Of a stretch of DNA of 64,000 nt, positions 1 through 64,000 are shown one piece after another. Made by a program: the position numbers and the translations under genes. Origin of the DNA: an uncultured Mycoplasmatota bacterium (lineage in GTDB: Bacteria; Bacillota_I; Bacilli_A; RF39; UBA660); the NCBI GenBank assembly GCA_947652325.1, contig CANTCQ010000001.1, forward strand, positions 134,725 through 198,724, in the 5' to 3' direction. Numbering within the stretch: the first letter of the stretch is position 1; the number at the start of each line of letters is the position of its first letter. The notes under the pieces were generated by a model. That model was not told where the DNA came from and did not search any database. It worked only from the letters and a program-made list of their open reading frames with translations.

Positions 1-2434
1 TCTAAAAATTATGGCGGAAATTTTAGAAAAAGCACATTGAAAAAGTGTGTACGATTGTTAAACACATTTCAGAAATCCTTTATTTATAAGGGTTTTAGAA
101 AAAGACAAAGTTAACGATTGTATAACAAATCTCTTAAATGTAAACGCTTGTATTTTCTAGAGTACCTTATGAAATAAGGGAAAACTAGCCACTGGCTAGT
201 TCTTTGTAAACAGGTTTATCCTGCTTTTCTTTTGTTTTGATTATTTTGGAAAAAGTGTGTTTTTGATAGCCATAACTTCGGCCATAAGTATGACTATAAT
301 TTTTAATATTTTTGTAATTTTGATAGCTATGATTTAGTTATCTTTTTTTGTTTGGAGAGCTGTATAAAAGAGACAAGCGCGTTATAATTTCTTTAAGATT
401 ATTTTAAGAAAGTTGGTGCGTAACTATGAAATGAATTGTTTAAGAATTTAAAGGGGGTAATAATTAAATGGAAAGAAGTGATAAAAAGTGCGAACATCTA
501 AAAACTTATGTAGCAGAAATTGCTATGCTAGAATTTATCAAAGATAATAATTTAATTGATATTAACGAATTCAAGAAAATCAAAAATAAAATTGAAAATG
601 AATATGCAAAATACAATAGATTAAACAATTCAAAATATAGTTTTGCATAAAATAAAATATTTGAAATATGCTATGATTCAACAATTAGGAAAGGAATAAA
701 TGAATAATAATAAAGTTGAAGTAATAGCACCAACTTCTAAAACAATGTGCTTAAAAGAAAATGTAAAATATAAACTTATTCGTACTTGTGCTTATTGTAG
801 AGTTAGCACAGATAATGAAGATCAGAAAACAAGTTATGACTCACAACGAATCCATTATAAAAATATGATAGAAGAAAATCCTGATTATGAGTTTGTAGGA
901 ATTTATGCTGATGAAGGTATTACAGGAACACAAACAAAAAAGAGAGAACAATTTAATCAAATGATGAGTGATGCTTTAAATGGTAAAATTGATTTGATAC
1001 TAGCAAAGTCTATATCTAGGTTTGCTCGTAATACCGTTGATACTTTAAATTGTGTTAGGTTACTTCGAGAACATAATGTAGATGTTTATTTTGAAAAAGA
1101 AAATATACACACTCTAGGTTTATCAAATGAATTATTTCTGACTTTATATAGTGCTTTTGCTCAAGCGGAAAGTGAGTCTATTTCAGAAAATGTCAAAGCT
1201 GGAGTTCGTATGAAAATGAAACGTGGCGAATTGGTAGGAAAGTATGCTCCATTTGGTTATTTATATGATAAAGAAAAAGATATCATAATACCTGATGAAA
1301 GTAAGAAAGATATCGTTACTTATATTTTTGAAGAATACTCTAAAGGTGTAGGTTTTAGAACAATAGCATTACAACTTAATCAACTTGGTATACCTAGTCC
1401 ATCTAATTTAAAATGGTGTCATGCGTCAGTACGAAGAATCATTGTAAATGAAAAATATGTAGGAGATTTAAAGACTGGTAAATATTATACGGAAAATGTA
1501 CTAACTCATAAAAAGAAAGTCAATTATGGAGAAAAAGAACAATTTTTTACTTCCAATCATCACGAGCCGATTATCTCTCGCGAGTTATGGAATAAGTGTC
1601 AAGAAATACTAACGATTAGAAGTAAAATTATCAAGCCAGATGGAAATAGAGATAAATTCAGTCGTAAATATGCTTTCAGTAGTAAAATCTTTTGTGGAAT
1701 ATGTGGGGAGAGATTTATTAGGCGTTCTTATAAAATTAGGAGTAATGGAAAAGAAGTTGCTTATTGGATATGTCGAAGTCATAGAAATAAAATTGAATGT
1801 TCCAATCTCATTCATTATAAACAAGAAGAATTAGAAGATATATTTGTAATTGCTTATAATAAATTATTTCAAGATAGTGATAAATATATCAACTCATTTA
1901 TGAAAAAAGTAAATGAAGTTATCAATGAAAAACAAGATAATCTTAATCATAAGAAGATACAAGATGAAATATCTAAATTAGAAAATAAGTTATCTAATCT
2001 CATTGATTTACAACTTGATGGCTCTATTTCAAAAGAAATACTAAATCAAAAAAATATTGAAATTTCCAATAAGATTAAAGAGTACGAACAACAACTAAAA
2101 GATACTGAAAATATAGAACTCACTAGAAAACAAAAGTTAGAACAAATTGATAAAATATCCAATACTCTAAAACAATACAAAGGTCTTACTAATTTTAATG
2201 AAGAAGTCTTTAATAGTCTTGTTGATAAGATTATTATTGGCGAAAAGTTAGAAAACGGAGAAGAAGATTTTTACAAGATTAAATTCATTTTAAAAACTGG
2301 AGAGTTAATCAACGAAAACCTTCCAAATGGGAAACTAGATATAGGAACAAGTTTTGGTAAGTATGGTTTTACAATCACAAAACAAGAACTTGAAGAAAAA
2401 GAAAATCAGGTGTCTGCCTATGTATTACAACGGC
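1..2434. mobile_element. probable terminal segment of an integrative element (serine-recombinase module); extends beyond the left window edge
   Basis: Large serine recombinase gene with a small upstream ORF and a repeat-rich non-coding leader. Homology to a second, antisense recombinase N-terminus breaks at ~2434, giving a candidate junction. The boundary is inferred, not proven. Confidence 0.35.
468..650 (+). CDS. small hypothetical protein (60 aa) upstream of the recombinase
   Basis: ORF with a GGGGG Shine-Dalgarno-like run ~10 nt before the ATG. Co-oriented with the recombinase gene and 50 nt from it. No recognisable motif. Confidence 0.45.
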   Translation: MERSDKKCEHLKTYVAEIAMLEFIKDNNLIDINEFKKIKNKIENEYAKYNRLNNSKYSFA

Positions 2435-2550
2435 ACACGAGTATAGATTCCACATATCTTTTTTTCTTCATTCATAAAATCTCATTCCTTTCTTTAAATT
2501 CAAAAAACACAAAAGATTTTTCCTTTGTGTTCAACAAATTGATTATATAA
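700..2550 (+). CDS. large serine recombinase
   Basis: 'AYCRVSTDNEDQ' catalytic-Ser motif and 'LAKSISRFARN'. Central recombinase domain, 'CGICGERF...WICRSH' zinc ribbon, and a long K/E/L-rich coiled coil. The last ~40-75 aa look like read-through across a junction. Confidence 0.9.
   Translation: MNNNKVEVIAPTSKTMCLKENVKYKLIRTCAYCRVSTDNEDQKTSYDSQRIHYKNMIEENPDYEFVGIYADEGITGTQTKKREQFNQMMSDALNGKIDLILAKSISRFARNTVDTLNCVRLLREHNVDVYFEKENIHTLGLSNELFLTLYSAFAQAESESISENVKAGVRMKMKRGELVGKYAPFGYLYDKEKDIIIPDESKKDIVTYIFEEYSKGVGFRTIALQLNQLGIPSPSNLKWCHASVRRIIVNEKYVGDLKTGKYYTENVLTHKKKVNYGEKEQFFTSNHHEPIISRELWNKCQEILTIRSKIIKPDGNRDKFSRKYAFSSKIFCGICGERFIRRSYKIRSNGKEVAYWICRSHRNKIECSNLIHYKQEELEDIFVIAYNKLFQDSDKYINSFMKKVNEVINEKQDNLNHKKIQDEISKLENKLSNLIDLQLDGSISKEILNQKNIEISNKIKEYEQQLKDTENIELTRKQKLEQIDKISNTLKQYKGLTNFNEEVFNSLVDKIIIGEKLENGEEDFYKIKFILKTGELINENLPNGKLDIGTSFGKYGFTITKQELEEKENQVSAYVLQRHTSIDSTYLFFFIHKISFLSLNSKNTKDFSFVFNKLII
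2425..2475 (-). pseudogene. 5' remnant of a second serine recombinase gene (16 codons, then stop)
   Basis: The reverse strand reads ATG-'MNEEKKICGIYTRV'-PL-stop. 'I-x-G-I-Y-x-R-V' is the canonical start of the resolvase catalytic motif (..IYxRVS..). An AGGAA lies upstream. Homology ends exactly where the catalytic Ser codon should be. Confidence 0.35.
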
Positions 2551-2606
2551 AAAGTAAATTTACTTGCTATTAATCCAGTAGCATATACTATTTTACTAGT
2601 ATTACT

Positions 2607-2683
2607 TGCAATGTCTAGGCAAAAATCGTGCAAATTTCCTGCAAAAAAGTTGCAAAATTGTTGCAAAAAACATGCAATTCATT
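2607..2683. repeat. seven tandem 11-bp units beginning (T/G)GCAA
   Basis: TGCAA/GGCAA occurs at 2607, 2618, 2629, 2640, 2651, 2662 and 2673, an exact 11-bp period. Most units carry an A-tract. Confidence 0.85.
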
Positions 2684-2748
2684 ATTGTTGAACACATTAG
2701 AAAATTCTAAATAAATTGTAGGAATGGAATGATTTCTAAATTTCATAC

Positions 2749-3024
2749 TTAATTTAATGACTTAATATATTCTTCTAAATTACTTAATGGAATAGGTTTA
2801 CTTAAGTTTTCAACATAAACGTTTGGCTCATAATTAAATGCTAAATAAGTAATTCCTTTTATTACAATCCTATGTGGTTCTACATAAGAGAGATTTGTAT
2901 GTTCTATCGTTCTAATACTTCCATTATGGATTATTGGGGTAGTATTACAAAAACTACATATAAATTCTATTTTATTTTTTAAAGCAGTTTCCATTTCAAT
3001 TTCTTGTTTAATAATATTAATCAT
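2749..3024 (-). CDS. hypothetical protein (91 aa)
   Basis: ORF with a GAGGAG RBS upstream (reverse complement of ctcctc at 3033-3038). No recognisable domain. Confidence 0.5.
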   Translation of the reverse strand: MINIIKQEIEMETALKNKIEFICSFCNTTPIIHNGSIRTIEHTNLSYVEPHRIVIKGITYLAFNYEPNVYVENLSKPIPLSNLEEYIKSLN

Positions 3025-3053
3025 TAAAGAATCTCCTCACTTTCTTTTACACA

Positions 3054-3083
3054 ACAAAAAATCAATTCCATTTCTAGAATTGA
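3054..3083 (-). terminator. intrinsic terminator ending the minus-strand tRNA operon
   Basis: Stem TCAATTC/GAATTGA (3062-3068 / 3077-3083), followed on the minus strand by TTTTTT. Confidence 0.6.
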
Positions 3084-3130
3084 TATTTATCATTAAGCTC
3101 TAACTATAAAAGTTCGAGCAGATTCTTCTC

Positions 3131-3206
<76 letters not shown>

Positions 3207-3214
3207 AAAAAAAA

Positions 3215-3291
3215 TGGCGGTCCCGAAGGGATTTGAACCCTCGATCTTCTGCGTGACAGGCAGACGTGATAGACCGCTACACTACGGGACC
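3215..3291 (-). tRNA. tRNA-Asp (GTC)
   Basis: Reverse complement is GGTCCCGTAGTGTAGCGGT...CT-GTC-AC...GGTTCAAATCC...GCCA. Confidence 0.95.
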
Positions 3292-3294
3292 ATA

Positions 3295-3371
<77 letters not shown>

Positions 3372-3385
3372 ATATATATAAATAA

Positions 3386-3478
3386 TGGCGGAGGAAAAGG
3401 GATTCGAACCCCTGCGCCGCTTGCGCGACCTATCGGTTTTCAAGACCGGTCCCTTCAGCCAGACTTGGGTATTCCTCC
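3386..3478 (-). tRNA. tRNA-Ser (TGA)
   Basis: Reverse complement is GGAGGAATACCCAAGTCTGGCTGAAGGG...CT-TGA-AA, with a long variable arm, then ...GGTTCGAATCC...GCCA. Confidence 0.95.
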
Positions 3479-3490
3479 AGCGACAAATTG

Positions 3491-3520
3491 ATTATAACAC
3501 AGTACTTTTTTCTATGTCAA
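3491..3520 (-). promoter_or_regulatory. sigmaA-type promoter for the Ser-fMet-Asp-Phe tRNA operon
   Basis: The minus strand reads TTGACA-N18-TATAAT with a TGt extended -10. It ends ~12 nt before the tRNA-Ser 5' end. Confidence 0.6.
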
Positions 3521-3561
3521 CCGCAAAAAATATCATTTTTTTGTATTTTAATAAAAAAGTC

Positions 3562-3590
3562 TTGATTATTTTATTTTTTAATATTATACT
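3562..3590 (+). promoter_or_regulatory. sigmaA-type promoter for tRNA-Leu
   Basis: TTGATT-N17-TATACT, ~33 nt upstream of the tRNA-Leu 5' end. Confidence 0.45.
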
Positions 3591-3623
3591 TAAGAAGTCT
3601 TATGTAATTAAGACAAGTGCCAT

Positions 3624-3712
3624 GCCTAAGTGGCGGAATAGGTAGACGCACAGGACTTAAAATCCTGCGGGTGTTAAAACCCGTGCCGGTTCAAGTCCGG
3701 CCTTGGGCACCA
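3624..3712 (+). tRNA. tRNA-Leu (TAA)
   Basis: GCCTAAGTGGCGGAATAGGTAGACGC...CT-TAA-AA, with a long variable arm, then ...GGTTCAAGTCCGGCCTTGGGCACCA. Confidence 0.95.
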
Positions 3713-3791
3713 TTTATGTCAATAATCCTCGTTTTATGCGAGGTTTTATTTTTGTAAGTATTTTTATTAAAAATTTGAAAGAAGGAAAATA

Positions 3792-5201
3792 ATGAAAAAA
3801 ACAAAAATTATCTGTAGTATAGGCCCCTCTACTCAAACATGGGAAAATTTTAAAGGATTAGTAGAAGCTGGAATGAATGTTGCGCGTATCAATTTTTCTC
3901 ATGCGACATTAGAGGAAAGAGCGTTGGATGAAAATCTAGTAAAAAGAGCAAATGAAGAATTGGATGCTAATATTGCAATTCTTTATGATACAAAAGGACC
4001 AGATTTAAGAACTTGTAGTTTTGATGGGGATACGATTGAATTAGTTGCTGGAGAAAAAATTCGAATAGTAGAAGAAGAAGTTTTAGGAACAAAAGATGTT
4101 ATTTGTTTTAATTATAGAGGAGTAGTAAAAGATTTAAAAGTGGGAATGATGGTTTTACTTGATGATGGTTTTTATAAATTGCTTGTTGAAAGTGAAGACA
4201 ATGATGGAGGAGTTACTTGTAAGATTGTCAATAGTGGTATTATTAAAAGTAGACGTGGAGTTTGTATTCCTGGAATAAAATTAAATGTAAGTTACATAAG
4301 TGAGCAAGATAGAGAAGATATAAAATACGCTTGTGAAAAAGACGGAGATTTTTTAGCTATTTCTTTTGTAAATAGTGCAGATAATATTCGTGAAGTGCGT
4401 GCTTTGTGTAAAGAATATGGAAAGCCAAACATGCCAATTATTTCAAAAGTAGAAACGCAATATGCCATGGATAATTTGGACGAAATAGTAGATGAGACAG
4501 ATTATGTAATGGTAGCTAGAGGCGATTTAGGAATTGAAACGGGTGTTGAAAATTTACCTCTTTACCAACAAATGATGATTTCAAAATGCCGTGAAAAAGG
4601 AAAAGGTGTTATTATGGCTACGCAAATGATGTCTAGTATGAAATCAAATATTAGGCCTACTAATGCTGAAGTTACAGATGTTGCTAATGCAGTCTTAGCT
4701 GGTTGCGATGCTGTTATGACTAGTGATGAAACAACTATTGGAAAATATCCTGTAGAAACGATAAAAAGCATGGCAGAGATTTGTGAAAGTGTTGAAAGTT
4801 ATTATAAATATGATTATCGTTATGATAAAAAAGAAGTTAAAGATGTTACCACTATTATTGCAAGAAGTGTCGTTGCTGCAAGTAATGAAATAGAAGCTAA
4901 GGTAATTGTTACTGCTTCTATGTCTGGATATACAGCGATACAAATTAGTAATTTAAGACCAAATGCTCTTGTTTTAGCAATGGTACCTAATAAGAAAGTG
5001 GAAAAATCATTAAATTTAAGATATGGTGTTTGTCCCGTTGTTACAGGTGTTTATAGTACAACAGATGAATTAGTTCATGATGCTAAAATTTATGCTAAAA
5101 AATTTCTTGAAAATGATGGGAAACATACAATTTTAATTGCAGGAGGATTTCCACATACCGGAGTTCATATGACCAATTTTATGAAAATTGAAGAAATCTA
5201 A
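3792..5201 (+). CDS. pyk: pyruvate kinase
   Basis: 'KTKIICSIGPST', 'MNVARINFSH', 'YDTKGP', 'MVARGDLGIE' and full-length PK architecture. Confidence 0.95.
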   Translation: MKKTKIICSIGPSTQTWENFKGLVEAGMNVARINFSHATLEERALDENLVKRANEELDANIAILYDTKGPDLRTCSFDGDTIELVAGEKIRIVEEEVLGTKDVICFNYRGVVKDLKVGMMVLLDDGFYKLLVESEDNDGGVTCKIVNSGIIKSRRGVCIPGIKLNVSYISEQDREDIKYACEKDGDFLAISFVNSADNIREVRALCKEYGKPNMPIISKVETQYAMDNLDEIVDETDYVMVARGDLGIETGVENLPLYQQMMISKCREKGKGVIMATQMMSSMKSNIRPTNAEVTDVANAVLAGCDAVMTSDETTIGKYPVETIKSMAEICESVESYYKYDYRYDKKEVKDVTTIIARSVVAASNEIEAKVIVTASMSGYTAIQISNLRPNALVLAMVPNKKVEKSLNLRYGVCPVVTGVYSTTDELVHDAKIYAKKFLENDGKHTILIAGGFPHTGVHMTNFMKIEEI

Positions 5202-5227
5202 AGTAAAATTTTAGATTTCTTTTTTTA
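5192..5227. terminator. bidirectional terminator shared by convergent pyk and the helicase gene
   Basis: Perfect 10-bp stem AGAAATCTAA/TTAGATTTCT overlapping both stop codons, with T-runs on both strands. Confidence 0.7.
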
Positions 5228-6707
5228 TTTCTTTTATAAAAGTAGAAGAATTAAAATAGGGAACTAATAAGTAACAGTAATTTTTTGTTCTTGTTAATGC
5301 TACATAAAAAAGTCTTCGTTCTTCTTCAAATAAAAAATTTTCTTCTGCTTGAATTAAGTAAGTTATACAATGATTTTTTCGTTTACAAGGAAGACCTAAT
5401 TCTGTGTTTTCTAAATTAATGATAATCACATTATCGCTTTCGAGTCCTTTTGATTTATGAATGGTTAAATATCTTAAATGATATGGTTTTTTTTCTAATC
5501 TAAAATAACCATTTTCTTGCCAGGTTATTTTTTCTTTTGGAATAAATCGATAAATGTCAAAGTTATTTCTACCTAGAATTAATATTTCTCCTTTATTTAT
5601 ATAAGTTATTAATTTAAGAAGTGTTTTGTATTTATTTCCATATTTTTTGATTTTTATTGGTTTTTTTAAATGTTTTTTTGATTTTAAATCTTTGTGAATT
5701 TGCTCTTTGTTTTTCATCACGAAATCACCTGCTGCTTTTATAAGTTCTTGACTATTTCGGTATGTATTTTCAATTTTAAAAATTTTGGCATTGGAAAAAT
5801 ACTTTTGAAAATGCAAAAAAATATTTAAATCGCATCCCGAAAATTTATAAATAGATTGAAAATCATCTCCGACTACGGTTAGATTGGCATTCGAATTTTT
5901 AACTACTTGCAATATAAATTGCAAGCGTAGTTTTGAAGTGTCTTGAAATTCATCAATAATAATTTCTTTGTAATGGCAAATTTTTTTTTGGCCACATATT
6001 TCAGTGGCTTTTTTTATTAAATCATCAAAATCAAAATATTCTTTTTTTATTTTTTCCGTTTCATAATAATTTAGGATAGCATAGATGATATATAAAATGC
6101 TATTCGTCTTCTTATTGATGAATAATTTCTTGAATTCTTTTTTGCTCCTTCCGTGAGTGCTGTATAATGTAATAAATGTTTTTATTATTTGTTGTAGTTC
6201 TTTTCCTTCTTTTGTATATAAAAATTCGATTGCTTTTCTTTTTGAAATAAAAATCTTTTTGCAAATTTTTTGCCATTGTTTTTTTAAAAATGTATTTTTC
6301 CAAATTTCTTTTTTTAAAAAAGTACTTATGGTTTCTTCTAAAAAGCTTTCAGGAGCAATTTGGTATTCTTTATTTTCTTTATCTAAAATTGTGAGGGCCA
6401 GTTTGTGAAAAGTAAAAACATTTACTTTTTTATTATGAATCTTTTCTTTTAAACTTCTCGTTGCTTCGTTTGTAAAGGAAATACATAAGATTTCTTCTGG
6501 TTTTACATTTTTTATTTCTGTTAAATATTTTATTTTTCCCACTAAAGTTAAAGTTTTTCCGGATCCAGCTCCAGCTACAATTAAGGAATGTTTTTTCGCT
6601 TTTAAAATAGCTTCTTTTTGTTGTTCATCTAAGGCATATCCATTAATGTTATTAAAAAAATTTGTAGTCATATATGCATGATAGTATGAAAATATTATGT
6701 TTGTCAA
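5211..6707 (-). CDS. UvrD/Rep-family superfamily-1 DNA helicase (short form)
   Basis: Walker A 'AGAGSGKT', motif II 'IIDEFQDTS', 'VVGDDFQSIY', 'TIHKSKGLE', 'LFYVALTRTK'. The true start is probably ATG at 6671 ('MTTNFF'), because a TTGACA...TATCAT promoter-like pair lies inside the longer ORF. Confidence 0.85.
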   Translation of the reverse strand: MTNIIFSYYHAYMTTNFFNNINGYALDEQQKEAILKAKKHSLIVAGAGSGKTLTLVGKIKYLTEIKNVKPEEILCISFTNEATRSLKEKIHNKKVNVFTFHKLALTILDKENKEYQIAPESFLEETISTFLKKEIWKNTFLKKQWQKICKKIFISKRKAIEFLYTKEGKELQQIIKTFITLYSTHGRSKKEFKKLFINKKTNSILYIIYAILNYYETEKIKKEYFDFDDLIKKATEICGQKKICHYKEIIIDEFQDTSKLRLQFILQVVKNSNANLTVVGDDFQSIYKFSGCDLNIFLHFQKYFSNAKIFKIENTYRNSQELIKAAGDFVMKNKEQIHKDLKSKKHLKKPIKIKKYGNKYKTLLKLITYINKGEILILGRNNFDIYRFIPKEKITWQENGYFRLEKKPYHLRYLTIHKSKGLESDNVIIINLENTELGLPCKRKNHCITYLIQAEENFLFEEERRLFYVALTRTKNYCYLLVPYFNSSTFIKEIKKEI

Positions 6708-6905
6708 AAGGCAAAATTATATAATTTTGCATTGTAAAACAAGAAATTATTTTTATAAAAATACATTAGTAATTTTGTTTGTAAAAATTTTTAGTTAAAA
6801 GTAGATAATTGTTTTAAAAAACAAGTATTTTTTGTTTCTTAAAAGAAGAAATTAAGTTATAATAAAAAAAGGAAATAACAAGTTTTTTGTAGTAAGGATG
6901 ATTAT

Positions 6906-8087
6906 ATGTATCGAAAAACGTATGCCCGAATAGATGGAAATATTTTAGAGGAGAATACAAAAGAAATCATTAAAGAATACGAAGAGTACAAGTATTATTT
7001 TGGTGTTGTAAAAAACAATGCTTACCATCATGGAATTCGAGTAGTAACCAATTTAATTCGTGGTGGAATTAATTATTTGGCTACCTCTTCACTAGAAGAA
7101 GCCTTAGAAATTCGTAAATATAATTTAGATATACCTATTTTGGTTTTGGAACCTATAGATTTAGCATTTATTGATGATGCCATTAGCCAAAAAATTTCGT
7201 TAACGGTAGATAGTTTAGAATATGCAAAACAACTTCAGAAAATGGATTTGCCTTATGAAGTTATTTTACATATTAAAATAGATTCAGGAATGAACCGTTT
7301 GGGAATAAAAACAAAAAAAGATTTAAATGATACTATGAAATTTCTAAAGAAAAATGAAAAGTTGTATGTGGAAGGAATTTATTCTCATTTGGCTACTTCT
7401 GGGCTTTGCGATTTTTATTATGATAAGCAAATAGCTACTTTTAAAGAAATCGTAAGTGATATCGATTTATCTTCGATTCCTATTGTACATATAGATAGAA
7501 GCTTAACATTTGTTGCTCATGAAAAATTAGATTTTGTAAATGGTGTACGTTTAGGGATTGCTTTATTTGGATTTAGTGGTAGCAGAAAAAGAACAATAGG
7601 TTTTAAATATACATTGCGTGAAATAAAGCGAAATCTTTATTTAAAAAGATATCATCTTAGTAAAACCATTTTAGAAAATGATTTAAAACTTCATACAGCT
7701 TTTTCTTTGTTTACAGAAGTTATTTCGATACGAAAGGTTTTTAAAGGAGAAGTGGTTGGGTATAATGCATCTTATAAAGTTAAAGAAGATGGGTATATTG
7801 CAACACTTCCTATTGGCTTTGCAGATGGTATTACAAAAGATTTTGGATTTGTTGTTATCCATAAAAAAAGATATTCTATTGTAGCAGATTCTATGGACAT
7901 GGTAATGGTTCTTGTAGATAAAAGTGTAAAAATGAAAGATAAAGTGGAGATTTTTGGAGATACTATTAGTATTCCAGAGGTAACAAGTAGGTTAGGAACA
8001 AATGCCTATCATTTGTTTAATCAAATTAGTAATCGTGTTCCTAGAATTCATATAGAAGAGGAAGAAGAATACGAAATAAAATATTAG
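6906..8087 (+). CDS. alr: alanine racemase family (PLP-dependent)
   Basis: 'VVKNNAYHHG' PLP-lysine motif, 'GIYSHLA', and C-terminal beta-domain features ('GYNASY', 'PIGFADG'). Confidence 0.85.
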   Translation: MYRKTYARIDGNILEENTKEIIKEYEEYKYYFGVVKNNAYHHGIRVVTNLIRGGINYLATSSLEEALEIRKYNLDIPILVLEPIDLAFIDDAISQKISLTVDSLEYAKQLQKMDLPYEVILHIKIDSGMNRLGIKTKKDLNDTMKFLKKNEKLYVEGIYSHLATSGLCDFYYDKQIATFKEIVSDIDLSSIPIVHIDRSLTFVAHEKLDFVNGVRLGIALFGFSGSRKRTIGFKYTLREIKRNLYLKRYHLSKTILENDLKLHTAFSLFTEVISIRKVFKGEVVGYNASYKVKEDGYIATLPIGFADGITKDFGFVVIHKKRYSIVADSMDMVMVLVDKSVKMKDKVEIFGDTISIPEVTSRLGTNAYHLFNQISNRVPRIHIEEEEEYEIKY

Positions 8088-8211
8088 CGATGAATAATTT
8101 TGGTTGATTGAATGTTATTGAAAATAAAACTAAAAGTTTGATGAATTTATAAAAAGTTTTTAATGGTAAAGCTAGGAAATGATTTCGTACTTTATAGAAA
8201 GGAAAAATATT

Positions 8212-9420
8212 ATGGATTTTGAAGTATTAATATTAGGAACTGATGCTAATGCTTATTATATGGCAAGATGTTGCTATGAAGCTTATCAAAAAAAATCTTA
8301 TTTAATAGGACCAAGTCGCCTTGCTTTTACAAAATTTTCGAATATTTTACATATTTCTTATCAAAATATTTGGAATGAAGAGACTTTTTTTGAGACACTT
8401 GATATTTTTGCAAAAAAACATGTAAATAAAAAAATCGTGTTAATTAGTACTAATGAAACTTATGCAGAGTTTATTTCTGGAAACAAAGAGAGAATAAATG
8501 AACAATATGTGTATAACTATCCAACGATGGATGTTATAAAAAGTTTGACCAACAAAGAAAATTTTTATAAAACGTATCAAAATTATTGTTTGAAATTTCC
8601 CAAAACAGTTTTTTATGATTGTCAAGAAGATAGTAAAGACTTTACAAATTTCACTTATCCAATTGTTGTAAAGCCTGCTAATGTTGTTTCTTATAATCAT
8701 TTGAATTTTGAAGGGAAACATAAAATTTATAAAGTAAAGAATGAAAAAGAATTAATTGCTATTATTACTACTATTAAAAATGGTGGATATACAGATAAAT
8801 TGATTTTACAAGAATTTATTCCAGGAGATGATTCGTGTCTTTTTGATTCTGTTGTTTATGCCAATCAAAAGGGGCAAGTTGAGTTTATGAGTTTTGCCCA
8901 AATTGGGCTTCAAGAACGAACCAAGTCAATGGTAGGAAATGCAGCAGTATTAATAAATGGATTTAATACAACTAAAGGAAATATACGGACAATGGAAAAA
9001 GATATCAAAAAGTTTATGGAAAGCATTCATTATCAAGGGTTTGCAGAAATTGATATGAAATATGATAAACGTGATAATACATTTAAAGTGCTAGAAATTA
9101 ATGCAAGACAAGGAAGGTGTAGTTATTATGTTGCTGCTCTTGGAAAAAATTTGGTCCGTATTTTAGTGGATGATTTATTGTATGGTATAGAAAATGATTA
9201 TGTCTTTTTAGATAAGAAAGTGCTTTTGTCTTTTGTACCAAAAGGTATTATAAAAAAATATATTCAAAATAAAGCTTTTAAAAAAGAAGTATTGAGCTTA
9301 TGGAAAAAGGTTGTAAAACCAATGGATGCGCCAAGTGACAAAAATTTCAAACGTTTTTTGATGCTTCGAAAGAGATGGTTTCATTACTATAAAGAATATA
9401 AAAATAGTTATTGGAGGTAA
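8212..9420 (+). CDS. ATP-grasp carboxylate-amine ligase (D-aspartate-ligase-like)
   Basis: 'VVKPAN', 'LILQEFIPGDDS', 'FAEIDMKYDKRDNTFKVLEINARQGR'. The ORF opens at 8179, but an AAGGA RBS precedes ATG 8212 ('MDFEVLILG'). Confidence 0.75.
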   Translation: MDFEVLILGTDANAYYMARCCYEAYQKKSYLIGPSRLAFTKFSNILHISYQNIWNEETFFETLDIFAKKHVNKKIVLISTNETYAEFISGNKERINEQYVYNYPTMDVIKSLTNKENFYKTYQNYCLKFPKTVFYDCQEDSKDFTNFTYPIVVKPANVVSYNHLNFEGKHKIYKVKNEKELIAIITTIKNGGYTDKLILQEFIPGDDSCLFDSVVYANQKGQVEFMSFAQIGLQERTKSMVGNAAVLINGFNTTKGNIRTMEKDIKKFMESIHYQGFAEIDMKYDKRDNTFKVLEINARQGRCSYYVAALGKNLVRILVDDLLYGIENDYVFLDKKVLLSFVPKGIIKKYIQNKAFKKEVLSLWKKVVKPMDAPSDKNFKRFLMLRKRWFHYYKEYKNSYWR

Positions 9421-9426
9421 TAGTAC

Positions 9427-11265
9427 ATGTGCGGAATTGTTGGGTTTGTAGATAATAGAAAAACAAAAGAAAAAAAGGAAATTATTAAAAAAATGGCGGA
9501 CCGTATTATTCACCGTGGACCAGATGCAGAAGGATATTATACTGATGCTATTGTTGCTTTAGGGCATCGTAGGCTATCTATATTGGATTTATCGAAAAGT
9601 GGAGCGCAACCAATGTATAACGAAGATAAGAGTCTTGCTGTTGTTTTTAATGGGGAAATTTATAATTATGAAAGTATTCGAGAAGAATTAAAACAAAAGG
9701 GCCATATTTTTAAAACGAAAACAGATACTGAAGTTATCCTTCATGGATATGAAGAATTTAAGGAAAAATTGTTTTCTCAGTTACGAGGTATGTTTTCGTT
9801 TGTTATATATAATAAAAATACCAGTGAATTAGTAGGAGTGCGCGACCATTTTGGAATAAAACCTTTTTATTATTATAAGAAGGATAAAACACTTTTGTTT
9901 GGTTCTGAGATTAAATCTTTTTTGGAACACCCAGACTTTTCTAAAGTTGTGAATACCAATGCTTTAAAAATGTTTTTAATTTTTCAATATTCTGTTCATG
10001 AAGAAACTTTCTTTAAAGATGTGTATAAGTTAAAACCTGGCCACTATTTTAAATATAAAAATGGAAAAATGATAATCAAAGAATATTTTCATGTGGACTA
10101 TGTAAAAAGTGATAAGCCATATGATGTTTATAAAAAAGAGTTAACAAGTATTTTAGAGGATTCTATTAAATATCATCAAACAACCAGTGATGTAGAAGTG
10201 GGTTCTTATTTGTCGGGTGGAGTGGATTCGTCGTATGTGGTCAGTGTTGCAAAACCTGATAAAACGTTTTCAGTAGGATTTGATATGCCTGGTTTTGATG
10301 AAACCGGACTTGCTCATGATTTATCGAAGAAATTAAATATTAAAAATTTTCAAAAGAAAATAACTAGCGATGAATTTTTCAAAATTTTACCAACCATTAT
10401 GTATCATACGGATGAACCACATGCCAATCTTTCCACTGTTCCTTTGTATTTTTTATCTGGTCTTGCTCATGAACAAGTAAAGGTCGTTTTATCAGGAGAA
10501 GGTAGTGATGAGATGTTTGCAGGTTATAATGAATATTATGAACCACTAAGTTTACGACTTTACACGAAATTACCTCTTGGTTTACGAAAAATAATTGCTA
10601 AGTTTGTAAATCCACTTCCACATTTTCCAGGTCAAAATACCTTAAAACTTTATGGGAAACCTTTTTATGAACGATACATTGGTCATGGTTCATATATGTC
10701 TGAAGAGGAAGCAAATGACATATTAGCACCTGATTTAAGAAATAAAGAGACTATTGTTGATGTTATAAAACCTTATTATGAAAACGTAAAAGATTGTGAT
10801 GAAATTACGAAAAAAATGTACATTGATATGCATTTTTGGTTGCCGCAAGATATATTGTTAAAAGCTGATAAAATGACGATGGCTAATTCCATTGAGCTTC
10901 GTGTTCCTCTTTTGGATAGCGTTCTTTATTCTTATGCAAAACAAATTCCAACAAAGTATTTTGTTCGAAATAAAGAAACAAAGTCTATTTTTCGTGATAT
11001 TGCGAAGGAAAAAATACCAGAAGAATGGTCAAAGCGAAGAAAACTTGGATTTCCTGTGCCGTTTTCAAAATGGATAAAGGAAGAAAAATATTATTTTATG
11101 GTAAAGGAAAAATTTGAAAGTGAATATGCCTCTTTATTTTTTGATAAAGAATATATTTGTGATTTATTATATAACCATTATCACAATATTAATAATAATG
11201 GTCGAAAAATTTATAATATTTATGTATTTTTGGTTTGGTATGACATATATTTTAATAAAAATTAG
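9427..11265 (+). CDS. asnB: asparagine synthetase (glutamine-hydrolysing)
   Basis: N-terminal 'MCGIVGF' Ntn-amidotransferase start, 'HRGPD', 'SGGVDSS' PP-loop, 'DKMTMANSIELRVPLLD'. Confidence 0.95.
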   Translation: MCGIVGFVDNRKTKEKKEIIKKMADRIIHRGPDAEGYYTDAIVALGHRRLSILDLSKSGAQPMYNEDKSLAVVFNGEIYNYESIREELKQKGHIFKTKTDTEVILHGYEEFKEKLFSQLRGMFSFVIYNKNTSELVGVRDHFGIKPFYYYKKDKTLLFGSEIKSFLEHPDFSKVVNTNALKMFLIFQYSVHEETFFKDVYKLKPGHYFKYKNGKMIIKEYFHVDYVKSDKPYDVYKKELTSILEDSIKYHQTTSDVEVGSYLSGGVDSSYVVSVAKPDKTFSVGFDMPGFDETGLAHDLSKKLNIKNFQKKITSDEFFKILPTIMYHTDEPHANLSTVPLYFLSGLAHEQVKVVLSGEGSDEMFAGYNEYYEPLSLRLYTKLPLGLRKIIAKFVNPLPHFPGQNTLKLYGKPFYERYIGHGSYMSEEEANDILAPDLRNKETIVDVIKPYYENVKDCDEITKKMYIDMHFWLPQDILLKADKMTMANSIELRVPLLDSVLYSYAKQIPTKYFVRNKETKSIFRDIAKEKIPEEWSKRRKLGFPVPFSKWIKEEKYYFMVKEKFESEYASLFFDKEYICDLLYNHYHNINNNGRKIYNIYVFLVWYDIYFNKN

Positions 11266-11284
11266 ATTTTTTTTCATTCCTATA

Positions 11285-11313
11285 TTGACATAATTTAACT
11301 ATTTTGTTATAGT
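11285..11313 (+). promoter_or_regulatory. sigmaA-type promoter of the five-tRNA operon
   Basis: TTGACA-N17-TATAGT, ending ~18 nt before tRNA-Val. Confidence 0.6.
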
Positions 11314-11331
11314 TGATTATGTCCAGTACAT

Positions 11332-11408
11332 GGGCGCTTAGCTCAGTTGGTTAGAGCACCTGCCTTACAAGCAGGGGGTCATAGGTTCGAGTCCTATAGC
11401 GCCCACCA
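11332..11408 (+). tRNA. tRNA-Val (TAC)
   Basis: GGGCGCTTAGCTCAGTTGGTTAGAGC...CT-TAC-AA...GGTTCGAGTCC...CCCACCA. Confidence 0.95.
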
Positions 11409-11420
11409 TTTATTTTTTTT

Positions 11421-11496
11421 GCCGACATAGCGTAATTGGTAGCGCAACTGACTTGTAATCAGTAGGTTGGGGGTTCGATTCCCTCTGTCGGCACCA
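11421..11496 (+). tRNA. tRNA-Thr (TGT)
   Basis: GCCGACATAGCGTAATTGGTAGCGC...CT-TGT-AA...GGTTCGATTCC...GGCACCA. Confidence 0.95.
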
Positions 11497-11504
11497 CTTA
11501 AATT

Positions 11505-11588
11505 GGAGGGATAGCGAAGTGGTCAAACGCGGCAGACTGTAAATCTGTTCCTTCGGGTTCCATGGTTCAAATCCATGTCCCTCCACCA
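11505..11588 (+). tRNA. tRNA-Tyr (GTA)
   Basis: GGAGGGATAGCGAAGTGGTCAAACGC...CT-GTA-AA, with a long variable arm, then ...GGTTCAAATCC...CCACCA. Confidence 0.95.
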
Positions 11589-11600
11589 TTTCTTAATTAT

Positions 11601-11676
11601 TGCCTCGTAGCCAAGTGGTAAGGCATCAGACTTTGACTCTGACATTCCGGTGGTTCGAACCCACCCGAGGCAGCCA
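11601..11676 (+). tRNA. tRNA-Gln (TTG)
   Basis: TGCCTCGTAGCCAAGTGGTAAGGC...CT-TTG-AC...GGTTCGAACCC...GGCAGCCA. Confidence 0.9.
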
Positions 11677-11687
11677 TTTTTAATTTT

Positions 11688-11763
11688 GATCCGCTAGCTC
11701 AGTTGGTAGAGCATTTGACTTTTAATCAAAGGGTCTTGGGTTCGAATCCCAAGCGGGTCACCA
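11688..11763 (+). tRNA. tRNA-Lys (TTT)
   Basis: GATCCGCTAGCTCAGTTGGTAGAGC...CT-TTT-AA...GGTTCGAATCC...GGTCACCA. Confidence 0.95.
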
Positions 11764-11827
11764 AAATTGATTTATTAATGCGGACTTAAGGTTCGTTTTT
11801 TTAACTAAATATTTAGGAGATTTTTTT

Positions 11828-12277
11828 ATGCAAATAGAGAAAAAGATAAAATTTGATAATTACGTTTATTATGTGCAAATTGATGTAGAGTATAAGCAAG
11901 CTGTTACTTATCATCCTGTCTACGGGTATGAAACGGAAGATTTTCCAGAATTATATCTTAAAAATTTTAAAAATAATTATTGGGATGAAGGAAATTGTTC
12001 TATTTTAATAGAAAAAATAGAACAATCATATACTTTTGAAAAAGCAGAAGTTTATGATGAAAATATACCTTTGATGGCGGATGTGTTATATATCTACGAA
12101 AGAATACCCTTTTTAAGTGGTATAAAAAAAGCTTATTTTTCAGATGATGATACTCTTCCTCGTTCTATCACTTATATTTCCAAAAGTGAAATTGATAAAT
12201 ATATTGAAGATTTTCATATTAAAATGAATCATAATCCTGATTTTACTTTATCGAGTGAATCTACTTGGAGAATATAA
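11828..12277 (+). CDS. hypothetical protein (149 aa)
   Basis: ORF with an AGGAGA RBS ~9 nt upstream. No recognisable motif. Confidence 0.55.
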   Translation: MQIEKKIKFDNYVYYVQIDVEYKQAVTYHPVYGYETEDFPELYLKNFKNNYWDEGNCSILIEKIEQSYTFEKAEVYDENIPLMADVLYIYERIPFLSGIKKAYFSDDDTLPRSITYISKSEIDKYIEDFHIKMNHNPDFTLSSESTWRI

Positions 12278-12331
12278 AAAATATTGGATTTTTACAATGT
12301 AGCTTATAAAATTAATATGAATTTAAAGAAT

Positions 12332-12357
12332 AAACGGTTTGTAAGATAACCGTTTTT
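12332..12357 (+). terminator. intrinsic terminator
   Basis: Stem AAACGGTT/AACCGTTT with an 8-nt loop, followed by a T-run. Confidence 0.7.
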
Positions 12358-12409
12358 ATGTTATTCTGTAGTTGTTTAGAAGAAATAAGCTATTTTTTTA
12401 GGAGGATGA

Positions 12410-13286
12410 ATGGAAAAAATAAAAGAATTATTAGAAACGATAAATTTTTTTAAAAATACTGAGTATGAAATTTTGCCTATTCAAAAATGTAATAAAAATT
12501 ATAAATTTTTATTAACTATGCAGAATAAAAAGTATTTATTAATTTTTGGAGAAAAGAATATTCAAAAATATAAAATTCGGTTTCAAAAACTTGGAAAATA
12601 TTTTGAACAATTGGTAGGTTTGCAATATATGGATGAAGAAAATAATTTTCTTTTACTCGATTATTATGGAAATGGCGAGGGTACTGTATTATCACAGTGT
12701 AAGCTAAATCAAGAAGAAAATGAATTTATTGCAGATAAGTTAAAAAAAATTTTAGATAGTATTCACTATTCACCAACACAAGAGTCCTTTTATTAATTTA
12801 TCCACTCGTTTTAACAATACTAGTTGGTATGAATTTATTATATCTTACATGAAACTTTATGCAGATTATGCTTTAGAACAAAATGATTTAACTAAAGAAG
12901 ATTATGCTTTCATTTTTCAAATTATTGAAAAAAATAAAATTTATTTAGATACAGTTTCTTTACATTATTTACACGGGGATATTAATGAAGATAATGTTTG
13001 CTTTAATAGTACTAAAAAAGAATTATATTTAATTGATTATGATGATTTTTTAGTAGGAGATATTTTATATGAATATGCTAGAATGTTTCAATATAAAGAG
13101 ATTTCCGCATTTCAAATTTTAAAAGATAAGTATTATAAGGACATTGAAAATAATGAAATCTTTTTGATTTATACTTTAAGAAATTGGTTACTTTCTTATT
13201 GCTTTGAACATGTCAATCAATTGAAATGTGAAAATTCATCAAATCATTATCATCAAGTTTTAAATAAATTGAAAACAGTTTGTTAA
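12410..13286 (+). pseudogene. aminoglycoside/choline-kinase-family phosphotransferase split by a frameshift
   Basis: The N-lobe ORF is 12410-12796 and the C-lobe ORF is 12849-13286, with 'LHGDINEDNVCF' (catalytic HxDxxxxN) and 'LIDYDD'. The C-lobe frame stays open back to ~12780, so a single +/-1 shift near 12780-12795 separates the halves. Confidence 0.7.
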
Positions 13287-13325
13287 TTATGCTTTATGAA
13301 AAAAATAATTATGGAGGTTAAACAT

Positions 13326-13412
13326 ATGCTTAAATATCCAAGAGACATGCATAGTGGTGTATTATGGGCAAAACTAGAAGTTTTAGAACAAGTTTTTACT
13401 CCTTTGTTTTAA
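13326..13412 (+). CDS. candidate small protein (28 aa)
   Basis: GGAGG 8 nt before the ATG. Sequence 'MLKYPRDMHSGVLWAKLEVLEQVFTPLF'. Below the ORF-track cutoff and not otherwise supported. Confidence 0.3.
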   Translation: MLKYPRDMHSGVLWAKLEVLEQVFTPLF

Positions 13413-13439
13413 TAAATATAAAAAATGAAGGAGTAAATA

Positions 13440-13868
13440 ATGAAATATGAAGATAAGAAAATTGTAGGTATTATTGCGACTGATGTAGAAGCTTCTGTTG
13501 CTTTAAATGTGATAGGTCATCTTTCTATCGCCGTTGGAAAATATTCTAGTAAAGAAATTATGGGAAAATCTGTATTGATAGATAAATCAAATGGTACACA
13601 TTTAGGAATTAGTCAATTTCCTTTTATTATTACAAAAGTTAGAAAGAGTAAACTAAAAGAAAAGATTCAAAAAGCAAAACAAAATCCTAATTTATTAGTG
13701 GCAGATTATCCTAAAGAAATGTTAGAAACAAGAACAGATGAAGAACTTGTAGATGCTATAGCAAATAGAGAAAATAATGAGCTAGAATATTTAGGAGCGA
13801 TTCTTTATGGAGATATCAAAGATGTAAACGAAATTACAGGAAAATTTCAGTTGTGGAAAATAGAATAA
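13440..13868 (+). CDS. hypothetical protein, DUF2000-like (tentative)
   Basis: 142-aa ORF with an AGGAG RBS. 'KIVGIIATDVEASVALNVIGHLSIAVG' resembles the DUF2000 / Pth2-like fold family. This assignment is from memory only. Confidence 0.5.
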   Translation: MKYEDKKIVGIIATDVEASVALNVIGHLSIAVGKYSSKEIMGKSVLIDKSNGTHLGISQFPFIITKVRKSKLKEKIQKAKQNPNLLVADYPKEMLETRTDEELVDAIANRENNELEYLGAILYGDIKDVNEITGKFQLWKIE

Positions 13869-13881
13869 AAAAAATTAATAG

Positions 13882-13912
13882 ATACATTCAAATATTTTGG
13901 ATGTATTTTTTG
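13882..13912 (+). terminator. intrinsic terminator
   Basis: 11-bp stem ATACATTCAAA/TTTGGATGTAT (one G-U pair), followed by TTTTTT. Confidence 0.65.
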
Positions 13913-14157
13913 TTTTATAAAAGTGCAAAAGTATATGTTTATTTTAGGACTTAAAATGTGCTTTTTTTTGCTCTAATATTAAAATATAAATAATTTAAAA
14001 TTTTTTCGACCTTTTTCGACATTTTTATGGCCTAAACATTATTATACTCTTAGCAAACAAACTATTATTTATTCCAATGTATGGGACTCATTTTAACGAT
14101 GTGTCGTTAATAAGTTTGGGCTTTTAGTTGGTATACTTGAGTCATAAGGTGGTTTAT

Positions 14158-14397
14158 ATGAAATTATCTAGCGCAGTATCTAAAAAAATTTTGAAGATAT
14201 GTCAAGAAAAAGATATCTCTATCAATATGCTTGCATCACAATGTTGCGTTACGCAAAGTACAGCACAAAGTTTAATAGATGGTAAATCCAAAAATCCTAA
14301 ATTATTAACTATTATTCGTGTTTGTCAAGGGTTAGATATTCCGTTAACAGAATTTTTTAATGATAGTTTGTTTGAAAATATAGAGAGGGAAGATTAA
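14158..14397 (+). CDS. XRE-family helix-turn-helix transcriptional regulator
   Basis: 'ISINMLASQCCVTQSTAQSLIDGKSKNPKLLTIIRVCQGLDIPLTEFF' is a classic HTH_XRE. AAGGTGG precedes ATG 14158; the ORF track opens at 14128. Confidence 0.8.
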   Translation: MKLSSAVSKKILKICQEKDISINMLASQCCVTQSTAQSLIDGKSKNPKLLTIIRVCQGLDIPLTEFFNDSLFENIERED

Positions 14398-14625
14398 GTG
14401 AAACAAATTAAAGAAACGGAGAAATTAACAACTATTATTGTAGAAGATGGAGATGTCCTTGAAATTATGTCTTTAAAAAAAAGTACCGAGAAAGTGGTTA
14501 TAAAGTGTTTAAACTCTGTACTGCATATTGATGAAATATTAATAGAAGATATAAAAAAAATGCAAATGGAAAAAGAAGAAATGAAAAAGATGGATGAATA
14601 TTTAAAAGAACATGAAAATGACTAA
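14398..14625 (+). CDS. small acidic hypothetical protein (75 aa)
   Basis: GTG start directly abutting the XRE stop codon, which suggests translational coupling. No recognisable motif. Confidence 0.45.
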   Translation: MKQIKETEKLTTIIVEDGDVLEIMSLKKSTEKVVIKCLNSVLHIDEILIEDIKKMQMEKEEMKKMDEYLKEHEND

Positions 14626-14662
14626 TTGCATTTTAATTCTTTCATAAATTCCATTTAATTAC

Positions 14663-14691
14663 TTGCAATTTTAAAATGTCTATACTATAAT
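14663..14691 (+). promoter_or_regulatory. sigmaA-type promoter of tRNA-Arg
   Basis: TTGCAA-N17-TATAAT, ending ~18 nt before the tRNA. Confidence 0.6.
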
Positions 14692-14709
14692 AATATTGCA
14701 TTTTAATTT

Positions 14710-14786
14710 GCACCCATAGCTCAATTGGATAGAGCGCTAGACTACGGATCTAGAGGTTAGGGGTTCGACTCCCTTTGGGTGCACCA
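14710..14786 (+). tRNA. tRNA-Arg (ACG)
   Basis: GCACCCATAGCTCAATTGGATAGAGC...CT-ACG-GA...GGTTCGACTCC...GTGCACCA. Confidence 0.95.
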
Positions 14787-14799
14787 TTTAAATTTTTTG

Positions 14800-14827
14800 T
14801 AGCAATTTTAAAATTTGATGCTATAAT
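14800..14827 (+). promoter_or_regulatory. promoter of tRNA-Pro (extended -10)
   Basis: TAGCAA-N16-TGcTATAAT. It shares the block GCAATTTTAAAAT with the tRNA-Arg promoter. Confidence 0.5.
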
Positions 14828-14838
14828 ATAGTATGTAT

Positions 14839-14915
14839 CGGGAAGTGGCTCAACTTGGTAGAGCACTTGGTTTGGGACCAAGGGGTTGCAGGTTCAAATC
14901 CTGTCTTCCCGACCA
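14839..14915 (+). tRNA. tRNA-Pro (TGG)
   Basis: CGGGAAGTGGCTCAACTTGGTAGAGC...TT-TGG-GA...GGTTCAAATCC...CCCGACCA. Confidence 0.95.
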
Positions 14916-14929
14916 TTTAAGAATAGTAA

Positions 14930-14957
14930 AAGATATCTGATTAAGATATCTTTTTAT
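14930..14957 (+). terminator. intrinsic terminator after tRNA-Pro
   Basis: Perfect 9-bp stem AAGATATCT/AGATATCTT with a 5-nt loop and a T-run. Confidence 0.75.
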
Positions 14958-15514
14958 TATGTAAATATTTGGTTTTTAAACAAAAAAAGTATTATATTTA
15001 AATTATTATTTGATTAAATTATTTTGCTATCTATTTCTTTTATTTAAATCAAGTGCTTTTATTTTCCCTTGTTATTTACTTTTTGAAAAAATATCTATTG
15101 TAAAGTGATTCTTTATTTGTTCTATTCATTTTAGGAATTTTTGTGCACTTTTTAATTGGTGAAATGAAATGGCATAATATTTATAATATTCAATATATTT
15201 TACCACGCTTTTTTTTAGTTAAAGACCAGTTTACTTTAATGGGTTTAAATTTTCAGTATGTACTTTTTTGTTTTGCATTCAAACTTATAATAATCTGATA
15301 TTTCTAAAAAAAACTTCTGGTTTACCTATTAAATTTTCAAAGTTTTTTTCAAATATTTATGTATTTATTTTTTATTGATTATGTTTTTAAAATCTTTTTG
15401 CTTTTTTTCAGTTTTTTGTTGAAAATAATTGAAATGTCATAAAAATTTTAAAAAAAGTTGTAATATTTTTTTAATTGTTTTATTATAATTGCAAAACAAA
15501 AAGGAGATGGAAAT

Positions 15515-15886
15515 ATGTTAAAAAAAAATAATAATATTGGAGATAAAAATAACACTTTTGTTCCTAGTTTAGATACTGGATTATTGGCAATGGAACATTA
15601 TGATATACGTGGTAGTTTATTTGAAAATGGAAATTATACTTTGTTAAATTTGTCTCAAATTGATGCTTTAATTTGTTCTTATAAAGAAGAACAATTAGAG
15701 GATATTCAAATAGCAAGTCAATTAAATGAAACATTGCAGAAGTTAGGTATTCAAATGGATTATGTAATAGATGAAAAATTTGTTCAATCTAGAATAAAAA
15801 GTATTAAAGAAATGTATGATTCTTTTTGCAAAAGTTATGCATATAGTGCAGCTTATAGGGAAACTCATCCTTATAGAAAAGGTTAA
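15515..15886 (+). CDS. hypothetical protein (123 aa)
   Basis: AAGGAGA RBS 7 nt upstream. Preceded by ~560 bp of very AT-rich non-coding DNA. No recognisable motif. Confidence 0.55.
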   Translation: MLKKNNNIGDKNNTFVPSLDTGLLAMEHYDIRGSLFENGNYTLLNLSQIDALICSYKEEQLEDIQIASQLNETLQKLGIQMDYVIDEKFVQSRIKSIKEMYDSFCKSYAYSAAYRETHPYRKG

Positions 15887-16079
15887 TATTTTTTATTCAT
15901 GAAGGTAAAAAAATTTCTTGTTTTTATGAGAGTTTTTATTATATAGATTTTATATACATTTTTTTGCATTTATCATGAAGGAACGAATAAAAAAACATAT
16001 ACCCAACAATTGGATTTTTTACATATTTTTTATTTTTATCCGCATCTATAAATACTTTTTTTTTTCTTTATCATAAGGT

Positions 16080-16880
16080 ATGGTAGAGGGAGGATTGATT
16101 TTTTTGAGTAGAGTGTTACATAATGCTAGAAATCAAATTATTCGTAGGTATAATTTTCTTACTCATCGTGGTGTGGATGTAGTAAAAGAGGAAAATAAAG
16201 TTTCGGAAATTCTTTCTCACAGTGATGGTGTTGTTTTTTTTGTTGGAAATGAAAAAAATTTTTCTAAAAAAAAAGAAAGTTATGGAAATTTTGTTATTTT
16301 AGAACATGAAAATGGTTATTTTACTTTGTATGCGCATTTGGAAAAAATTTTTGTTGTAGTAGGTGAATGTTTAAAACAAGGGGATATTATTGGTATTATG
16401 GGAGCAAGTGGAACAAAGCGTAGTCATTTGCATTTTGAAGTTCGGAATGCAAAAAATAAGCGTGTTAATCCAACGAAATATTTAGATGCTGAGTTACCTA
16501 AAGATAGGGAAAAAACAGCAATTCGTTATCAAATATATGATAATAAAGAAAAAAAATGGTTGCCTCTTGTAAGAGATAATGAAAGTTATGCTGGTATCTT
16601 TGGAAATCCTATTGGAGCTATTCTTATTCAGAGTTCTTTTCCTATAAAGTATAAAGTGTATCAACAAAAAAAGTGGCGTAGTTTTGATGCTAATAAAGAA
16701 CAAGATATGAATTATATTCCTATTTACGGATTTAAAATCATTTGTTTCAAAAATTTAGTATATCGTGTACATTTTGTGGGAACTCAGTGGTCAAATTGGA
16801 TATGTGCCGAAGAAGAAAATAAAATTTTAAATAAAAAAAGAGCAATTGATGCAATTCAAATACGATTAAAAGAGGATTAA
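16080..16880 (+). CDS. M23 (LytM-type) metallopeptidase with C-terminal ChW-like repeats
   Basis: 'HRGVD' and 'SHLHFEV' zinc motifs. Three ChW-like units ('IRYQIYDNKEKKWLPLV..AGIFGNPIGAILIQ', 'YRVHFVGTQWSNWI...AIDAIQIRL'). No signal peptide. GGGAGG inside the ORF suggests a TTG start at 16104. Confidence 0.8.
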   Translation: MVEGGLIFLSRVLHNARNQIIRRYNFLTHRGVDVVKEENKVSEILSHSDGVVFFVGNEKNFSKKKESYGNFVILEHENGYFTLYAHLEKIFVVVGECLKQGDIIGIMGASGTKRSHLHFEVRNAKNKRVNPTKYLDAELPKDREKTAIRYQIYDNKEKKWLPLVRDNESYAGIFGNPIGAILIQSSFPIKYKVYQQKKWRSFDANKEQDMNYIPIYGFKIICFKNLVYRVHFVGTQWSNWICAEEENKILNKKRAIDAIQIRLKED

Positions 16881-16979
16881 GTTCCTTTTTTGTTTGTTAG
16901 TAGAAAGAAAAATGTCTTTTTCTTTGTTTTGCTATTTTTTTGTTCCTATAGTATACTAATTAAAGATAGGGTTGATAGT

Positions 16980-19352
16980 ATGCAAGGGAAAACATTAACA
17001 AATGTCATGTTAGAGAAAATGGATGCTTATTTTCGAGCTGCTAATTATTTAAGTGTTGCTCAGCTTTATTTGAAAGATAATCCTCTTTTGGAACGAAAGC
17101 TCTCTTTTGATGATATTAAATCTAAATTAGTAGGGCACTGGGGAACTGTTCCTGGACAAAATTTTTGTTATGTACATTTAAATCGTGTCATTAAAAAATA
17201 TGATTTAAATATGATTTACATTTGTGGGCCAGGGCATGGAGGTCAAGCGGTTGTATCCAATACGTATTTAGAAGGAAGCTATACAGAGTTTTATCCTGAA
17301 ATAACTGAAGATATTAAAGGTCTTACAAAATTATGTAAACAATTTAGTTTCCCTGGCGGAATTGGGTCTCATGCTACTCCTGAAACACCTGGTTCTATTA
17401 ACGAGGGTGGAGAGCTTGGCTATAGTCTTTTGCATGCGTTTGGAGCTGTTTTTGATAATCCAAGCTTAATTGCAGCTTGTGTAATTGGAGATGGAGAAGC
17501 AGAAACGGGACCACTTGCTACTAGTTGGCATTCCAATAAATTTTTAAATCCGATTACAGATGGTGCGGTTTTACCCATACTTCATTTAAACGGCTATAAA
17601 ATTGCCAATCCTACTGTTCTTTCCAGAATAAGTAATGTGGAATTGGATGCTTATTTACGTGGATGTGGTTGGGAGCCGTTTTATGTAAGTGGAGATATAT
17701 CATCAAAAATGCATGAAGATATGGCTACTGTTATGGACTTATGTATTGAAAAAATTAAAGAAATTCAAAATCATGCACGAAAGAAAAGTGACGCTACAAG
17801 ACCGATTTGGCCAATGATTGTACTACGTACTCCAAAAGGCTGGACTGGTCCAAAAGAAATTGATGGTAAGAAGATAGAAGGAAGTTTTAGAGCACATCAA
17901 ATTCCGATTGAAGTAACAAAAGAGCATCCTGAAAGTTTAGAGAGGTTAGAGGCTTGGTTAAAAAGTTATCATCCAGAAGAGTTATTTACTAAAGAAGGAA
18001 AATTAAAAAAAGAATTAAAAGCTTTAGCACCTGTTAGTTTTCAAAGAATGGGAGCAAATCCTAATGCTAATGGTGGTTCTTTATTAATACCTCTTTTTAT
18101 TCCTGATTTTAAAAAGTTTGGTGTACGTGTTACTGCTCCAGGAAATATAGTTGTACAAGATATGAAAGAATTAGGAAATTTTATAAAAGATATTATTGAA
18201 AACAATCGTGAAAAACATAATTTTCGGATTTTTGGTCCGGATGAAGCTCTTTCTAACCGTTTACATTCATTGTTTGAAGTAACAGACCGTCAGTGGAATG
18301 CTTCTATTTTAAATCAAGATGAGTATTTGAAAGAAGAAGGGGTTGTTCTTGATTCTTTTTTATCTGAGCATGCCTGTGAAGGTTGGTTAGAAGGATATTT
18401 GTTAACGGGAAGACATGGTTTTATACATAGTTATGAAGCTTTTATTCGAGTTATTGATTCGATGGTAAGTCAACACGCTAAATGGTTAAAGATGGCTCGT
18501 GATGTTTCTTGGCGGCGTGATATAGCGTCTTTAAATATTATTTTAACTAGTCATGTATGGCAACAAGACCATAATGGCTATACACACCAAGACCCAGGTT
18601 TTTTAAATCATATTATGACTAAAAAAGCAAGTATAGTAAGAGCTTATTTACCACCAGATGCGAATACTTTACTTTCTTGTTTTGCCCATGTTTTACAAAC
18701 CAAAAACTATATAAATGTAATTGTTGCTAGTAAGCATCCAACTCCTCAATGGTTAACTTTGGAAGAAGCAGAAATGCATTGTACTAAAGGGATAGGAATT
18801 TGGGGATTTGCAAGTAACGATAGAGGAGTCGAGCCAGATATTGTAATCGCTACTTGTGGAAATATGCCAACACTTGAAGGACTTGCAGCGGTAAGTATTT
18901 TAAGAGAATATATTCCAAATATAAAAATACGATTTGTAAACGTTGTTGATTTAATGAAATTACAATCAGATTCTTTACACTCCCATGGTTTAAGTGATTT
19001 GGATTATGATAGAATCTTTACAAAAGATAAACCCATTATTTTTGCTTTTCATGGATATCCTAATTTAATTCATGAACTTACTTATCGAAGAGTTAACAAA
19101 AATTTACATGTGCGTGGGTATAATGAAGAAGGAAGTATTACTACTCCATTTGATATGCGAGTTTTAAATGAAGTAGACCGTTATCACTTGGTTTTATTAG
19201 CACTTAATTATTTACCTCAATATGAAAGTAGTAGTGTTTATTGTGCAGAGTATTGTAAAGACAAGTTAATTAAACATCGTGAATATATAAAAGAGTATGG
19301 AGTAGATATGCCAGAAGTATTAAATTGGACTTGGAAAAGTAGTTGCAAGTAA
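16980..19352 (+). CDS. xfp: xylulose-5-phosphate/fructose-6-phosphate phosphoketolase
   Basis: '[12 protein letters not shown]', '[11 protein letters not shown]', 'GPGHGG', 'EGGELGY', 'GDGEAETGP'. The ORF opens at 16890 (TTG), but homology starts at ATG 16980. Confidence 0.95.
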
Positions 19353-19405
19353 AATAAGTACAATGAAGTACTTTTGATAAAAAAAATAAACCAATTTTCT
19401 GTGAA

Positions 19406-19615
19406 TCATTGGTCTATTTTTTTTGTATTTATCGCTTGGTATCCTTTAGGTGTTTCAATCAATTCAAATTCTACCTCATCATCTTTTTTTAAAGTTTTAT
19501 ATCCATTTTGAATGATAGAGGAATAGTGTACAAAAATATCTTCATTGTCTGTATATTTAATAAAACCATAACCTTTTTCATCTTTAAACCACTTAACACG
19601 ACTTCTCAAACTCAT
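19406..19615 (-). CDS. cold-shock domain protein
   Basis: 'VKWFKDEKGYGFI' and 'DIFVHYSSI' (RNP1/RNP2). GAGGTG RBS before ATG 19615. The longer ORF to 19714 overlaps the kinase gene. Confidence 0.9.
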   Translation of the reverse strand: MSLRSRVKWFKDEKGYGFIKYTDNEDIFVHYSSIIQNGYKTLKKDDEVEFELIETPKGYQAINTKKIDQ

Positions 19616-19704
19616 ACACCTCGCTTTCGCATTTTTATGATAACATAAATAAAAGTCAAAAAAAGACCCTTGAAGATAATGTGTTAAATATAGGGTATAA
19701 TTTG

Positions 19705-20976
19705 CTATTTGCATTTTTTTATTAAAATTTTTTGAACAAAAAAGTTATCAATAACACTCGTTTCTTTTGAAAATGTATCACTATATTTTATGATATTTTG
19801 GAATATATAAAGACCCATTCCTCTATTATCTCCTTTACTACTAAAGCCTTTTTCTTCCATTCTATCTAAAGCGATATGTTTAAAAGTGTTGGCAAGTAGA
19901 AACACAATTGTTTCTTTTTCTTTATAAAAATGCAAACTTATCATTTTTTCGTTACTTTCTAAACTCGCTTCAATTGCATTGTCTAAAATAATGCCTAAAA
20001 GGGTGTATAAATCGTTTTTTTCTTTGCTCGTTAGAAAATCATCTTTTATTTTGGCGATTTCTTCTGAGATATAAATCTCTACATCAATTTTTAATTCTTT
20101 CATTTGTAATAATTTAAAATTAATTAGTCCTTTTGCTCCAGCAATTGGAATATTTTTAAGTTCAGATAACCACCTGTAATGATTTACTACTTTTTCTTCT
20201 AAAAGAGTGTCGATATATTTTTGTAGTTCTTTATTTTTTTTATCTGTAAGACTTTTTATAATAAGTAATTTATTTTTATATTCATGAACAAAGCTTTTGT
20301 ATTCTGTTAAAAGACCTTCCGTGAATTCGGAATATTCTACCATTTTGTTATAATTTTTTTCTAAATCGTTATTTTTCTCTTTTTCATGAAACAAAATAAA
20401 AACTAAATTAATAATAATAATAAATAAAAATAAATTCATATATAAGTGTAAATTTGAATGAATTTGGTAATGTGTTAGTCGAATTGATGTCACTAAAAAA
20501 AGTCCTATGTTGTTTAAAATTATTTTTGAGAGTAAACTTTTATTTTTATAAATATAGTGGATATTGATAATTTCTTTAATATAATTTTGAAAGATAAGTA
20601 CTGCCAAAAAACTAAGAATGGTTGTACATTTATTTAAAAAAAATAAAGAAGGGATAGGGATATGTAAAATTGTTAGGGTGATGTAAAAAAGAAGTTCAAA
20701 AATAAAACGAATCAAATATATCGTAATGATAATGGGAAGAATGGGTTGATTGTTTTTTCTAAACTCAAAAAAAACAAAAAGAAAACTTAATAAAATATAA
20801 ATAGCAAAAGATGTGAGTGGCTCTGAGTAGGTAAAGTTTATCATATATAAAAAAGCAAAAATGAAGATTCTAATAAAGGATATTCCATATTTTTTCTTAT
20901 GTTTTATTAGTAGGTGTGTCGTTAGAAAAATATAGGAAAAAATCCATAATCCCATACTATAACTATTCCAGTTCAT
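19705..20976 (-). CDS. AgrC/ComD-type (HPK10) membrane sensor histidine kinase
   Basis: N-terminal ~200 aa holds six to seven hydrophobic helices. C-terminal GHKL ATPase has N-box 'LGIILDNAIEA' and G-box 'SSKGDNRGMGL'. It overlaps the LytTR regulator gene by 14 nt. Confidence 0.85.
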   Translation of the reverse strand: MNWNSYSMGLWIFSYIFLTTHLLIKHKKKYGISFIRIFIFAFLYMINFTYSEPLTSFAIYILLSFLFVFFEFRKNNQPILPIIITIYLIRFIFELLFYITLTILHIPIPSLFFLNKCTTILSFLAVLIFQNYIKEIINIHYIYKNKSLLSKIILNNIGLFLVTSIRLTHYQIHSNLHLYMNLFLFIIIINLVFILFHEKEKNNDLEKNYNKMVEYSEFTEGLLTEYKSFVHEYKNKLLIIKSLTDKKNKELQKYIDTLLEEKVVNHYRWLSELKNIPIAGAKGLINFKLLQMKELKIDVEIYISEEIAKIKDDFLTSKEKNDLYTLLGIILDNAIEASLESNEKMISLHFYKEKETIVFLLANTFKHIALDRMEEKGFSSKGDNRGMGLYIFQNIIKYSDTFSKETSVIDNFFVQKILIKKCK

Positions 20977-21706
20977 AATTATTTTCCTTTTTTAATTTTT
21001 CTTTTAAGTCTTTTTTCTTATTTCTGGAAAGTAAGTCAGTTTTATAATTTTGAAAATAAATGCAATTGTTTGTGAAGTCTACTTTTTCAATATTTTTAAG
21101 ATTTACAATACAACTTTGATGTGTTTTAAAAAAATCAGGATTTGATAATAGTTCTGTTTCAATTTTTGTAATACTTTGTTTGAGTTTATATGCTTTTTTA
21201 GGGGTGATAATCGAAGTATAATTATGATTTAGGTCTTTTTCAAAAAACAGAATATCATGATAGGGGATTTGATAAAGTTCATTATTATAAATAAATTTAA
21301 AGGATTTATGTCGCGAATGAATTCGTAAAGCAACTACAATAGCTTCTTCAATTTTATCTTCTACATAATCTTTTTTTGTAATAAAATCAAGCATTAAAAT
21401 TTTACTTGTAAATCCTTCTTCTTTAAAACATTCATGAGAAGTTATCATTATCATTTGACTTTCCCAGTCACCAGCATCTCTTATTTCTCTTGCTAAATCT
21501 AATCCAGATTTTCCCGGGACTTCCATATCCAAAAGAAATATATTTTTTCCTAGTAAATCATCTAATTTCTTTTTGGCTTCTTTGGTGTATTTGTCAATGA
21601 TTAGGATTTGGTATTTATCTTCTTTGTGGCCTATTATATTTAATATGGCGTGTTTATAGTGTTCTTGCCATTTTTTATCATCTTCATAAATTATAAAATT
21701 AATCAT
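20963..21706 (-). CDS. LytTR-family response regulator (AgrA-like)
   Basis: Receiver domain ('IFLLDMEVPGKSGLDLAREIR') plus a C-terminal LytTR DNA-binding domain ('ILFFEKD...HQSCIVNLKNIEKVD'). Confidence 0.9.
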   Translation of the reverse strand: MINFIIYEDDKKWQEHYKHAILNIIGHKEDKYQILIIDKYTKEAKKKLDDLLGKNIFLLDMEVPGKSGLDLAREIRDAGDWESQMIMITSHECFKEEGFTSKILMLDFITKKDYVEDKIEEAIVVALRIHSRHKSFKFIYNNELYQIPYHDILFFEKDLNHNYTSIITPKKAYKLKQSITKIETELLSNPDFFKTHQSCIVNLKNIEKVDFTNNCIYFQNYKTDLLSRNKKKDLKEKLKKENNYELE

Positions 21707-21876
21707 ATTGTTTCACCTGATTTTTATACAGTACTATGAAAGTGTATCATAAAAATAAAAAAATTTTTTCGATTTTTTATAAATAATATATTTTTTTGTC
21801 TAAATTTGTTTTTAAATGTTAAAAATGAAGTTGAATGAAGAATGTTTTATGATTAAAATATTAGTAGGTGATTTAA

Positions 21877-22182
21877 ATGATTTGCAAACGTTGTGGGGCT
21901 TCTCTTCCAAGTATAGGTTTTTTGTGTACAAATTGTGGATTTATGATGGATGCAGAGCAAATAAAAAAACAAAAAGAACTTATGAAATTGAATAAGCAAA
22001 GTAAAAATATAGAAATGCTTAGTACAAGATATGGGTATCGAGATAATTTATATGAAAATAGAGAAAAAGAAAAACGAAATTTTCCGAAGGTTTTATTGTT
22101 ATTATTTTTGTTCCTGTTCTTTCTTGTTTGTTTTGCATTGTTTATTTTTAACTTTTTGGGGAAGAATAGTGTTAGGTGGTAA
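21877..22182 (+). CDS. zinc-ribbon protein with C-terminal transmembrane anchor
   Basis: 'CKRCG...CTNCG' N-terminal zinc ribbon. Hydrophobic 'VLLLLFLFLFFLVCFALFIF' near the C-terminus. AGGTGA RBS. Confidence 0.65.
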   Translation: MICKRCGASLPSIGFLCTNCGFMMDAEQIKKQKELMKLNKQSKNIEMLSTRYGYRDNLYENREKEKRNFPKVLLLLFLFLFFLVCFALFIFNFLGKNSVRW

Positions 22183-22186
22183 AAAT

Positions 22187-22702
22187 ATGGAGTTATTCTT
22201 TTTGTGTATTAAAATTTTTTTTGCTCGTATATTAGATGTTTCTATAGGAACAGTTAGAACTATGCTTATGGTAAAGGGACGTACCGTTATTATGGTAGTT
22301 CTTGCTTTTTTAGAAGTATTTATTTGGTTTTTGGTTGCAAGAGAAGCTCTTATTACTGATGTAAAAAGTATTTTGATACCGATTGCTTATTCTTTAGGAT
22401 ATGCAACGGGAACATTTATTGGAGCGTATCTTTCTAATACTTTTATTAAAGGAATTGTTGGGGTACAAGTTGTCATCGAAAAAGGTAACAAGGCTCTTTT
22501 GGGAGCTATAAGAAAGCATGGATATGCTGTTTCAGTTATCGATTTAAAAGATGACTTTCAAGGGAATAAACGGGATATGTTGTTTTTTCAAATTAACAAT
22601 CGAAATTTAAAAGGACTTATTCATCTTATAAAGAAATATGATGAAAGAGCGTTTATTGTTGTTAATGATACTAAGGCAGTTCAAAATGGTTTTATTAAAT
22701 AA
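22187..22702 (+). CDS. UPF0316/DUF2179-family membrane protein
   Basis: 'FFARILDVSIGTVRTMLMVKGR' start typical of UPF0316 (YebE-like), three TM helices, and a C-terminal DUF2179-like domain. ATG 22187 is chosen because the upstream extension overlaps the preceding gene. Confidence 0.7.
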   Translation: MELFFLCIKIFFARILDVSIGTVRTMLMVKGRTVIMVVLAFLEVFIWFLVAREALITDVKSILIPIAYSLGYATGTFIGAYLSNTFIKGIVGVQVVIEKGNKALLGAIRKHGYAVSVIDLKDDFQGNKRDMLFFQINNRNLKGLIHLIKKYDERAFIVVNDTKAVQNGFIK

Positions 22703-22895
22703 TCAAATGTTTGTAAACTCTTCTAATTGAAGTGTTTTTTTGTTTCAAAAATATGTTATAATTTTTTTAGAAAAAATAGTTAAATATTTCTATATACTTT
22801 TTGGTAATTTTTAGTAGAAAAAAAATATTTGACTTTTTTTAATGACTATGATAACATAGGTGCCAATTTAAATGAATTTTATGTATTTTGGTATT

Positions 22896-22930
22896 TTGTA
22901 TAAAAATAAGATACTGATATTTTTATACAA
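22896..22930. promoter_or_regulatory. perfect 12-bp inverted repeat (candidate operator or 5'-UTR hairpin)
   Basis: TTGTATAAAAAT-N11-ATTTTTATACAA, directly upstream of the repeat-lipoprotein gene. Confidence 0.6.
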
Positions 22931-22959
22931 TGAAGGAAAAAGGAGATAGATTTTTAAAT

Positions 22960-25230
22960 ATGAAACAAGTAAAACATAAAAAAACTTTAAAGAATATATT
23001 GGGACAAGCTAAAGTGATGCTTGCTACAGTAGGACTTACTGGTTCTTTGGTAATGTCTGGTTGTGGATGTGGTGAAAAAAGAACTGAAGATATTTTTGCT
23101 CCAAGTTTAGAAGATTTAATTGATAAAGAAAATGCAAAACCTTTAGTAGAAAATGAAAAACTAATAGAAGAACAACAAACGAACAAAGAAAAAAAACAAC
23201 AAGATTTAAAAGAAGATATCAAAAGTAACAATACCATAGATTTATCAAATTATACGGGATATAGTTTAGATGAAGCTTTAGAGTCTATTGGATTAAAGCC
23301 TACACCAGAGCTTAAAGCAGAATTAGCAGCTTCTCTTGGAATTGATCCATACCTTAAAACAGCAGAACAAAATCTACTTATTTTACAAAGTTTAGGTGCT
23401 ACCATAAATGTTGGTGGTGTTGAACAACAAGTTATTATTAATGAAAATGGAGAGTTTATAGTTGTTCCAGTTGGGGAAGAAAAAAAGAAACAAGAAGAAA
23501 ATGAAATTGCTTCTAATAAAATCGAAACTCCAGAACGTCAAGACCCAGAAAAACTAGAAGATGACGTAAAACCTGTTATTGGTGGTAATGATAACAACGA
23601 TTCTGAAAATCAAAAACCAGGTAATAATGAAGATAAAGATAAAAATGATTCTGAAAATCAAAAACCAGGTAACAATGAAGATAAAGATAAAAATGATTCT
23701 GAAAATCAAAAACCAGGTAATGATGATACGAAACCGAACCCTGAAGACCATGAACATAAATATACCGAAGAAGTTCCAGGTACAAGAATAGCAAAGGCAA
23801 ATGGAGATGGAACACACAACGTATATGCTGATATGAAATGCCCAGAAGATGGAAGTATTCAAAAACAAGTATTAATAGAAAAAAATGTAGTGTGTAAACC
23901 TGGAACAGAAACGTTTACTGAAATAGTAAATGGAGTTGAATACGAATTTGAAATATGTGTAGATGGATGTGGAACAAAAGTTAATTATCGTGTAAAGAAA
24001 CCAGTTCATGACCATAAATATACTGAAGAAGTTCCAGGTACAAGAATAGTAAAGGCAAATGGAGATGGAACACACAACGTATATGCTGATATGAAATGCC
24101 CAGAAGATGGAAGTATTCAAAAACAAGTATTAATAGAAAAAAATGTAGTGTGTAAACCTGGAACAGAAACGTTTACTGAAATAGTAAATGGAGTTGAATA
24201 CGAATTTGAAATATGTGTAGATGGATGTGGAACAAAAGTTAATTATCGTGTAAAGAAACCAGACCATAACCATAAATATACTGAAGAAGTTCCAGGTACA
24301 AGAATAGCAAAGGCAAATGGAGATGGAACACACAACGTATATGCTGATATGAAATGCCCAGAAGATGGAAGTATTCAAAAACAAGTATTAATAGAAAAAA
24401 ATGTAGTGTGTAAACCTGGAACAGAAACGTTTACTGAAATAGTAAATGGAGTTGAATACGAATTTGAAATATGTGTAGATGGATGTGGAACAAAAGTTAA
24501 TTATCGTGTAAAGAAACCAGTTCATGACCATAAATATACTGAAGAAGTTCCAGGTACAAGAATAGTAAAGGCAAATGGAGATGGAACACACAACGTATAT
24601 GCTGATATGAAATGTCCAGAAGATGGAGATATTCAAAAACAAGTTGTTATTATTGAATCAGAACTTTGCGTATCTGATGGTAACATACATACAGTAACTA
24701 TAGGAGATGAAGTGTGGGAACAGGAGTTTTGTCCTCACTGTGGGTATTTAATTAGTTCTAAATTAGTACATAAACATGATTTTGTTTCTCAACCAATTGA
24801 AGGATGTATTGGTTCTTCCAAATTTTCATGCGGTTGTGGGGCAGAAAAAGATATAAATGTTGTTCCTCATGTTCCAGGTGCAGAAGAAATCACACAAATT
24901 GGAGATATGCTTGCTTATAGAATTGTTTGTATTAATTGTGGTTGGACGATTGAATCTGGTGTACGTCCAATTGATACAAATGATGAATTAGAAGCAAAAT
25001 GTGAGGCAATTATTCAACAATATAAAGATACTGAAGATAGCCAAACGAATACGATTGAGTCAAGTGATGGAAATGGGGACTCAATTCCAACAGGTGAAGT
25101 AATACAGATAGACGATGGTCAAGTGAATATGGAAGAAACAAGTAGTGGTAGTGAAGGTGGAGAGCCAGATGCTGAAGATTTAGAAGAAAGTGCTACTCTA
25201 TCTCGTATACTTTCTAGACCTAGGATTTAA
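22960..25230 (+). CDS. repeat-containing Cys/His-rich lipoprotein
   Basis: Signal peptide plus lipobox 'LTGSLVMSG-C'. Contains 3 x 16-aa 'NDSENQKPGNNEDKDK' and ~3.5 x 86-aa units with four Cys and an HxH motif each. The C-terminal part has 'CPHCG', 'SCGCG' and 'CINCG', then an acidic tail. GGAGA precedes ATG 22960; the ORF opens at 22930. Confidence 0.8.
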   Translation: MKQVKHKKTLKNILGQAKVMLATVGLTGSLVMSGCGCGEKRTEDIFAPSLEDLIDKENAKPLVENEKLIEEQQTNKEKKQQDLKEDIKSNNTIDLSNYTGYSLDEALESIGLKPTPELKAELAASLGIDPYLKTAEQNLLILQSLGATINVGGVEQQVIINENGEFIVVPVGEEKKKQEENEIASNKIETPERQDPEKLEDDVKPVIGGNDNNDSENQKPGNNEDKDKNDSENQKPGNNEDKDKNDSENQKPGNDDTKPNPEDHEHKYTEEVPGTRIAKANGDGTHNVYADMKCPEDGSIQKQVLIEKNVVCKPGTETFTEIVNGVEYEFEICVDGCGTKVNYRVKKPVHDHKYTEEVPGTRIVKANGDGTHNVYADMKCPEDGSIQKQVLIEKNVVCKPGTETFTEIVNGVEYEFEICVDGCGTKVNYRVKKPDHNHKYTEEVPGTRIAKANGDGTHNVYADMKCPEDGSIQKQVLIEKNVVCKPGTETFTEIVNGVEYEFEICVDGCGTKVNYRVKKPVHDHKYTEEVPGTRIVKANGDGTHNVYADMKCPEDGDIQKQVVIIESELCVSDGNIHTVTIGDEVWEQEFCPHCGYLISSKLVHKHDFVSQPIEGCIGSSKFSCGCGAEKDINVVPHVPGAEEITQIGDMLAYRIVCINCGWTIESGVRPIDTNDELEAKCEAIIQQYKDTEDSQTNTIESSDGNGDSIPTGEVIQIDDGQVNMEETSSGSEGGEPDAEDLEESATLSRILSRPRI
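23596..23727 (+). repeat. 48-bp in-frame tandem repeat (2.7 copies)
   Basis: Units start at 23596, 23644 and 23692 and differ by 1-2 nt. Confidence 0.9.
23749..24645 (+). repeat. 258-bp in-frame tandem repeat (~3.5 near-identical copies)
   Basis: The landmark CATAAATAT recurs at 23755, 24013, 24271 and 24529, an exact 258-bp period. Only a handful of substitutions separate the units. Confidence 0.95.
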
Positions 25231-25261
25231 TCGGGATTTATCGTGCTTAACCATATAATAA

Positions 25262-25900
25262 ATGAAAGTGGTGAAAGAAATGAAAAAGGGAAATAAATGG
25301 TATCATTCATTTAGTAATTGGCTTATCATTATTGCCTGTGTAATACTAGTTCCTATGTTGGTAATGAATTTAAGTATTATGTTTCAAGCTAAAACAAAAA
25401 AAGATGTTGTTCCAAGTATATTTGGAATAAAACCTTTCATCGTTTTATCTGGTTCAATGGAAACAGAAATACATAAAGGAGATATGATATTAACCAAAAT
25501 AGTTGACCCTGCATCGTTAGGAGTAGATGATGTTATTGCTTTTCGAGATGCAGAAGGAACTGTTACTACGCACCGGGTTATTGATGTTGTGGTAGAAAAT
25601 GGAGAAACATTTTTTATTACAAAAGGTGATAACAATAGTACCCAAGATAAAAATTTGGTAGAACTTAGTGACGTAGAAGGTTTATATATAGGTAGAATTC
25701 CAGGAATTGGTTCTATGATGGATAGCTTATCAGAACCAACAACAATTATTATTGTTGTTTTAGGAATTACCATGATATTTGTAATTGGTTTCTCTATTTC
25801 TAATAAGAAACAAAGAGAAATTGAAAGAAAAGAATTCTTAGAATACAAAAAAAGAAAAGAATTGGAAGAAAAGAATTCTGAAAATAAAAGTAAGTCTTAG
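25262..25900 (+). CDS. sipW: SipW-type (archaeal/ER-type, S26B) signal peptidase I, copy 1
   Basis: N-terminal TM, 'LSGSMETEIHKGD' (catalytic Ser), 'TTHRVID' (catalytic His), 'ITKGDNNSTQD', a second TM and a basic tail. Confidence 0.85.
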   Translation: MKVVKEMKKGNKWYHSFSNWLIIIACVILVPMLVMNLSIMFQAKTKKDVVPSIFGIKPFIVLSGSMETEIHKGDMILTKIVDPASLGVDDVIAFRDAEGTVTTHRVIDVVVENGETFFITKGDNNSTQDKNLVELSDVEGLYIGRIPGIGSMMDSLSEPTTIIIVVLGITMIFVIGFSISNKKQREIERKEFLEYKKRKELEEKNSENKSKS

Positions 25901-26030
25901 AAAGACTTAAATGAATATGCGTAAACTGCCCTTTGGGCGTTTACATAGATTTGGAAGTACATAACTTCCTGTCGCATAACAGAAAAGTTATGCATTATAA
26001 AGAAGAAATTTCGAGGGGAGGTGAAAAAGA

Positions 26031-26720
26031 ATGAAAAAGAAAATGATGGTACTAGGTGGTTTATTAATGGCTGTTGCAATTACAGGTTATTCAGTAAGTG
26101 GAACTTATGCTAAATATATCTCAGCTTTAGATACTATTACTGATAGTGCTAGAGTTGCTAAATTTAGTTTTAAGTTACAAGATAAAGACGGTGCTGATTG
26201 GACAGATACTACAACAGTTGATTTATTTAAAACTGCTTATAATAATAATGCAATTCAAAGTGCTGATACTGATAAAGTTATAGGTCCAGGAGCAACTGGT
26301 GAATATACTTTTACTATTAATGGTACAGCAGAAACTGCTTATACAGTAAAAATTGCAGCAGAAGCTACAGACAAAGATGGAAATGCTATTAATTCAGATT
26401 TAGCAGACCAAATTAAGTTTACTTTAACTAAAAATGGTACAGCTGTTAGCGGTGTAGAAAAAGTTTCTTTAGCTACTTTAGTTGCTGAATTAAATAAAAC
26501 TGATGGAAGTGCAATCGTTGCTGCCAATACAGCATTAAATGACACTTACAAAATTAATTGGGAGTGGGCATTTGATGATGCATCTGCTACAAAAGATGAA
26601 GTAACTAATGCTAATAACCAAAAAGATACAGGATTAGGTTCAAAAGAAACATTAGATACAATTAAATTAACTATCGATGTTACAGTTGCACAATCTGCAA
26701 CTGCTCCAACAATGCCTTAA
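26031..26720 (+). CDS. TasA/camelysin-like secreted protein, putative major fibre subunit
   Basis: Strong GGGGAGGTG RBS. Signal 'MKKKMMVLGGLLMAVAITGYSVSGTYAKYIS' resembles the SipW-cognate class. 'IGPGATGEYTFTI', 'WEWAFD', and a C-terminal 'LTIDVTVAQ'. Confidence 0.65.
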   Translation: MKKKMMVLGGLLMAVAITGYSVSGTYAKYISALDTITDSARVAKFSFKLQDKDGADWTDTTTVDLFKTAYNNNAIQSADTDKVIGPGATGEYTFTINGTAETAYTVKIAAEATDKDGNAINSDLADQIKFTLTKNGTAVSGVEKVSLATLVAELNKTDGSAIVAANTALNDTYKINWEWAFDDASATKDEVTNANNQKDTGLGSKETLDTIKLTIDVTVAQSATAPTMP

Positions 26721-26735
26721 TCAGTATTAAAAAGA

Positions 26736-26788
26736 GGAAGTTAATTTAACTTCCAAATAAGCCTATGAAAATAGTCGTAGGTTTATTT
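26736..26788 (+). terminator. two consecutive hairpins after the subunit gene (partial terminator or attenuator)
   Basis: GGAAGTT-AATTT-AACTTCC, then AAATAAGCCTA-N12-TAGGTTTATTT followed by T-rich sequence. Confidence 0.45.
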
Positions 26789-26846
26789 GAAAATTAAATT
26801 GATTTGTAAAAATAAATTATCCAATAGTAAAAGGAGGGGTACAGAG

Positions 26847-29800
26847 ATGAAGAATTTTTTGAATGAGTTTGCTAGTAAAAAAGATGTTACTTCTGATGAG
26901 AAAAGAAAAAGAAGAATTATTCTTTATATTATCATTATCATCATTATTCTTTTATTAATTACGAGTTGTAGCTGTACATCTAAGTTTTTTGGGAAAATTG
27001 GAGATTTATTTCGCGGAGAAAGCAATTATACAATTGACAATACACAAGATAATCAAGAAATAATAAAAAATAAAGAATTGCAATTTGATACAGATAATAC
27101 TGAGATGTCTCTTAGTGATTCAAGTACTAAAATTAGTTTTTCTTATAAAAATATTAATCCTGGAGGATTTACTTGTTCTACTAGTGATGCTGAAGTTGCT
27201 ACTTGTTATGTTGCCAATAATTATGTAGTGGTAATTCCCAAAAAAATTGGAGATATTACAGTTTATTTACAAACGACTACGAATGGTAAAACATATGAAG
27301 CAAGTACAAAAGTTAGTATTAAAGATATAAATAGAGCAATTGAGTTAGAAAGCAATAGTGGTACATTTAATTTAAAGAAAATGCAAGAATTAAACGTAGT
27401 TTATCGACTTGTTGGATTAGTAGGAAATGTTACTGTGTCTTCTAGTGATGAAAAAATAGCGATTGCTACTGCAAATGATGGTATTTTAAGTATAAAAGGA
27501 CTAAAAGTAGGAGAAGTAATTTTTACATTATCCCTTACTTATAATGACCGAGTTTATACTAATACATACACTGTAAAAGTAATAAACGGTATAAATACAG
27601 GAAATTCTACTAATACAAAACCAGGAGATAGTTCAAATAATATAGAAAAACCAAGTGAAATACCAAATCCAGGAGAAGATAAACCGCCAGTTGTTTTAGA
27701 TGGTGATAGTACTTTAAGAAGTTTAACAACTAATAAAGGAACACTTTTATTTGATAAAAATACTTATTCTTATTATATTGGACTTAGTGCTTGGAACTGG
27801 AAAATTTCTTTAAAAGCACAACCTACAAGTACAAAGGCAAAACTTTCTTATACTTATAATGGTGTAACCGTTTCTTCCTTAGAAAAACTAAAATTAAATA
27901 CGGGAGATAATAAAGTAGTAATTACAGTAACAGCTGAGAATGGTTCTACAAGTATATATGAAGTGGTTGTAAATAAGGCAAAGTCTAGTCAAAATTATTT
28001 GAAAAGTCTTACTACTTCTTTAGGAACTTTGGAACCAAAGTTTAATAAAAATATACTTAGTTATGATATTCGTGTAGGGTATGACAAAGAAAGTTTAGAT
28101 TTAATAGCTAAACCAAAAAGTAAAAAAGCTGCAATTACTTATATTTATAATGGAAAAATTGTAGCAGATTTAAATCATCTTTCTTTAAATACAGGTGATA
28201 ATTTTGTTCAAATTATTGTAACGGCTGAGAATGGAGTTTCTAGAACATATTCAGTTGTTATTAATCGTGAAGTAGCCCCTGGTGTCAAAGATAGTAATAG
28301 TTTATTAAAAAATTTAACAATTTCTAATGGAACTTTAGCATTTGATCCTTATGTGAATCGTTATATGATAGGTGTTTCTACTAATACTTCTGTTGTTTCT
28401 CTAAAAGCAATACCAAGTAGTAAAAAAGCAAGTGTAACTTATACTTTTAATAATATGCCAGTAGAGAATTTAGATAATTTAAATCTACGAATTGGAGATA
28501 ATACAGTTGTTGTTACAGTTATAGCAGAAGATGGAAGTAAAACCGATTATACAGTAGTTATTAATCGGGCAACACCAAGTAAAGAGAATTCCTTGAAAGA
28601 ATTAACAACAAATAAAGGAATACTTACTCCAATATTTGATGAAAATACGCTGGCTTATGAAATTTATGTTGATAGAAAAGAAGAAAACATTACTTTAACA
28701 GCAAGTCTGGCCAATCAAAATGCTTCTATGTTTTATACTTTAGATGGAACAAGTGTAAATAGTTTAACCAATCTTCCTTTAAAACCTGGTAAAAATGTGG
28801 TTAACATTCATGTTGTAAGCGAAGAGGGCATAACTAGAACATATGAAGTTGTAATTTATAGAGAAGTAGACACTTCAAAAAGTAAAGATAGTGCATTATC
28901 AAAAATAGAGGTTTTAAATAATGTAGGTTTACTATCTCCACAATTTAATAAAGATATAACAGAATATGTAGTTGATGTAAAAGCAGACATAGAAAAAATT
29001 TCTTTCGAAGCAGCGCTAAATGATGAAAAAGCAAGTGGAATGCAATTTATGTATAATGGAAAAAAAGTAACTTCTATTTTAGATTTGCCTCTTGTTACAG
29101 GAAATCAAAATGTACTTGTAATTACAGGTATAGCAGAAGATGGTGTTACACAAACTGATTATAAAATCATTATTAATAAAGCGTCTGATCCAGATAAGTC
29201 TAATAATAATCTTTTATCTAATTTAGAAATTAGCAATGTGAATAAGGGAATACTTACCCCAGCATTTTCTCCAAAAATAGATGAGTATAAAGTTTTAGTT
29301 TCAGCAAGTGATAATAAAATAGATCTAAAAGGAACACCTGCAAATAATAAAGCAGAGTTATCTTATACTTATACAAATAAAGATGGAGAAGAAGTAACAG
29401 TAGAAAATGGAACAAATATTTTCTTAAGGCCTGGTGACAATAAAATCGTAATTACGGTTGTAGCGGAAGATGGAACTCCAAAAAATTATACAGTGACAGT
29501 TTACAAACCTGTATACACTGTTGTTGTAAATGTTTTAGATACTTATTATGTAGAAGAAGCACCATTTCAAGTTTCTTATATAGTAAAAGATGAAATGGGT
29601 CAAGCGACAACAGATTATAAAATAGAAGATATTACAACAAATTTATCTTTATTTAATGACCTATTTAGTTTAGACACAACAGTTAAAGGAATTATTACTT
29701 TAACTCCAAAAACAGATAGATTACAAGAATTAGTGGATCAAAATGTTGATATAACGGTTACGTATAATCAAGACAGAAAAGATACCAAAACATTACATTT

Positions 29801-31037
29801 TGCTACACGTCCTGGCTATTATTTAAAAACACAAAATGAAATATATACAGTTACTTTGAATAAAGATAAACATTCTTTTTGGGATATTGTTTTAAATACC
29901 AACTTTTTTGTCAAAGATGTTAAATCAGTACCAGTTGCAAATGGAATACATTTATATACAGAAGGAAATGAAAATGTTTCCATTGATATCGTGGATATTA
30001 CGGAAGGTACTAAAATTATAGATTTAGTTTCAGGAGATTTATCATCTGTTAATTCTTTAACCATTCGTGCTAATTTAAAAAATGTAGGAACGGCTAAAGT
30101 ACATGTTAAAGGAATATATTATGGAAAAATAATTGAATTTGATATTTTAATTGCGATTACAGAAAAATATTCAGTTACGATTTCTGCAGGAGAAGGTTTC
30201 TTTGATGCGTTACTAACAGAATATAAATATGAATATGAACGTGGTACAAAAATAGATTTGGCAAATTATATTCCTTATAAAGTAGATGAAACAGAAAATT
30301 GTAAATACTTTACTCTAGATTATTATCAAGATAAAGAAGGAAACAAATACCAACAAACGGATGTTGTAGAAGTAACAAAAGAACTTGTTTTAACGGCTGT
30401 TTACAAACAAACTTCTGAAATTGTAGATATAAAAGATAAAGGAAAATATTATTTAGAAAATTTAGATATATTTAATAATGAAAGATTTTTAAATAATGAA
30501 AAAGTTATTCATCCTGGAGTAAGTGGAGAACATAGAATAACACTTACAAATAATTTGGCAAGTAAAATCATAATTACTGGAATGACGTTAGAAGAGGATA
30601 CTATTTGTATTCAAGAAGGAAATATTAAGGGTTGTATTAATATGGAATATGCTCTTAAAAGAACGGATTTAAGTACTACTGATATTTATTATTATCCAGG
30701 AAGTGATAAAAGTGGATATACTATTTTAAATCGAGATGCCAATCGAAATGAAGTGAACAATTATCGTGATTTAGATAAACAATATACCCTTCGAACTTTA
30801 AAATTTAAAGATGAAGGTAAAGAAAATATTGAGTTATCTAAAGGAGAAACAGTTGAATTATTTCTACTATGGAGATGGTCTTTTGAAGGTGTCGATGATC
30901 AGTTAGATACAAAGATTGGTGAATATGTTGAAAAACAATTTGCAGAAAAAAAGATTAATGAAATGTATCATTTGTTGATTGGTTTTGATTATGAAATAGA
31001 AAATACATATTGTAAAAAACAAGTAGATACGAATTAA
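26847..31037 (+). CDS. giant surface protein: N-terminal TM/signal, 2 Big_2-like domains, 6 cadherin-like beta-sandwich repeats, C-terminal TasA-like domain
   Basis: AGGAGGGG RBS before ATG 26847. 'ILYIIIIIIILLLITSCSCTSKFF' anchor. Six ~100-aa repeats of the type 'L+sLttn.GtL.P.F..n...Y.i.V......i.l.a.p....a......g.......l.l..G.N.v.I.V.AEdG....Y.v.I'. The C-terminal ~200 aa has 'IHPGVSGEHRITL' and 'WRWSFEG'. Confidence 0.85.
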   Translation: MKNFLNEFASKKDVTSDEKRKRRIILYIIIIIIILLLITSCSCTSKFFGKIGDLFRGESNYTIDNTQDNQEIIKNKELQFDTDNTEMSLSDSSTKISFSYKNINPGGFTCSTSDAEVATCYVANNYVVVIPKKIGDITVYLQTTTNGKTYEASTKVSIKDINRAIELESNSGTFNLKKMQELNVVYRLVGLVGNVTVSSSDEKIAIATANDGILSIKGLKVGEVIFTLSLTYNDRVYTNTYTVKVINGINTGNSTNTKPGDSSNNIEKPSEIPNPGEDKPPVVLDGDSTLRSLTTNKGTLLFDKNTYSYYIGLSAWNWKISLKAQPTSTKAKLSYTYNGVTVSSLEKLKLNTGDNKVVITVTAENGSTSIYEVVVNKAKSSQNYLKSLTTSLGTLEPKFNKNILSYDIRVGYDKESLDLIAKPKSKKAAITYIYNGKIVADLNHLSLNTGDNFVQIIVTAENGVSRTYSVVINREVAPGVKDSNSLLKNLTISNGTLAFDPYVNRYMIGVSTNTSVVSLKAIPSSKKASVTYTFNNMPVENLDNLNLRIGDNTVVVTVIAEDGSKTDYTVVINRATPSKENSLKELTTNKGILTPIFDENTLAYEIYVDRKEENITLTASLANQNASMFYTLDGTSVNSLTNLPLKPGKNVVNIHVVSEEGITRTYEVVIYREVDTSKSKDSALSKIEVLNNVGLLSPQFNKDITEYVVDVKADIEKISFEAALNDEKASGMQFMYNGKKVTSILDLPLVTGNQNVLVITGIAEDGVTQTDYKIIINKASDPDKSNNNLLSNLEISNVNKGILTPAFSPKIDEYKVLVSASDNKIDLKGTPANNKAELSYTYTNKDGEEVTVENGTNIFLRPGDNKIVITVVAEDGTPKNYTVTVYKPVYTVVVNVLDTYYVEEAPFQVSYIVKDEMGQATTDYKIEDITTNLSLFNDLFSLDTTVKGIITLTPKTDRLQELVDQNVDITVTYNQDRKDTKTLHFATRPGYYLKTQNEIYTVTLNKDKHSFWDIVLNTNFFVKDVKSVPVANGIHLYTEGNENVSIDIVDITEGTKIIDLVSGDLSSVNSLTIRANLKNVGTAKVHVKGIYYGKIIEFDILIAITEKYSVTISAGEGFFDALLTEYKYEYERGTKIDLANYIPYKVDETENCKYFTLDYYQDKEGNKYQQTDVVEVTKELVLTAVYKQTSEIVDIKDKGKYYLENLDIFNNERFLNNEKVIHPGVSGEHRITLTNNLASKIIITGMTLEEDTICIQEGNIKGCINMEYALKRTDLSTTDIYYYPGSDKSGYTILNRDANRNEVNNYRDLDKQYTLRTLKFKDEGKENIELSKGETVELFLLWRWSFEGVDDQLDTKIGEYVEKQFAEKKINEMYHLLIGFDYEIENTYCKKQVDTN

Positions 31038-31049
31038 AGGGGTTAAAAA

Positions 31050-31793
31050 ATGAAGGTTATAAAAAGGATATTTTTTATCATTGCAACAGTAGTATTGTTC
31101 TTTCTTTTCTTATTTAACTTTTATACATTTTTTTGTATAAAAATAGCAAAACAAGACTTAGCTACCATTAATGGATATGCTTTATTAGAAGTTGTATCGG
31201 GGTCAATGGAACCTATTATTCATATCGGAGATATGATTGTAATTGATACAAAAACTACTCATTATCAAGAAAACGATATTGTTACATTTTATGATGTGAA
31301 TGGCTCTTTTGTAACTCACAGAATTCTTTCTATAAAAGGGGAAGACATGATTACAAAAGGAGATAATAACAATAGTGAAGATGAATCCATTCCACTAAAA
31401 AATATAGTTGGAAAATATGTTTTTAAAGTAAATGGCCTTGGAAAAATACTTGCTTCTTTTAAAAGTCCCTTCGTGATGATTATGATTTTAATAATTGGTT
31501 TTATGGTTTGTTTCTTAATTAGCACAGATAAAGAGGGAAAACCCATTTTAACACAAGAAGAAAAAGAGTTTCAAGAATTTATAAAAAATAAAGAAAAGAA
31601 ATTAAACGAAAGTAAAAATGATGTAAAAATAAAACAGACTAATGTGAAAAATGTAGATGAAGAAGATAAAAGAGTTGCGAAAAAAGTACAAGAATCAAAA
31701 ACAAGTCTTAAGACAAAAAGTTTTGTACCAAAAAAGAAACTAAATAAAATGTCTACTAAAAAAAGAAAAAATAATAAAAAGAAAAGTAGGTGA
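31050..31793 (+). CDS. sipW: SipW-type signal peptidase I, copy 2, with long Lys-rich tail
   Basis: 'VVSGSMEPIIHIGD', 'VTHRILS', 'ITKGDNNNSED', a second TM, and a ~90-aa highly basic C-terminal extension. Confidence 0.85.
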   Translation: MKVIKRIFFIIATVVLFFLFLFNFYTFFCIKIAKQDLATINGYALLEVVSGSMEPIIHIGDMIVIDTKTTHYQENDIVTFYDVNGSFVTHRILSIKGEDMITKGDNNNSEDESIPLKNIVGKYVFKVNGLGKILASFKSPFVMIMILIIGFMVCFLISTDKEGKPILTQEEKEFQEFIKNKEKKLNESKNDVKIKQTNVKNVDEEDKRVAKKVQESKTSLKTKSFVPKKKLNKMSTKKRKNNKKKSR

Positions 31794-32428
31794 ATATCGT
31801 GAATGAATTATTACATAGTAAAAGATTTAGGGCAAATTTATATAAATGGCTGTGTATGTATGTAGGGGTTATGTTATTACTTACTACTGTAATAACTTAT
31901 TCAAGATATATGACCAAATTGCAAATTTCTGATGATGTAAGAACTGCTAAATTTGATGTAAAAGTAAAAGGAATAGAACAAATGTGTCCAGGGACTTCTT
32001 CTACTTGTAATAGTGGTGCGTATTTGGTAGGTAATCAAATGAATTATTATTTTACAGTTGACCCTAAAGAATTGGAAGTACGTGCAGAAGTTTCTAGATT
32101 GATTATTCAAATAAAAAATAATTTTCGAATTCAAAAAATTGAAAATGTAAAAATAAGTACCAATGTGGATGGTGTTCCAATTGAAGAAATAACAAAAACA
32201 ATTTGTGATTCTACTACATCTAATACTTGTTTAGGTACAGAAAGTAAAGCTACGGGAACCTATACTTATTCATTAAAAGAACCAGTTTTATTAGACCTTT
32301 CGAATAAAGAGGCCATAAATTATAAAATAACCCTCTTATATGTTGGAGATGCAATAACAAATCCCGAAGGAATCTATATTGATAAAATGATAACCGTTGA
32401 TTATACAGTACAACAAAAAACAAAATAA
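31790..32428 (+). CDS. TasA-like minor secreted protein (212 aa)
   Basis: GTG start overlapping the sipW-2 stop (GTGA). N-terminus 'VGVMLLLTTVITYSRYMTKLQISDDVRTAKFDVKV' aligns with the 26031 protein ('GTYAKYISALDTITDSARVAKFSFKL'). Ends 'ITVDYTVQQ'. Confidence 0.65.
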   Translation: MNIVNELLHSKRFRANLYKWLCMYVGVMLLLTTVITYSRYMTKLQISDDVRTAKFDVKVKGIEQMCPGTSSTCNSGAYLVGNQMNYYFTVDPKELEVRAEVSRLIIQIKNNFRIQKIENVKISTNVDGVPIEEITKTICDSTTSNTCLGTESKATGTYTYSLKEPVLLDLSNKEAINYKITLLYVGDAITNPEGIYIDKMITVDYTVQQKTK

Positions 32429-32443
32429 GAAAGGAGGAGTTCC

Positions 32444-34594
32444 ATGAAAAAAGAAAAAAAATTCTACAAAAAAGTAGAATATCATCGAAAAATTGGTCAA
32501 GCTATTGCAAGCACATTATTCGTACTCGGAATAGCAGCGATGTCGGTTTTTCCAGAGTCTCACTCTAAATATATTACGAGTGGTCAGGTGGAGTTGGGAA
32601 GTGCTACTTTGTATCCAAAAGAACAAGGTACATTGACAAAAGATAATTTTAAATTATTAGGTTCCAAAGATACCGCACCGCCACCGGGTACGAATTATAA
32701 TTCAGATGAAACATATGCATTTATAAAAGTTTCTTTTACTAAAAATTCTGTAGATGAAATTATTGGAGATAGTCATGATTATGTGGTAAAAACTCCAACT
32801 TGTAATATAGTATATGTGAATGGTACAAAGATAAGTGGAAGTGTTAAAGAATATACAATTCCTTCTATAGGAAAAGAAAATCAAGTAATAATGAAGTGTA
32901 GTGTTAAAAACAATACACAAGGAAATAATTTAAAAGCTTCCATTCAAATTGAGGAAACTATTAAGGATACTACTTTTACTTATAAGACGGGTGAATTTAT
33001 AGAATCAATTGATTCCTATAAAGATAAATATTCATCGGATATTCCAGTACCAGAGCCCGAAATAGTAAAAACTAAAGAATATATTAGTATTCCAACTGTT
33101 TTTATAAATGAAGATTCTACATATAGTACAGAATTTGTTAGTTGGTTGGATATGATAGTAGATGATGCGAGTTATGATGAAACCGTAAAACAAAATATTA
33201 AAAGTTATATTCGAAATTCTTATAGTAATTTGGCTTCTCTTAAGAGTGACCAAAGTTTACCAAGTATCAAGTTTTATCATCCAAATACAGAAGGAAATAA
33301 AGAAGATGTATATAAACTAGAAATTATTAGAGAAAATTTAGTAGGATATGCTAAAACATATCAAAATCATATGGCAAATCCAAATCTCATGTATTTTTCG
33401 AGTATGGATTCAAAAATCGTTCAAGATGCTTTTATTTATTATTTAACACATTATAAATATCCAATAAAAGATGATGCTCAATTAGTTTTAGATTATGTAG
33501 ATTTAATGAGCGAACATAAAGGGCTATCTTATTTAATGGAAACGGATGAGCTTGGAAATTTAAAATATGAAATTCCAGGAATAAAATATGAGCCTGAGGG
33601 ACAGAAAGTTACATTAGAAGATACTTTATTGATTTTTGCTTATACTAAAATTAATTCAATTATAAAGTTATCTTATGATAATCCTTATGTAGCACTTACA
33701 GGATATGATGAAATGTTGAGAAAAATTTTCAAATTTGAAAAGTATGAAATTGATATTCTTGAAGGTAATGATATCTTAAATCTTATTCTTATGAAACCTA
33801 CAGAAAAATTTAATAAATTCTTTGTTTATAATGCTGTTGATACAGAAAATTCAAATAGTAGTTATTTGCTTGTTCATATGTATTCTGATGATTTGTCTTC
33901 CTTATTTATTGAAGTTACTAAGGTACCATTTGAGAAGACAACGAATACCTTAACTCTTACAGTAGATATTACAAATTACAAAACAACAGAGATTACAGAT
34001 TTAACTTCTGCTGTAGAAAGTTTATTTAATGATAAAAAAGTTGAATTTACAATACAAGATGAAAGTGATAAAAAGACCATTGTTTATACAGTTACAGATA
34101 AGGTAACTGGTGATGAGATAGTTGATAATACAGATTCTATTTTAGATTTGAATGAAAATGTTTTATCTAACACAAATGTTCAACCACCAAAGGTTTTGGA
34201 TGGAGCTAATACAAATAAAAATGATAGCAATGGTACAAATACTACTAAAAAAGTGGATAAGAGTGAAGAAAATTTCCAAACTGTAAATTCTGATAATAAA
34301 ACAGAACAAGAAGATAAAAAAGTAAAAGAAGAAAATTCTGTTAAAATTTCAAATAGTGAAACAGATAATGTAGTTAATGCGAATGTTTCTAATAAAATGA
34401 ATGTATCTAATGATAATCAAGAAGAAACTTTAGATTTAGATACCAAAGTAGAAAATGTAAATACTGTTAATACAACTTCTCAAATAAATATTGGAGCTCC
34501 TCCAGTGATAGGGGATAATGTAACTCCTGATATAGGAATAGAAGAGGTTGCTAGCGGATTTATAAATTTCATTGAACCTGTAGCAACAGGATAA
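32444..34594 (+). CDS. large secreted protein (716 aa) with the same signal motif and an N/T-rich low-complexity tail
   Basis: AGGAGG RBS. 'LFVLGIAAMSVFPESHSKYITSG' signal-like N-terminus. No LPXTG sorting signal. Confidence 0.7.
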   Translation: MKKEKKFYKKVEYHRKIGQAIASTLFVLGIAAMSVFPESHSKYITSGQVELGSATLYPKEQGTLTKDNFKLLGSKDTAPPPGTNYNSDETYAFIKVSFTKNSVDEIIGDSHDYVVKTPTCNIVYVNGTKISGSVKEYTIPSIGKENQVIMKCSVKNNTQGNNLKASIQIEETIKDTTFTYKTGEFIESIDSYKDKYSSDIPVPEPEIVKTKEYISIPTVFINEDSTYSTEFVSWLDMIVDDASYDETVKQNIKSYIRNSYSNLASLKSDQSLPSIKFYHPNTEGNKEDVYKLEIIRENLVGYAKTYQNHMANPNLMYFSSMDSKIVQDAFIYYLTHYKYPIKDDAQLVLDYVDLMSEHKGLSYLMETDELGNLKYEIPGIKYEPEGQKVTLEDTLLIFAYTKINSIIKLSYDNPYVALTGYDEMLRKIFKFEKYEIDILEGNDILNLILMKPTEKFNKFFVYNAVDTENSNSSYLLVHMYSDDLSSLFIEVTKVPFEKTTNTLTLTVDITNYKTTEITDLTSAVESLFNDKKVEFTIQDESDKKTIVYTVTDKVTGDEIVDNTDSILDLNENVLSNTNVQPPKVLDGANTNKNDSNGTNTTKKVDKSEENFQTVNSDNKTEQEDKKVKEENSVKISNSETDNVVNANVSNKMNVSNDNQEETLDLDTKVENVNTVNTTSQINIGAPPVIGDNVTPDIGIEEVASGFINFIEPVATG

Positions 34595-34793
34595 AATTTA
34601 TTTTGAGTTTCAGTATTTTTAAAAATTTATTTTAGTACCGGTTAAAATAAATAGTTATGAGCTCGGTTTGAAAGATATAAGAAACTTAGAATTTTTAAAT
34701 ATAATTGTTATGATGCATTTAACAAAAATAAGAGTAGGTAGGAACAACCTACTTTTATTTTTGTTTAAATACAAAAAAATACTTGTTTTTTAT

Positions 34794-34822
34794 TTGACAA
34801 TTTGTAAACTATTGAGTAGAAT
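34794..34822 (+). promoter_or_regulatory. sigmaA-type promoter
   Basis: TTGACA-N17-TAGAAT, ~30 nt upstream of the GAGGGGG RBS of the next gene. Confidence 0.55.
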
Positions 34823-34853
34823 AATAAACGTTTTTATAGAGGGGGTGTTTTTT

Positions 34854-35417
34854 ATGAAAATTAAAAATATTCGGAAAATAGACGCAAAAGGTGCTAAAAA
34901 TAATTTACGATTTAAAAAAAGACGTTTGGAGATTTTTAAAGCAGGACAGAAAAGTAGTTTTATATTATTTTTAGCTACATTTAGTGCTACTACTATTCAA
35001 ATTATTGGAAAAAATTATCTTGATGGTATTTTATTAAGTGGTTTATCTGGTTTTTCTTTTTACTCATTAGCTAATTTTTCTCGAAAACTAGTAAATGTTA
35101 TTTTGGAAAACATACAAGAATATCCAGAATTACAAAATAAACTGAAAAGGATATTAAAACATCGTGATAGAAGTTTTATTACTTTTTTAATTGCTTATCC
35201 TAGTTTTTTAGGTAAATTTTTAGAAGGAAATTATTCGACAACTGAGAATGTGTGGATTGGTTTACTTGGAGGAATATCTATTTTGACTTGTCTTTCTTCT
35301 AGTGTTTTGACTGTTCTTTTTGATGAATATGGAAAAGAACAAAATAACATCTTGAAATCAGAATTAGATATTATTGATTTAGATACGGAAGAAGGAGAAT
35401 TAAAGTTATTACGTTAA
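34854..35417 (+). CDS. hypothetical membrane protein (187 aa)
   Basis: GAGGGGG RBS before ATG 34854; the ORF track opens at TTG 34668, upstream of the promoter. Several hydrophobic helices and no recognisable motif. Confidence 0.55.
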   Translation: MKIKNIRKIDAKGAKNNLRFKKRRLEIFKAGQKSSFILFLATFSATTIQIIGKNYLDGILLSGLSGFSFYSLANFSRKLVNVILENIQEYPELQNKLKRILKHRDRSFITFLIAYPSFLGKFLEGNYSTTENVWIGLLGGISILTCLSSSVLTVLFDEYGKEQNNILKSELDIIDLDTEEGELKLLR

Positions 35418-35471
35418 CTTTTTCTTTTCTTTTAAACATAGATATGGTAAAATATTTTGTAACAGATATTT

Positions 35472-35500
35472 AAGTGGGCAGAAATTCCCACTTTTATTAT
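35472..35500 (+). terminator. leader hairpin/attenuator upstream of rimP-nusA
   Basis: Stem AAGTGGG/CCCACTT followed by TTATTATT. It lies between a TGgTAAAAT -10-like element and the rimP RBS. Confidence 0.45.
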
Positions 35501-35517
35501 TGATATAGAGGTGATTT

Positions 35518-35775
35518 ATGGAAAATATTTTAAAAACAATTCGTGAGAAAATTGAGGTTGTTTTAAAAAAAGAAGATATATATGTTGATAGTATACATTA
35601 TGAAACAGAAGGTAAATATCATTTTTTACGAATTGTCTTAGATAAAATGGGTGGAATTGATTTGGATACTATTGTGATGGCAACAAATTTAATTAACCCT
35701 ATTTTGGATAAGTTGGATTTGATTGAAGAAGAATATATTTTAGACGTTTTAAGTAAAGAAAGAGGTAATGAATAA
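35518..35775 (+). CDS. rimP: ribosome maturation factor RimP, N-terminal domain only (85 aa)
   Basis: 'DIYVDSIHYETEGKYHFLRIVLDK..GIDLDT' matches the RimP N-domain. Its position directly before nusA (TAATG overlap) fits. The usual C-terminal Sm-like domain is absent. Confidence 0.7.
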   Translation: MENILKTIREKIEVVLKKEDIYVDSIHYETEGKYHFLRIVLDKMGGIDLDTIVMATNLINPILDKLDLIEEEYILDVLSKERGNE

Positions 35776-36893
35776 TGGATGCAAAAGCATTTTTAAAGGC
35801 GCTTGACCATATAATAGAAGAAAAAAATATAAGTCGAGATGTGGTAATTGAAGCCATGGAGTTAGCTCTTGCCACTGCTTATAAGAAAAATTTTGACTCA
35901 AAGACAAATGTCCGAGTAGATATTAACAGCGATACTGGAGAAATAAAAGTAATTTCTTATCTAGTAGTAGTGGATGATTACGATGATGGGACAGAAGAAG
36001 TGGATGAAGAAGGAAACATAACCAGAATTCCTCCTGCTATTAATGAGGATGCTCAAATTTTACTTGAAGATGCGAGAGAAATTGTTCCAGGCATAAAGGT
36101 AGGAGAAACTATAGAAAAAGAAGTAACTCCAAAAGATTTTGGTCGTGTTGCAACTTCTACTGCTAAGCAAGTGATTAATCAAAAAATAAGAGAAGCTGAA
36201 AGAAATAGCATTATTGAGGAGTTTTCCGATAAAGAAGGCGAAATGATGGTCGGAATGCTTGCCATGGAAGATAGTAAAAATTATTATGTAGACCTGGGAA
36301 GAACAAGAGGAATTTTACCAAAGGGTGAGATGATACCTGATGAAATTGTTACAATGGGTTCTAGTATTAAAGTATATATAAGCAAAGTAGAAGCAACTAC
36401 AAAAGGTCCTCTTATTTTATTAAGTCGAAAACATTATGGCTTTGTTAGAAGATTATTTGAAACAGAAATACCAGAACTTGTGGATGGAAGTATCATGTTA
36501 TATCAAGTGGTGCGCGAAGCAGGTATTCGTAGTAAAGTCGCTGTTTATTCTACTAATGAAAAAATAGACCCAATTGGTGCTTGTATTGGTGAGCGAGGAA
36601 GTCGTATTGGAAGTATTTTAAAAGAATTAAATGGGGAACGTGTTGATTTGGTTTTGTATAGTGAAGATGCAGCAGAGTTTATTAAAAATGCTTTAAGCCC
36701 AGCGAAAGATGTTATCGTAAATATCATAGACCCAATGAAAAAAGAAGCACTTGCTATTGTAAATGATGAAAATTTAAGTTTAGCTATTGGTAAAAAGGGA
36801 AGTAATGTAAAGTTAGCTAGTCGTTTAACAAAATATAAAATTGAAGTAAAAACATTATCTCAAATTAATGCAGAAGGAAATAAAGTGGAATAA
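35775..36893 (+). CDS. nusA: transcription termination/antitermination factor NusA
   Basis: N-terminal domain, S1 domain ('GEMMVGML') and two KH domains ('DPIGACIGERGSRI', 'LAIGKKGSNVKLASRLT'). Confidence 0.95.
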   Translation: MDAKAFLKALDHIIEEKNISRDVVIEAMELALATAYKKNFDSKTNVRVDINSDTGEIKVISYLVVVDDYDDGTEEVDEEGNITRIPPAINEDAQILLEDAREIVPGIKVGETIEKEVTPKDFGRVATSTAKQVINQKIREAERNSIIEEFSDKEGEMMVGMLAMEDSKNYYVDLGRTRGILPKGEMIPDEIVTMGSSIKVYISKVEATTKGPLILLSRKHYGFVRRLFETEIPELVDGSIMLYQVVREAGIRSKVAVYSTNEKIDPIGACIGERGSRIGSILKELNGERVDLVLYSEDAAEFIKNALSPAKDVIVNIIDPMKKEALAIVNDENLSLAIGKKGSNVKLASRLTKYKIEVKTLSQINAEGNKVE

Positions 36894-36894
36894 T

Positions 36895-37281
36895 ATGAGA
36901 ATAGAAAATATAAATCCAGATGGTTATGTTTATACACCTGCTAAAAAAATAGATTTAGGTGATTCTTATTTAATATTTGTATCTGGAGTGCAAGCACCAA
37001 AGGGAAACATAAATGAAGTTGTAACAGAAGATATAAAGGAACAAACAAAATTAGTGTTTGAAGAAATAAATACTATTTTAAAACAAGCGGGTGCTACTTT
37101 AGATAATGTTGTGAAAGCTGTTATATATTTAAAAGACATGAACGATTTTGAAGTAGTCTCTTCAATTCGAACTGAATATTTTAAAAATGCAATGCCAGTT
37201 TCTACAATGGTAGAAGTTGGAGGATTTGTAAGAAGTGGCTCTAGAATTGAAATTGAAGTTACTGCTGTTTTAGAAAAATAA
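36895..37281 (+). CDS. ridA: RidA/YjgF-family enamine/imine deaminase
   Basis: 'LIFVSGVQA', 'TEDIKEQTKLVFEEINTILKQAGATLDNVVKAVIYLKDMNDF', 'RIEIEVTAVL'. Confidence 0.85.
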   Translation: MRIENINPDGYVYTPAKKIDLGDSYLIFVSGVQAPKGNINEVVTEDIKEQTKLVFEEINTILKQAGATLDNVVKAVIYLKDMNDFEVVSSIRTEYFKNAMPVSTMVEVGGFVRSGSRIEIEVTAVLEK

Positions 37282-37731
37282 AGATAAAAGGAGAATATTG
37301 CAAGTAAAACTATTTTCTCATAAAAGTGACCCAAATGGTCGGGGAAGTGGAATTCTTGTCTCTTTTGTTTACGGAGGGTAGTTAGTATAACTCTTTGTAA
37401 AGGAATAGATAAGTTAGATAATAATTAAAACTTTTTAGAAGAAAAAGAACATGAACTATTTTAACAAATAATAATAAGGCATTAAAAAATAAAGTTTTAA
37501 TTTTTGACCATGTGGTACAAGTTTGTTTTATGAATATTTGGTAAAGCAAAGTTTTGGCTAAAGAAACGATAAAATATTTGTAAGCGTACAAGACTTTATG
37601 ATACCTATGAACGGAAAACAGAAAATAATGTAATTATAATAGAAAAAGAAAGATGCAGCGGGAGGAGAGTTAAATCAAAAAACTTTGCGAAAAATATTAA
37701 AATTTTTTAAACTAAGAAAGGAGTGATTTTT

Positions 37732-38010
37732 TTGAAACAAAAAAAAATACCTTTACGAATGTGTGTAGTAACACGAGAAAGATTTGAAAAAAGAGAATTG
37801 TTACGTATTGTAAGAACTCCTGAGGGTGAAATAAAAATAGATATATCGGGTAAAATGAATGGCAAAGGAGCTTATTTAAAAAAGACAAAAGAAGTTATAA
37901 ATAAAGCACGTAAAAATAAAATATTAGATAGAACTTTGGAAATAGTTGTACCAGATAGTTTATATGAAGAGATAATAAGTTGTATAGAAAAGGAAGGTGA
38001 GGCCTTATGA
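37732..38010 (+). CDS. ylxR: YlxR (DUF448) RNA-binding protein
   Basis: 'PLRMCVVTRERFEKRELLRIV' and 'GKGAYL'. AAAGGAG RBS before TTG 37732; the ORF track opens at 37723. The stop overlaps the infB start (ATGA). Confidence 0.85.
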   Translation: MKQKKIPLRMCVVTRERFEKRELLRIVRTPEGEIKIDISGKMNGKGAYLKKTKEVINKARKNKILDRTLEIVVPDSLYEEIISCIEKEGEAL

Positions 38011-40118
38011 TGAGCGTTAGTGAATATGCAAGTAGTGTGGATTTATCCGTAGCTGAGGTACTTAAAAAGGCTGGGGAGTTAGGAATAGAAGTTAAATATG
38101 CGAATGATGAGCTAAGTGATGAAGATGTTATTATTTTAGATAATGCGATTAGTTTAATTAGTACTGATACAGAAGCTACTTTAGAAGATAACGATTCCAT
38201 TGATGAAGTTGTTGAGGATATCATGGCAAGTAGTCATATTGCTGCAATTAATGACACCGAGAAAAAACAAAAACTAAAGAAGAAGAGTCAAATTGCCAGT
38301 AGTAAAGAAGAATACATGAATAAACGTAAAGAAATGTATAAGCATAAAGAAAAGTTAATGACAAATAGTGCAGATGAAAGTGTTATTCTTTACAAAGAAA
38401 ATATGACTGTAAAAGAACTTGCAGAATCTTTAAATATAAATGCAAATGATATTATTAAAAAGCTTATGGGTCTTGGTGTAATGGTAAGTTTAAATCAAGC
38501 TATTGATTATGATAATGCTTCTTTAATTGCCATGGAGTATGATAAAAACTTAAAAAAAGAAGAAACACAAAATGTAGCTAATTTTGAAGAATATGAAATT
38601 ACAGATAATGAAGCTGATTTAATAGAAAGACCTCCTGTTGTAACGATTATGGGACATGTTGACCATGGAAAGACCAGTTTACTAGATTATATTCGCCATT
38701 CTAAGGTAACAGAATCTGAATTTGGAGGAATTACGCAACATATTGGGGCTTATCAAGTAGAGCATAATGGGAGCAAAATTACCTTTATTGACACTCCAGG
38801 ACATGCTGCATTTACAGAAATGCGTGCAAGAGGTGCTAGTGTAACGGATATCGTTATTATTATAGTGGCTGCAGATGATGGAGTAATGCCGCAAACCAAA
38901 GAGGCAATCGATCATGCAAAAGCTGCAGGTGTTCCTATTGTGGTTGCTGTAAATAAAATTGATAAACCAGAAGCGAATAAGGAACGTATTCGCCAAGAGA
39001 TGAGTGAGGCTGGAATAACACCTGAAGAGTGGAGTGGAGAATATCCTTTTGTAGATATCTCTGCAGTAACTGGTGAAGGCATCGACTTACTTTTAGAAAC
39101 GATTCAAACGATTAGTGAAGTGGAAAACTTTAAAGCGAATCCAAATCGTTATGCGGTTGGTTCTGTTATTGAAAGTCGTGTTGATAAAAATATTGGAGGA
39201 GTTGCATCTTTACTTATTCAAAATGGAACACTTCGTTTAGGAGATCCTTTGGTTGTTGGTACATGTTTTGGAAAGGTACGTACAATGAAAAATGATTTAG
39301 GAGAATCAATTGTAAGTGCTGGGCCTTCTACTCCAGTTGAAGTTACAGGATTATCAGATAATCCAAGTGCTGGAGATAAATTTATGGCTTTTGAAACAGA
39401 GAGTGAAGCAAAAAGCGTTGCTAGTAAAAGAACTTCTTTAGCAAGAGAAGCAAAATTAACGAGTACTACTATGTCGTTAGATGATTTATTTAACAAAATT
39501 AGTGCTGGTCAAAAAGAAATTAACGTGGTTTTAAAAACAGATGTCCGTGGAAGTGAAGAAGCGGTTCGTAATGCCTTAGAAAAAATTGATGTGGAAGGCG
39601 TTAAAGTAAAAGTAATACGTAGTGGAATTGGAACGATTACGGAAAGTGATGTTGTGCTTGCGAATGCTAGCAATGCTATTATCATTGGATTTAATGTAAG
39701 TCCTTCTAGTATTACTAAAGAGGTGGCAAAAGAATATAATATCGAGATTCGCCTTTATACTATTATTTATAAAGTAGTAGAAGACATGGAGCTTGCCATG
39801 AAAGGTATGCTTGACCCAGAATTTGAGGAAAGTTCCTTAGGAACTGCTACTATTCGTAAAATTTTTAAATTTTCAAAAGTGGGCAATATTGCAGGTTCTT
39901 ATGTAACAGAAGGAATTATTAAAAATAACGCTCAAGCGAGATTAATTCGCGATGGTATAGTTTTGTATGATGGTAAAATTGCGAGTGTTCAAAGAGAAAA
40001 AGATGTTGTAAAAGAAGTGAAAAAAGGTTTTGAATGTGGTATTACTTTAGAAAACTTTATTGATATTAAAGAAGGAGATATTATAGAAGTTTATGAAATG
40101 GTTGAGGTGAAGAGGTAA
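38007..40118 (+). CDS. infB: translation initiation factor IF-2
   Basis: GTPase motifs '[12 protein letters not shown]', 'DTPGH', 'NKID', and IF-2 C-terminal domains. Confidence 0.97.
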
Positions 40119-40459
40119 TGAGTGTAAAAACAAAACGTATTGCTTCCGAACTTGTAAAAACCATAAGTGAAATTTTAATGGAAGAAGCAAGAGATTCACT
40201 TTTAAAAACGATTACCATTACAGCGGCAGAAGTAACATCTGATTTGTCTTTTGCAAAAGTGTATTTTACAAGTTTAATGGAAATGGACCATAAAAAATTA
40301 GAATCAGAAATGGAAGAAGCATCTTCTTTTATAAGAATACAAGTTGCAGAAAAAATGGATATGCGTAATACTCCTAAATTAAAATTTGTGTATGATGAAT
40401 CTATTTCGTATGGAGAAAAGATAGAAAGTATTATTAAAGAAATACATGATAGTGAATAA
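40118..40459 (+). CDS. rbfA: ribosome-binding factor A
   Basis: 'KRIASELVKTISEIL', 'ITITAAEVTSDLSFAKVYF', 'MRNTPKLKFVYDES'. Confidence 0.9.
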   Translation: MSVKTKRIASELVKTISEILMEEARDSLLKTITITAAEVTSDLSFAKVYFTSLMEMDHKKLESEMEEASSFIRIQVAEKMDMRNTPKLKFVYDESISYGEKIESIIKEIHDSE

Positions 40460-40462
40460 AAA

Positions 40463-41302
40463 ATGAATGGAATAGTTGTTATTAACAAAGAAAAAGATTT
40501 TACCAGTCGAGATGTTATTAACATTTTAAATAAAAAATTTAATACAAAGAAAATCGGTCACACTGGAACACTTGACCCAATGGCAACAGGTGTTTTGGTA
40601 GTATGCATTGGGCGTTATACTAAATTAGTAGACAAAATTACAAGTTATGATAAAGAATATATTGCTTCTATTAAATTTGGTGTAAAAACTGATACATTGG
40701 ATATTACTGGAAAAATATTGGAAAAACAAGAAAATGTAGTTGTGGATAAATGTCTACTTATTAACATTTTAGATTCGTTTTTAGGATATAGTATTCAGGA
40801 AGTTCCTAAATATGCTGCCGTCAAATTAAATGGTAAAAAATTATATGAATATGCTCGAAATAATGAAGAAATTAAGCTTCCAAAAAGAGAGATTGAAGTA
40901 AAGGAAATTGAGTTACTTTCTATGATAAATGATGAAGTTACGTTTCGAGTTGTAGTATCGAAAGGCACGTATATTCGTAGTTTAATCCGAGATATTTGTG
41001 AAAAGCTTGGAGTTATTGGAACTATGTCATCTTTGCATCGTACAAGACAAGGGAACTTTTCCATTGATAAATCTTATTATTTACAAGATATAGAAAACAA
41101 GAATTATCAGTTATTGACGATGGAAGACTTATTTTCTTATCCTTATTATATTTTAAATGAAGAAGAATATAAAAAAGTAAAGAATGGTGCTTTTTTAGAA
41201 TTGAAGGAAGATTATGCTTTTGTTTTTATGCAATACAAGAAAGAAGTCATTGCTATTTATAAATTAGAAGAAAAAAAATACAAACCGTTTTTTATGGTAT
41301 AA
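40463..41302 (+). CDS. truB: tRNA pseudouridine-55 synthase TruB
   Basis: 'GIVVINKEKDFTSRDV', 'KIGHTGTLDPMATGVL' (catalytic Asp), 'GTYIRSL'. Confidence 0.95.
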   Translation: MNGIVVINKEKDFTSRDVINILNKKFNTKKIGHTGTLDPMATGVLVVCIGRYTKLVDKITSYDKEYIASIKFGVKTDTLDITGKILEKQENVVVDKCLLINILDSFLGYSIQEVPKYAAVKLNGKKLYEYARNNEEIKLPKREIEVKEIELLSMINDEVTFRVVVSKGTYIRSLIRDICEKLGVIGTMSSLHRTRQGNFSIDKSYYLQDIENKNYQLLTMEDLFSYPYYILNEEEYKKVKNGAFLELKEDYAFVFMQYKKEVIAIYKLEEKKYKPFFMV

Positions 41303-41303
41303 A

Positions 41304-41340
41304 AAATCAACTTGAAAAGATACTAATAAGTTGATTTTTG
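41304..41340 (+). terminator. intrinsic terminator after truB
   Basis: 10-bp stem AAATCAACTT/AAGTTGATTT followed by TTT. Confidence 0.6.
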
Positions 41341-41440
41341 TAATTAATTATAATATAATGAATAAGAAGTTTATTCTTGGTTAAAACTTTCCTCATGTTT
41401 TAACTCAGATTAAACCAATTATAAAAAAGGAGGAAAAAAT

Positions 41441-41710
41441 ATGTCAATTACAAAAGAAGAAAAGCAAGAAATTATTAAAGAGTTTGGAAAGAATGAACGT
41501 GATTGTGGCTCAACAGAAGTTCAAGTTGCTATTTTAACAAAAAAGATTAATAGTTTAACAGAACATTTAAAAGTTCATATTCATGATTTTCATTCAAAAA
41601 GAGGACTTTTAATGATGGTTGGGAAAAGAAGAAAATTACTTGATTATTTAAAAGAAAACGATGTAGTTTCTTATCGAAACTTAATCGAAAAATTAAATAT
41701 AAGAAAATAA
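41441..41710 (+). CDS. rpsO: 30S ribosomal protein S15
   Basis: '[22 protein letters not shown]+RGLL.MVG+RR.LL.YL' is the S15 signature. AGGAGG RBS. Confidence 0.97.
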
Positions 41711-41711
41711 A

Positions 41712-41745
41712 GGCACTTTCTTTTTAAAGTGTCTTTTTTTATTTT
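41712..41745 (+). terminator. hairpin plus T-run between rpsO and pnp
   Basis: Stem GGCACTTT/AAAGTGTC (one G-U pair) followed by TTTTTTTATTTT. Confidence 0.6.
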
Positions 41746-41756
41746 GTGGAGGTATT

Positions 41757-43925
41757 ATGAAAAAAGTATATGAGCTTGATTTTTTAGGAAGAAAATTAGT
41801 AGTGGAAACTGGTGAACTTGCAAAGCAAGCAAATGGTTCTGTTTTGGTAAGATATGGGGATACCGTTATTTTATCCGTATGCGTTATGGGAAAAAATACG
41901 ATTACAGCAGATTTTTTTCCTTTAACTGTTTTGTATCAAGAAAAATTATATTCTGTTGGAAAAATTCCAGGAGGTTTTATAAAAAGGGAAGGAAGGCCTA
42001 CGGATGAGGCAACTCTTGCTGCTCGAATTATTGATAGACCTATAAGACCTATGTTTGATGAGAATTTGCGAAATGAAATTCAAGTTATTAATACTGTTTT
42101 ATCGGTGGACCAAGATAATTCTCCTATTATGGCGGCTTTATTTGGTTCTAGTTTATGTTTAGGAATCAGCGATATTCCTTTTGATGGGCCAGTATCAGGA
42201 GTTGTTGTTGGAAAAATAGGAAAAGAATTTATTATCAATCCAACGAGTGAAGAATTAGAAAGCAGTAGTCTTAATTTAACAGTTGCAGGAACAAAAGATG
42301 CAATTTGTATGGTAGAAGCAGGAGCACAAGAGTTAAGCGAGAAAGATATGTTAGAAGCTATCCTTTTTGGGCATGAACATATCAAAATGTTGTGTACATT
42401 TCAAGAAAAGATTATAAAAGAAGTTGGAGCCGTTAAAAAAGAATTAGCAGTTGTAAAAATTGAGGAAGAATTAGAAACATCTGTTCGAGAGTATGCTACA
42501 AAAGATATGCTTGCGGCAATTCAAATTAAAGATAAGTTAGAAAGTTATGAACATATCGAAGAAGTAAAGACGGCTACTTTAGAAAATTTTGCAGAGATTT
42601 ATGCGGATGATGAAAACATTGAGCAAATCTTAAAAGATGTTAAAAAGATAGTGGATACTATTGAAGGGGAGGAAGTAAGGCGTTTAATTACGGATAAAAA
42701 AATCAGACCTGATGGAAGGAAAATGGATGAAATAAGGCATTTGGATGCTCAAATTGATTTACTTCCAAGACCGCATGGTAGTGCTTTATTTACACGTGGA
42801 GAAACCCAAGCGCTTGCGACAACAACACTTGGTGCAATCGGTGAACATCAAATTTTAGATGGTTTAGGGATTGAAGATACAAAACGTTTTATGCTTCATT
42901 ATAATTTTCCTCAGTTTTCAGTAGGAGAAACAGGAAGATATGGAAGTCCTGGAAGGCGTGAAATAGGTCATGGTGCTTTAGGAGAAAGAGCGCTTGCTCA
43001 AGTTCTTCCTACTGAAGAAGAATTTCCCTATACAATACGTGTCGTAAGTGAAATATTAGAAAGCAATGGTTCAAGTAGCCAAGCAACGATTTGTGCTGGT
43101 TGTCTTTCTTTAATGGCAGCTGGTGTACCTATTAAAAATCCTGTTGCTGGTATTGCCATGGGACTAATTCAAAATGGCAAAAAATACACAATACTTACAG
43201 ATATTGCAGGACTTGAAGACCACATGGGGGATATGGACTTTAAAGTAGCGGGAACACGTGATGGCATTTGTGCTCTCCAAATGGATATTAAAATCAAAGG
43301 TGTTACGAAAGCCATTTTAAAAGAAGCTTTAGCGCAAGCCAAAAAAGCAAGACTTGAAATTTTAGATGTTATGCAAGATTGTATTAAAGAACCAAGGTGT
43401 GAATTATCGCCATATGCCCCTAAAATTGAAACATTTAAGATAGAACCGGAAAAAATTAAAGATGTTATTGGTCGTGGTGGGGAAATGATTACGAAAATTA
43501 TTTTAGAGGCGAGTCATGTTTCGACTGTCAATGATAAAGATGCAGTTAAAGTGGATTTAGAAGATGATGGACGTGTCATTATTTACCATACCGACTTTGA
43601 TATTATTGCCAAAACAAAGGAAATGATTTTAGATGTTGTTCGAGAAGTTGTAGAAGGAGAAATCTATACAGGAACCATTACGAAAGTAGAAGATTTTGGT
43701 TGTTTTGTAGAATTATGGAGTGGTTGTGAAGGATTGGTACACGTTTCGCAACTTGCGCATGAAAGAGTGGAAAAACCAAGTGATGCCTTTAAAGTAGGAG
43801 ACCAAATTGTTGTAAAATCTTTAGGGTATGATAATAGAGGAAGATTAAATCTTTCTCGTAAAGAAGCTCTCCCAAAACCGAAAAAGAGTGAAAAAGAAAA
43901 GAAGGAAAAGAAAAAACATGAATAA
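41757..43925 (+). CDS. pnp: polyribonucleotide nucleotidyltransferase (PNPase)
   Basis: Two RNase PH domains, a KH domain ('IGRGGEMI') and an S1 domain ('YTGTITKVEDFGCFVEL'). Confidence 0.97.
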   Translation: MKKVYELDFLGRKLVVETGELAKQANGSVLVRYGDTVILSVCVMGKNTITADFFPLTVLYQEKLYSVGKIPGGFIKREGRPTDEATLAARIIDRPIRPMFDENLRNEIQVINTVLSVDQDNSPIMAALFGSSLCLGISDIPFDGPVSGVVVGKIGKEFIINPTSEELESSSLNLTVAGTKDAICMVEAGAQELSEKDMLEAILFGHEHIKMLCTFQEKIIKEVGAVKKELAVVKIEEELETSVREYATKDMLAAIQIKDKLESYEHIEEVKTATLENFAEIYADDENIEQILKDVKKIVDTIEGEEVRRLITDKKIRPDGRKMDEIRHLDAQIDLLPRPHGSALFTRGETQALATTTLGAIGEHQILDGLGIEDTKRFMLHYNFPQFSVGETGRYGSPGRREIGHGALGERALAQVLPTEEEFPYTIRVVSEILESNGSSSQATICAGCLSLMAAGVPIKNPVAGIAMGLIQNGKKYTILTDIAGLEDHMGDMDFKVAGTRDGICALQMDIKIKGVTKAILKEALAQAKKARLEILDVMQDCIKEPRCELSPYAPKIETFKIEPEKIKDVIGRGGEMITKIILEASHVSTVNDKDAVKVDLEDDGRVIIYHTDFDIIAKTKEMILDVVREVVEGEIYTGTITKVEDFGCFVELWSGCEGLVHVSQLAHERVEKPSDAFKVGDQIVVKSLGYDNRGRLNLSRKEALPKPKKSEKEKKEKKKHE

Positions 43926-44081
43926 GCCAGTTGCAGGATAGAAGTATCGTCACTTTAAAGGGATGACTGTTACGATATATTAGCTTTTACAGAGCATGCG
44001 TTTTGAATTAATAGAAGAGGCTTAATTGACTTCTTTTTTTTATGCATTAAATAAAAAAAGAAATTTTTTACAATTTCCTTT

Positions 44082-45680
44082 TTATTTTGCTTTTTCAATT
44101 TTATATACAAAAGTAGTATTGGTAGTATTGTTTGAACTAAAACCATTGTATTCTTTGCTTAAATTTACGAGTGTTTTGGTTTTATTGCTATAGCTTTTTA
44201 TAGTACTTCCGTATTTTGTAAGAGGAGTAATGCCTTCTTTATTCAATTTTGAAATTCCGCTTGATAAGGTAGTTACACCTTTTTGTAAAGTGTTCGCTCC
44301 ATTTGTAAGGTTTTTACTTCCATCGTATAATTTTGTAAGACCATTTTTTACTTGGTTAAGTCCACCATTTAATTCGTTTACTCCTTTTTGTAATTCATTT
44401 ATTTTTGTTAAATAACTAGTTAAGCTTTCTACTTGCTTTAGAAGTGGAGTAAGTTTATTTATTAAAGTTTCATAAGTGGTTTCATTAGCATCTAATAGAA
44501 GAATAAGTTCACAATTTATTTTTAAATAAATCGTATTTTCTTCTGTTCCGTTGTAATTTATAAGTGTTGTTTTGTAATAATTCATTAGAGTTTGGTAATC
44601 CATATTTGTCTTAGTAGTTAACGTGTTGATTAAAGCATTTTTAGCCTTTTTGTTTTTTTCTTTTAAGGAATTTAGTCCTGCTAAAGAGTTGTTTATATTC
44701 GCATTTTTTATACTTTCTGCTGCTTTATTAAGCGAAGAAACTGCCGTATCAATGGAACTTTTTAATTCTTTAGAACCTGCTTCTAATTTTTTTACGGCAT
44801 CCAAGGCTATTTTTAGATTTGTGGTAATTTCATTGTTTCCATTTGCAAGAGTTTTGCTACCACTTTCTAATTCTTTTATACCTTTTTCAATGGTATCTAT
44901 ACTTGTTTTTAATGTATCTAAATTTTTAGATAGATTATTCATTTTATCAAATATTTTGAAATCAGTATTTTCAAGCATTTTTGGAGTTGCTACCATATAA
45001 ATATCTGTTGTTTCAAAATTTGTTGTTTTATAAGTGATGATAATGTCTTCTAAACTTTTAAGTTCTTCTACTCCAAAATTTTCATACATTCCAGGGCTTG
45101 CAATGCCAACTACAATATTTTTTGTACCACTGTCTACTATTTTTCCGTTGTTAATTTCTAAGTCTTGGTTGTTTTCACTATTTAAAATCATTCCTAAGGT
45201 TACGACAAATGGAGTATACATTGTTGTGTTTTTTCCATTTACACGAACTGTATTTTTTTCATTGTTTTGAAAATGAATTTTTATTTTAATGTCTCCACTT
45301 TTTCCTAAAATATCTTTGGCGTCTACCATTTTATCATTTAGGAAGTATTCTAGTGTTACTTTGATTGGCAAATCTTTTTCTAATGTTCCACGGTAAAATA
45401 TATCCTTGTTATTTCCTTTCCAAATGATTTGATTTTTATGCAATGTATAGGTTTCTTTTCCATTTATATTTAAAATATTTTTTAGTTCTGTTTCATCTTC
45501 TATTTCATCTGAACTGTTTATAAACAGATGATTGGATACAGAGCTTTTTAGTAAATTACCTGTATATTCTAAATTGGTATAAACTGTTTCCTTTTTAATA
45601 AGGGCATTTGCAGAAAATGCAGGAGTCAAAAGTAGTCCACTAATAATTAAGGGATAAATCCATTTCTTTGTTTTTTTCAT
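44082..45680 (-). CDS. secreted YhgE/Pip-like heptad-repeat protein
   Basis: Signal peptide 'LLLTPAFSANA'. Repeated 'L..G...L..G...L' units ('LESGSKTLANGNNEI', 'LNGGLNQVKNGLTKLYDGSKNLTNGANTLQKGV'). Separated by 1 nt from the MMPL gene. Confidence 0.7.
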   Translation of the reverse strand: MKKTKKWIYPLIISGLLLTPAFSANALIKKETVYTNLEYTGNLLKSSVSNHLFINSSDEIEDETELKNILNINGKETYTLHKNQIIWKGNNKDIFYRGTLEKDLPIKVTLEYFLNDKMVDAKDILGKSGDIKIKIHFQNNEKNTVRVNGKNTTMYTPFVVTLGMILNSENNQDLEINNGKIVDSGTKNIVVGIASPGMYENFGVEELKSLEDIIITYKTTNFETTDIYMVATPKMLENTDFKIFDKMNNLSKNLDTLKTSIDTIEKGIKELESGSKTLANGNNEITTNLKIALDAVKKLEAGSKELKSSIDTAVSSLNKAAESIKNANINNSLAGLNSLKEKNKKAKNALINTLTTKTNMDYQTLMNYYKTTLINYNGTEENTIYLKINCELILLLDANETTYETLINKLTPLLKQVESLTSYLTKINELQKGVNELNGGLNQVKNGLTKLYDGSKNLTNGANTLQKGVTTLSSGISKLNKEGITPLTKYGSTIKSYSNKTKTLVNLSKEYNGFSSNNTTNTTFVYKIEKAK

Positions 45681-45681
45681 T

Positions 45682-47748
45682 TTATAAACCTTCTTTCTTA
45701 GTTTTTGTTGTTTTTATAATTATGGTATCAAATATTTGAAAAAGAGCTGGAAGTAAGAATAAAACGACAATCATACTAATAATAGACCCTCGAGCCAGTA
45801 GTTTGCAAATAGCTCCAATCATGTCTATTTTTGAGTAGATGGCAACTCCAAAGGTAGCTGCAAAGAAACATAGAGCAGATGTAATAATAGATGGTGTCGT
45901 TTTTGTAAGCGTATTTTTTAATGCCTCTTTTTTGTCTTTTGTTTTACTTCTTTCTTCTAGGTATTTGGTTGACATTAAAATGGCATAGTCAATGGTTGCT
46001 CCTAGTTGGATAGTACCTACGACAATCGATGCGATAAAGGGAAGCGTTGTTCCTGTAAAGTACGCAATCGCCATATTGGATAGAATGGCAAATTCAATTG
46101 TACATATTAAGATAAAGGGTAAACTTATTGATTTTAAAACAAATAACATTAGGATAAATATAACTCCGATGGATGCATAGTTTACCATTTTAAAATCGTG
46201 GTCAGCAATGGTGGTTAAATCGTTCATTAGAGGTCCTTCTCCTGCAATGATAGCATTGTTATCATATTTTTTAACTAAGTTATTTACTATGCCAATTTGT
46301 TCATTTAATTCATTCGATGCAATTTCATAAGATGAGTTTAGAATAATGAGTTGGTATGAATTATTATCTAAAAGTTTTTTAATGCTTTCTGGTAACATAG
46401 AAGGGGGTAGTCCTAAGTCTAATATTTGAACTGGCGATAATACTAAATCGATTCCTTCTATTTCTTTTAGTTTTTCGATTAACTCTTGTCTTTCACTTGC
46501 TTTCATTTCTTTCTTTACTAGAATCATTTCGGGAGAAACAATATTAAAGTTTTTTGCTAGTTTTTTGTTGGCAATCGAACTTGGTAGAGTATCTGGTAGC
46601 GATTCATCTAATTTGTAATAAACTTTTGTGTGATTGTTTCCATATATAGCTGGTATTAATAAAAATAAGAAAACAATGATGCTAAGAGGATAGTATTTTC
46701 TAGCAAAGTTTTGAATACCTGTAAATTTTGGAAATCTATTTTTGTGTTTTACTTTTTCTACATTTTTTTCAAATACAAGTAAAAGAGCTGGGAATAGGGT
46801 GAGTACACAGACAAGTCCACAAAGAACTCCTTTTGCCATAACAATACCAATATCTGCACCTAGTGTTAAATCCATAAAACATAAAGCTAAAAATCCGGCA
46901 ATAGTTGTTAGGGAAGAACCCACAACCGATACAAAAGTTTCATGGATGGCTTTTTGCATTGCTTTTTTGGAATCTTTGTTTTCTTGTTTTTCATTTTCAT
47001 ACTTGTGGTATAAGAATATTGAAAAGTCCATTGTAACACCTAGTTGTAAAACAGCAGTAATCGCTTTTGTAATGTAGGATATTTCTCCTAAGAAAATATT
47101 AGAGCCTAAATTATAAAGTATAGCAACACCGATATTTCCGAGCAAAAATAAAGGTACGATATACGAGTCAGTTGCTAGTGTTAAAACAATGACGCAAAAT
47201 AGTATGGCGATAGCAATGTAAGCGTATATTTCGCGTTCCGAAAGTTCCATGGTATCTAACACCATAGCTGTCATACCACTCACACTACTTGCCTCTTTAA
47301 CGGTACTACGAAGATTTTTTATGGCATCCATTGTACTTTGTTCTGATGTTCTACCTTGGAATGTTACTAAAATGGCTGTTTTATTTTCTATGTATACTTT
47401 TTCTAAAATGCTACTTGGGAGTATTTCAAGTGGAAAAACAGTATCTGTTACATCGGCAATACTGGCCACCATATTGACATTTGGAATTTCTTTTATTTGT
47501 CTTTCTAAATTAAGTATGTCTTTGTTTGCCATATTTTCAATCGTTACAAAAGAGAATGCGCCAATGCCAAAATCATTTGTTAGAATATCTTGTCCTTTAA
47601 TAGTTTCAATATCTTTAGGTAAATATACTAAGATGTCGTAATTAATTTTGGTTTTGTAATAACCAATTATAGATGGTATTAGTAAAAAAAATGCTATTAC
47701 TAAAACCCAGATGCTATGTTGTGTTATCCAATTTGTAATTTTTTTCAT
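45682..47748 (-). CDS. MMPL/RND-superfamily membrane transporter
   Basis: 688 aa with two blocks of ~6 TM helices, each preceded by a soluble loop. N-terminus typical of YdfJ/MmpL-like proteins. Confidence 0.8.
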   Translation of the reverse strand: MKKITNWITQHSIWVLVIAFFLLIPSIIGYYKTKINYDILVYLPKDIETIKGQDILTNDFGIGAFSFVTIENMANKDILNLERQIKEIPNVNMVASIADVTDTVFPLEILPSSILEKVYIENKTAILVTFQGRTSEQSTMDAIKNLRSTVKEASSVSGMTAMVLDTMELSEREIYAYIAIAILFCVIVLTLATDSYIVPLFLLGNIGVAILYNLGSNIFLGEISYITKAITAVLQLGVTMDFSIFLYHKYENEKQENKDSKKAMQKAIHETFVSVVGSSLTTIAGFLALCFMDLTLGADIGIVMAKGVLCGLVCVLTLFPALLLVFEKNVEKVKHKNRFPKFTGIQNFARKYYPLSIIVFLFLLIPAIYGNNHTKVYYKLDESLPDTLPSSIANKKLAKNFNIVSPEMILVKKEMKASERQELIEKLKEIEGIDLVLSPVQILDLGLPPSMLPESIKKLLDNNSYQLIILNSSYEIASNELNEQIGIVNNLVKKYDNNAIIAGEGPLMNDLTTIADHDFKMVNYASIGVIFILMLFVLKSISLPFILICTIEFAILSNMAIAYFTGTTLPFIASIVVGTIQLGATIDYAILMSTKYLEERSKTKDKKEALKNTLTKTTPSIITSALCFFAATFGVAIYSKIDMIGAICKLLARGSIISMIVVLFLLPALFQIFDTIIIKTTKTKKEGL

Positions 47749-47909
47749 AAATCCTCCATTTCGCTATGTATTTTATGATACTGTTTTGTAAACATGAACA
47801 ACATAAACGTATACATGTTGGATAATAGACAAATATTCAAATAGTGTATCGTTAAATAAAAGAATTTTGTCGTATATATGGACAGTTGCTTAAAAAATAG
47901 TATAATGAA

Positions 47910-48488
47910 ATGGGTGATTTTATGCGAGAAGTAAAAAAAGATTTGCGAATTATACGAACGAAAAAATTTTTATATGAAGCTTTAATTGGACTTTTAAAAG
48001 AGAAACCTTTTGAAGAAATTAAAGTATCTGATATTTGTGAAAAAGCATTGATTAATCGCTCTACTTTTTATGCTCATTATAGTGATAAATATGAATTATT
48101 AGACAGTTTTATAAAAGATGTTAAGCTTTCTTTAAAAGAGGAGTTAAAGAAAAATACAAATATTACCAATACAAAAGAGTATTATTTGGAAATGCTTCGT
48201 ATCTTTTTTTTACATGTGAACGAAAGGAAATTGTTTTATTCCGCCATTCTTGTAAATAATCAAAATAGTATTGTAACAGATATGATTTTTAGTGCGTTAA
48301 ATGAAGATATAAAAAAAAGAATAGAAGAAAATAATCAATTAAAATCAAAAATTCCTAGTGATATTGTAACTTCCTTTTATTTAGGAGCTGTCTTTAATAT
48401 AGGGATTGATTGGTTAAAAAATCCAAGTAAATATACAACAGAGGAATTAATTTCTTATTTGGAGGAATTGTTACCAGAAGTTTTGTAA
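47910..48488 (+). CDS. TetR/AcrR-family transcriptional regulator
   Basis: 'FEEIKVSDICEKALINRSTFYAHYSDKYELL' HTH. Divergent from the MMPL operon. Confidence 0.9.
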   Translation: MGDFMREVKKDLRIIRTKKFLYEALIGLLKEKPFEEIKVSDICEKALINRSTFYAHYSDKYELLDSFIKDVKLSLKEELKKNTNITNTKEYYLEMLRIFFLHVNERKLFYSAILVNNQNSIVTDMIFSALNEDIKKRIEENNQLKSKIPSDIVTSFYLGAVFNIGIDWLKNPSKYTTEELISYLEELLPEVL

Positions 48489-48517
48489 AAAAAAATCGAC
48501 TTTAGCGATTTTTTTTA
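48487..48517. terminator. bidirectional terminator between the TetR and VanY-like genes
   Basis: A-run + ATCG / CGAT + T-run palindrome around the loop ACTTTAG. Confidence 0.55.
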
Positions 48518-49102
48518 TTATTTTATATATAATTCATAGTATTCATCATAAGATAAGTTTTTGTTTGTAACATCTTTGGCAATCTTTTGTCCTACATAAC
48601 GTAAATGCCAGGGTTCTGCTATATAACCAGTTATCGCTTGCTTCTCTTTGGTATAACGAATGATAAATCCATATTTATTGGCATTTTCTGCTAACCATTT
48701 GGCATCTTTTTCTAAAATATTTTCATGTCCTTCTGTCCAAACGTCAACAGCAAGTCCTGTTTGATGCTCTGAATGTCCAGGTCTTGCTGAATATGTATCT
48801 GCTTTATCTTGTCCATCTTTTTTTACATAGGCATTGTAAACTTTTGTTTGGTATTTGAAGGAACGGTAGGCGCTGTAAGGTCTTATAAAAACATGGTCTT
48901 TTTTTGCAATATTTACCAATTTTTCAAAGGCAATGGCTGCTTTTTCTCTTAATTGGTATTTTTTGTTAAAAGATAAACTTTGTAAGTCATTTGGTGCATA
49001 TTTTCCTAAAGAACGATATTTGTTTACTAAAACGGTGTAAGTATCTGGATTTTTTATGGTTTCTATATTTGTATAAAAGTTTTTTTTTCTTTTCTTGTCC
49101 AT
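48518..49102 (-). CDS. M15B (VanY-type) D-Ala-D-Ala carboxypeptidase
   Basis: 'SAYRS', 'SEHQTGLAVD', 'EPWHLRYVG' zinc-binding motifs. Confidence 0.85.
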   Translation of the reverse strand: MDKKRKKNFYTNIETIKNPDTYTVLVNKYRSLGKYAPNDLQSLSFNKKYQLREKAAIAFEKLVNIAKKDHVFIRPYSAYRSFKYQTKVYNAYVKKDGQDKADTYSARPGHSEHQTGLAVDVWTEGHENILEKDAKWLAENANKYGFIIRYTKEKQAITGYIAEPWHLRYVGQKIAKDVTNKNLSYDEYYELYIK

Positions 49103-49215
49103 TTTTTATTTCTCCCTTTGGTAAAGTTTATTTTTATTTTAGAAAAAGTATGAGAGTAAGAATAGATTCATAATTTAAGCCAGTACTCATACTTTTTTAA
49201 TAGAGGTGATGAAAA

Positions 49216-50358
49216 TTGAAAAAACTTGTAGTATTTCTATTTCTGTTTCTTTTTGGAACAATTGGTGTGAAGGCTGAGGATTTAACTCCAAACTCTGAAA
49301 GTGCAATTCTGCTTGAGGTTTCAACAGGTAAAGTAATTTATGAGAAAAATGCAAATCAAAAACTTGCACCAGCATCCATGACAAAAGTAATGAGTATGCT
49401 TCTTATTATGGAAGCGGTGGATAGTGGAAAGTTAAGTTTCGAAGATGAGGTAGTGATTAGTGATAATGCATCCAGTATGGGTGGTAGTCAAATATTTTTG
49501 CAAACGGGTGAAAAATATAAAGTACAAGAACTATTAAAGGGGATTGCTATTGCTTCTGGTAATGATGCAGTGGTTGCAATGGCGGAAAAGGTGAGTGGTA
49601 GTGTTTCTTCGTTTGTTGATGCTATGAATGAAAAAGCAACTTCTTTAGGACTTACGAATACTCATTTTGACAATCCCCATGGACTTGAGAGTGAAAATCA
49701 TTATACAACAGCAAGAGATATGTCTGTTATGGCGCTTGAACTTTTAAAGCATGAGAAAATATTAGAGTTTACAAGTATTTATGAAGATTATTTAAAAAAA
49801 CCAGATGGTTCTAGTGTGTGGCTTGTAAATACAAATCGATTGGTAAGATTTTATGAAGGGGTTGATGGATTAAAAACAGGATTTACGAACCAAGCTGGAT
49901 ATTGTATTACTACCACGGCAAGACGTGGAGATATGCGACTTTTATCGGTTGTTATGAAAGCGGAAACGAGTGATTTACGTAGTAAAGATACTGTTTCTAT
50001 GTTAAATTATGGATTTAATACTTATAAATTGGATGTTTTATTAAAAAAAGAAGAAAAGATTGGAGAAGTGACCATTGAAAAAGGAAAAAAAGAAAAAGTA
50101 GATGTTTATTTAGAACAAGATGTAACGATTTTATCAAAAGTGAGTGATAACAAAGAAGTATTTGATTATAATTTAGTTGTGGAAAATATAATGGCTCCTT
50201 TAAAAAATAATTCAAAAGTTGGCTATTTAGAAGTAATGGATAAAGAAGGAAATATTGTAAAGGAAGTAGATGTTGTGGTGACAGAAGATATAGAATCGGC
50301 AAATGTATTTGGATTATTTGGAAGAGTTTTAAAAATATTTACAGGTGGTATTTTTTAG
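49216..50358 (+). CDS. serine-type D-Ala-D-Ala carboxypeptidase (PBP5/DacF-like, S11)
   Basis: TTG start, signal peptide, 'ASMTK' (SxxK), 'SGND', 'KTGFT', and a C-terminal beta-sandwich domain. Confidence 0.9.
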   Translation: MKKLVVFLFLFLFGTIGVKAEDLTPNSESAILLEVSTGKVIYEKNANQKLAPASMTKVMSMLLIMEAVDSGKLSFEDEVVISDNASSMGGSQIFLQTGEKYKVQELLKGIAIASGNDAVVAMAEKVSGSVSSFVDAMNEKATSLGLTNTHFDNPHGLESENHYTTARDMSVMALELLKHEKILEFTSIYEDYLKKPDGSSVWLVNTNRLVRFYEGVDGLKTGFTNQAGYCITTTARRGDMRLLSVVMKAETSDLRSKDTVSMLNYGFNTYKLDVLLKKEEKIGEVTIEKGKKEKVDVYLEQDVTILSKVSDNKEVFDYNLVVENIMAPLKNNSKVGYLEVMDKEGNIVKEVDVVVTEDIESANVFGLFGRVLKIFTGGIF

Positions 50359-50453
50359 AACGTATAAAACATGTAAATATAATTGTTAAGTATTGTTAAG
50401 CAGAATGATAGCGTTTATAATGATATAGAATATATATAGTAAGGTGAAGCATC

Positions 50454-51932
50454 ATGGACATAGAAAATAAATTACATAAAAAAAAGAAATCTCGAAAAGC
50501 TTTTTTTCGAAATATAGTACTTTTGTTATTCATTATCAGTTTTTTATCTTTAGGAATTCTTTATTTTTTTAATATGATTCCTCTTCTTTATTTTTTTGGA
50601 ATTCTTCTTTTTCTTTTCAGTTTTGATTTTTTCATGGGATATTTGTTACTTGGTAAAGGATGGAAAAAACGATTTTTTGGGACCATATTAACTGTTTTAA
50701 TGATAATTCTTTTGTTAATTTTAGATATTTTTTCTCTTAAAACAATGGATTTTTTAGGAAAAATTAATACTGATGGAAATTACAATACAGAAAATTACAG
50801 TGTCATTGTATTAAAAAGTAGTTCTTATGATAAATTAAAAGAATTAAAAAATAAAGAATTGGGTATTGTAAATCTAGGAGAAGATAAAGGATTAATTGAA
50901 GCTAAAAAGGTGTTGGATAAAAAAATTGAAGTGTCTTATAAAATGGAAGAAGATTTAACTGTTTTGTATAATCGTTTACAAAAAGGGGAAATTGCAGGTC
51001 TTTTAATAGAAGAAGCAGAAAAAGGAATTTTAGAAGAAGAACATCCAGAATTTTTAGAACAAGCAAAAATATTGTATCGTTTTTCTATTGATATTCCTCT
51101 TGAAGATAATCTTGCTAAAAATGTAGATATTACCAACAGTCCTTTTACTATTTTTATTTCAGGTATTGATAGTTATGGGAAAATTACAAGTGTTTCTAGA
51201 AGTGATGTAAATATGGTAATTTCTATCAATCCGAGTACCCATAAAGTTTTAGTGACTAGTATTCCAAGAGATTATTATATAAAACTTCATGGAATTTCAA
51301 CGCCATATAAGGATAAATTGACGCATGCAGGAACCCATGGTATTGATATGTCTGTTAAAACAGTAGAAGATTTATTAGCTATTGATATTAATTATTACGC
51401 TAAAGTAAATTTTACATCTTTAGTGAATTTAGTGGATGAATTAGGTGGCATTGATGTAGAGTTAGATAAACCATTTCGAGCTTATTACAATGAGGATGGA
51501 AAAATTACGAATTATTCTTTTAAAAAAGGAACAAATCACTTGAATGGTAAACAAGCACTTGCTTTTTCAAGAGAACGGAAAAGTTTACCTTTGGGAGATG
51601 TAACTCGTGTTAAACACCAACAAATGGTTATAGAGGGAATTTTTAATAAAATTCTGTCTAAAAGTATTATTACAAAATATACAGATATTCTAAATGCGTT
51701 AGAAGGAAAATTTGTAACAAATTTTGGTACCCAAAATATAAGTAAATTGGTAAAAAAACAAATAAAAGATAATCCTTCTTGGACTTTGTCTACTTATACT
51801 TTAACAGGTGTAGATGCACACGAATATACTTATTCTTATAAATCCACAAAATCTTATGTGATGAAACCGAATGAAGAATCCATTGAAGAGTCAAAGCGTT
51901 TGATTCAATCTGTTTTGGAAAAAGAAGAGTAA
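50454..51932 (+). CDS. LytR-CpsA-Psr (LCP) family phosphotransferase
   Basis: N-terminal TM helices. 'RSDVNMVISINPSTHKVLVTSIPRDYY', 'LNGKQALAFSRER'. Confidence 0.85.
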   Translation: MDIENKLHKKKKSRKAFFRNIVLLLFIISFLSLGILYFFNMIPLLYFFGILLFLFSFDFFMGYLLLGKGWKKRFFGTILTVLMIILLLILDIFSLKTMDFLGKINTDGNYNTENYSVIVLKSSSYDKLKELKNKELGIVNLGEDKGLIEAKKVLDKKIEVSYKMEEDLTVLYNRLQKGEIAGLLIEEAEKGILEEEHPEFLEQAKILYRFSIDIPLEDNLAKNVDITNSPFTIFISGIDSYGKITSVSRSDVNMVISINPSTHKVLVTSIPRDYYIKLHGISTPYKDKLTHAGTHGIDMSVKTVEDLLAIDINYYAKVNFTSLVNLVDELGGIDVELDKPFRAYYNEDGKITNYSFKKGTNHLNGKQALAFSRERKSLPLGDVTRVKHQQMVIEGIFNKILSKSIITKYTDILNALEGKFVTNFGTQNISKLVKKQIKDNPSWTLSTYTLTGVDAHEYTYSYKSTKSYVMKPNEESIEESKRLIQSVLEKEE

Positions 51933-52000
51933 CTTTTAAATCAAAAAATTTTGTAAAATATGTTTTTGTGGTATTCTTTATTTAGGAAGGTGATAGTATT

Positions 52001-53080
52001 ATGATAAAACCAAAACCTTTACAAAAAGGAGATAAAGTGGCTATTGTTAGTTTATCAAGAGGTTTACTAGGAATGCCTTTTTGTAAACATGAACTTGATT
52101 TGGGAATCAAAAGATTAAAAGAATGGGGGCTTGTTCCAGTGATTATGCCAAATGCTTTAAAAGATATAAAGTATTTGGAAGAACATCCAGAAGCTCGAGC
52201 AAGTGATTTGAAAGAAGCTTTTTTAGATGATAGTATAAAAGGAATTATTAATGCAATTGGAGGAGAGGATACCTATAAATTAATTCCTTATTTAATGGAA
52301 GATGAAGAATTTAAACAATCTGTTTTCAAACACCCTAAAATATTTACTGGCTTTTCAGATACTACGAATAATCATTTATTATTGAATCGTTTAGGCCTTG
52401 TTACATTTTATGGACCTTGTTTTTTAGTTGATTTGGCAGAATTAGATAAAGAAATGCTCCCTTATACAAAAGAATATTTTAAAAAGTTTTTTTTAAAAGA
52501 AAATTATTTTGAAATTAAAGCTAGTCCTATATGGTACATGGAAAGAGAAAGCTATGGAGAAGAAAATATGGGTATACCTAGAATAGAAAGAAGAGAAGAA
52601 CATGGTTTTGAAGTAATTAAAGGAAGTGGAGTGAGGAAAGGGGTATTATACGGCGGATGCATTGAGAGTTTATACAATGCTCTTGTTGGAAATCGTTTTG
52701 TTGATGCTCCTAGTTTATATGAAAAGTATGGAATTCTTCCTACCAAAGAAGAATGGAAAGAAAAAATCTTGTTTTTGGAGACTTCTGAAGCATGCATTTC
52801 GCCAGAAATTTTAGAAAAGATGTTGCTGGCATTTAAAAAAAGAGAAATATTTTCTTGTGTAAAAGGTGTAATTGTCGGGAAACCGCAAGATGAAAAATAT
52901 TACGAAGAGTATAAAGATATTTATAAAAAGGTGTTTAAAGATTTAGATACACCTCTTTTGTATAATGTGAATTTTGGACATTCTTTTCCAAGATGTATTC
53001 TTCCTTATGGAGTAGTGACAAGTGTAGATTTTGATAATCGGACAATAAAAGTTGAAGAACCTATTTTTGATTTATCTTGA
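52001..53080 (+). CDS. S66-family LD-carboxypeptidase (LdcA/MccF-like)
   Basis: 'LQKGDKVAIVSLS' and 'FTGFSDTTN' (nucleophile Ser). Size and layout fit peptidase S66. Confidence 0.8.
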   Translation: MIKPKPLQKGDKVAIVSLSRGLLGMPFCKHELDLGIKRLKEWGLVPVIMPNALKDIKYLEEHPEARASDLKEAFLDDSIKGIINAIGGEDTYKLIPYLMEDEEFKQSVFKHPKIFTGFSDTTNNHLLLNRLGLVTFYGPCFLVDLAELDKEMLPYTKEYFKKFFLKENYFEIKASPIWYMERESYGEENMGIPRIERREEHGFEVIKGSGVRKGVLYGGCIESLYNALVGNRFVDAPSLYEKYGILPTKEEWKEKILFLETSEACISPEILEKMLLAFKKREIFSCVKGVIVGKPQDEKYYEEYKDIYKKVFKDLDTPLLYNVNFGHSFPRCILPYGVVTSVDFDNRTIKVEEPIFDLS

Positions 53081-53148
53081 TAGGTCTTTTTTTGAGAAAT
53101 AAAGAATAGAATATATTGTCATACTTTGTATAATTTGGTATACTTTTT

Positions 53149-54171
53149 ATGGAAAGAGGAGTTTATATGGGAAATAAAGAAGAATTTGAAAAAAATATTA
53201 AAACTGGCAAATTGTTATTATTTTTTGGTATATTTGTTATTATTTCTGCTTTAGTTGGCGTTTTAACTGTTTATTTTTCTAAAAAGAAAATAATGGATAG
53301 TCCGGTTGCACTAGTAGATGCAAAAGTTGGCGATTATGCTTCGGTAGATGTTAAAATTATGGATAATTATTTTGCTACAAATGATTACACAGGTGTTGAG
53401 CATAAAACTTACTTTGTGTCTGACGGAGAATATATCTATATTGTAGATCTTAATGATAAAACTCGTAGTGAACTAAATGCAATTTATGATTATTCTTTTA
53501 GTGAAGATGAAAATAAAGAAGAACCAGAAATGGTGAAAATATATGGTATGGCAAAATCTATTCCTTCGGATTTAAAGAAAATTGCGATTGATGCGTACAA
53601 TGAGATTATGGGAGAAAAAAAATTAAATAGTACCAATTTTAAAGATTATCTTGGGACAGTTTATTTAGATACTTTTGAAACGCCACTAAATACCATGTGG
53701 GCAGAAGCATCTGTTAGCATTATCTTTTTTGTGATTGGTGGAATCTTATTGTTTGCTTTTTACCGTGTTAGAAGTACTACGAAAAAAAGTATTAATCGGT
53801 TTGGAGACAAATGGGATACTGTATTACAGGAAATTGATTCATCTGACTGTTTTTATTATAAAAAAGCTAAACTTTATTTAACGAAAAGTTATTTAATTAG
53901 TTATCAAAGTGGATTAGAAATATTTGATTATAAAGATATTGTTTGGATTTATCCTCATGAATATCGTTACAACGGAAGTGTAAGTCAAAAAAGTATTTTT
54001 GTTGTCATGAAAAATGGAAAAGCGCGTAAACTTGCTACAGTAAGTGCAAGTAAGAAAAATTTGGTATTATTTGATGAAATGTACAACACCTTCTTAAATA
54101 GGATGCCAGATGTATTGAGTGGATATACCAAAGAAAATAAAGATAAAGCAAAAGAATTATACCAAAAATAG
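53149..54171 (+). CDS. hypothetical membrane protein (340 aa)
   Basis: Two predicted TM segments ('LLLFFGIFVIISALVGVLTVYF', 'VSIIFFVIGGILLFAFY'). AGAGGAG before ATG 53167 suggests that start instead. Confidence 0.55.
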   Translation: MERGVYMGNKEEFEKNIKTGKLLLFFGIFVIISALVGVLTVYFSKKKIMDSPVALVDAKVGDYASVDVKIMDNYFATNDYTGVEHKTYFVSDGEYIYIVDLNDKTRSELNAIYDYSFSEDENKEEPEMVKIYGMAKSIPSDLKKIAIDAYNEIMGEKKLNSTNFKDYLGTVYLDTFETPLNTMWAEASVSIIFFVIGGILLFAFYRVRSTTKKSINRFGDKWDTVLQEIDSSDCFYYKKAKLYLTKSYLISYQSGLEIFDYKDIVWIYPHEYRYNGSVSQKSIFVVMKNGKARKLATVSASKKNLVLFDEMYNTFLNRMPDVLSGYTKENKDKAKELYQK

Positions 54172-54197
54172 AAGTTCAATTTTTGAACTTTTTTTAT
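54172..54197 (+). terminator. intrinsic terminator
   Basis: Stem AAGTTCAA/TTGAACTT followed by TTTTTT. Confidence 0.7.
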
Positions 54198-54249
54198 TGC
54201 ATAAATCCTAATTTATGGTAAACTAGTTGAAGTCAAAAGGGAGGGAAAG

Positions 54250-54792
54250 ATGAAAAAATTCTTTATTTCTAATGGGGTATATGAAAATAAAAACGAAAGT
54301 ATTGATATAACTTATATTAGCAAATCTTTTATGAATGGAGAATATTATAGAAATTTGGATGACACATTAAAAAAATGTTTTGAAAGAATGGATAGTTTTA
54401 CAGATATGATGCGAAATGTTTGGTTGGTGCGAAAAGTTTTTGAAAATACAGAAGAGTATAAATTATGTATAAAAATAAAAAATGAAGAAATGGTTTCGAC
54501 ACTTGTATATGAGAGACAAAGGCTTACTTATTACTATTGTGAATATTTTCAAGAAGAATGTAACTTTAAATTTTTAGCAAATAGATTTTTAAAATTTCCA
54601 TTTTCCTTTTCTTTTTATTCTAAAGGGTATATTTTGCAAGATGTAGTACAAAATTATTTTCATTTTTTATGGAGAGAAATTAAAAATTTTTATTTGTTCA
54701 GTCATTATTCTTCTAAGTCTATTCCTTTTTCTGCAGAAGAATTAATAGAAAAGTCTCCAAATTTTAATATACGTAAAAGAAAAAAGAAATAA
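54250..54792 (+). CDS. hypothetical protein (180 aa)
   Basis: GGGAGGGAAAG RBS. No recognisable motif. Confidence 0.55.
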   Translation: MKKFFISNGVYENKNESIDITYISKSFMNGEYYRNLDDTLKKCFERMDSFTDMMRNVWLVRKVFENTEEYKLCIKIKNEEMVSTLVYERQRLTYYYCEYFQEECNFKFLANRFLKFPFSFSFYSKGYILQDVVQNYFHFLWREIKNFYLFSHYSSKSIPFSAEELIEKSPNFNIRKRKKK

Positions 54793-54813
54793 ACGCAGAT
54801 TGCGTTTTTTTTT
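54792..54813 (+). terminator. intrinsic terminator
   Basis: Stem AACGCA/TGCGTT with loop GAT, followed by a run of nine T. Confidence 0.7.
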
Positions 54814-54844
54814 AATGGTTATTCCTAGAAGTTTTGACAACATT

Positions 54845-54851
54845 TGTCGAA
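54845..54851 (+). promoter_or_regulatory. candidate Spo0A box
   Basis: TGTCGAA (0A-box consensus TGNCGAA) ~50 nt upstream of the spoIIAA-like gene. A 7-mer like this occurs by chance several times in a window this size. Confidence 0.25.
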
Positions 54852-54896
54852 TCTGTTTAAAAATGGTTTTGTTTCCTCTATATTGAAGTAGCAAGG

Positions 54897-55238
54897 GTGA
54901 TAAAAATGTTTCATGTTGATTTGGAATACAACAAAGGAATTTTATTTGCAAGACTTAGAGGAAACTTAACAAGAAAAAGTTCTTATAAATTAAATAATTA
55001 TTTGGTTCCTGTTATTTTGAAACATAAGATTAAGTTTTTAGTTTACAATCTATTTGAACTTACAGGAATTGATGAAAGTGGTTGTGATGCATTAATGAAT
55101 ACAAAATGCGCTATTCGTACTAACAAAGGAAAAATATATTTATGTGAAGTACCAAAGGAATTTAATCAAAGAATAAAAAAACTTCGAATTAAAGAAACAG
55201 CGAGTGAGTTGTCCGCTTTAGATTTATTAGAAGTCTAA
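54897..55238 (+). CDS. STAS-domain anti-sigma-factor antagonist (SpoIIAA-like)
   Basis: 'LFARLRGNLT', 'VYNLFELTGIDESGCDALMN', 'IYLCEVPKEFNQRIKKL'. Lies directly before a sigma-factor gene. Confidence 0.75.
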   Translation: MIKMFHVDLEYNKGILFARLRGNLTRKSSYKLNNYLVPVILKHKIKFLVYNLFELTGIDESGCDALMNTKCAIRTNKGKIYLCEVPKEFNQRIKKLRIKETASELSALDLLEV

Positions 55239-55249
55239 GGAGATAGAAA

Positions 55250-55903
55250 ATGACTACGAGTGATATCATTCAGGCAAATGCCGGTTTAATATATAAAATT
55301 ATGAATCAGTATTTTTATGGAGTAGAGCGAGAAGATTTATTTCAAGCAGGTGCAGTAGGAGTAATAGAGGCTTATAAAAATTATAAAAAAAATGGCAATA
55401 CTAAATTTTCGACTTATGCTTTTTCTTTTATTTTTGGTGAAATGTATAAACTTGCTTCTCAAAAACAAATTAAAATAAGTAGAGATTATTTGAAATTATA
55501 CAAAAGTATTGAACAAGTAAGATATGCTTTAGCTCAAAAATGGGGATATATTCCTTCAAATGAAGAGTTAGCTTCTTATTTAGAAAAAGATATTCAGGAA
55601 ATTGAACAAGCTATTCTTGCTGCAACGGTTACGATAAGCAGTTTGGATAAAGCAAAAGAAAGTGACCGAAGTATTTATGAAACTGTTCCAATAGAAGAGT
55701 CTATGTCTTTAGATGATAAAATTGCGATTACTCAAGGATTAGAACAACTTTCTGAAGAAGAAAGAATGATTTTAATTTATCGTTATTATGAAGATTTAAC
55801 ACAAAGTGAAGTGGCTCGGAAACTTAATAAAACGCAAGTTATGATTTCTAGGTATGAGAAAAAAGGACTTGATAAAATGCGTGCCTTTTATGCACAAAAT
55901 TAA
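55250..55903 (+). CDS. group-3 sigma-70 family sigma factor (SigF/SigG-like)
   Basis: Region 2 'DLFQAGAVGVIEAYKNYK...KFSTYAFSFIFGEM'. Region 4.2 'LTQSEVARKLNKTQVMISRYEKKGLDKMR'. AAGGAGA RBS. Confidence 0.85.
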   Translation: MTTSDIIQANAGLIYKIMNQYFYGVEREDLFQAGAVGVIEAYKNYKKNGNTKFSTYAFSFIFGEMYKLASQKQIKISRDYLKLYKSIEQVRYALAQKWGYIPSNEELASYLEKDIQEIEQAILAATVTISSLDKAKESDRSIYETVPIEESMSLDDKIAITQGLEQLSEEERMILIYRYYEDLTQSEVARKLNKTQVMISRYEKKGLDKMRAFYAQN

Positions 55904-55928
55904 GAAGAAAAAATTTTCTTCTTTTTTT
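55902..55928 (+). terminator. intrinsic terminator after the sigma gene
   Basis: AAGAAGAAAA/TTTTCTTCTT stem followed by TTTT. Confidence 0.55.
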
Positions 55929-56034
55929 AGTTATATGAAAAATGAATTGTTTTGGTCATTTTTTTTATTAGTTTTTTTACCTATCTATTAAAACTTATGG
56001 TACAATAAAAATAATAGAAATAGTGGTGGTGCAT

Positions 56035-57747
56035 ATGTCTAGAACTACTTTTATTTTAATAGGAATCACTTATTATATTATAACCATTATTGTTATAGTA
56101 GTTGTATTAAATTTCATGAGTAAAAAAGAAAGTAAAAAATATGCAACTGAAATAAAGAACTTAGAGCGAGATAAAAATTTAATTATTTCTGCAAGTATTT
56201 TGTCGGAGTTAAATAAAGTAGAACCATTAATTAATAATTCAGATTCAAAAGAAGTTTTTGAAGAATGGCAACGGCGATTTAAAGAAATTAAAGATGTAGA
56301 AGTTCCTAAAATAACAGATGCTCTTTTAGAAATAGAAGAGTTATTTGCAGAAAGAAAATATAAAGAATTAAAACGAAAAATTTCTGAGATAGAATTAGAT
56401 ATTTGCTTTGTTAAAACCAAATCGAATTTTTTATTAGAAGAAATACGTGGTATTACTTTAAGCGAAGAAAGAAATAGAGATACTATAACAAAATTAAAAG
56501 CAAATTACAGAGAAATATTAGCAAAATACAATAATAGCAAAGAAGAATATGCTTTAATTGCTTCTCCAATAGAGTTACAATTTGAAAACGTAGACAAATT
56601 GTTTAGTGCTTTTGAAAATGCTATGGAAAAAAATGCTTATCAAGAAGTAGGTAAAATAGTAAAAGCTATTGATGATATAGTTGGAAATTTAAAGATTGTT
56701 ACAGAAGAAGCGCCCAGTATTATTTTAATGGGAAAAAAATTAGTTCCCAACAAAATCAATGCGATTTTAAAATCAAAAGAAAAAATGGAAAAAGACGGTT
56801 TTAATTTAGAGTATTTGAATTTAGAATACAATATTGCTGAGGCTAATAAAAAAATAGCAGATATATTTCAAAGATTAAATGTTTTGAATTTAGAAGACTC
56901 TATTTTTGAATTAAAGACTATATTGGATTATTTTGAATCTACAGATAATGATTTTGATAAAGAACGAATTGCAAGGAAGATATTTGATGAGTATTCGCGT
57001 TCTATTCTGATTAAAGTAACAAAACTAAATAAAATAAATAATGATTTATATAAAAAAATGGATGATATTAAATATAGCTATGATTTAACAAATGAAGATG
57101 TTTTCGTGATTGAAGAAATTCATAATGAATTAAAAGAAATTCGTGAAAAATACGATGCAATTATAGAAGTACATCGGAGTAAAAAGTCTTATTTTACCAA
57201 ACTTGGTAAAGACATGGAAAATTTAAATGTGAAACTTACAAAAACGGAAGAAAAATTAGAAAGAGCTTTAAGAACGATTGGTAGTTTAAAAGAAGATGAG
57301 TTAAGAGCAAGAGAACAACTTGATGAAATAAAAGATATTTTAATGAAATCAAAAAAACAAATCAGAGATTATAAATTACCTGTTATTCCAGAAAATTATT
57401 TTGTGGAGCTATCAGAAGCAACGGAAGCCATTGATGAAATTATAAAAGAATTAGAACACACACCCATTTCGATTAAAATTTTAAATACTCGTGTTGATAC
57501 AGCAAGAGATTTAGTGTTTAAAGTCTTTAATACGGCAAAAGAAATTATAAAAACTGCCAAAATGGCCGAAACAGCAATTGTGTATGGAAATCGTTATCGT
57601 GTAAATAAAGAAGTGGATATGGGGTTAACGAAAGCTGAAATTTCTTTTTATAAAGGGAATTTTAAAAATGCATTGGAAAATGCAATTATAGCGATTAACA
57701 TTGTGGAACCAGGAATTCATAAACGTTTAATAGAAGAATATCAATAG
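56035..57747 (+). CDS. ezrA: septation ring formation regulator EzrA
   Basis: Single N-terminal TM helix, ~560 aa of coiled coil, and a C-terminal 'YGNRYR' patch typical of EzrA. Confidence 0.85.
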   Translation: MSRTTFILIGITYYIITIIVIVVVLNFMSKKESKKYATEIKNLERDKNLIISASILSELNKVEPLINNSDSKEVFEEWQRRFKEIKDVEVPKITDALLEIEELFAERKYKELKRKISEIELDICFVKTKSNFLLEEIRGITLSEERNRDTITKLKANYREILAKYNNSKEEYALIASPIELQFENVDKLFSAFENAMEKNAYQEVGKIVKAIDDIVGNLKIVTEEAPSIILMGKKLVPNKINAILKSKEKMEKDGFNLEYLNLEYNIAEANKKIADIFQRLNVLNLEDSIFELKTILDYFESTDNDFDKERIARKIFDEYSRSILIKVTKLNKINNDLYKKMDDIKYSYDLTNEDVFVIEEIHNELKEIREKYDAIIEVHRSKKSYFTKLGKDMENLNVKLTKTEEKLERALRTIGSLKEDELRAREQLDEIKDILMKSKKQIRDYKLPVIPENYFVELSEATEAIDEIIKELEHTPISIKILNTRVDTARDLVFKVFNTAKEIIKTAKMAETAIVYGNRYRVNKEVDMGLTKAEISFYKGNFKNALENAIIAINIVEPGIHKRLIEEYQ

Positions 57748-57756
57748 GGGCAAAAT

Positions 57757-58245
57757 ATGATTTTAAAAATAGGAGATTTTGAAATATATGGATATGATAC
57801 AAGTGATAAAGACCAAAGACATTTAAGATATGTTTTAGAAAATGATGTCAATTTTCGAAAATACGTAACCAAACAATTAGAAAAAAGATTAAGAGCAATT
57901 GAAATAAATGATAGGGAAAGTTTACAATTTAATTCTTCTTATTTGGTTAAATATAAAGAAGAATTTGTAGGATATATTCGTTTAGGGAATGTAAAATGGG
58001 ATGGAACATTGGATATAGAGTAGGCAGTATCTCCTGAATTTCGAAATCAAAAATTAGGAAGGAGAATAGTATCTTCTTTAAGTAACTATATTTTTGAAAA
58101 TTTCGAAGAAGTAAAAAAATTAAGAGGAGTTATTGATAAAAGCAATTATGCAAGTAAAAAAATGGCAAGTTCTATTGGTTTTATAGAAGAAAAGGTAGAT
58201 AGTGAATACGATTATGATTATATATACGTAACAAAAACAAGATAA
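57757..58245 (+). pseudogene. GNAT-family N-acetyltransferase interrupted by an in-frame TAG
   Basis: The frame reads '...GTLDIE-TAG(58021-58023)-AVSPEFRNQKLGRRIV...SNYASKKMASSIGF', ending TAA at 58243-58245. The acetyl-CoA motif A lies downstream of the stop. Confidence 0.7.
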
Positions 58246-58304
58246 GGCTATAAAAGTAGTAAATAATTAACTATAATAGAAAACAAAGAAAGTGAAGTGG
58301 TAGT

Positions 58305-59438
58305 ATGATTTATTTGGATTATAGTGCAACGACTCCAATCTCATTTGATGTATTAGATTCTTATAATAAAGTGAGTAAAGAGTTTATAGGAAATCCCAAT
58401 TCTTTACACAGTTTAGGGAGTAAAGCAAAAGATTTAATTTCAAATGCAACTAAACAAATTAGTGAACTTTTAAATGTATTAGAGCAAGAGATTATTTATA
58501 CAAGTGGTGCAACTGAATCTAATAATATGGCATTAATAGGGGTAGCAAAAGCATACAAACGGTATGGGAATCATATTATTGTTTCTAAATTAGAACATCC
58601 TTCCATATATAAAATTTGTGAATACTTAGAAAGTGTAGGCTTTAAAATTAGTTATGTAGATTGTGACCAAGAAGGTTTAATAGACTTTGAAGACTTAAAG
58701 CGAAAAGTAAAACCAGAAACCATTTTAGTGAGTATTTGTGCTGTGAATAGTGAAATGGGGATACGGCAACCTCTTAAAATGATTCGTCAAATTATAAAAA
58801 AAGAGAATAATAATATTATTTTTCACAGTGATATGACTCAAGGGTTAGGAAAAATTCCATTAAATGTACATGATACTGATTTAGCAAGTTTTTCTATTCA
58901 TAAAGTGTATGGACCAAAGGGAATAGGATTGTTATACAAAAGTAGTAAAATAAAATTAGAACCTATTATATATGGAAGTAGTAAAGAAAACGATATTAGG
59001 CCAGGAACGCCAGCTGTTGCTCTTATTGCAGCTGCTTCTAAAGCTATTCGCTTAAATATTCATGATTTAGACCGCAAAGAAACTTTTATTCGTAAATTAA
59101 ATGAAAAAATTGTAAAAGAACTTGCTCATTTTGAGGGAGTAAAAATTAATCAAACGAAGTATTCTATTCCTCATATTTTAAATATGAGTTTACCACATAT
59201 CAAACCGGAAACTTTTTTGCATGCTATGGAAGAATATGAAATTTATTTAGGAACCAATACAGCTTGTTCTAGTGGTGAAATATCAAACAGTATAATGGCT
59301 GTTTATAAAGACAAAGAAAGAGCAGCAACTAGTATTCGTATTAGTTTATCTTATTTAACAACAATAGATGAAATTAATCGTTTTTTAAACTGTTTTGAAC
59401 TTATATACAAACGATTAAGTGCTCTTACTTATGAATAA
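58305..59438 (+). CDS. cysteine desulfurase (class V aminotransferase, NifS/NifZ-like)
   Basis: 'IYLDYSATTP', 'IYTSGATESNN', 'SIHKVYGPKGIG' (PLP-Lys), 'ACSSG' (catalytic Cys). Adjacent to thiI. Confidence 0.9.
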   Translation: MIYLDYSATTPISFDVLDSYNKVSKEFIGNPNSLHSLGSKAKDLISNATKQISELLNVLEQEIIYTSGATESNNMALIGVAKAYKRYGNHIIVSKLEHPSIYKICEYLESVGFKISYVDCDQEGLIDFEDLKRKVKPETILVSICAVNSEMGIRQPLKMIRQIIKKENNNIIFHSDMTQGLGKIPLNVHDTDLASFSIHKVYGPKGIGLLYKSSKIKLEPIIYGSSKENDIRPGTPAVALIAAASKAIRLNIHDLDRKETFIRKLNEKIVKELAHFEGVKINQTKYSIPHILNMSLPHIKPETFLHAMEEYEIYLGTNTACSSGEISNSIMAVYKDKERAATSIRISLSYLTTIDEINRFLNCFELIYKRLSALTYE

Positions 59439-59496
59439 TGCTTGTTATAAATATTCCTAAAAGAATTTTAAAATGTAGCTATGAAAAGGTGAAAAA

Positions 59497-60687
59497 ATGG
59501 AAAAATTAATTATAATAAAATATGGAGAATTAACCACTAAAAAAGAAAATATTAATTTATTTATCAATACTTTAAATAAAAATATTAAGGAGAAATTAAA
59601 AGAATTTTCGGTAAAAATAGAGTATGATAAAGGAAGAATGTTTATTCGAGTCTTAGACAACGCATTTGCGAATGTTATTGAAACATTAAAAGAAGTTTTC
59701 GGTATTCATGAAATTATCATTGGATATGAAATTAATACGTTAGATTTAGAAGAAATTAAAAAAAATATACAATTCTTAGTAAAAGAAAAAAAATTTACTA
59801 CTTTTAAAATCGAAACTAAAAGAAGTAATAAAAAAATAAAAAAAACAAGCATTGAAATTAGTAGTGAAATCGGTGCTTTTTTATTAAAAGAAAATCAAAA
59901 TATTAAGGTAGATATTCATAATCCAGAAATAAAAATACATTTGGAACTTAGAAACAAAGAAAGTTATATTTATTTTGAAACAATAAAAGGCTTAGGTGGA
60001 TATCCAGTAGGTACGCTTGGAAAAGGAATTTTAATGCTTAGTGGAGGTATTGATTCTCCTGTTGCAGGTTTTTTATCTATTAAAAGAGGAGTAAAAGTAG
60101 AAGGTATTTATTTCGAAAGTCCTCCACATACAAGTATTGAAGCAAAGAAAAAAGTGGAAGAATTAGCCCGTATTTTAAGTAAATATAATGGAGAAACAAA
60201 GTTGCATATCATAAACTTTACAGCAATTCAAGAAGCCATTTATAAAAATATTCCGCATGAATATTTAATTACTATAATGCGCAGAATGATGTATCGTATT
60301 TCTTCTATTATTGCCTCTAGAAGCAATGCCAAAATTTTGGTGAATGGGGAGTCTATCGGTCAAGTAGCCAGTCAGACACTTACTAGTATGAAAGCAATTA
60401 ATGAGGTTGTAAAGTTACCAGTTATAAGACCAGTTGCTTGTTTTGATAAATTAGAAATTATAGATTTCGCTAAAAAAATAGGAACTTATGGTACGAGTAT
60501 TTTACCATTTGAGGATTGTTGTACAATATTTGTTCCAGAACATCCTGTTATTAATCCTGATTCAAAAGTTTGTGAAAATTATGAAACATTGATTCCTTAT
60601 CAAGAATTAATATATAAAGCTATTAAAAATCATGAAATCATAAAAATTAGTGAACAAGAAAAAAATGATTATGAGGATATTCTCTAA
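59497..60687 (+). CDS. thiI: tRNA 4-thiouridine synthase ThiI
   Basis: 'IIKYGELTTKKEN', THUMP domain, 'MLSGGIDSPVA' PP-loop. Confidence 0.95.
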   Translation: MEKLIIIKYGELTTKKENINLFINTLNKNIKEKLKEFSVKIEYDKGRMFIRVLDNAFANVIETLKEVFGIHEIIIGYEINTLDLEEIKKNIQFLVKEKKFTTFKIETKRSNKKIKKTSIEISSEIGAFLLKENQNIKVDIHNPEIKIHLELRNKESYIYFETIKGLGGYPVGTLGKGILMLSGGIDSPVAGFLSIKRGVKVEGIYFESPPHTSIEAKKKVEELARILSKYNGETKLHIINFTAIQEAIYKNIPHEYLITIMRRMMYRISSIIASRSNAKILVNGESIGQVASQTLTSMKAINEVVKLPVIRPVACFDKLEIIDFAKKIGTYGTSILPFEDCCTIFVPEHPVINPDSKVCENYETLIPYQELIYKAIKNHEIIKISEQEKNDYEDIL

Positions 60688-60833
60688 TCATTTTTTTTAA
60701 AGCTGGCACAATTGGTTCCTTTTTTATCGTTAGAAACCAAAATTTTACCTAAAGTACAATAATTTTCTTTATTATGAAATTTACATGTTTTAACTGTACA
60801 AGCTATGCATTGATTAAAATAGATTTCGTCCAT
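60684..60833 (-). CDS. DUF1540-like small Cys-rich protein (49 aa)
   Basis: The reverse strand encodes 'MDEIYFNQCIACTVKTCKFHNKENYCTLGKILVSNDKKGTNCASFKKND' (C-x2-C...C...C...C pattern). AGGTGA RBS. The 3' end overlaps the thiI stop by 4 nt. Below the ORF-track cutoff. Confidence 0.6.
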   Translation of the reverse strand: MDEIYFNQCIACTVKTCKFHNKENYCTLGKILVSNDKKGTNCASFKKND

Positions 60834-60848
60834 ATTATCACCTATTTT

Positions 60849-60884
60849 TAGTATGAATAAGTTTTGAATGTTTTATACATACTA
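60849..60884. promoter_or_regulatory. overlapping divergent forespore (sigmaG/sigmaF-type) promoters
   Basis: The minus strand reads GTATA-N18-CATACTA (-35 at 60874-78, -10 at 60849-55). The plus strand reads GAATA-N18-CATACTA (-35 at 60855-59, -10 at 60878-84). Both fit GHATR-N18-CATXHTA. Confidence 0.5.
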
Positions 60885-60900
60885 GTAATAGGTGAAGAAT

Positions 60901-61101
60901 ATGAGAAAGCATATTGATTATTTTTATAAATGTTATGATAAAAAAGATACTAATGAAATGGAAAGAATTGTAAATGAACGTTTTAATGAATATGGATACA
61001 ATTTTGATAGCAATAGCAAAAAAAATATTGATTATGATGCTTTAGCAAGTAAAACAAATTACACGAATTGTAAGAAAAAAATAAGTGAAAATAAAGAATA
61101 G
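60901..61101 (+). CDS. small hypothetical protein (66 aa)
   Basis: AGGTGA RBS before ATG 60901; the ORF track opens at GTG 60892. Hydrophilic, with no recognisable motif. Confidence 0.5.
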   Translation: MRKHIDYFYKCYDKKDTNEMERIVNERFNEYGYNFDSNSKKNIDYDALASKTNYTNCKKKISENKE

Positions 61102-61415
61102 TTAAAAAACAAAAGTGATAAATAATTTTTTGTTTTTAAGTAAAAAAAACAAGAAGTTTTTAGGATAATGAGATAATAACAAGGAAGAATAACTTCTCAA
61201 ATAGAGAGAGTCTAGAGGCAAAAGGACTATATTCCTAAAATGTAAAAAATAACTAATAATAGTAATGTATTCAAGCTTTTGTTCATAAGAACTTTTTTAA
61301 TAAGATTTTGTTTTTTAGTAGTGCATTTCCCACATTTATTATAATTAAAAATTAAAATTTTTTTACAAAATATGAGTTTAAATTTTGGATTATTTCATCT
61401 TATGAAAATAAAAAC

Positions 61416-61444
61416 TTGACAAAATATCTATTTTGGTGTAAAAT
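61416..61444 (+). promoter_or_regulatory. sigmaA-type promoter with extended -10
   Basis: TTGACA-N17-TAAAAT, with TG immediately upstream of the -10. Confidence 0.6.
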
Positions 61445-61477
61445 TATAGACATTATTTAAACAAAGGGGGAAAAATA

Positions 61478-61669
61478 ATGTTAAATAATGAAGAAACTAT
61501 AAAAAAACAAGAGGATACAAGTGTTGAAACTAAAATACAAGTGAAAAGTGTTACATCAGAAAGAGAAAAATTGGAAGAACAACTATTATACTTATGTTCA
61601 TGTAAATGTCCATTTTGTGAATCTTTCGACATTGCTAAATTTAATGAAGAACGATCATTAAAAAGATAA
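61478..61669 (+). CDS. small protein (63 aa) with C-terminal Cys cluster
   Basis: AAGGGGG RBS. 'LLYLCSCKCPFCESFD' follows an acidic/Lys-rich N-terminal half. It has its own promoter and terminator. Confidence 0.6.
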   Translation: MLNNEETIKKQEDTSVETKIQVKSVTSEREKLEEQLLYLCSCKCPFCESFDIAKFNEERSLKR

Positions 61670-61698
61670 ACGCTATTTTTTAAACTTTCACACAAATT

Positions 61699-61722
61699 AG
61701 TCGCAGAAATGCGATTTTTTTT
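61699..61722 (+). terminator. intrinsic terminator
   Basis: Stem (AG)TCGCA/TGCGA(TT) with loop GAAA, followed by a T-run. Confidence 0.65.
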
Positions 61723-62013
61723 GTTTTGGTTTCTGATATACCTTTGGGGAGGGAGTAAAGAAAGACCTAGGCAAAATAGAAAGATTTAGTAAAAACAAAG
61801 AATAAAAAAATAGTAGTGAGTTCCTTAATAGGAAATCATTTATTACAAAGTTTAATTGTTTTTTTTGAACTAATAAAGGTTTAGAATTATTTGTACTTAT
61901 GCTTAATTTCAGTTTTTTTCGTTTTTCCTGTTCTTGATAAGTCGTTTTTTACTTTTTCAAAAATATTTTAACATAGAAAAAATAAGGTGTAATTTAGTTG
62001 TACGTTATTTTTC

Positions 62014-62043
62014 GTATAAAAATTTCTGTTTTTCTTCATACTA
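62014..62043 (+). promoter_or_regulatory. sigmaG-type promoter of the spoVA operon
   Basis: GTATA-N18-CATACTA, ending 18 nt before the spoVAC ATG with GGAGG in between. Same hexamers as at 60849-60878. Confidence 0.5.
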
Positions 62044-62060
62044 AAAGTGGAGGTTTCTTT

Positions 62061-62498
62061 ATGGATAAAGAGGAATATAAAAAGTTAGTTGATAAACTAA
62101 CACCAAAAGAAAATAAGAAAAAAAATGCATTAGTTGCTTTTTTAGTAGGAGGACTTGTTGGAGTTTTGGCAGAAATAGTAGTAGTTATTTTTGTTCATTT
62201 TTTTTCCGTATCGCGAACAGATGCTTGTTTGTGGACATGTTTGCTTGTTATTTTTATAGCTAGTTTATTTACTGCTTTGGGATTTTTTGATAACTGGGTT
62301 ACAAAAGCCAAGGCTGGTCTTATTTTACCAACAACTGGATTTGCTCATTCTGTTACAAGTGCAGCTTTGGATTATAAAAGAGATGGGTTTATTACGGGAA
62401 TCGGCGCTAATGTGTTTAAACTTGCAGGTAGCGTTATTTTATATGGAATAATAAGTGCATTTTTCTTCGCTATTTTAGGGGTGATTATTTATGGCTAG
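62061..62498 (+). CDS. spoVAC: stage V sporulation protein AC
   Basis: 'AFLVGGLVG', four TM helices, 'GFAHSVTSAALDYKRDGFITGIGANVFKLAG'. GGAGG RBS before ATG 62061. Confidence 0.9.
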   Translation: MDKEEYKKLVDKLTPKENKKKNALVAFLVGGLVGVLAEIVVVIFVHFFSVSRTDACLWTCLLVIFIASLFTALGFFDNWVTKAKAGLILPTTGFAHSVTSAALDYKRDGFITGIGANVFKLAGSVILYGIISAFFFAILGVIIYG

Positions 62499-63465
62499 TT
62501 TAAAGTTTAATAATGTATATATTAAAGATTCTTTTACAGTAGCTGGTCCTTTAGAAAGTGAAGGACAAATTGGAAAATTTGATATTATGATGGAAGATTA
62601 TTATTATAAAGAAAAAACATTTATTGATGCTGAAATACGCATGCAAAAAGTAGTTATTGATAATTTATTATATCGTAATAAAGCAGCAGGCACGATTGAT
62701 TTGCTTTTAGGAGGAGACTTATCGAATCAACTTACAATAACGAATTTTAGTGCCAAACATTTTGCTATTCCTTTTTTAGGAGTATACAGTGCATGTGCTA
62801 GTTTTGCTGAGAGTTTAATTATAGCTTCTGAATTTATAGAAAGTGGAAATATAAAAAATGCGATTGCAATTACGAGTAGTCATAATTTAAATGCAGAAAG
62901 ACAATTTCGTTTTCCAATTGAATATGGAGCACCAAGAGCCAAAACGACAACATTTACAGCAACAGGAGCAGTTGGCACTTTGCTTACACAGGAAAAAAAC
63001 AAAATAAAAGTAGAGTCTGCTACCCTTGGAAATGTTTTAGATTATGACCAAAAGGATGCTACTCATATGGGAGCTGTTATGACACCTGCTGCTGTGGAAG
63101 TTTTAATGAAACATTTAGAAGATTTAAAACGAGACGTTTCTTATTATGATGTTATCTTAACGGGAGATTTAGGAAAAATTGGTACAAAAATTTTTAGAGA
63201 ATTCTTAAATCAAAATTATGGAATCAAAATAAAAAATCATATGGATGCAGGATGCGAAATTTTTTTGCCAAGCCAAGAAGTTTATTCCGGCTCTAGTGGG
63301 CCTGTAACGTTACCTTTAGTCTTGTTTAACAAAGTACTTAAAAATACTAAATTTAAAAAAATATTATTTATTGCTACTGGTTCTTTGCATTCTAAAGATA
63401 CAACAAATCAAAAAAAGTCTATACCAAGCATTGCACATGCGGTTAGTTTGGAGGTATTATCATGA
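62491..63465 (+). CDS. spoVAD: stage V sporulation protein AD
   Basis: Thiolase-like fold ('GGDLSNQ', 'VYSACASFAESL', 'ATGSLHS'). Positioned between spoVAC and spoVAE. Confidence 0.9.
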   Translation: MASLKFNNVYIKDSFTVAGPLESEGQIGKFDIMMEDYYYKEKTFIDAEIRMQKVVIDNLLYRNKAAGTIDLLLGGDLSNQLTITNFSAKHFAIPFLGVYSACASFAESLIIASEFIESGNIKNAIAITSSHNLNAERQFRFPIEYGAPRAKTTTFTATGAVGTLLTQEKNKIKVESATLGNVLDYDQKDATHMGAVMTPAAVEVLMKHLEDLKRDVSYYDVILTGDLGKIGTKIFREFLNQNYGIKIKNHMDAGCEIFLPSQEVYSGSSGPVTLPLVLFNKVLKNTKFKKILFIATGSLHSKDTTNQKKSIPSIAHAVSLEVLS

Positions 63466-63812
63466 ATTATTTAGCTGCCTTTTTATTTGCAGGAATCGCT
63501 TGTTTTTTAGCGCAACTTTTACTTGATAATACCAAATTAACTCCTGGACATGTCACTAGCATTTTTACCGTTTTAGGAGCATTCTTTGGATTTCTTGGAC
63601 TTTATGATAAATTTATTGCTTTTGCTGGGGGCGGAGCTTCCACTATTATTTCCAATTTTGGATATGTCTTATATAAGGGAGCCTATTTAGGATATCAAGA
63701 ACAAGGAATACTTGGTTTATTTACAGGGCTTTTAAAAAATGGTTCTTGTGCTATTGTTGGAGCCGTATTATTTTCTTTTATCTTAGTATTGCTATTTAAA
63801 CCAAAAGACTAA
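63462..63812 (+). CDS. spoVAE: stage V sporulation protein AE (AEb)
   Basis: 116-aa polytopic membrane protein. 'TPGHVTSIFTVLGAFFG' and 'GGGASTIISNFGY'. Confidence 0.85.
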   Translation: MNYLAAFLFAGIACFLAQLLLDNTKLTPGHVTSIFTVLGAFFGFLGLYDKFIAFAGGGASTIISNFGYVLYKGAYLGYQEQGILGLFTGLLKNGSCAIVGAVLFSFILVLLFKPKD

Positions 63813-63827
63813 AAGTCTTTTTTTTAT
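63804..63827 (+). terminator. intrinsic terminator after spoVAE
   Basis: Stem AAAGAC/GTCTTT overlapping the stop codon, followed by a run of seven T. Confidence 0.6.
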
Positions 63828-63878
63828 CTTTATTTTTTGTTATAATGAAGCTGGTAAGAATGAAGGGATTTGTATTTT

Positions 63879-64000
63879 ATGGCAAAAAAAAGAGAAAAAT
63901 TTGATTCTAAAAAAGTAAGAGTAAATGAAGAAGAATTAGCAATTACAAAAATAGGAGAGTTAATAACAGCAGAACAAAATCCCTTCTTTATTTTTCTTGT
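63879..64000 (+). CDS. 5' part of an unidentified ORF running off the window
   Basis: TGTTATAAT extended -10 at 63838-63846, AAGGGA RBS, ATG 63879. Begins 'MAKKREKFDSKKVRVNEEELAITKIGELITAEQNPFF...'. Confidence 0.3.
   Translation, partial: MAKKREKFDSKKVRVNEEELAITKIGELITAEQNPFFIFL

Follow-up and report, generated by a model that had tools for sequence, protein, structure and literature searches.

Introduction

SipW-dependent fibres, built from TasA and its relatives, are a major scaffold of Gram-positive biofilms, and how they attach to the cell is understood only for TapA of Bacillus. The gene for TapA (YqxM; tapA-sipW-tasA in Bacillus subtilis) lies upstream of sipW-tasA, and a terminal strand of the protein complements TasA (PMC10151520, PMC9674648); the essential activity of TapA is carried by a short terminal peptide (PMC10151520). 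TapA, a minor accessory protein, presumably anchors or nucleates the fibre; it has a signal peptide of the SipW type and a single Ig-like domain (V-set core, PDB 6HQC/6QAY). The staphylococcal biofilm proteins Aap and SasG project from the wall as elongated beta-sheet rods of near-identical tandem G5-E repeats, and both zinc and repeat number matter for their function, SasG/Aap requiring Zn2+ together with five or more repeats (PMC4261907). They are held by a C-terminal LPXTG anchor, and zinc bridges two molecules via His, Asp and Glu. The streptococcal polyhistidine-triad (Pht) lipoproteins lie at the cell surface and carry repeated metal-binding motifs that contain His; their genomic partners are zinc-uptake genes, and metal capture for uptake or detoxification has been proposed for them.

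Here we describe a gene in a 64,000-nucleotide stretch of DNA from an uncultured Mycoplasmatota bacterium (the window), whose product shares features with each of these systems. We propose that it is a surface stalk or adaptor whose gene opens, as a conserved feature, a SipW-dependent secreted-fibre or matrix operon of Erysipelotrichaceae-related low-GC gut Bacilli, a reading to which we give about an even chance of being right. The family would then offer a second, unrelated candidate fibre anchor, in uncultured gut Bacilli.

Results

The ORF list places an open reading frame of 766 aa at 22930-25230 (+). We prefer the start at 22960, which gives 756 aa plus the stop codon, over the upstream ATG at 22930 because it is preceded by GGAG at 22942-22945 and its Met is where the alignment with the orthologue P0002 begins; Cys35 below is counted from this start. 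Every feature described in the first-pass annotation of this DNA sits in the sequence at its coordinates, and the DUF3597-like domain, the C-terminal motif and the tapA-like operon position described below are absent from it. The gene and the parts of its product are as follows.

22829-22857, + strand: promoter-like site, TTGACT-17-TAACAT with a TG extension, ~100 nt 5' of the start codon (consensus scan)
22960-25230, + strand: coding sequence of the modular surface lipoprotein (ORF list; same-architecture orthologue in other MAGs)
22960-23064, + strand: predicted lipoprotein signal peptide, lipobox V-M-S-G-C, Cys35 (read from the sequence)
23230-23427, + strand: N-domain (IDLSNYTGYSLDEALESIGL...YLKTAEQNLLILQSLG), DUF3597-like, putative cell-wall-binding (family comparison)
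23586-23726, + strand: 48-bp repeat, x2.9, encoding NDSENQKPGNNEDKDK (Tandem Repeats Finder, 93%; translation)
23749-24522, + strand: three near-identical 258-bp units, one 86-aa His/Cys module each (Tandem Repeats Finder)
24523-24768, + strand: module 4, first 92 nt identical to unit 2 and divergent after, with the ligand pattern (C..D, C, CPHC) kept
24769-24999, + strand: module 5, of the His/Cys type but degenerate (HKH..C..CGC..H..CINCG); poor alignment, tentative assignment
25000-25191, + strand: acidic tail, probably disordered (Asp plus Glu 25% over residues 681-756)
25192-25227, + strand: C-terminal basic/hydrophobic motif ATLSRILSRPRI (C-termini of 19 family members)

The promoter-like site is a pattern match only, in a region with fewer such matches than shuffled sequence, and the lipoprotein gene may be under its own promoter; LytTR-type direct repeats were sought in the upstream region and none were found. 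The signal peptide MKQVKHKKTLKNILGQAKVMLATVGLTGSLVMSGC terminates in the lipobox, and the N-terminus (MKQVKHKK...VMLATVGLTGSLVMSGC) combines a basic n-region, a hydrophobic h-region and a lipobox Cys within ~40 residues. The lipobox Cys is ~90% conserved in a 12-member family alignment, and most family members have a lipobox (e.g., LTGC, LSGC, MTGC). The protein is a predicted lipoprotein, lipid-anchored at its N-terminus.

The N-domain is ~84% identical to its counterpart in P0002. Through this domain alone, a family-profile search retrieves many proteins, including an M23 peptidase with five copies matching Pfam DUF3597; among the DUF3597-positive proteins retrieved with the family profile is P0006 (E 3.3e-19), which scores 68.8 bits against DUF3597 (cut-off 29.8). 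Direct matches to DUF3597 (PF12200) were obtained for three of six family N-domains (best E 5.9e-5), confined to the model's C-terminal half, and the window's own N-domain has no match to it at E<10. The assignment of the window N-domain to DUF3597 is putative and transitive, through relatives. In Bacillus phage endolysins, DUF3597 has been regarded as a putative domain for binding the cell wall (PMC11674121). The 48-bp repeat lies within a low-complexity linker (23500-23748) that joins this domain to the array. At the other end of the protein, CPHCG, SCGCG and CINCG followed by an acidic tail were all found downstream of the repeats, as the first-pass annotation had reported; every member of the family has such a tail. 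The C-terminal motif follows the family pattern [KR]-[VKI]-L-x-L, often with D next, over only 5-6 residues. It only weakly resembles the N-terminal segment 'ARVAKF/W' of the subunits described below, and its function is one that we infer.

The family is small and uncurated, with ~15 representatives among 1.84 billion proteins; only 38 proteins among 1.84 billion representatives reach E<1e-3. A whole-protein, word-indexed homology search gave at least one orthologue among the matches listed, with candidates dominated by low-complexity words, and a single-protein scan of genome contigs and two metagenome-contig scans, one of which used uninformative patterns (EEKKKQE), found no relatives. In the plan that its members share, the N-terminal anchor, in most cases a lipobox, is accompanied by a DUF3597-like putative wall-binding domain, a linker of low complexity, His/Cys modules in an array, the acidic tail and the short basic/hydrophobic motif.

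Tandem Repeats Finder reports the 258-bp unit 3.5 times at 23749-24644 (97% matches, 0% indels, score 1722), with full units at 23749-24006, 24007-24264 and 24265-24522. Units 1-3 differ pairwise at 3-5 of 258 nt, that is, they are 98-99% identical at the DNA level, against ~37% protein identity among the modules of the orthologue, in keeping with the recent expansion or homogenisation suggested previously. The orthologue has its own 270-bp repeat, x2.4 at 96%. Units 1+2 and units 3+4 differ at 3 nt over the first 350 nt, and the last event therefore duplicated a two-unit, 516-bp block. Minus-strand ORFs of 84 aa at 23872-24642 were dismissed as echoes of the repeat.

Whether one 86-aa unit adopts a defined fold, a question raised at first pass, was addressed by structure prediction. 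The usable AF2 run, built on 19 diverse modules, returned a defined fold of six beta strands with a pLDDT of 87.1; an earlier run that modelled a tandem pair of units from a 5-row alignment had given a pLDDT of 52 and was discarded. The module is thus predicted with high confidence as an elongated all-beta meander. Foldseek searches with this model gave best E values of 0.24 (PDB) and 0.1 (viral structures), none significant, and the matches to fibronectin type I, midkine and EF-P (TM ≤0.36) were not taken as homology. At the sequence level, neither the module profile nor the full protein had a phmmer match at E<0.2 among all PDB sequences. The module is without a model in Pfam or NCBIfam, and its predicted fold is without a solved counterpart.

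The most conserved columns of the module are almost all His, Cys or Asp: among 19 modules, H6, H8, T27, H28, C36, D39, C75, C79, G80, H92 and H94 are invariant or nearly so, and in the 12-protein family alignment the array's invariant columns are all Cys or His. HxH occurs only five times, once at the start of each module. The earlier description of the module as 4-Cys/HxH is right as far as it goes and incomplete, in that there are eight conserved ligand-type positions (H6, H8, H28, C36, D39, C/H54, C75 and C79 in module-model numbering). C54 of the window aligns with His in relatives and D39 with a Cys of a C-x2-C, and whereas the window modules have four Cys, 10 of 19 modules have three.

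The zinc-ribbon likeness noted at first pass needs qualifying. Zinc ribbons (TFIIB/TFIIS-type, Zn_ribbon families) are likewise beta-hairpins with C-x2-4-C(G) turns, and their models give many sub-threshold matches in the window protein and its relatives; none, however, reaches its cut-off on the window protein (Zn_ribbon_3, 17.0 bits against 27; Zn_ribbon_Nudix, 16.8 against 25.6), and the NCBIfam models have no match to it. The first knuckle is C-P-E-D-G, with Asp replacing the Cys of relatives, and is not CxxC; the second is C-V-D-G-C-G, and there is an extra Cys/His at 54. Zinc ribbons have three strands and four Cys, whereas the window module has six predicted strands and eight ligand-type positions and is predicted to be extracytoplasmic.

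Such modules are not peculiar to this protein: related ones occur in a dockerin-bearing protein (P0044) and one other surface protein (P0045), with repeats of the form 'GH.YGDW...C..CG...AHAW...YTC..CG', which we take to be a recurring kind in Firmicutes surface proteins. An hhalign comparison of the module profile with the profile of these repeats gave a probability of 95.9% and E 5.1e-9 over 40 columns, and P0005 matches P0044 at E 5.6e-6 and P0045 at E 1.5e-4, so that the link is drawn through these two proteins. In both types the knuckle, the central His and C-x2-C-G align, and both form tandem arrays on secreted proteins. The window module is 86 aa, with an extended first hairpin, against ~68 aa; it has HxH at the junction where the P0044/P0045 repeat has a single His, and it substitutes Asp for the second knuckle Cys and Cys for the central His. 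On these alignments the modules are remote homologues of the uncurated extracellular His/Cys repeats, among which they form a divergent branch.

Downstream of the lipoprotein gene, the window contains the following features.

25262-25900, + strand: SipW-type (archaeal/ER-type) signal peptidase I, copy 1 (NCBIfam TIGR02228, 91.4 bits, cut-off 51.85)
26031-26720, + strand: 229-aa secreted protein, signal peptide ...YSVSGTYA|KY (position and sequence kept in L001, L008 and L009)
26787-31037, + strand: giant protein with six cadherin-like beta-sandwich domains (Pfam Cadherin-like, E 1.6e-58)
31050-31793, + strand: second SipW-type peptidase (Pfam Peptidase_S24, E 2e-7)
31790-34594, + strand: two more secreted proteins of 212 aa and 716 aa (ORFs; N-termini resemble that of the 229-aa protein)

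The 31-nt gap to sipW given at first pass is correct for the first ATG (stop 25230, ATG 25262); the true start of sipW is likely 25280, with a 49-nt gap, because orthologues keep the N-terminus MKKG.KWY. No + strand terminator-like site lies between 22960 and 34594, and the first one past the operon is a hairpin at 34736-34754; another hairpin lies at 26736-26754. The proposed linkage to sipW is borne out by the same gene order at six loci from different lineages (the window, L001, L008, L009, L010 and L011), at each of which a module protein lies directly 5' of a TIGR02228-positive SipW (88-95 bits; cut-off 51.85), followed by secreted subunits and a giant protein. Each of the six also has a second sipW, and the second copies in L010 and L011 match TIGR02228. 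The giant protein has a Cadherin-like match at five loci; at L011 none is on record, and the counterpart (1065 aa) was matched by position and size only. In the window, the giant protein likely starts at 26847, which is preceded by a strong RBS, and has a lipobox-like LLITSC.

The 229-aa protein is a candidate SipW substrate and fibre subunit. The protein and its profile have no match in Pfam, NCBIfam or PDB and no detectable similarity to TasA, so that 'TasA-like' applies to it by context only, and the fibre nature of the operon's products is read only from SipW and the resemblance of the signal peptides. The 212-aa and 716-aa proteins have no family matches either.

Discussion

The closest parallel to this locus is tapA-sipW-tasA. 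Like TapA, to which we liken it by gene position, the window protein is encoded directly 5' of a SipW-type peptidase and of secreted, putative matrix or fibre subunits, and its short conserved terminal motif after a flexible tail recalls the active terminal peptide of TapA. The two proteins have no sequence or PDB-level similarity (phmmer): a lipobox, a DUF3597-like domain and His/Cys arrays replace the SipW-type signal peptide and Ig-like domain, the candidate docking peptide is C-terminal where that of TapA is N-terminal, and the subunits beside the window gene are not detectably TasA homologues. With Aap/SasG the window protein shares near-identical tandem repeats and, as predicted here, an elongated beta-sheet rod, yet there is no homology, a lipid is predicted to anchor the N-terminus, and the putative metal sites lie within modules and contain Cys.

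The first-pass annotation had left metal binding and disulfide-stabilised mini-domains side by side. Conservation of the putative sites favours metal ligands, because His/Cys and Asp/Cys swaps occur at them and half of the related modules have an odd number of Cys. That the modules are instead metal-free and held by disulfides, with His kept for other reasons, we consider very improbable: the window modules do have an even number of Cys, and the weak, non-significant Foldseek neighbours (fibronectin type I, midkine) are disulfide-rich extracellular modules, but three Cys in 10 of 19 homologous modules, a second Cys (C54) that is His in relatives, a conserved Asp that aligns with Cys, and three to four His per module conserved as strongly as Cys all speak for ligands. 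Extracytoplasmic disulfide formation is moreover uncommon in gut anaerobes, and little of it is expected in these hosts. A lipoprotein that catches Zn2+ at its His/Cys sites for uptake or detoxification would account for a surface protein whose 18 His and 24 Cys cluster in repeated modules, whose ligand-type positions are the most conserved and whose capacity would grow with copy number; however, there is no HxxHxH triad (regular-expression search) and no match to the Pht family, zinc-uptake genes (adcA/znuA type) are absent from the neighbours examined, and the partners kept at six loci are sipW and secreted structural proteins. Cys-rich tetrahedral sites in a confidently predicted beta-meander also look structural (high affinity, slow exchange) and not shuttle-like, and scavenging leaves the wall-binding domain, the acidic tail and the C-terminal motif unexplained. 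A Pht-like zinc scavenger was rejected on motif and gene context, and we hold scavenging or buffering in general to have only a slight chance. An adhesin is a more serious competitor, although still an improbable one. Here the array would mediate cell-cell or cell-host adhesion, homophilic or heterophilic and possibly metal-dependent as in the G5-E repeats, independently of SipW products. Gram-positive adhesins typically have near-identical tandem repeats that build elongated beta-sheet rods, related His/Cys repeats occur on the dockerin-bearing protein and another surface protein, and the L007 paralogue adjoins a large Big_2 surface protein and is not beside sipW. The tight placement directly 5' of sipW at six loci nevertheless points to a role in the SipW system, each module has a nearly complete set of ligand positions (7-8) within itself, which fits structural sites better than intermolecular bridging, and a known ligand-binding head domain is absent.

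A separate concern is the array itself, which could be partly an artefact of assembly: the repeats exist, but the contig's count of 3.5 units might be wrong. The source is a SPAdes short-read metagenome contig (NODE_18, 279 kb, coverage 19) from the sample ENA ERZ14499418, an interior of 212 bp is identical across units 1-3, two of three junctions are identical, and the database fragments P0003 and P0004 begin within or just past arrays, as if contigs had broken at the repeats. On the other side, the protein sequence is on record from two contigs, the substitutions that distinguish the units follow a consistent two-unit pattern, the reading frame of the array is intact, and arrays of similar type in every relative show that the array as such is no artefact. 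We conclude that the repeats are real and, because of the short reads and the identical 212-bp interior, that their exact number is insecure; a miscounted array is somewhat unlikely, though the least remote of the alternatives considered here. Variation in copy number between related strains, anticipated at first pass, is seen in the assemblies, all of them short-read, so that collapse could underlie both pairs: P0047 is P0002 minus exactly one 90-aa module, a one-unit difference that an assembly error could also produce, and P0041 and P0042 have identical flanks with five and three units, respectively. With near-identical repeats, the gene is likely to vary in length from strain to strain and to be misassembled from short reads.

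For the stalk or adaptor that we prefer, we envisage the following mechanism. Each module would bind structural metal, most likely two Zn2+ through the eight ligand positions; strand topology would place H28/C54/C75/C79 at one end of the module and H6/H8/C36/D39 at the other, a grouping into two sites that is a topological guess from strand order. The metal-bound modules could form a stiff, disulfide-independent rod suited to the surface of an anaerobe, and would then provide an uncommon example, outside the bacterial cell, of structural metal sites that contain Cys. With the N-terminus fixed by the lipid anchor and the wall-binding domain, the array would span the wall and project beyond it to a length set by repeat number, which could shift readily when near-identical units recombine unequally. 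Beyond the array, the flexible acidic tail may expose the terminal [KR]-x-L-x-L strand to a partner encoded in the operon, for example the secreted subunits or the cadherin-like protein, and docking of this strand might anchor or nucleate the fibre in a manner analogous, not homologous, to TapA. More speculatively, and with a rather low likelihood, the protein may represent a new class of fibre-anchoring adaptor: a lipid-anchored, wall-bound, zinc-stapled beta-meander rod with two metal sites per 86 aa and a length tuned as repeats are rapidly gained and lost, whose C-terminal strand inserts into or caps the first SipW-processed subunit, as a TapA analogue of opposite polarity.

Two further Pfam models were considered. 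STEEP1 (PF25809) scores 27.0 bits on the whole protein, equal to its cut-off of 27 and summed over the repeats with no single stretch significant; the match is marked 'faint' in precomputed data, the orthologue P0002 lacks it, and we rejected it, treating the score as a chance match to the Cys pattern. CFSR (PF19079), on which we found no literature, was also set aside, its sub-threshold match in the window protein covering only the NGDGTH hairpin. P0041 passes CFSR at 38 bits.

Organization of the Module Gene

The sole long ORF of the region runs from 22930 to 25230 on the plus strand (766 aa). The start at 22960, as in the first-pass annotation, is preferred and yields 756 aa, because GGAG lies upstream at 22942–22945 and P0002, the sole close orthologue among the related proteins found in databases, aligns from that Met. 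A perfect 13-nt inverted repeat at 22896–22930 (TTGTATAAAAATA N9 TATTTTTATACAA) follows a promoter-like site and precedes the lipoprotein gene's ribosome-binding site; it may act as an operator, form a 5′-UTR hairpin, or be a chance product of AT-rich sequence.

Layout of the module protein (residues)
1–35: lipoprotein signal peptide, ending V-M-S-G-C
36–90: charged spacer
91–156: conserved domain (N-domain), ~84% identical in the orthologue, with a conserved extension to 180
181–263: Asn/Asp/Lys-rich linker, including a 16-aa ×3 repeat
264–680: His/Cys modules, three near-identical, one hybrid and one degenerate
681–744: acidic tail
745–756: terminal peptide, ATLSRILSRPRI

His and Cys are confined to the module region, save in the signal peptide and for one Cys in the tail. 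Pfam and NCBIfam searches of the protein gave no significant family; the only at-threshold match, STEEP1 (27.0 bits versus a cut-off of 27), has no stretch significant alone, is absent in P0002, and is regarded as a summed chance match.

Tandem Repeats Finder recovers both arrays given in the first-pass annotation: the 258-bp unit ×3.5 at 23749–24644 (97% matches, no indels, score 1722) and the 48-bp unit ×2.9 at 23586–23726 (93% matches). The sequence likewise encodes the 86-aa unit, the motifs CPHCG, SCGCG and CINCG, and an acidic tail, as described. Units 1–3 differ pairwise at 3–5 of 258 positions, and the first 92 nt of unit 4 equal unit 2 before diverging. Units 1+2 and 3+4 show three differences across their first 350 nt; thus, the last event copied a two-unit, 516-bp block. 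Three near-identical 84-aa ORFs on the minus strand (23872–24642) are echoes of the repeat, not genes.

Units are nearly identical within the gene, whereas orthologous modules are ~37% identical, which argues that arrays expanded or were homogenized independently in each lineage and supports the recent expansion or gene conversion first proposed. P0002 carries its own 270-bp ×2.4 repeat (96% matches). The competing explanation for array length is a miscount. The source contig was assembled by SPAdes from short metagenomic reads at 19× coverage, and the interior of units 1–3 is identical across 212 bp; the array is real and not an assembly artefact, but with such reads its exact unit number is insecure. 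Copy-number variation, also anticipated in the first-pass annotation, fits the differing array lengths of close relatives: P0047 is P0002 minus exactly one 90-aa module, the remainder identical, and P0041 and P0042 agree exactly over 671 N-terminal and 159 C-terminal residues but carry five and three 65-aa units. Real variation is indistinguishable here from assembly collapse, and the fragments P0003 and P0004 start within or just past arrays, as expected for short-read contig breaks.

Predicted Fold and Ligand Positions of the Module

We aligned 19 modules from the window protein, P0002, P0005 and P0041, numbered by the 100-residue model query. Five columns are invariant (C36, C75, C79, G80 and H92), and six more are conserved in at least 90% (H6, H8, T27, H28, D39 and H94). 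At position 54 the window has Cys and nearly every relative has His; position 39 is Asp, unless the motif is C-T-S-C. Structure prediction for one unit, a check suggested at the outset, succeeded: AF2 with the 19-row alignment gave a confident model with a pLDDT of 87.1 and a pTM of 0.65, 58 residues being at 90 or above. The model consists of six strands in hairpins (19–22, 27–35, 42–53, 56–65, 68–75 and 82–87), with turns at NGDG, CPEDGS, CK, NG and VDGCGT. Foldseek found no significant match in the PDB (best E 0.24, TM 0.34, fibronectin type I pairs) or in a viral library (best E 0.1).

Disulfide-only modules are a rival explanation. Metal ligands are favored by three features: conservation falls on His, Cys and Asp columns; at fixed positions His is exchanged with Cys and Asp with Cys; and 10 of the 19 modules have three Cys, with Cys + His constant at seven. 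Structural metal sites in the module appear rather likely. The eight ligand positions would suffice for two tetrahedral sites. Our guess, from hairpin-turn alternation in the model, groups H28/C54/C75/C79 at one end of the module, with H6/H8, C36 and D39 at the opposite end. The sole argument against the pairing H8/H28/C36/D39, suggested by shorter relatives, is that a nine-residue strand separates H28 from C36 in the model. A zinc scavenger is a much less likely rival reading of the protein.

The P0005 query also retrieved P0044 (dockerin-bearing) and P0045, built of repeats with the pattern GH.YGDW..H....C..CG....AHAW.......YTC..CG. Profile–profile comparison matches window-type modules to these repeats at 95.9% probability (E 5e-9, 40 columns), with C-P-E-D of the window falling on C-x2-C and C54 on the AHAW His; the module thus forms a branch, divergent and elongated, within a set of extracellular His/Cys repeats. 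Repeats of this type are frequent among gut Clostridia, and no Pfam or NCBIfam model describes them; zinc-ribbon and transposase zinc-binding models gave sub-threshold or summed matches only.

Relatives and the N-Domain

A word-indexed search returned a single orthologue, P0002 (726 aa, same plan), from mouse-gut MAGs labelled "uncultured Bacilli". Exhaustive HMMER searching of 1.84 billion cluster representatives with a two-protein profile yielded no more than 38 proteins at E<1e-3, which split into those with the same plan and those with the N-domain alone. About a dozen (P0007, P0011–P0014, P0016, P0020, P0025, P0028, P0033 and, later, P0046) share the lipobox, N-domain, low-complexity linker, His/Cys arrays of several subtypes and acidic tail, and end in a [KR]-[VKI]-L-x-L(D) motif. 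P0005, P0041 and P0042 carry the window's module subtype, tail and motif behind an N-terminal transmembrane anchor, without the N-domain.

The N-domain-only group includes P0006, an M23 peptidase with five copies. In this group the domain matches the C-terminal half of Pfam DUF3597 (68.8 bits in P0006), which is listed for Bacillus phage endolysins as uncharacterized and putatively cell-wall-binding (PMC11674121). Of six family N-domains tested directly, three match DUF3597 (best E 5.9e-5) and the window's own does not.

An Erysipelotrichaceae member (L009, 9551–12478; 975 aa) has four tandem N-domain copies, an ordinary-looking signal peptide without a lipobox, a Gly-rich linker, long Asn/Gln/Glu and KEAQE repeats, and the C terminus ...GSARKLTV; the plan is variable and both ends are conserved.

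A Recurrent SipW Gene Cluster

The next gene in the window encodes a SipW-type signal peptidase (TIGR02228, 91.4 bits versus a cut-off of 51.85), followed by:

26031–26720: 229-aa secreted protein, after sipW copy 1
26787–31037 (+): 1416-aa protein with six cadherin-like domains, after the 229-aa gene
Second SipW-type peptidase, after the cadherin-like gene
31790–32428 and 32444–34594: two further secreted proteins, after the second peptidase

The first terminator-like hairpin on the plus strand of the operon region lies at 34736. The 31-nt gap originally reported holds insofar as an ATG is present at 25262, but sipW copy 1 probably starts at the second ATG, 25280, leaving 49 nt; GGTGA stands before this codon, and the orthologous proteins open with MKKG.KWY.

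Five other loci show the same succession of a module protein, sipW, a small secreted protein, a giant protein and a second sipW: L001/L006 (P0002), L008, L009 (the Erysipelotrichaceae MAG), L010 (P0041) and L011 (P0046). Each peptidase adjoining the module gene scores 88–95 bits on TIGR02228, and the giant protein matches Cadherin-like in every locus but L011 (1065 aa there, no match on record). We consider it likely that the module protein belongs to the sipW operon system. A 731-aa member at L007 (9689–11884; same MAG as L008) sits away from sipW, with the gene for a 1079-aa Big_2-like surface protein before it and ileS after it; members of the family therefore occur outside the operon too.

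The three secreted proteins share the N-terminal pattern ..Y[AS][KR]Y[IM][ST]..; ..D.[AV]R.AKF.., and matched no known family or solved structure; they may represent an undescribed family of subunits and are candidate substrates of SipW. Their conserved ARVAKF/W segment faintly resembles the module proteins' C-terminal motif. The giant protein likely starts at ATG 26847, with a strong AAAGGAGGGG site, and has a lipobox-like LLLITSC followed by a conserved TS.FFGKIGDLF that L008 and L009 also show; the operon may thus encode a second lipoprotein. Directly 3′ of the 229-aa gene, a perfect hairpin at 26736–26754 (GGAAGTTAA-T-TTAACTTCC) lacks a plus-strand T-run and was scored solely as a minus-strand terminator, where no minus-strand gene lies; it may be an attenuator or mRNA-stabilizing element after the major subunit gene.

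Possible Function

The module gene holds the place of tapA in the tapA-sipW-tasA operon of Bacillus subtilis, where TasA is complemented by the terminal peptide of TapA, which sets off filament formation by donor-strand exchange (PMC10151520, PMC9674648). TapA shows no similarity to the module protein, and the 229-aa neighbor none detectable to TasA, camelysin or any solved structure; the fibre reading of the operon is based on SipW and the ...SGTYA↓KY... signal peptide. In the mechanism we favor, lipid would fix the protein to the membrane and the DUF3597-like domain probably to the wall; metal-stapled modules would serve as a rigid spacer, longer or shorter with copy number, and the acidic tail as a flexible tether, and the conserved terminal strand would dock on a product of the same operon, anchoring or nucleating a SipW-processed fibre or matrix. 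This anchoring or nucleating role of the C terminus is tentative, and we think it rather doubtful. A less likely rival is an independent adhesin; the member unlinked to sipW speaks for it, and the gene order shared by the window and five other loci speaks against it.

Neither surface proteins rich in repeats nor accessory genes ahead of sipW are new in kind. New here are the module-protein family, uncurated and without a solved structure; a predicted fold that carries eight conserved ligand positions in a protein outside the cytoplasm; and the regular position of the gene as the first of SipW operons in gut Bacilli that are uncultured.

Upstream and Surrounding Genes

Just upstream, a divergent, agr-like pair (19705–21706, minus strand) encodes a GHKL histidine kinase (HATPase_c_5) and a LytTR response regulator. 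The pair is kept at the same place in L001–L004 and is thus a possible regulator of the sipW operon; a search of the intergenic DNA upstream of the lipoprotein gene revealed no LytTR-type direct repeats. Between the LytTR regulator and a DUF5698/DUF2179 gene lies a 101-aa protein (21877–22182, plus strand) whose N terminus carries a double CxxC zinc ribbon (MICKRCG...CTNCG) and whose C terminus carries a transmembrane segment; L001 has a 93-aa counterpart at the same place (8902–9183). The surroundings include a large serine recombinase, three tRNA clusters (12 tRNAs) and an M23 peptidase (700–2550, 3134–3709, 11332–11760, 14710–14912 and 16080–16880), and housekeeping genes for pyruvate kinase, alanine racemase, asparagine synthase and phosphoketolase, with nusA-infB-rbfA-truB-pnp downstream. 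This setting is chromosomal and does not look like an obvious mobile element.

Follow-up and report, generated by a model that had tools for sequence, protein, structure and literature searches.

An unannotated, conserved cassette of six genes from an uncultured spore-forming gut bacterium probably encodes a self-contained extracellular fibre system of the TasA superfamily, in which protein A would polymerise by donor-strand exchange and the giant protein G would form the acceptor end. The cassette occupies positions 25262-34594 (+ strand) of the window, by which we mean the whole 64,000-nucleotide stretch of DNA analysed. It comprises, in the order P1-A-G-P2-B-C, two archaeal/SipW-type signal peptidases (P1 and P2) and proteins of 229 (A), 1396 (G), 212 (B) and 716 (C) amino acids. 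That the six genes are co-oriented and tightly spaced, as originally predicted, was confirmed, with every ORF at the coordinates below (a slash marks the cut in cleavage-type motifs).

22930..25230, +, UP, 766-aa predicted lipoprotein (ORF), ending 32 nt before P1
23047-23070, +, lipobox of UP, LVMSGC
25262..25900, +, P1, SipW-type (archaeal/ER-type) signal peptidase I, two TM segments (TIGR02228)
25448-25483, 25568-25579 and 25622-25636, +, catalytic motifs of P1, SGSME, THRV and KGDNN respectively
25921..25944, +, GC-rich hairpin in the P1-A spacer, inside a larger structure (25905-25958)
26031..26720, +, A, 229-aa TasA-like proposed major subunit (AF2 model, Foldseek, family homologs)
26097-26123, +, predicted cleavage site of A, SGTYA/KYIS, after a predicted 27-residue signal
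26112-26171, +, putative donor segment of A, KYISALDTITDSARVAKFSF
26736..26788, +, two adjacent stable RNA hairpins directly 3' of A (-24 kcal/mol, z -7.0)
26847..31037, +, G, 1396-aa giant (PF12733 x6, Big_2 in homologs, A-like C-terminus)
26955-27011, +, N-terminus of G, with TM segment, lipobox and SipW-like site LITSCSCTS/KFFGKIGDLF
~27130-27585, +, two Big_2-like domains of G
27717-29507, +, six cadherin-like repeats of G (PF12733)
between these repeats and the C-terminal core, +, further beta-rich region of G
30411-31034, +, C-terminal TasA/A-like core of G, without A's donor motif
31050..31793, +, P2, second SipW-type signal peptidase I (TIGR02228), with two TM segments and a tail rich in Lys
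31197-31232, 31314-31325 and 31356-31370, +, catalytic motifs of P2, SGSME, THRI and KGDNN respectively
31790..32428, +, B, 212-aa divergent A paralog, proposed minor subunit (hhalign to A)
31808-31849, +, conserved cytoplasmic n-region of B
31889-31915, +, cleavage-type motif of B, VITYS/RYMT
32444..34594, +, C, 716-aa predicted secreted protein with a low-complexity C-terminal tail (motif, synteny)
32552-32578, +, cleavage-type motif of C, PESHS/KYIT
34718..34768, +, strong bidirectional terminator-like hairpin closing the operon (terminator scan)

Conservation of the locus

The original prediction was to be judged in part on whether the six genes co-occur in relatives. Their order is preserved in 55 of the 84 related loci, and as these occupy differing genomic neighbourhoods the recurrence is not due to chance. 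The cassette is present in 224 species genomes and recurs across hundreds of uncultured gut species, the carriers being gut Bacilli and Clostridia, all uncultured. Short-form loci exist in Clostridia, in which the G equivalent consists of a TM segment and an A-like core alone; the P1/P2 split is seen there too. As noted originally, no sortase, type IV pilus, flagellar or secretion-ATPase genes were found when every window ORF of 120 aa or more was considered.

Signal peptidases and a shared cleavage-type motif

Both peptidases pass the curated cut-off (51.85 bits) of TIGR02228, the model for archaeal-type signal peptidase I, with 91.4 bits for P1 and 82.6 bits for P2; the latter also matches Peptidase_S24 (E 2e-7). 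The SGSME..GD, THR[VI] and KGDNN motifs are present in both, bearing out the prediction of two SipW-type enzymes, although neither P1 nor P2 reaches the Bacillus SipW equivalog cut-off. The Ser/His/Asp motifs of both are kept in 56 loci, where P1 and P2 fall into separate clades, both of them old (nearest neighbour of the same class in 112/112).

A cleavage-type motif, x-x-[AS]/K-[YF], is common to A, G, B and C and near-invariant in all four classes; the original prediction had named two peptidase paralogs and at least four candidate substrates, one of them giant. The residue at -1 is Ala in A and Ser in G, B and C, a split that does not hold in short-form loci.

Protein A resembles TasA in its modelled fold

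The small proteins had been predicted to be TasA/camelysin-like, and searches with Peptidase_M73/TasA and SipW-cognate signal profiles had been proposed. Such membership was not found: the curated models for TasA (NF046066), BsaA (TIGR04090), the SipW-cognate signal (TIGR04088), TIGR04089 and Peptidase_M73 leave them unmatched, and Pfam and NCBIfam searches with A gave no match. Comparison of the A profile with TasA (0.3% probability) provided no sequence-level link, and a PDB sequence search with the family profiles gave no match for any family. Since no curated TasA, BsaA or SipW-signal model matches it, A represents a new family, which comprises 7,450 clusters at 50% identity.

The predicted likeness of A to TasA lies instead in its modelled fold. 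When the AF2 monomer model of A (pLDDT 76.8) was compared with the PDB using Foldseek, the TasA fibre 8aur was the top match and the only one with E<=1e-3 (E 1.7e-5, probability 1.0); TasA crystal structures were also among the matches, and TM-scores were low (0.39 and 0.32). The model thus supports a TasA-like fold. The monomer model shows disorder in residues 20-34, which surround and follow the predicted cut, and a donor strand would be expected to behave in this way. T-Y-A-K-Y occurs in 55/55 A homologs, and K28, E101 and D199 are invariant. The mature protein is acidic (pI 4.4, 15% D+E), as are matrix proteins of the AbpX type, and its terminal '[ST]A.Q' strand is shared with the 'FEATQ' of TasA.

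G, B and C

The start of G is almost certainly the ATG at 26847 and not the TTG at 26787, since the former is preceded by the RBS AAAGGAGGGG and the resulting 1396-aa product is the gene call of the source assembly. The predicted architecture, a protein of ~1400 aa with Big_2-like and six cadherin-like repeats, was recovered: Pfam Cadherin-like (PF12733) matches six times (E 1.6e-58), and Big_2, below threshold in the window copy, scores at the corresponding place in 34 of 44 homologs (best E 1.7e-15). Cadherin-like repeats number from 0 to 7 between species. The last ~200 residues of G match the A profile (hhalign 96.7% over 169 columns), and KY.S..D.ARVAKW, the conserved N-terminal donor segment of A, is absent from this core. 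Its AF2 model is weak (pLDDT 62), with the TasA fibre as top match (E 6e-3), and is biased, being built on the A-family alignment. At the other end of G, a Cys at -3 in 44 of 46 homologs forms a conserved lipobox, and by this motif G is probably lipid-anchored; reading the N-terminus as a lipobox conflicts with reading it as a signal peptidase site.

B, whose GTG start overlaps the P2 stop, is a paralog of A over its whole length (hhalign 95.5%, E 1.5e-8, 176 columns), in agreement with its prediction as TasA-like, and T-Y-S-[KR]-Y is found in 55/55 B homologs. C, predicted to be secreted, does begin with a membrane segment and carries a cleavage-type motif that is conserved; it is present after B in 56 loci, with S at -1 followed by K-Y conserved. 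Pfam, NCBIfam and PDB sequence searches with C (the window copy and 39 homologs) gave no match, and its C-terminus bears no anchor, whether a TM segment, LPXTG or another kind. C is a candidate donor-only end piece, a TapA-like nucleator or a tip.

RNA elements and the upstream lipoprotein

A hairpin equivalent to that 3' of A is found in 98% of 53 loci (median -25 kcal/mol, z -7.8), whereas in the same loci one follows B in 8% and C in 25%. This marks A as the major subunit and, with the tight packing of G-P2-B-C, fits one major and several minor subunits. The hairpins between A and G are likely to act as an attenuator or mRNA-stabilising element setting a high ratio of A to the minor subunits. 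Together with the donor-less A-like core of G, they strengthen the original proposal of a major subunit, minor subunits and a built-in adhesin. A hairpin after P1 is present in 64% of 53 loci (z <= -2.5); in the window, 25895-26030 folds with -34 kcal/mol (z -3.5), and the fold of 34590-34780, at the end of the operon, has a z of -4.9.

In UP, a conserved domain at the N-terminus is accompanied by 3.5 copies of an 86-aa Cys/His module, which are almost identical and are encoded by a 258-nt tandem repeat (97% identity between copies). UP homologs lie directly upstream of P1 in 22 loci, and a + strand ORF of at least 300 aa abuts P1 in 40 of the 60 loci with enough upstream sequence; UP is a probable seventh, fast-evolving member of the cassette.

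Proposed assembly and alternatives

We infer that the cassette forms a fibre, by steps that have been published for the TasA, TapA, BsaA, AbpA and AbpX systems and that would need neither sortase nor chaperone-usher machinery. A, G, B and C would be exported by Sec and cut at x-x-[AS]/K-[YF] by P1 and P2, P1 probably serving A (Ala at -1) and P2 probably G, B and C (Ser at -1). The second residue of each new N-terminus would be aromatic, as it is in TasA (A/AFND). Abundant A would then polymerise head-to-tail, the freed N-terminal strand of one subunit entering the beta-sandwich of its neighbour. Having an A-like core but no donor segment, G would only accept a strand and so must sit at one end of the fibre, although its conserved peptide KFFGKIGDLF could itself be a donor strand, and G may then be more than an acceptor. 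Its lipobox and long Big_2/cadherin-like rod suggest that G is a membrane-anchored stalk presenting the fibre base beyond the cell wall; the host has such a wall, so a long stalk makes sense. C, possibly together with B, would occupy the other end, B (an A paralog with a donor segment) as adaptor and C as TapA-like nucleator or tip; the donor-type N-terminus of C, with no recognisable A-like core, fits a donor end.

The same parts could be assembled with the opposite polarity, a possibility that we regard as appreciably less likely: G, freed from the membrane by a peptidase cut at TS/KF (a SipW-like S/K-F site), would be a distal tip adhesin like FimH or PapG, with C or UP as the cell-proximal anchor or nucleator. 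Chaperone-usher tip adhesins have a layout like that of G, adhesin repeats followed by a donor-less acceptor core, the weak Foldseek matches of both the A and the G C-terminal model include the PapG pilin domain, and the variable repeat number is as expected of host-facing adhesins; TapA, the cell-associated anchor and nucleator of B. subtilis, is moreover donor-only like C. The near-invariant lipobox Cys is, however, hard to explain if the N-terminus of G is simply removed, C lacks a C-terminal anchor, and the short-form equivalents of G look like an anchor, not an adhesin.

It is rather improbable that no polymer is made and that the products are secreted or surface monomers (a surface coat, an adhesin complex or spore-associated proteins) needing specialised signal peptidases. 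In favour of this reading, the host encodes SpoVAC and SpoVAD, the characterised fibre families have no sequence-level match to the cassette proteins, and likeness of fold alone is no proof of polymerisation, TasA being also a stable monomer. Yet without strand complementation between them it is hard to account for a giant stalk bearing a donor-less A-like core, for the paralog of A and for an unrelated protein that has a donor-type N-terminus; the disorder at the N-terminus of modelled A also speaks against monomers, and the hairpin pattern is the one usual in filament operons, in which high expression is confined to a single gene. That A and B are camelysin-type surface metalloproteases, and the locus a protease-maturation system, is very unlikely indeed. 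The idea stems from the historical name of the TasA/camelysin family, Peptidase_M73, a label used in the original prediction, but PF12389 matches 0/69 family members even at E 0.1, the invariant positions include no metalloprotease motif, and for CalY/camelysin itself the assignment as a peptidase is considered to be probably mistaken.

Comparison with known systems

Like tapA-sipW-tasA of B. subtilis (and sipW-tasA/calY of B. cereus), the cassette has a dedicated archaeal-type signal peptidase beside its substrates and no sortase or usher. A shares with TasA a jelly-roll fold (in its model), a 27-residue signal, the aromatic residue at mature position 2 and the terminal 'ATQ' strand, whilst TapA, a sub-stoichiometric accessory protein with a donor-type N-terminus, recalls C or B. 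In contrast to the single B. subtilis peptidase, there are two paralogs here, from separate old clades and below the Bacillus SipW equivalog cut-off, and four substrates; G joins an acceptor-type core to about 1,150 residues of Big_2/cadherin-like repeats, A escapes the TasA, Peptidase_M73 and TIGR04088 models, and the carriers are uncultured gut Bacilli and Clostridia.

In C. perfringens sipW-bsaA-bsaB-bsaC, the gene for a SipW-type peptidase likewise precedes those for a major TasA-like subunit, for a paralog and for a large protein not of the TasA type, and BsaA has been modelled with a signal (1-27) and then a donor strand (28-38), much as in A. Several paralogs per operon have been noted in the literature as a hint of heteropolymers. 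That locus differs in having one peptidase and no giant acceptor-core fusion; BsaC is a vWA protein whereas C has no known domain, TIGR04090 (the BsaA family) does not match the window proteins, and the N-E-K isopeptide triad of BsaA is not evident in A, which has the invariant K28, E101 and D199.

The AbpA/AbpB, AbpX and Tafi loci of archaea and bacteria also combine major and minor subunits, a predicted tip, a membrane anchor and a co-located TIGR02228-type SPase I; their major subunits are acidic (pI ~4, ~15% D/E), like A, with an amphipathic N-terminal donor strand whose second residue is aromatic. The fourth residue of the mature N-terminus is Ser here and not acidic, and no solved member of the TasA superfamily has a sequence-level match here. 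The SPases linked to AbpX, with ten TM helices and DUF5305 as partner, differ from the peptidases here, which have two TM segments and no DUF5305, and bacterial AbpX loci have SLH/LPXTG anchors and sortases in place of the predicted lipobox or TM anchor of this cassette.

With chaperone-usher pili (Fim/Pap) there is functional analogy only, and no evolutionary relationship: the proposed heteropolymer by donor-strand exchange, adaptor subunits, a hairpin after the major-subunit gene setting stoichiometry, and FimH/PapG as two-part subunits with a pilin-type domain lacking a donor strand, like G. There is no chaperone, usher or outer membrane here. The description 'possibly undescribed' stands for this cassette, which is what is new; it does not extend to the type of locus, as loci of the TasA superfamily that combine several subunits, minor ones included, with an SPase I of their own have been published since 2022.

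Locus and host

As originally predicted, six + strand open reading frames are present at 25262-34594, in the order P1-A-G-P2-B-C. With the gene upstream, the features are:

22930-25230: UP, a predicted 766-aa lipoprotein upstream of P1
25262-25900, + strand: P1, a SipW-type signal peptidase
26031-26720, + strand: A, 229 aa, the TasA-like candidate major subunit
26847-31037, + strand: G, the giant protein
31050-31793, + strand: P2, a second SipW-type signal peptidase
31790-32428, + strand: B, 212 aa, a paralogue of A
32444-34594, + strand: C, a 716-aa secreted protein

The window is part of a 279-kb metagenomic contig. The host is a walled, spore-forming member of the Bacillota, with genes for alanine racemase, PBP5, VanY, an LCP enzyme, LD-carboxypeptidase, EzrA, an M23 peptidase, SpoVAC and SpoVAD. 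A scan of every ORF in the window from 120 aa upwards bore out the supposed lack of sortase, type IV pilus, flagellar and secretion-ATPase genes, and on inspection of the locus proteins none ends, again as supposed, in LPXTG plus a hydrophobic tail. Neither hallmark of sortase-assembled Gram-positive pili (a pilin-specific sortase and LPXTG sorting signals) is thus found at the locus. Elsewhere in the window, which holds 12 tRNAs, a large serine recombinase (Resolvase, Recombinase and Zn_ribbon_recom domains) adjoins tRNA gene clusters (700-2550, 3134-3709, 11332-11760 and 14710-14912), possibly at the border of an integrated element.

UP carries the lipobox LVMSGC and many of its homologues also have lipoboxes; a large, often lipobox-bearing ORF similarly abuts P1 in 40 of the 60 loci with enough upstream sequence. 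Within UP, a 258-nt tandem repeat (23749-24644; 3.5 copies, 97% identity between copies) encodes 86-aa Cys/His-rich modules (HxHKYTEE...C..C) whose copy number differs widely among UP homologues, which suggests that the repeat array of a surface lipoprotein expands and contracts rapidly. Approximately 1.2 kb upstream of UP, on the - strand (19705-21706), lies an agr-like pair comprising a GHKL-type histidine kinase (HATPase_c_5) and a LytTR response regulator. This pair was rejected as a conserved member of the cassette, as the two related loci whose neighbours were read (L001 and L003) have unrelated flanks, and it is probably either a local regulator or unrelated.

Distribution and synteny

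When one genome was scanned for the motif in each species, 224 genomes had a relative. Almost all of the 80 loci fetched are from uncultured gut MAGs that bear the label Bacilli, 'Tenericutes' or Mollicutes, with some from Oscillospiraceae, Ruminococcus and Acutalibacteraceae; the carrier MAGs, nearly all of them uncultured gut Bacillota, come from mouse, rabbit and human. Iterative searches among the ORFs of the related loci found the order P1-A-G-P2-B-C whole in 55 of 84 loci, most of the others being broken by contig ends, and the expected co-occurrence of the six genes is thereby upheld. The flanking genes vary between loci. In Clostridia-labelled MAGs a short form of the locus is seen, P1-A-A'-P2-B, in which A' is G cut down to a membrane segment and an A-like core.

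A, a new family with a predicted TasA-like fold

None of A, B and C matched a family in Pfam or NCBIfam. A word-indexed search returned at least 114 clusters of A homologues, none of them named or carrying a Pfam domain, whilst an exhaustive profile search put the family at 7,450 clusters (50% identity, E ≤ 1e-3), 1,594 of which have E ≤ 1e-30; a family of thousands of clusters is yet without a Pfam or NCBIfam model or a name in public records.

A had been described as TasA/camelysin-like, a description that holds for the modelled fold and not for the sequence. The AF2 model of A, built on a 60-sequence alignment (pLDDT 76.8), is a beta-sandwich in which residues 20-34 are disordered. The cryo-EM structure of the TasA fibre (PDB 8aur) is its sole PDB match with E ≤ 1e-3 (E 1.7e-5, probability 1.0, TM 0.39). 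Crystal structures of TasA (5of1 and 5of2) figure in the match list too, and the remaining weak matches are mostly donor-strand-complemented pilins; the TM-scores, that of 8aur included, are modest. Judged by the model, A has the beta-sandwich/jelly-roll core of the TasA superfamily, a group defined structurally by this core, an N-terminal donor strand and polymerisation through donor-strand complementation. Co-located dedicated SPase I enzymes are frequent in that superfamily, though not universal, and here the window locus and 55 full-length related loci carry two each.

At the level of sequence, the A-family profile found no match beyond chance among PDB sequences, and hhalign of the A profile (A5) against TasA gave a probability of 0.3%, aligning only the last strand ('TATQ' with 'FEATQ'); the TasA sequence used matches 8aur exactly over residues 28-261. 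Homology of A to TasA cannot, on this negative result, be claimed from sequence. Neither A nor B matches PF12389 (Peptidase_M73) or NF046066 at E 0.1, and none of 69 sampled A-family members matches PF12389 even at E 0.1, on which ground a camelysin-type protease reading of A and B was rejected. At E ≤ 10, none of the A, B, C and G N-termini matched NF046066, the SipW-cognate signal class TIGR04088, TIGR04089 or TIGR04090, nor did the full-length locus proteins match the last three at E 0.1. TasA itself, as positive control, matches NF046066 (513.8 bits), TIGR04088 (38 bits, cut-off 19), TIGR04090 (BsaA) and TIGR04089. Since A is matched by none of the TasA, BsaA and SipW-signal models and is negative in hhalign, it is a new family, tied to TasA by parallels in fold, context and motifs and not by sequence membership. 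A PDB match to 9ikk (TLP-1b) was discarded as irrelevant, TLP standing for Tsinghua Lotus Pond and not for 'TasA-like protein'.

The roughly dozen invariant positions of A include K28, E101 and D199 (window 26112, 26331 and 26625), K28 being the predicted first mature residue. The three resemble the Lys/Glu/Asn-Asp isopeptide triads of BsaA and Gram-positive pilins.

Predicted signal cleavage motifs

In each class of secreted protein, the residues that follow the membrane segment are near-invariant across the 46-55 homologues surveyed.

Predicted cleavage motifs of the locus proteins (/ marks the predicted cut)
Protein; motif; conservation
A; YSVSGTYA/KY[TIV]S; T-Y-A-K-Y in 55/55
B; TTVITYS/[KR]YIS; 55/55
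C; YP.[TS].S/KY[IV]; S at -1 in 41/48
G; [LI]TSC(SC)TS/KF[FW]GKIGDLF; S at -1 in 41/46

By analogy, these sites would parallel in position the TasA site GGGTWA/AFND, and the predicted A signal, at 27 residues, would have the same length as those of TasA and BsaA. The cut T-Y-A/K-Y, placed by this analogy, would leave a tyrosine at mature position 2 in all 55 A proteins, within the segment that is disordered in the monomer model. TasA likewise has an aromatic residue at mature position 2 (F29), and an aromatic residue is similarly stressed in AbpX-type donor strands; a free, amphipathic N-terminal strand with such a residue is a mark of the superfamily. At position -1, A has Ala, whereas B, C and G have Ser. 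This split suggests two possible substrate classes for the two peptidases; it does not hold in short-form loci.

G differs in having a cysteine in lipobox context ([LI]-T-S-C), kept in 44 of 46 homologues; the G sequence, like that of UP, fits the lipobox pattern [LVI][ASTVI][GAS]C at the signal peptide end. Because this cysteine is near-invariant, lipoprotein processing may be an alternative or additional fate for G. The cysteine lies 2-4 residues ahead of the SipW-like S/K-F site and the conserved GKIGDLF peptide (26955-27011), and lipid anchoring, SPase cleavage, or anchoring followed by release are all possible readings of this N-terminus.

Architecture of G, B and C

G almost certainly starts at the ATG at 26847, downstream of the ribosome-binding site AAAGGAGGGG, and at 1396 aa agrees in length with the gene call in the source assembly. 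Of the repeats ascribed to it, the six Cadherin-like ones (PF12733, a cadherin-like beta-sandwich) are clearly present at 27717-29507, above the gathering score (195.6 bits, E 1.6e-58), whereas Big_2 is not significant in the window copy, although 34 of 44 relatives do match it in the homologous region (best E 1.7e-15). The Pfam pilus formation protein N-terminal region (T2SS-T3SS_pil_N) is matched in the same Big_2-like region by 21 of 44 G homologues (best E 5e-7; alignment A7). Depending on the locus, G carries 0-7 cadherin-like copies and is 290-1696 aa long.

The A-family profile matches the last ~200 residues of G, including the motifs (A/H)PG..G, W.W.F and DT..G. In hhalign comparisons of alignments from 56 loci, A pairs with this C-terminal module of G at a probability of 96.7% (E 4e-10, 169 columns) and with B at 95.5% (E 1.5e-8, 176 columns). 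The module is without A's conserved N-terminal segment KY.S..D.ARVAKW, in place of which there is a variable linker. Its AF2 model has the TasA fibre as best match (E 6e-3), but confidence in it is low (pLDDT 62) and the use of an A-family alignment biases it, so that it lends weak support to a TasA-like core. A word-indexed homologue search with the C-terminal domain returned only itself. Directly ahead of the module (~30390-30410), G homologues share a nearly invariant L[YT]A[IV]Y that hhalign pairs with the GTYAKY cleavage motif of A; this motif is perhaps left over from an A-like precursor that was joined on after the G repeats.

C resembles A and B in the signal region only: hhalign aligned nothing further (probability <20%), and C was rejected as an A-like protein. 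The window copy and 39 homologues had no relative in Pfam, NCBIfam or PDB sequences, and a word-indexed search found C itself and one relative. PDB sequence profile searches with A, B, C and the G C-terminus gave chance-level matches only. B has a cytoplasmic n-region, LLHSKRFRxNLxKW (residues 7-20, 31808-31849), with several positions at least 90% conserved in 45 species, which is far beyond the need of a plain signal peptide.

Two signal peptidases

Both peptidases proved to be of the archaeal/ER-type signal peptidase I class that contains SipW, P1 scoring 91.4 and P2 82.6 bits against NCBIfam TIGR02228 (curated cut-off 51.85), as had been claimed. Neither reaches the Bacillus SipW equivalog NF046067 (104.5 and 77.6 bits, cut-off 190) and so, by profile score, they are SipW-type in class and not SipW orthologues. 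Each has the catalytic Ser (SGSM), His in place of Lys as general base and the GDN Asp box, and SGSME, THR[IV] and GDNN are kept at 80% or more in the P1 and P2 clades of 56 loci. The two are well separated: nearest neighbours are of the same class in 112 of 112 cases, and two-way clustering divides them 56/56. That the split is also found in 8 of 10 short-form loci argues that the duplication is old and that both copies have been maintained. A third, shorter peptidase gene (175-195 aa) lies 3' of C in L001 (18829-19356) and about ten other related loci; in L001 it is a bacterial-type Peptidase_S26, and it has no window counterpart.

Expression signals

Between A and G, the spacer forms a pair of neighbouring hairpins (-24 kcal/mol, z -7.0). 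Of 53 loci examined, 98% have a strong hairpin behind A (median -25 kcal/mol, z -7.8), compared with 64% behind P1, 8% behind B and 25% behind C, and the ORF-to-ORF gaps of G-P2-B-C have medians of 7-15 nt. Such an arrangement is what one would expect if a single abundant structural subunit preceded partners of low abundance. A strong, bidirectional terminator-like hairpin ends the operon at about 34718-34768. A 249-aa TTG ORF (34668-35417) runs across this terminator and a near-consensus promoter (34794-34822); its 5' part is therefore probably non-coding, and any real gene probably begins further downstream. A sigma-70 promoter scan was disregarded, as it found fewer sites than in shuffled sequence in this AT-rich DNA.

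A possible fibre and its relation to known systems

Polymerisation in the published TasA, TapA, BsaA, AbpA and AbpX systems follows signal cleavage, which releases an N-terminal strand that enters the next subunit, and a donor-only accessory protein (TapA or AbpB) has been proposed as fibre nucleator. By analogy, A would be the shaft subunit, B, with donor and core, an adaptor, and C a donor-only end piece, whilst G, which has the core and lacks an A-type donor, would be an acceptor-only terminal subunit. G has a lipobox and a rod of Ig-like domains that would be long enough to span a Gram-positive wall, and a membrane-anchored base is thus the most economical reading. The reverse geometry, in which G is a FimH-like tip, is a live alternative.

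Taking G as the base, we consider it possible, though less likely than not, that the cassette is an unrecognised, widespread class of Gram-positive heteropolymeric surface fibre. Assembly would proceed purely by donor-strand exchange, without sortase, usher or ATPase; a lipid-anchored giant stalk would provide the terminal acceptor domain, the major subunit would form the shaft and the donor-only protein would cap or nucleate the opposite end. P1, acting on the shaft subunit, and P2, acting on the minor parts, would by their substrate specificity gate assembly order or stoichiometry, and this might extend to releasing the lipid-anchored stalk. On this reading, the fibre would serve uncultured gut Bacilli, and Clostridia in some cases, as a main adhesion or matrix organelle. 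A correct model would also give an annotation rule for >200 species (the signal class SVSGT[YF]A/KY plus P1-A-G-P2-B-C synteny) and a concrete system for studying polarity, nucleation, termination and anchoring in chaperone-free donor-strand fibres.

The suggestion that the system is possibly undescribed is right for the cassette, of which full-text literature searches found no description, but not for its general kind: the literature already describes loci of the TasA superfamily in which a dedicated TIGR02228-type peptidase accompanies minor subunits, tips and anchors, and it notes several paralogues per operon. New here are the unannotated, very large subunit family, the two anciently split peptidase paralogues, both conserved, the fusion of an acceptor-type core with a giant stalk or adhesin, the distinct signal class and the conserved hairpins by which stoichiometry would be controlled. 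Should the model hold, an acceptor-only, FimH-like subunit on a long stalk and an old peptidase duplication would set this architecture apart within the TasA superfamily.

Follow-up and report, generated by a model that had tools for sequence, protein, structure and literature searches.

A conserved motif on three secreted proteins of a TasA-like gut bacterial operon is a probable variant SipW-cognate cleavage site

The tapA-sipW-tasA operon of Bacillus subtilis (TIGR04088, PF12389) encodes a major subunit with the TasA jelly-roll fold. The donor strand of TasA comprises residues 28-38, with contacts through F29, I32 and F39, and TapA has an N-terminal donor-like sequence in common with the major subunit (PMC9674648). 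E. coli LepB is impeded by aromatic P2 and P2′ residues, whereas SipW cleaves TasA (PMC10269814). In Clostridium perfringens, the sipW-bsaA-bsaB-bsaC(-RSD) operon combines a single SipW with the TasA-like polymerizing BsaA, its non-polymerizing paralogue BsaB and the large secreted BsaC, which has a VWA domain; a two-component system is encoded in its vicinity, an N35-K74-E56 isopeptide bond locks BsaA, and a donor-strand exchange model with SipW cleavage after docking has been proposed (PMC7395162, PMC11580942). The haloarchaeal Tat-fimbriae TafA/TafE/TafC/TafF are likewise multi-subunit donor-strand filaments, made up of a major subunit, an adaptor, a tip/nucleator and an anchor; the cluster-encoded S24/S26 signal peptidase TafD is required for processing, and the actual cleavage site departed from the SignalP prediction (PMC11821415). 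The subunit of the archaeal bundling pili AbpA/AbpB is also TasA-like and assembles by donor-strand insertion, but has no dedicated peptidase and is matured by the generic signal peptidase at a conventional AMA↓T site; a large TapA-like protein encoded downstream has been proposed to be the pilus nucleator and adhesin (PMC9245690).

The operon described here lies on the + strand of a 64,000-nucleotide stretch of DNA (the window, to which all coordinates refer) and encodes, in order, SipA, P229, a giant protein, SipB, P212 and P716. This order is conserved in gut MAGs of uncultured Bacilli/'Tenericutes', Oscillospiraceae and Ruminococcus, and the locus most likely encodes TasA-like surface fibres, as an operon that is widespread in gut Firmicutes and has gone unannotated. 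Its putative major subunit is TasA-like and P212, like TapA, shares the N-terminal donor-like sequence of that subunit. It differs from the B. subtilis system in having two paralogous peptidases instead of one, an additional giant cadherin-like protein, a third substrate of 500-1200 aa and hosts that are uncultured gut Bacilli and Oscillospirales. The likeness to the C. perfringens operon is one of operon make-up and includes a LytTR system at 19705-21706; two peptidases again replace one, and P716 has no recognizable domain where BsaC has its VWA domain. The Tat-fimbriae are more distinct, being exported by Tat and not Sec in an archaeal host and processed by a peptidase of different architecture (four TM segments and a DUF5305 partner), and they have no motif in common with this operon.

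SipA (25262-25900; 212 aa) is an ER/archaeal-type, SipW-like signal peptidase I (TIGR02228, 91.4 bits against a cut-off of 51.85 bits), and SipB (31050-31793; 247 aa, with a Lys-rich C-terminal tail) is a second enzyme of this type (82.6 bits). The catalytic Ser (GSM), His (THR) and Asp (GDN) of SipA are invariant in 77 orthologues, and SipB retains the same three residues. The two form separate clades with clade-specific positions (identity of 43% within and 28% between) and are retained together in 51 of the 54 loci with enough flank. SipA adjoins P229 directly upstream in 75 of 80 loci, while SipB immediately precedes P212, the median gap being 7 nt; the SipA-P229 module can also stand alone, for example in locus L071. 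Judged from their sequences, SipA and SipB represent two ancient lineages with intact catalytic residues, each encoded beside its own putative substrates.

The initial annotation had proposed that P229, P212 and P716 share a motif directly after the hydrophobic segment. All of the strings that it quoted from these proteins and from the giant protein are present in the sequence, and the pattern [TS][YFH][AS][KR][YF][IVMT] occurs exactly three times among the 113 window ORFs of at least 60 aa (23,178 aa), each time directly after the hydrophobic segment of one of these three proteins of a single operon. The copies are T25-Y-A-K-Y-I-S31 in P229 (26103-26123; SGTYAKYISALDTITDSARVAKFSFKL), T-Y-S-R-Y-M-T in P212 (31895-31915; VITYSRYMTKLQISDDVRTAKFDVKV) and S-H-S-K-Y-I-T in P716 (32558-32578; PESHSKYITSG), the last with Pro, a classical helix breaker, at P5. 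Residue shuffles gave a mean of 0.15 copies compared with the three observed [P(≥3) = 0.0015]. As the pattern was fixed only after its three copies were known, conservation in orthologues is the true test of the motif.

The motif is strongly conserved in orthologues, the opposite of the outcome that had been named as evidence against it. The logo of the P229 family (158 unique N-termini) reads T100-[Y84/F15]-A100-K98-Y100-[I/T/V] in per cent, that of P212 (54 orthologues) T100-Y100-S100-[K83/R16]-[Y96/F3]-[I/V/M] and that of P716 (n = 23) [Y/F]-P78-x-[S65/T34]-[H/Y/R]-[S86/T13]-[K78/R13]-[Y73/F26]. In the P229 and P212 families the T, A/S and Y positions are 96-100% invariant, and the motif-bearing families span hundreds of sequences whose identity elsewhere is only 30-40%. 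The segment P7-P1 has the lowest entropy in the P229 family (0.44 bits versus 2.35 bits elsewhere), and P5-P1 of the P212 family reaches 0.09 bits; in both families conservation peaks in the signal region, unlike in ordinary signal peptides. The motif-bearing ORFs in about 1.3 Mb of related loci all map to the three operon positions, and motif-bearing genes are confined to the neighbourhood of SipW-type peptidases. A 48-position profile of the N-terminal module matched 4,146 clusters at E ≤ 1e-3 and 836 at E ≤ 1e-10. Among the 150 matches listed, the best stretch begins at residues 2-24 of each protein and the motif is present in 113 of the 113 newly returned proteins. P1 in the new representatives is Ala in 39 of P229 type and Ser in 67 of P212 type, with seven further Ser-P1 sequences classed as P229-type solely for want of the P212 n-region pattern.

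The giant protein (26847-31037; 1396 aa) contains six Cadherin-like beta-sandwich domains (PF12733, E = 1.6e-58, six stretches) and its gene was found in 62 of 80 loci. The ATG at 26847 is preceded by a ribosome-binding site, AAAGGAGGGG, and gene callers likewise give 1396 aa; the TTG at 26787 from the ORF lister is probably too far upstream. Its string SCTSKFFGK (26970-26996) had been read as a weaker version of the shared motif. This does not hold in 61 orthologues, where the K is kept in only 36% and the conserved element is a different, lipobox-like one (26958-27011; I-T-S-C-S-C-T-S-K-F-F-G-K-I-G-D-L-F). Its logo is S93-C95-T81-S86-x-F75-[F50/W37]-G100-[K/R]-I88-G100 in per cent and its family motif is [I/L]-T-S-C-(S-C)-T-S-x-F-[F/W]-G-[K/R]-I-G-x-x-F; the N-terminus also gave weak, sub-threshold NCBIfam matches to lipoprotein signal regions. 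The protein may be a separately targeted cell-surface partner.

We consider it probable that the motif is the P3-P3′ cleavage and recognition site of a variant SipW-cognate signal peptide, cut by SipA or SipB. The initial annotation had instead seen a code distinct from the canonical signal, but that comparison was out of register. TasA is cut at GGTWA↓AFND, and its mature chain begins at A28 in PDB entry 8AUR; when aligned on this cut the layout is identical, with T/S at P3, an aromatic residue at P2, A/S at P1, the cut, any residue and an aromatic residue at P2′. The motif is therefore better described as a variant of the SipW-cognate signal than as a separate code, differing from TasA in its basic P1′ (Lys/Arg) and in I/V/T-S/T at P3′-P4′, where TasA has N-D. 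A cut before K/R satisfies the (-3,-1) rule in all three families, with T or S at P3 in 100% and A (P229), S (P212) or S/T (P716) at P1. A basic residue at +1 is unusual among Sec substrates, and in P229 another (-3,-1) site, S-V-S↓G, lies four residues upstream. Searches of Pfam and NCBIfam found neither PF12389 nor an NCBIfam signal model; for the motif N-termini there was no NCBIfam match even at E ≤ 10, in a copy of the library that presumably holds a SipW-cognate signal model such as TIGR04088.

P229 (26031-26720; 229 aa; 114 homologues) is the putative major fibre subunit and was assigned to no family in Pfam or NCBIfam. Its AF2 model (pLDDT 80) has the TasA fibre 8aur_A as its sole PDB fold match below E = 1e-3 (E = 6.8e-6, prob 1.00) and also matches the TasA monomer 5of1 (prob 0.99). 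P212 (31799-32428), a putative minor or adaptor subunit, has 209 aa from GTG 31799, which replaces the start at 31790 of the ORF (31790-32428, 212 aa); its model (pLDDT 76) again has 8aur_A as the best PDB match (E = 1.5e-3, prob 0.99). TM-scores to TasA are low (0.33-0.38) and the sequence-profile comparison with TasA was not significant. Alignment of the two families with hhalign (prob 95.8%, E = 8.3e-9, 91 columns) identifies P229 and P212 as paralogues at the sequence level. They also share the downstream AR(V/T)AKF-x-(F/V)K strand, as had been noted, and it is conserved in both families: A40-R-V-A-K-F-S-F-K48 in P229 (26148-26174), the first β-strand after the N-terminal extension (A-R-V-A 82-87%, K ~69% and W/F ~87% in the P229-type A-R-V-A-K-[W/F]), and V-R-T-A-K-F-D-V-K in P212 (31937-31963; family consensus D-x-A-R-x-A-K-F). 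In the P229 model the strand spans residues 45-50 and residues 24-35 have pLDDT below 50; such low confidence in a monomer model would be expected for a donated strand. P716 (32444-34594; 716 aa), a large secreted protein with a low-complexity N/D/T-rich C-terminus, was assigned to no Pfam or NCBIfam family. BLAST detected a protein at this place downstream of P212 in 25 loci, and the motif alone added six more. It can be aligned with P229 only in the motif region, with no other similarity detected. Since the three families share only about six residues (P3-P3′) and P716 is otherwise dissimilar, the motif is not merely inherited with a domain; the shared core matches the footprint of a protease cleft.

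The paralogy of P229 and P212 means that part of their similarity is inherited, but chance resemblance or functionless inheritance from gene duplication is hardly credible as an explanation of the motif: it is also borne by P716, which is not detectably homologous, it exceeds the shuffle expectation and it keeps its key positions across otherwise divergent sequences, so that the orthologue logos effectively refute this reading. An unlikely reading is that the motif is mainly structural, as the start of a donor strand or a membrane-interface element, and that a general signal peptidase removes the signal elsewhere, in P229 for example at S-V-S↓G. The P2′ Phe of TasA is itself a donor-strand contact (PMC9674648) and the AF2 helix of P212 passes through the motif. 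However, a strand does not need invariant small residues at P3 and P1, P716 has the six-residue core but lacks the ARVAKF extension entirely, neither P212 nor P716 offers a better site upstream, and dedicated peptidases always adjoin the motif-bearing genes. It is quite improbable that one or more of the proteins, above all P212, stays uncleaved and anchors the fibre as a type II membrane protein, in which case the motif would serve for docking and the peptidase paralogue would be an assembly factor or free the fibre only on cue. BsaA oligomers are reportedly anchored in the membrane prior to cleavage by SipW (PMC11580942). The n-region of P212 (LLHSKxFRxNLYKW; invariant residues L7, F13, N16, L17, K19, W20 and Y24) and its hydrophobic segment are its best conserved parts (0.6-0.95 versus 2.1 bits elsewhere) and the model places the motif inside a long confident helix (residues 11-46), features that would suit an uncleaved anchor and a cleaved signal equally well. 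The complete set of catalytic residues in both peptidases and the perfect fit to the (-3,-1) rule argue against this.

Within the cleavage-site reading, a strict division of labour is possible but somewhat doubtful. SipA would cut only P229 and SipB only P212 and P716, each recognizing its own motif and c-region (VSGT-Y-A versus TVIT-Y-S or P-x-S-H-S). The ancient split of the co-retained peptidases, the gene adjacencies, the solitary SipA-P229 modules and, among Bacilli, Ala at P1 in the P229 type versus Ser in the P212 and P716 types are consistent with this. However, SipB-adjacent proteins have Ala at P1 in Acutalibacteraceae and other Clostridial loci (L059, L072, L048 and L053), so the P1 residue alone cannot discriminate between SipA and SipB; neither Ala nor Ser is unusual at P1, and B. 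subtilis handles TasA and TapA with a single SipW.

If the motif is the cleavage site, P229, P212 and P716 would take the Sec route and stay anchored in the membrane by the hydrophobic segment until SipA or SipB cuts between the small residue (Ala/Ser) and Lys/Arg. We infer cuts at A27/K28 in P229, after Ser and before R39 in P212 (212-aa numbering) and before K42 in P716. The mature N-terminus, K/R-Y-[I/V/M]-[S/T], would in P229 and P212 open the extension KYISxxxxD-x-ARVAKF, which by analogy to TasA residues 28-38 may be donated as a β-strand to the next fibre subunit. By analogy to TasA/TapA, BsaA-C and TafA/E/C/F, P229 would be the major subunit, P212 a minor or adaptor subunit or nucleator, and P716 a tip, nucleator or adhesin. 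Because of its aromatic P2 and P2′ residues, the site is probably cleaved poorly by the general P-type signal peptidase, so that processing, and hence release and polymerization, would be controlled by the dedicated peptidases.

The pattern [TS][YFH][AS][KR][YF][IVMT] occurs exactly three times among the 113 open reading frames of at least 60 residues in the window, each time directly 3' of a hydrophobic segment. The proteins concerned are P229, P212 and P716, for which roles as major fibre subunit, minor subunit or adaptor, and tip, nucleator or adhesin, respectively, are proposed by analogy with known fibre systems. The strings quoted in the initial annotation are all present in the window sequence. 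Residue shuffles gave a mean of 0.15 copies of the pattern and a probability of 0.0015 of three or more; as the pattern was defined post hoc, conservation in orthologues is the stronger test. The shared motif was borne out by the family logos, in which it is kept in orthologues of all three proteins. The P229 logo (158 unique N-termini) reads V-[S/G]-G-T100-[Y84/F15]-A100-K98-Y100-[I/T/V]-[S/T] with D-x-A-R-V-A-K-[W/F] further downstream, the P212 logo (54 N-termini) reads T-[T/S]-V-[I/V]-T100-Y100-S100-[K83/R16]-Y96-[I/V/M]-[S/T] with D-x-A-R-x-A-K-F downstream, and that of P716 (23 N-termini) reads [Y/F]-P-x-[S/T]-[H/Y/R]-[S86/T13]-[K/R]-[Y/F]. In the P229 and P212 families the motif is the most conserved stretch, with an entropy of 0.09-0.77 bits compared with 2.1-2.35 bits in the mature domain. 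The related loci, about 1.3 Mb in all, hold 148 reading frames in which the motif follows a hydrophobic segment: 142 from the three families and six at the P716 position.

When the cut is placed before the Lys or Arg of the motif, P3 and P1 are small residues throughout the three families, without exception, and P716 has an additional Pro at P5. The mature TasA chain in 8AUR was checked and starts at A28, i.e. GGTWA↓AFND, and the two sites share the layout T, aromatic, small ↓ x, aromatic. They differ in that P1' is basic here and that I/V/T-S/T is found where TasA has N-D. A basic P1' is unusual among Sec substrates. Aromatic residues at P2 and P2' make a poor substrate for the P-type peptidase LepB, while the TasA site is processed by SipW (PMC10269814). 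Residues 28-38 of TasA form the donor strand, with contacts made by F29, I32 and F39, and TapA shares this N-terminal donor-strand sequence (PMC9674648). A dedicated signal peptidase together with a major, a paralogous minor and a large third protein is found both in the BsaA system of C. perfringens (PMC7395162, PMC11580942) and in the haloarchaeal Taf filaments (PMC11821415). Given the TasA-like layout and the published work on TasA, BsaA and Taf, the motif is most likely a variant SipW-cognate cleavage site. The residues on the P' side would also be the first residues of the donor strand. Residues 24-35 have low pLDDT in the P229 monomer model, whose first strand starts at ARVAKF; a low-confidence extension of this kind is as would be expected of a donated strand.

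TIGR04088 is the NCBIfam model of the SipW-cognate class of signal peptide; the N-termini of P229, P212 and P716, and three full-length homologues, returned no NCBIfam family at E ≤ 10. An adjoining SipW-type peptidase and, in the logos, small residues at P3 and P1 and aromatic residues at P2 and P2' together give the SipW-cognate layout. The system is probably a new form of SipW-dependent TasA-like fibres and not a new category.

In the PDB, only one fold match to the AlphaFold model of P229 (pLDDT 80) falls below E = 1e-3, the cryo-EM TasA fibre 8aur_A (E = 6.8e-6, probability 1.00); the TasA monomer 5of1 (5of1_B) matches with a probability of 0.99 and several donor-strand pilins follow further down the list. 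The top PDB match of the P212 model (pLDDT 76) is likewise 8aur_A (E = 1.5e-3, probability 0.99). The TM-scores to TasA are low (0.33-0.38), so the assignment of both predicted structures to the TasA-like jelly-roll class is limited to fold class and remote homology. By hhalign, P212 and P229 are paralogues (probability 95.8 %, E = 8.3e-9), and P716 shows no homology to P229 past the motif, the alignment covering the motif only and not being significant. The homologue search with P716 was swamped by low-complexity words and gave two matches, and reading frames of the related loci were used instead. At the sequence level, the profile of the P229 family alignment gave chance matches only against PDB sequences, with no link to TasA, and its hhalign comparison with TasA was not significant (probability 0.2 %). 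Neither the full-length P229, P212 and P716 nor their isolated N-termini matched a family in Pfam or NCBIfam, and no Pfam entry, PF12389 included, was hit at E ≤ 0.1. A motif in the last β-strand is common to P229 (...TATQ, around 26680-26700), P212 (...YSAxQ) and TasA (...FEATQW, residues 226-233); its Gln is invariant in the P229 and P212 families, and the ...ATQ strand is the sole segment that hhalign aligned to TasA.

The three proteins are encoded in a block of seven tightly spaced genes on the + strand (22930-34594). A 766-residue repeat protein with a lipobox-like N-terminus (VMSGC; 22930-25230) is followed by SipA (25262-25900), P229 (26031-26720), a giant protein of 1396 residues with six Cadherin-like domains in the Pfam scan, SipB (31050-31793), P212 and P716 (32444-34594). 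The likely start of the giant protein is the ATG at 26847, which has a strong ribosome-binding site, AAAGGAGGGG, and that of P212 is the GTG at 31799, giving 209 residues; its orthologues begin MKGLLHSK. The starts assigned by the ORF lister (26787 and 31790, respectively) probably lie too far upstream. No terminator-like site was found on the + strand within the block in a promoter and terminator scan that is otherwise uninformative in AT-rich DNA; GC is about 28 % throughout. The genes rimP, nusA, infB, rbfA, truB, rpsO and pnp lie 3' of the block.

Several further features were noted in and around these genes. The n-region of P212, LLHSKxFRxNLYKW (31799-31870; residues 4-27 in the 212-residue numbering), is hyper-conserved, with invariant L7, F13, N16, L17, K19 and W20. 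Such conservation is unusual for a signal peptide; the region loosely resembles a KxYKxGKxW-type n-region and has no NCBIfam match. The 766-residue protein contains four tandem Cys-containing repeats of about 86 residues (HKYTEEVPGTRI...CPEDG...CGT; DNA period of about 258 bp) as well as NDSENQKPGN low-complexity repeats, and is found 5' of SipA in only six of 80 related loci. A GHKL histidine kinase and a LytTR response regulator (19705-21706, − strand) lie 5' of the operon on the opposite strand; the pair resembles bsaR/bsaS of the C. perfringens sipW-bsaA operon and may regulate the genes described here. Several hairpins occur at 25921-25994 in the 130-nt leader of P229, and a perfect 8-bp hairpin, GGAAGTTAA-TTT-AACTTCC, lies at 26736-26754, 16 nt past the P229 stop and without a T tract. 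They may act in mRNA processing or stability to the benefit of the major subunit; a search of the operon against Rfam, hairpin-rich leader included, gave no RNA family. A terminator-like hairpin (34736-34754) falls within the 249-residue reading frame beyond P716 (34668-35417), as does the region's best promoter-like site (34794-34822, 11/12 matches); the N-terminal part of this frame is probably non-coding.

The giant protein had been thought to carry a weaker version of the motif. This did not hold: the Lys in question is only 36 % conserved among 61 orthologues, and a weak motif copy is rejected on their logo, which shows a different element consisting of poly-Ile/Leu and then [I/L]-T-S-C-(S-C)-T-S-x-F-[F/W]-G-[K/R]-I-G-x-x-F. 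The [I/L]-T-S-C that closes the hydrophobic segment agrees with the pattern [LVI]-[ASTVI]-[GAS]-C (S93 and C95 in the 61 orthologues), and T-S-C fits a predicted lipoprotein lipobox. One orthologue has Arg at −1, and the n-region is unusually long at about 23 residues. Instead of being lipidated, the giant protein could possibly undergo a SipW-type cut at C-T-S↓x-F-[F/W], a position that also obeys the (−3,−1) rule.

Both peptidases match TIGR02228 (archaeal/ER-type signal peptidase I) above its curated cut-off of 51.85 bits (SipA, 91.4 bits; SipB, 82.6 bits). The catalytic Ser (GSM), His (THR) and Asp (GDN) are 99-100 % conserved in both clades, which are of the ER type and have no Lys general base. 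Scores against the Bacillus SipW equivalog NF046067 (104.5 bits for SipA and 77.6 bits for SipB) fall under its cut-off of 190 bits, and the enzymes are therefore SipW-like and not SipW orthologues. They belong to two old clades; identity is 52 % and 43 % inside the clades and 28 % across them. The suggestion in the initial annotation that the two divide the substrates between them is a possibility that we rate as less likely than not. The pair is ancient and is nearly always retained together, SipB being present in 51 of 54 loci that extend 8 kb or more 3' of P229; each gene lies directly 5' of that of a putative substrate, with a median gap of 7 nt between SipB and P212; SipA-P229 modules occur alone in some loci; and among the best 150 of 4,146 representatives, proteins of the P229 type have Ala at P1 and those of the P212 type have Ser. 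However, proteins adjoining SipB in the Clostridial loci L059, L072, L048 and L053 have Ala at P1, so a universal rule by which Ala or Ser at P1 discriminates SipA from SipB substrates is rejected.

An unlikely extension of a divided substrate set is peptidase-gated assembly, in which SipB would read the motif variant of the nucleating module P212 and P716 and SipA that of the elongating subunit P229, the order and timing of signal removal setting the order of entry into a TasA-like fibre. In such an assembly line the invariant basic P1' and the Tyr at P2' would exclude the housekeeping peptidase. Within the P229 family, K28 and E101 are near-invariant and D199 is invariant. By analogy with the isopeptide bond of BsaA, a covalent lock between subunits might involve the near-invariant Lys at the N-terminus; in BsaA-type fibres the isopeptide triad, a feature of BsaA, comprises an Asn of the donor strand, a Lys and a Glu.

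The database contains 114 homologues of P229, and 224 relatives were found in one-genome-per-species contigs. The order SipA, P229, giant protein, SipB, P212, followed by P716 in longer loci, is kept in about 50 of 80 loci, and most of the remainder end at contig ends. The hosts are uncultured gut Bacilli/'Tenericutes', Oscillospiraceae, Acutalibacteraceae and Ruminococcus MAGs. The N-terminal module, used as a 48-position profile against 1.84 billion representatives of clusters at 50 % identity, matched 4,146 clusters at E ≤ 1e-3, of which 836 reached E ≤ 1e-10. In each of the best 150 of the 4,146 matches the best stretch begins at residues 2-24, and all 113 newly returned proteins among these 150 carry the motif. 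No family name was attached to any P229-, P212- or P716-type member seen here in cluster-member names, Pfam or NCBIfam. One P212 homologue, P0136, has a precomputed match to PF28357, an accession missing from the local Pfam copy, and the P212 family may be a very recent addition. Four P229 homologues of 364-391 residues (P0013, P0020, P0029 and P0104) have an additional C-terminal domain of about 130 residues with conserved GYYY and IDYS-L-F. Additional P229-type genes with no detected adjoining peptidase lie elsewhere in two of the genomes (loci L020 and L075, from the same MAGs as L010 and L055), so the cognate peptidase is probably able to act in trans.

The motif marks a large and so far unannotated family, belonging to putative operons for TasA-like surface fibres in uncultured gut Bacillota, and can serve as a simple signature for annotation, much as the SipW-cognate signal model does. 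The natural variation at P1, P1' and P2', combined with two co-resident paralogous enzymes, provides a test case for how ER-type and P-type peptidases choose among Sec substrates. The operon suggests that RF39-like Bacilli and Oscillospirales have fibre or biofilm-matrix structures, and these may matter in gut colonisation.
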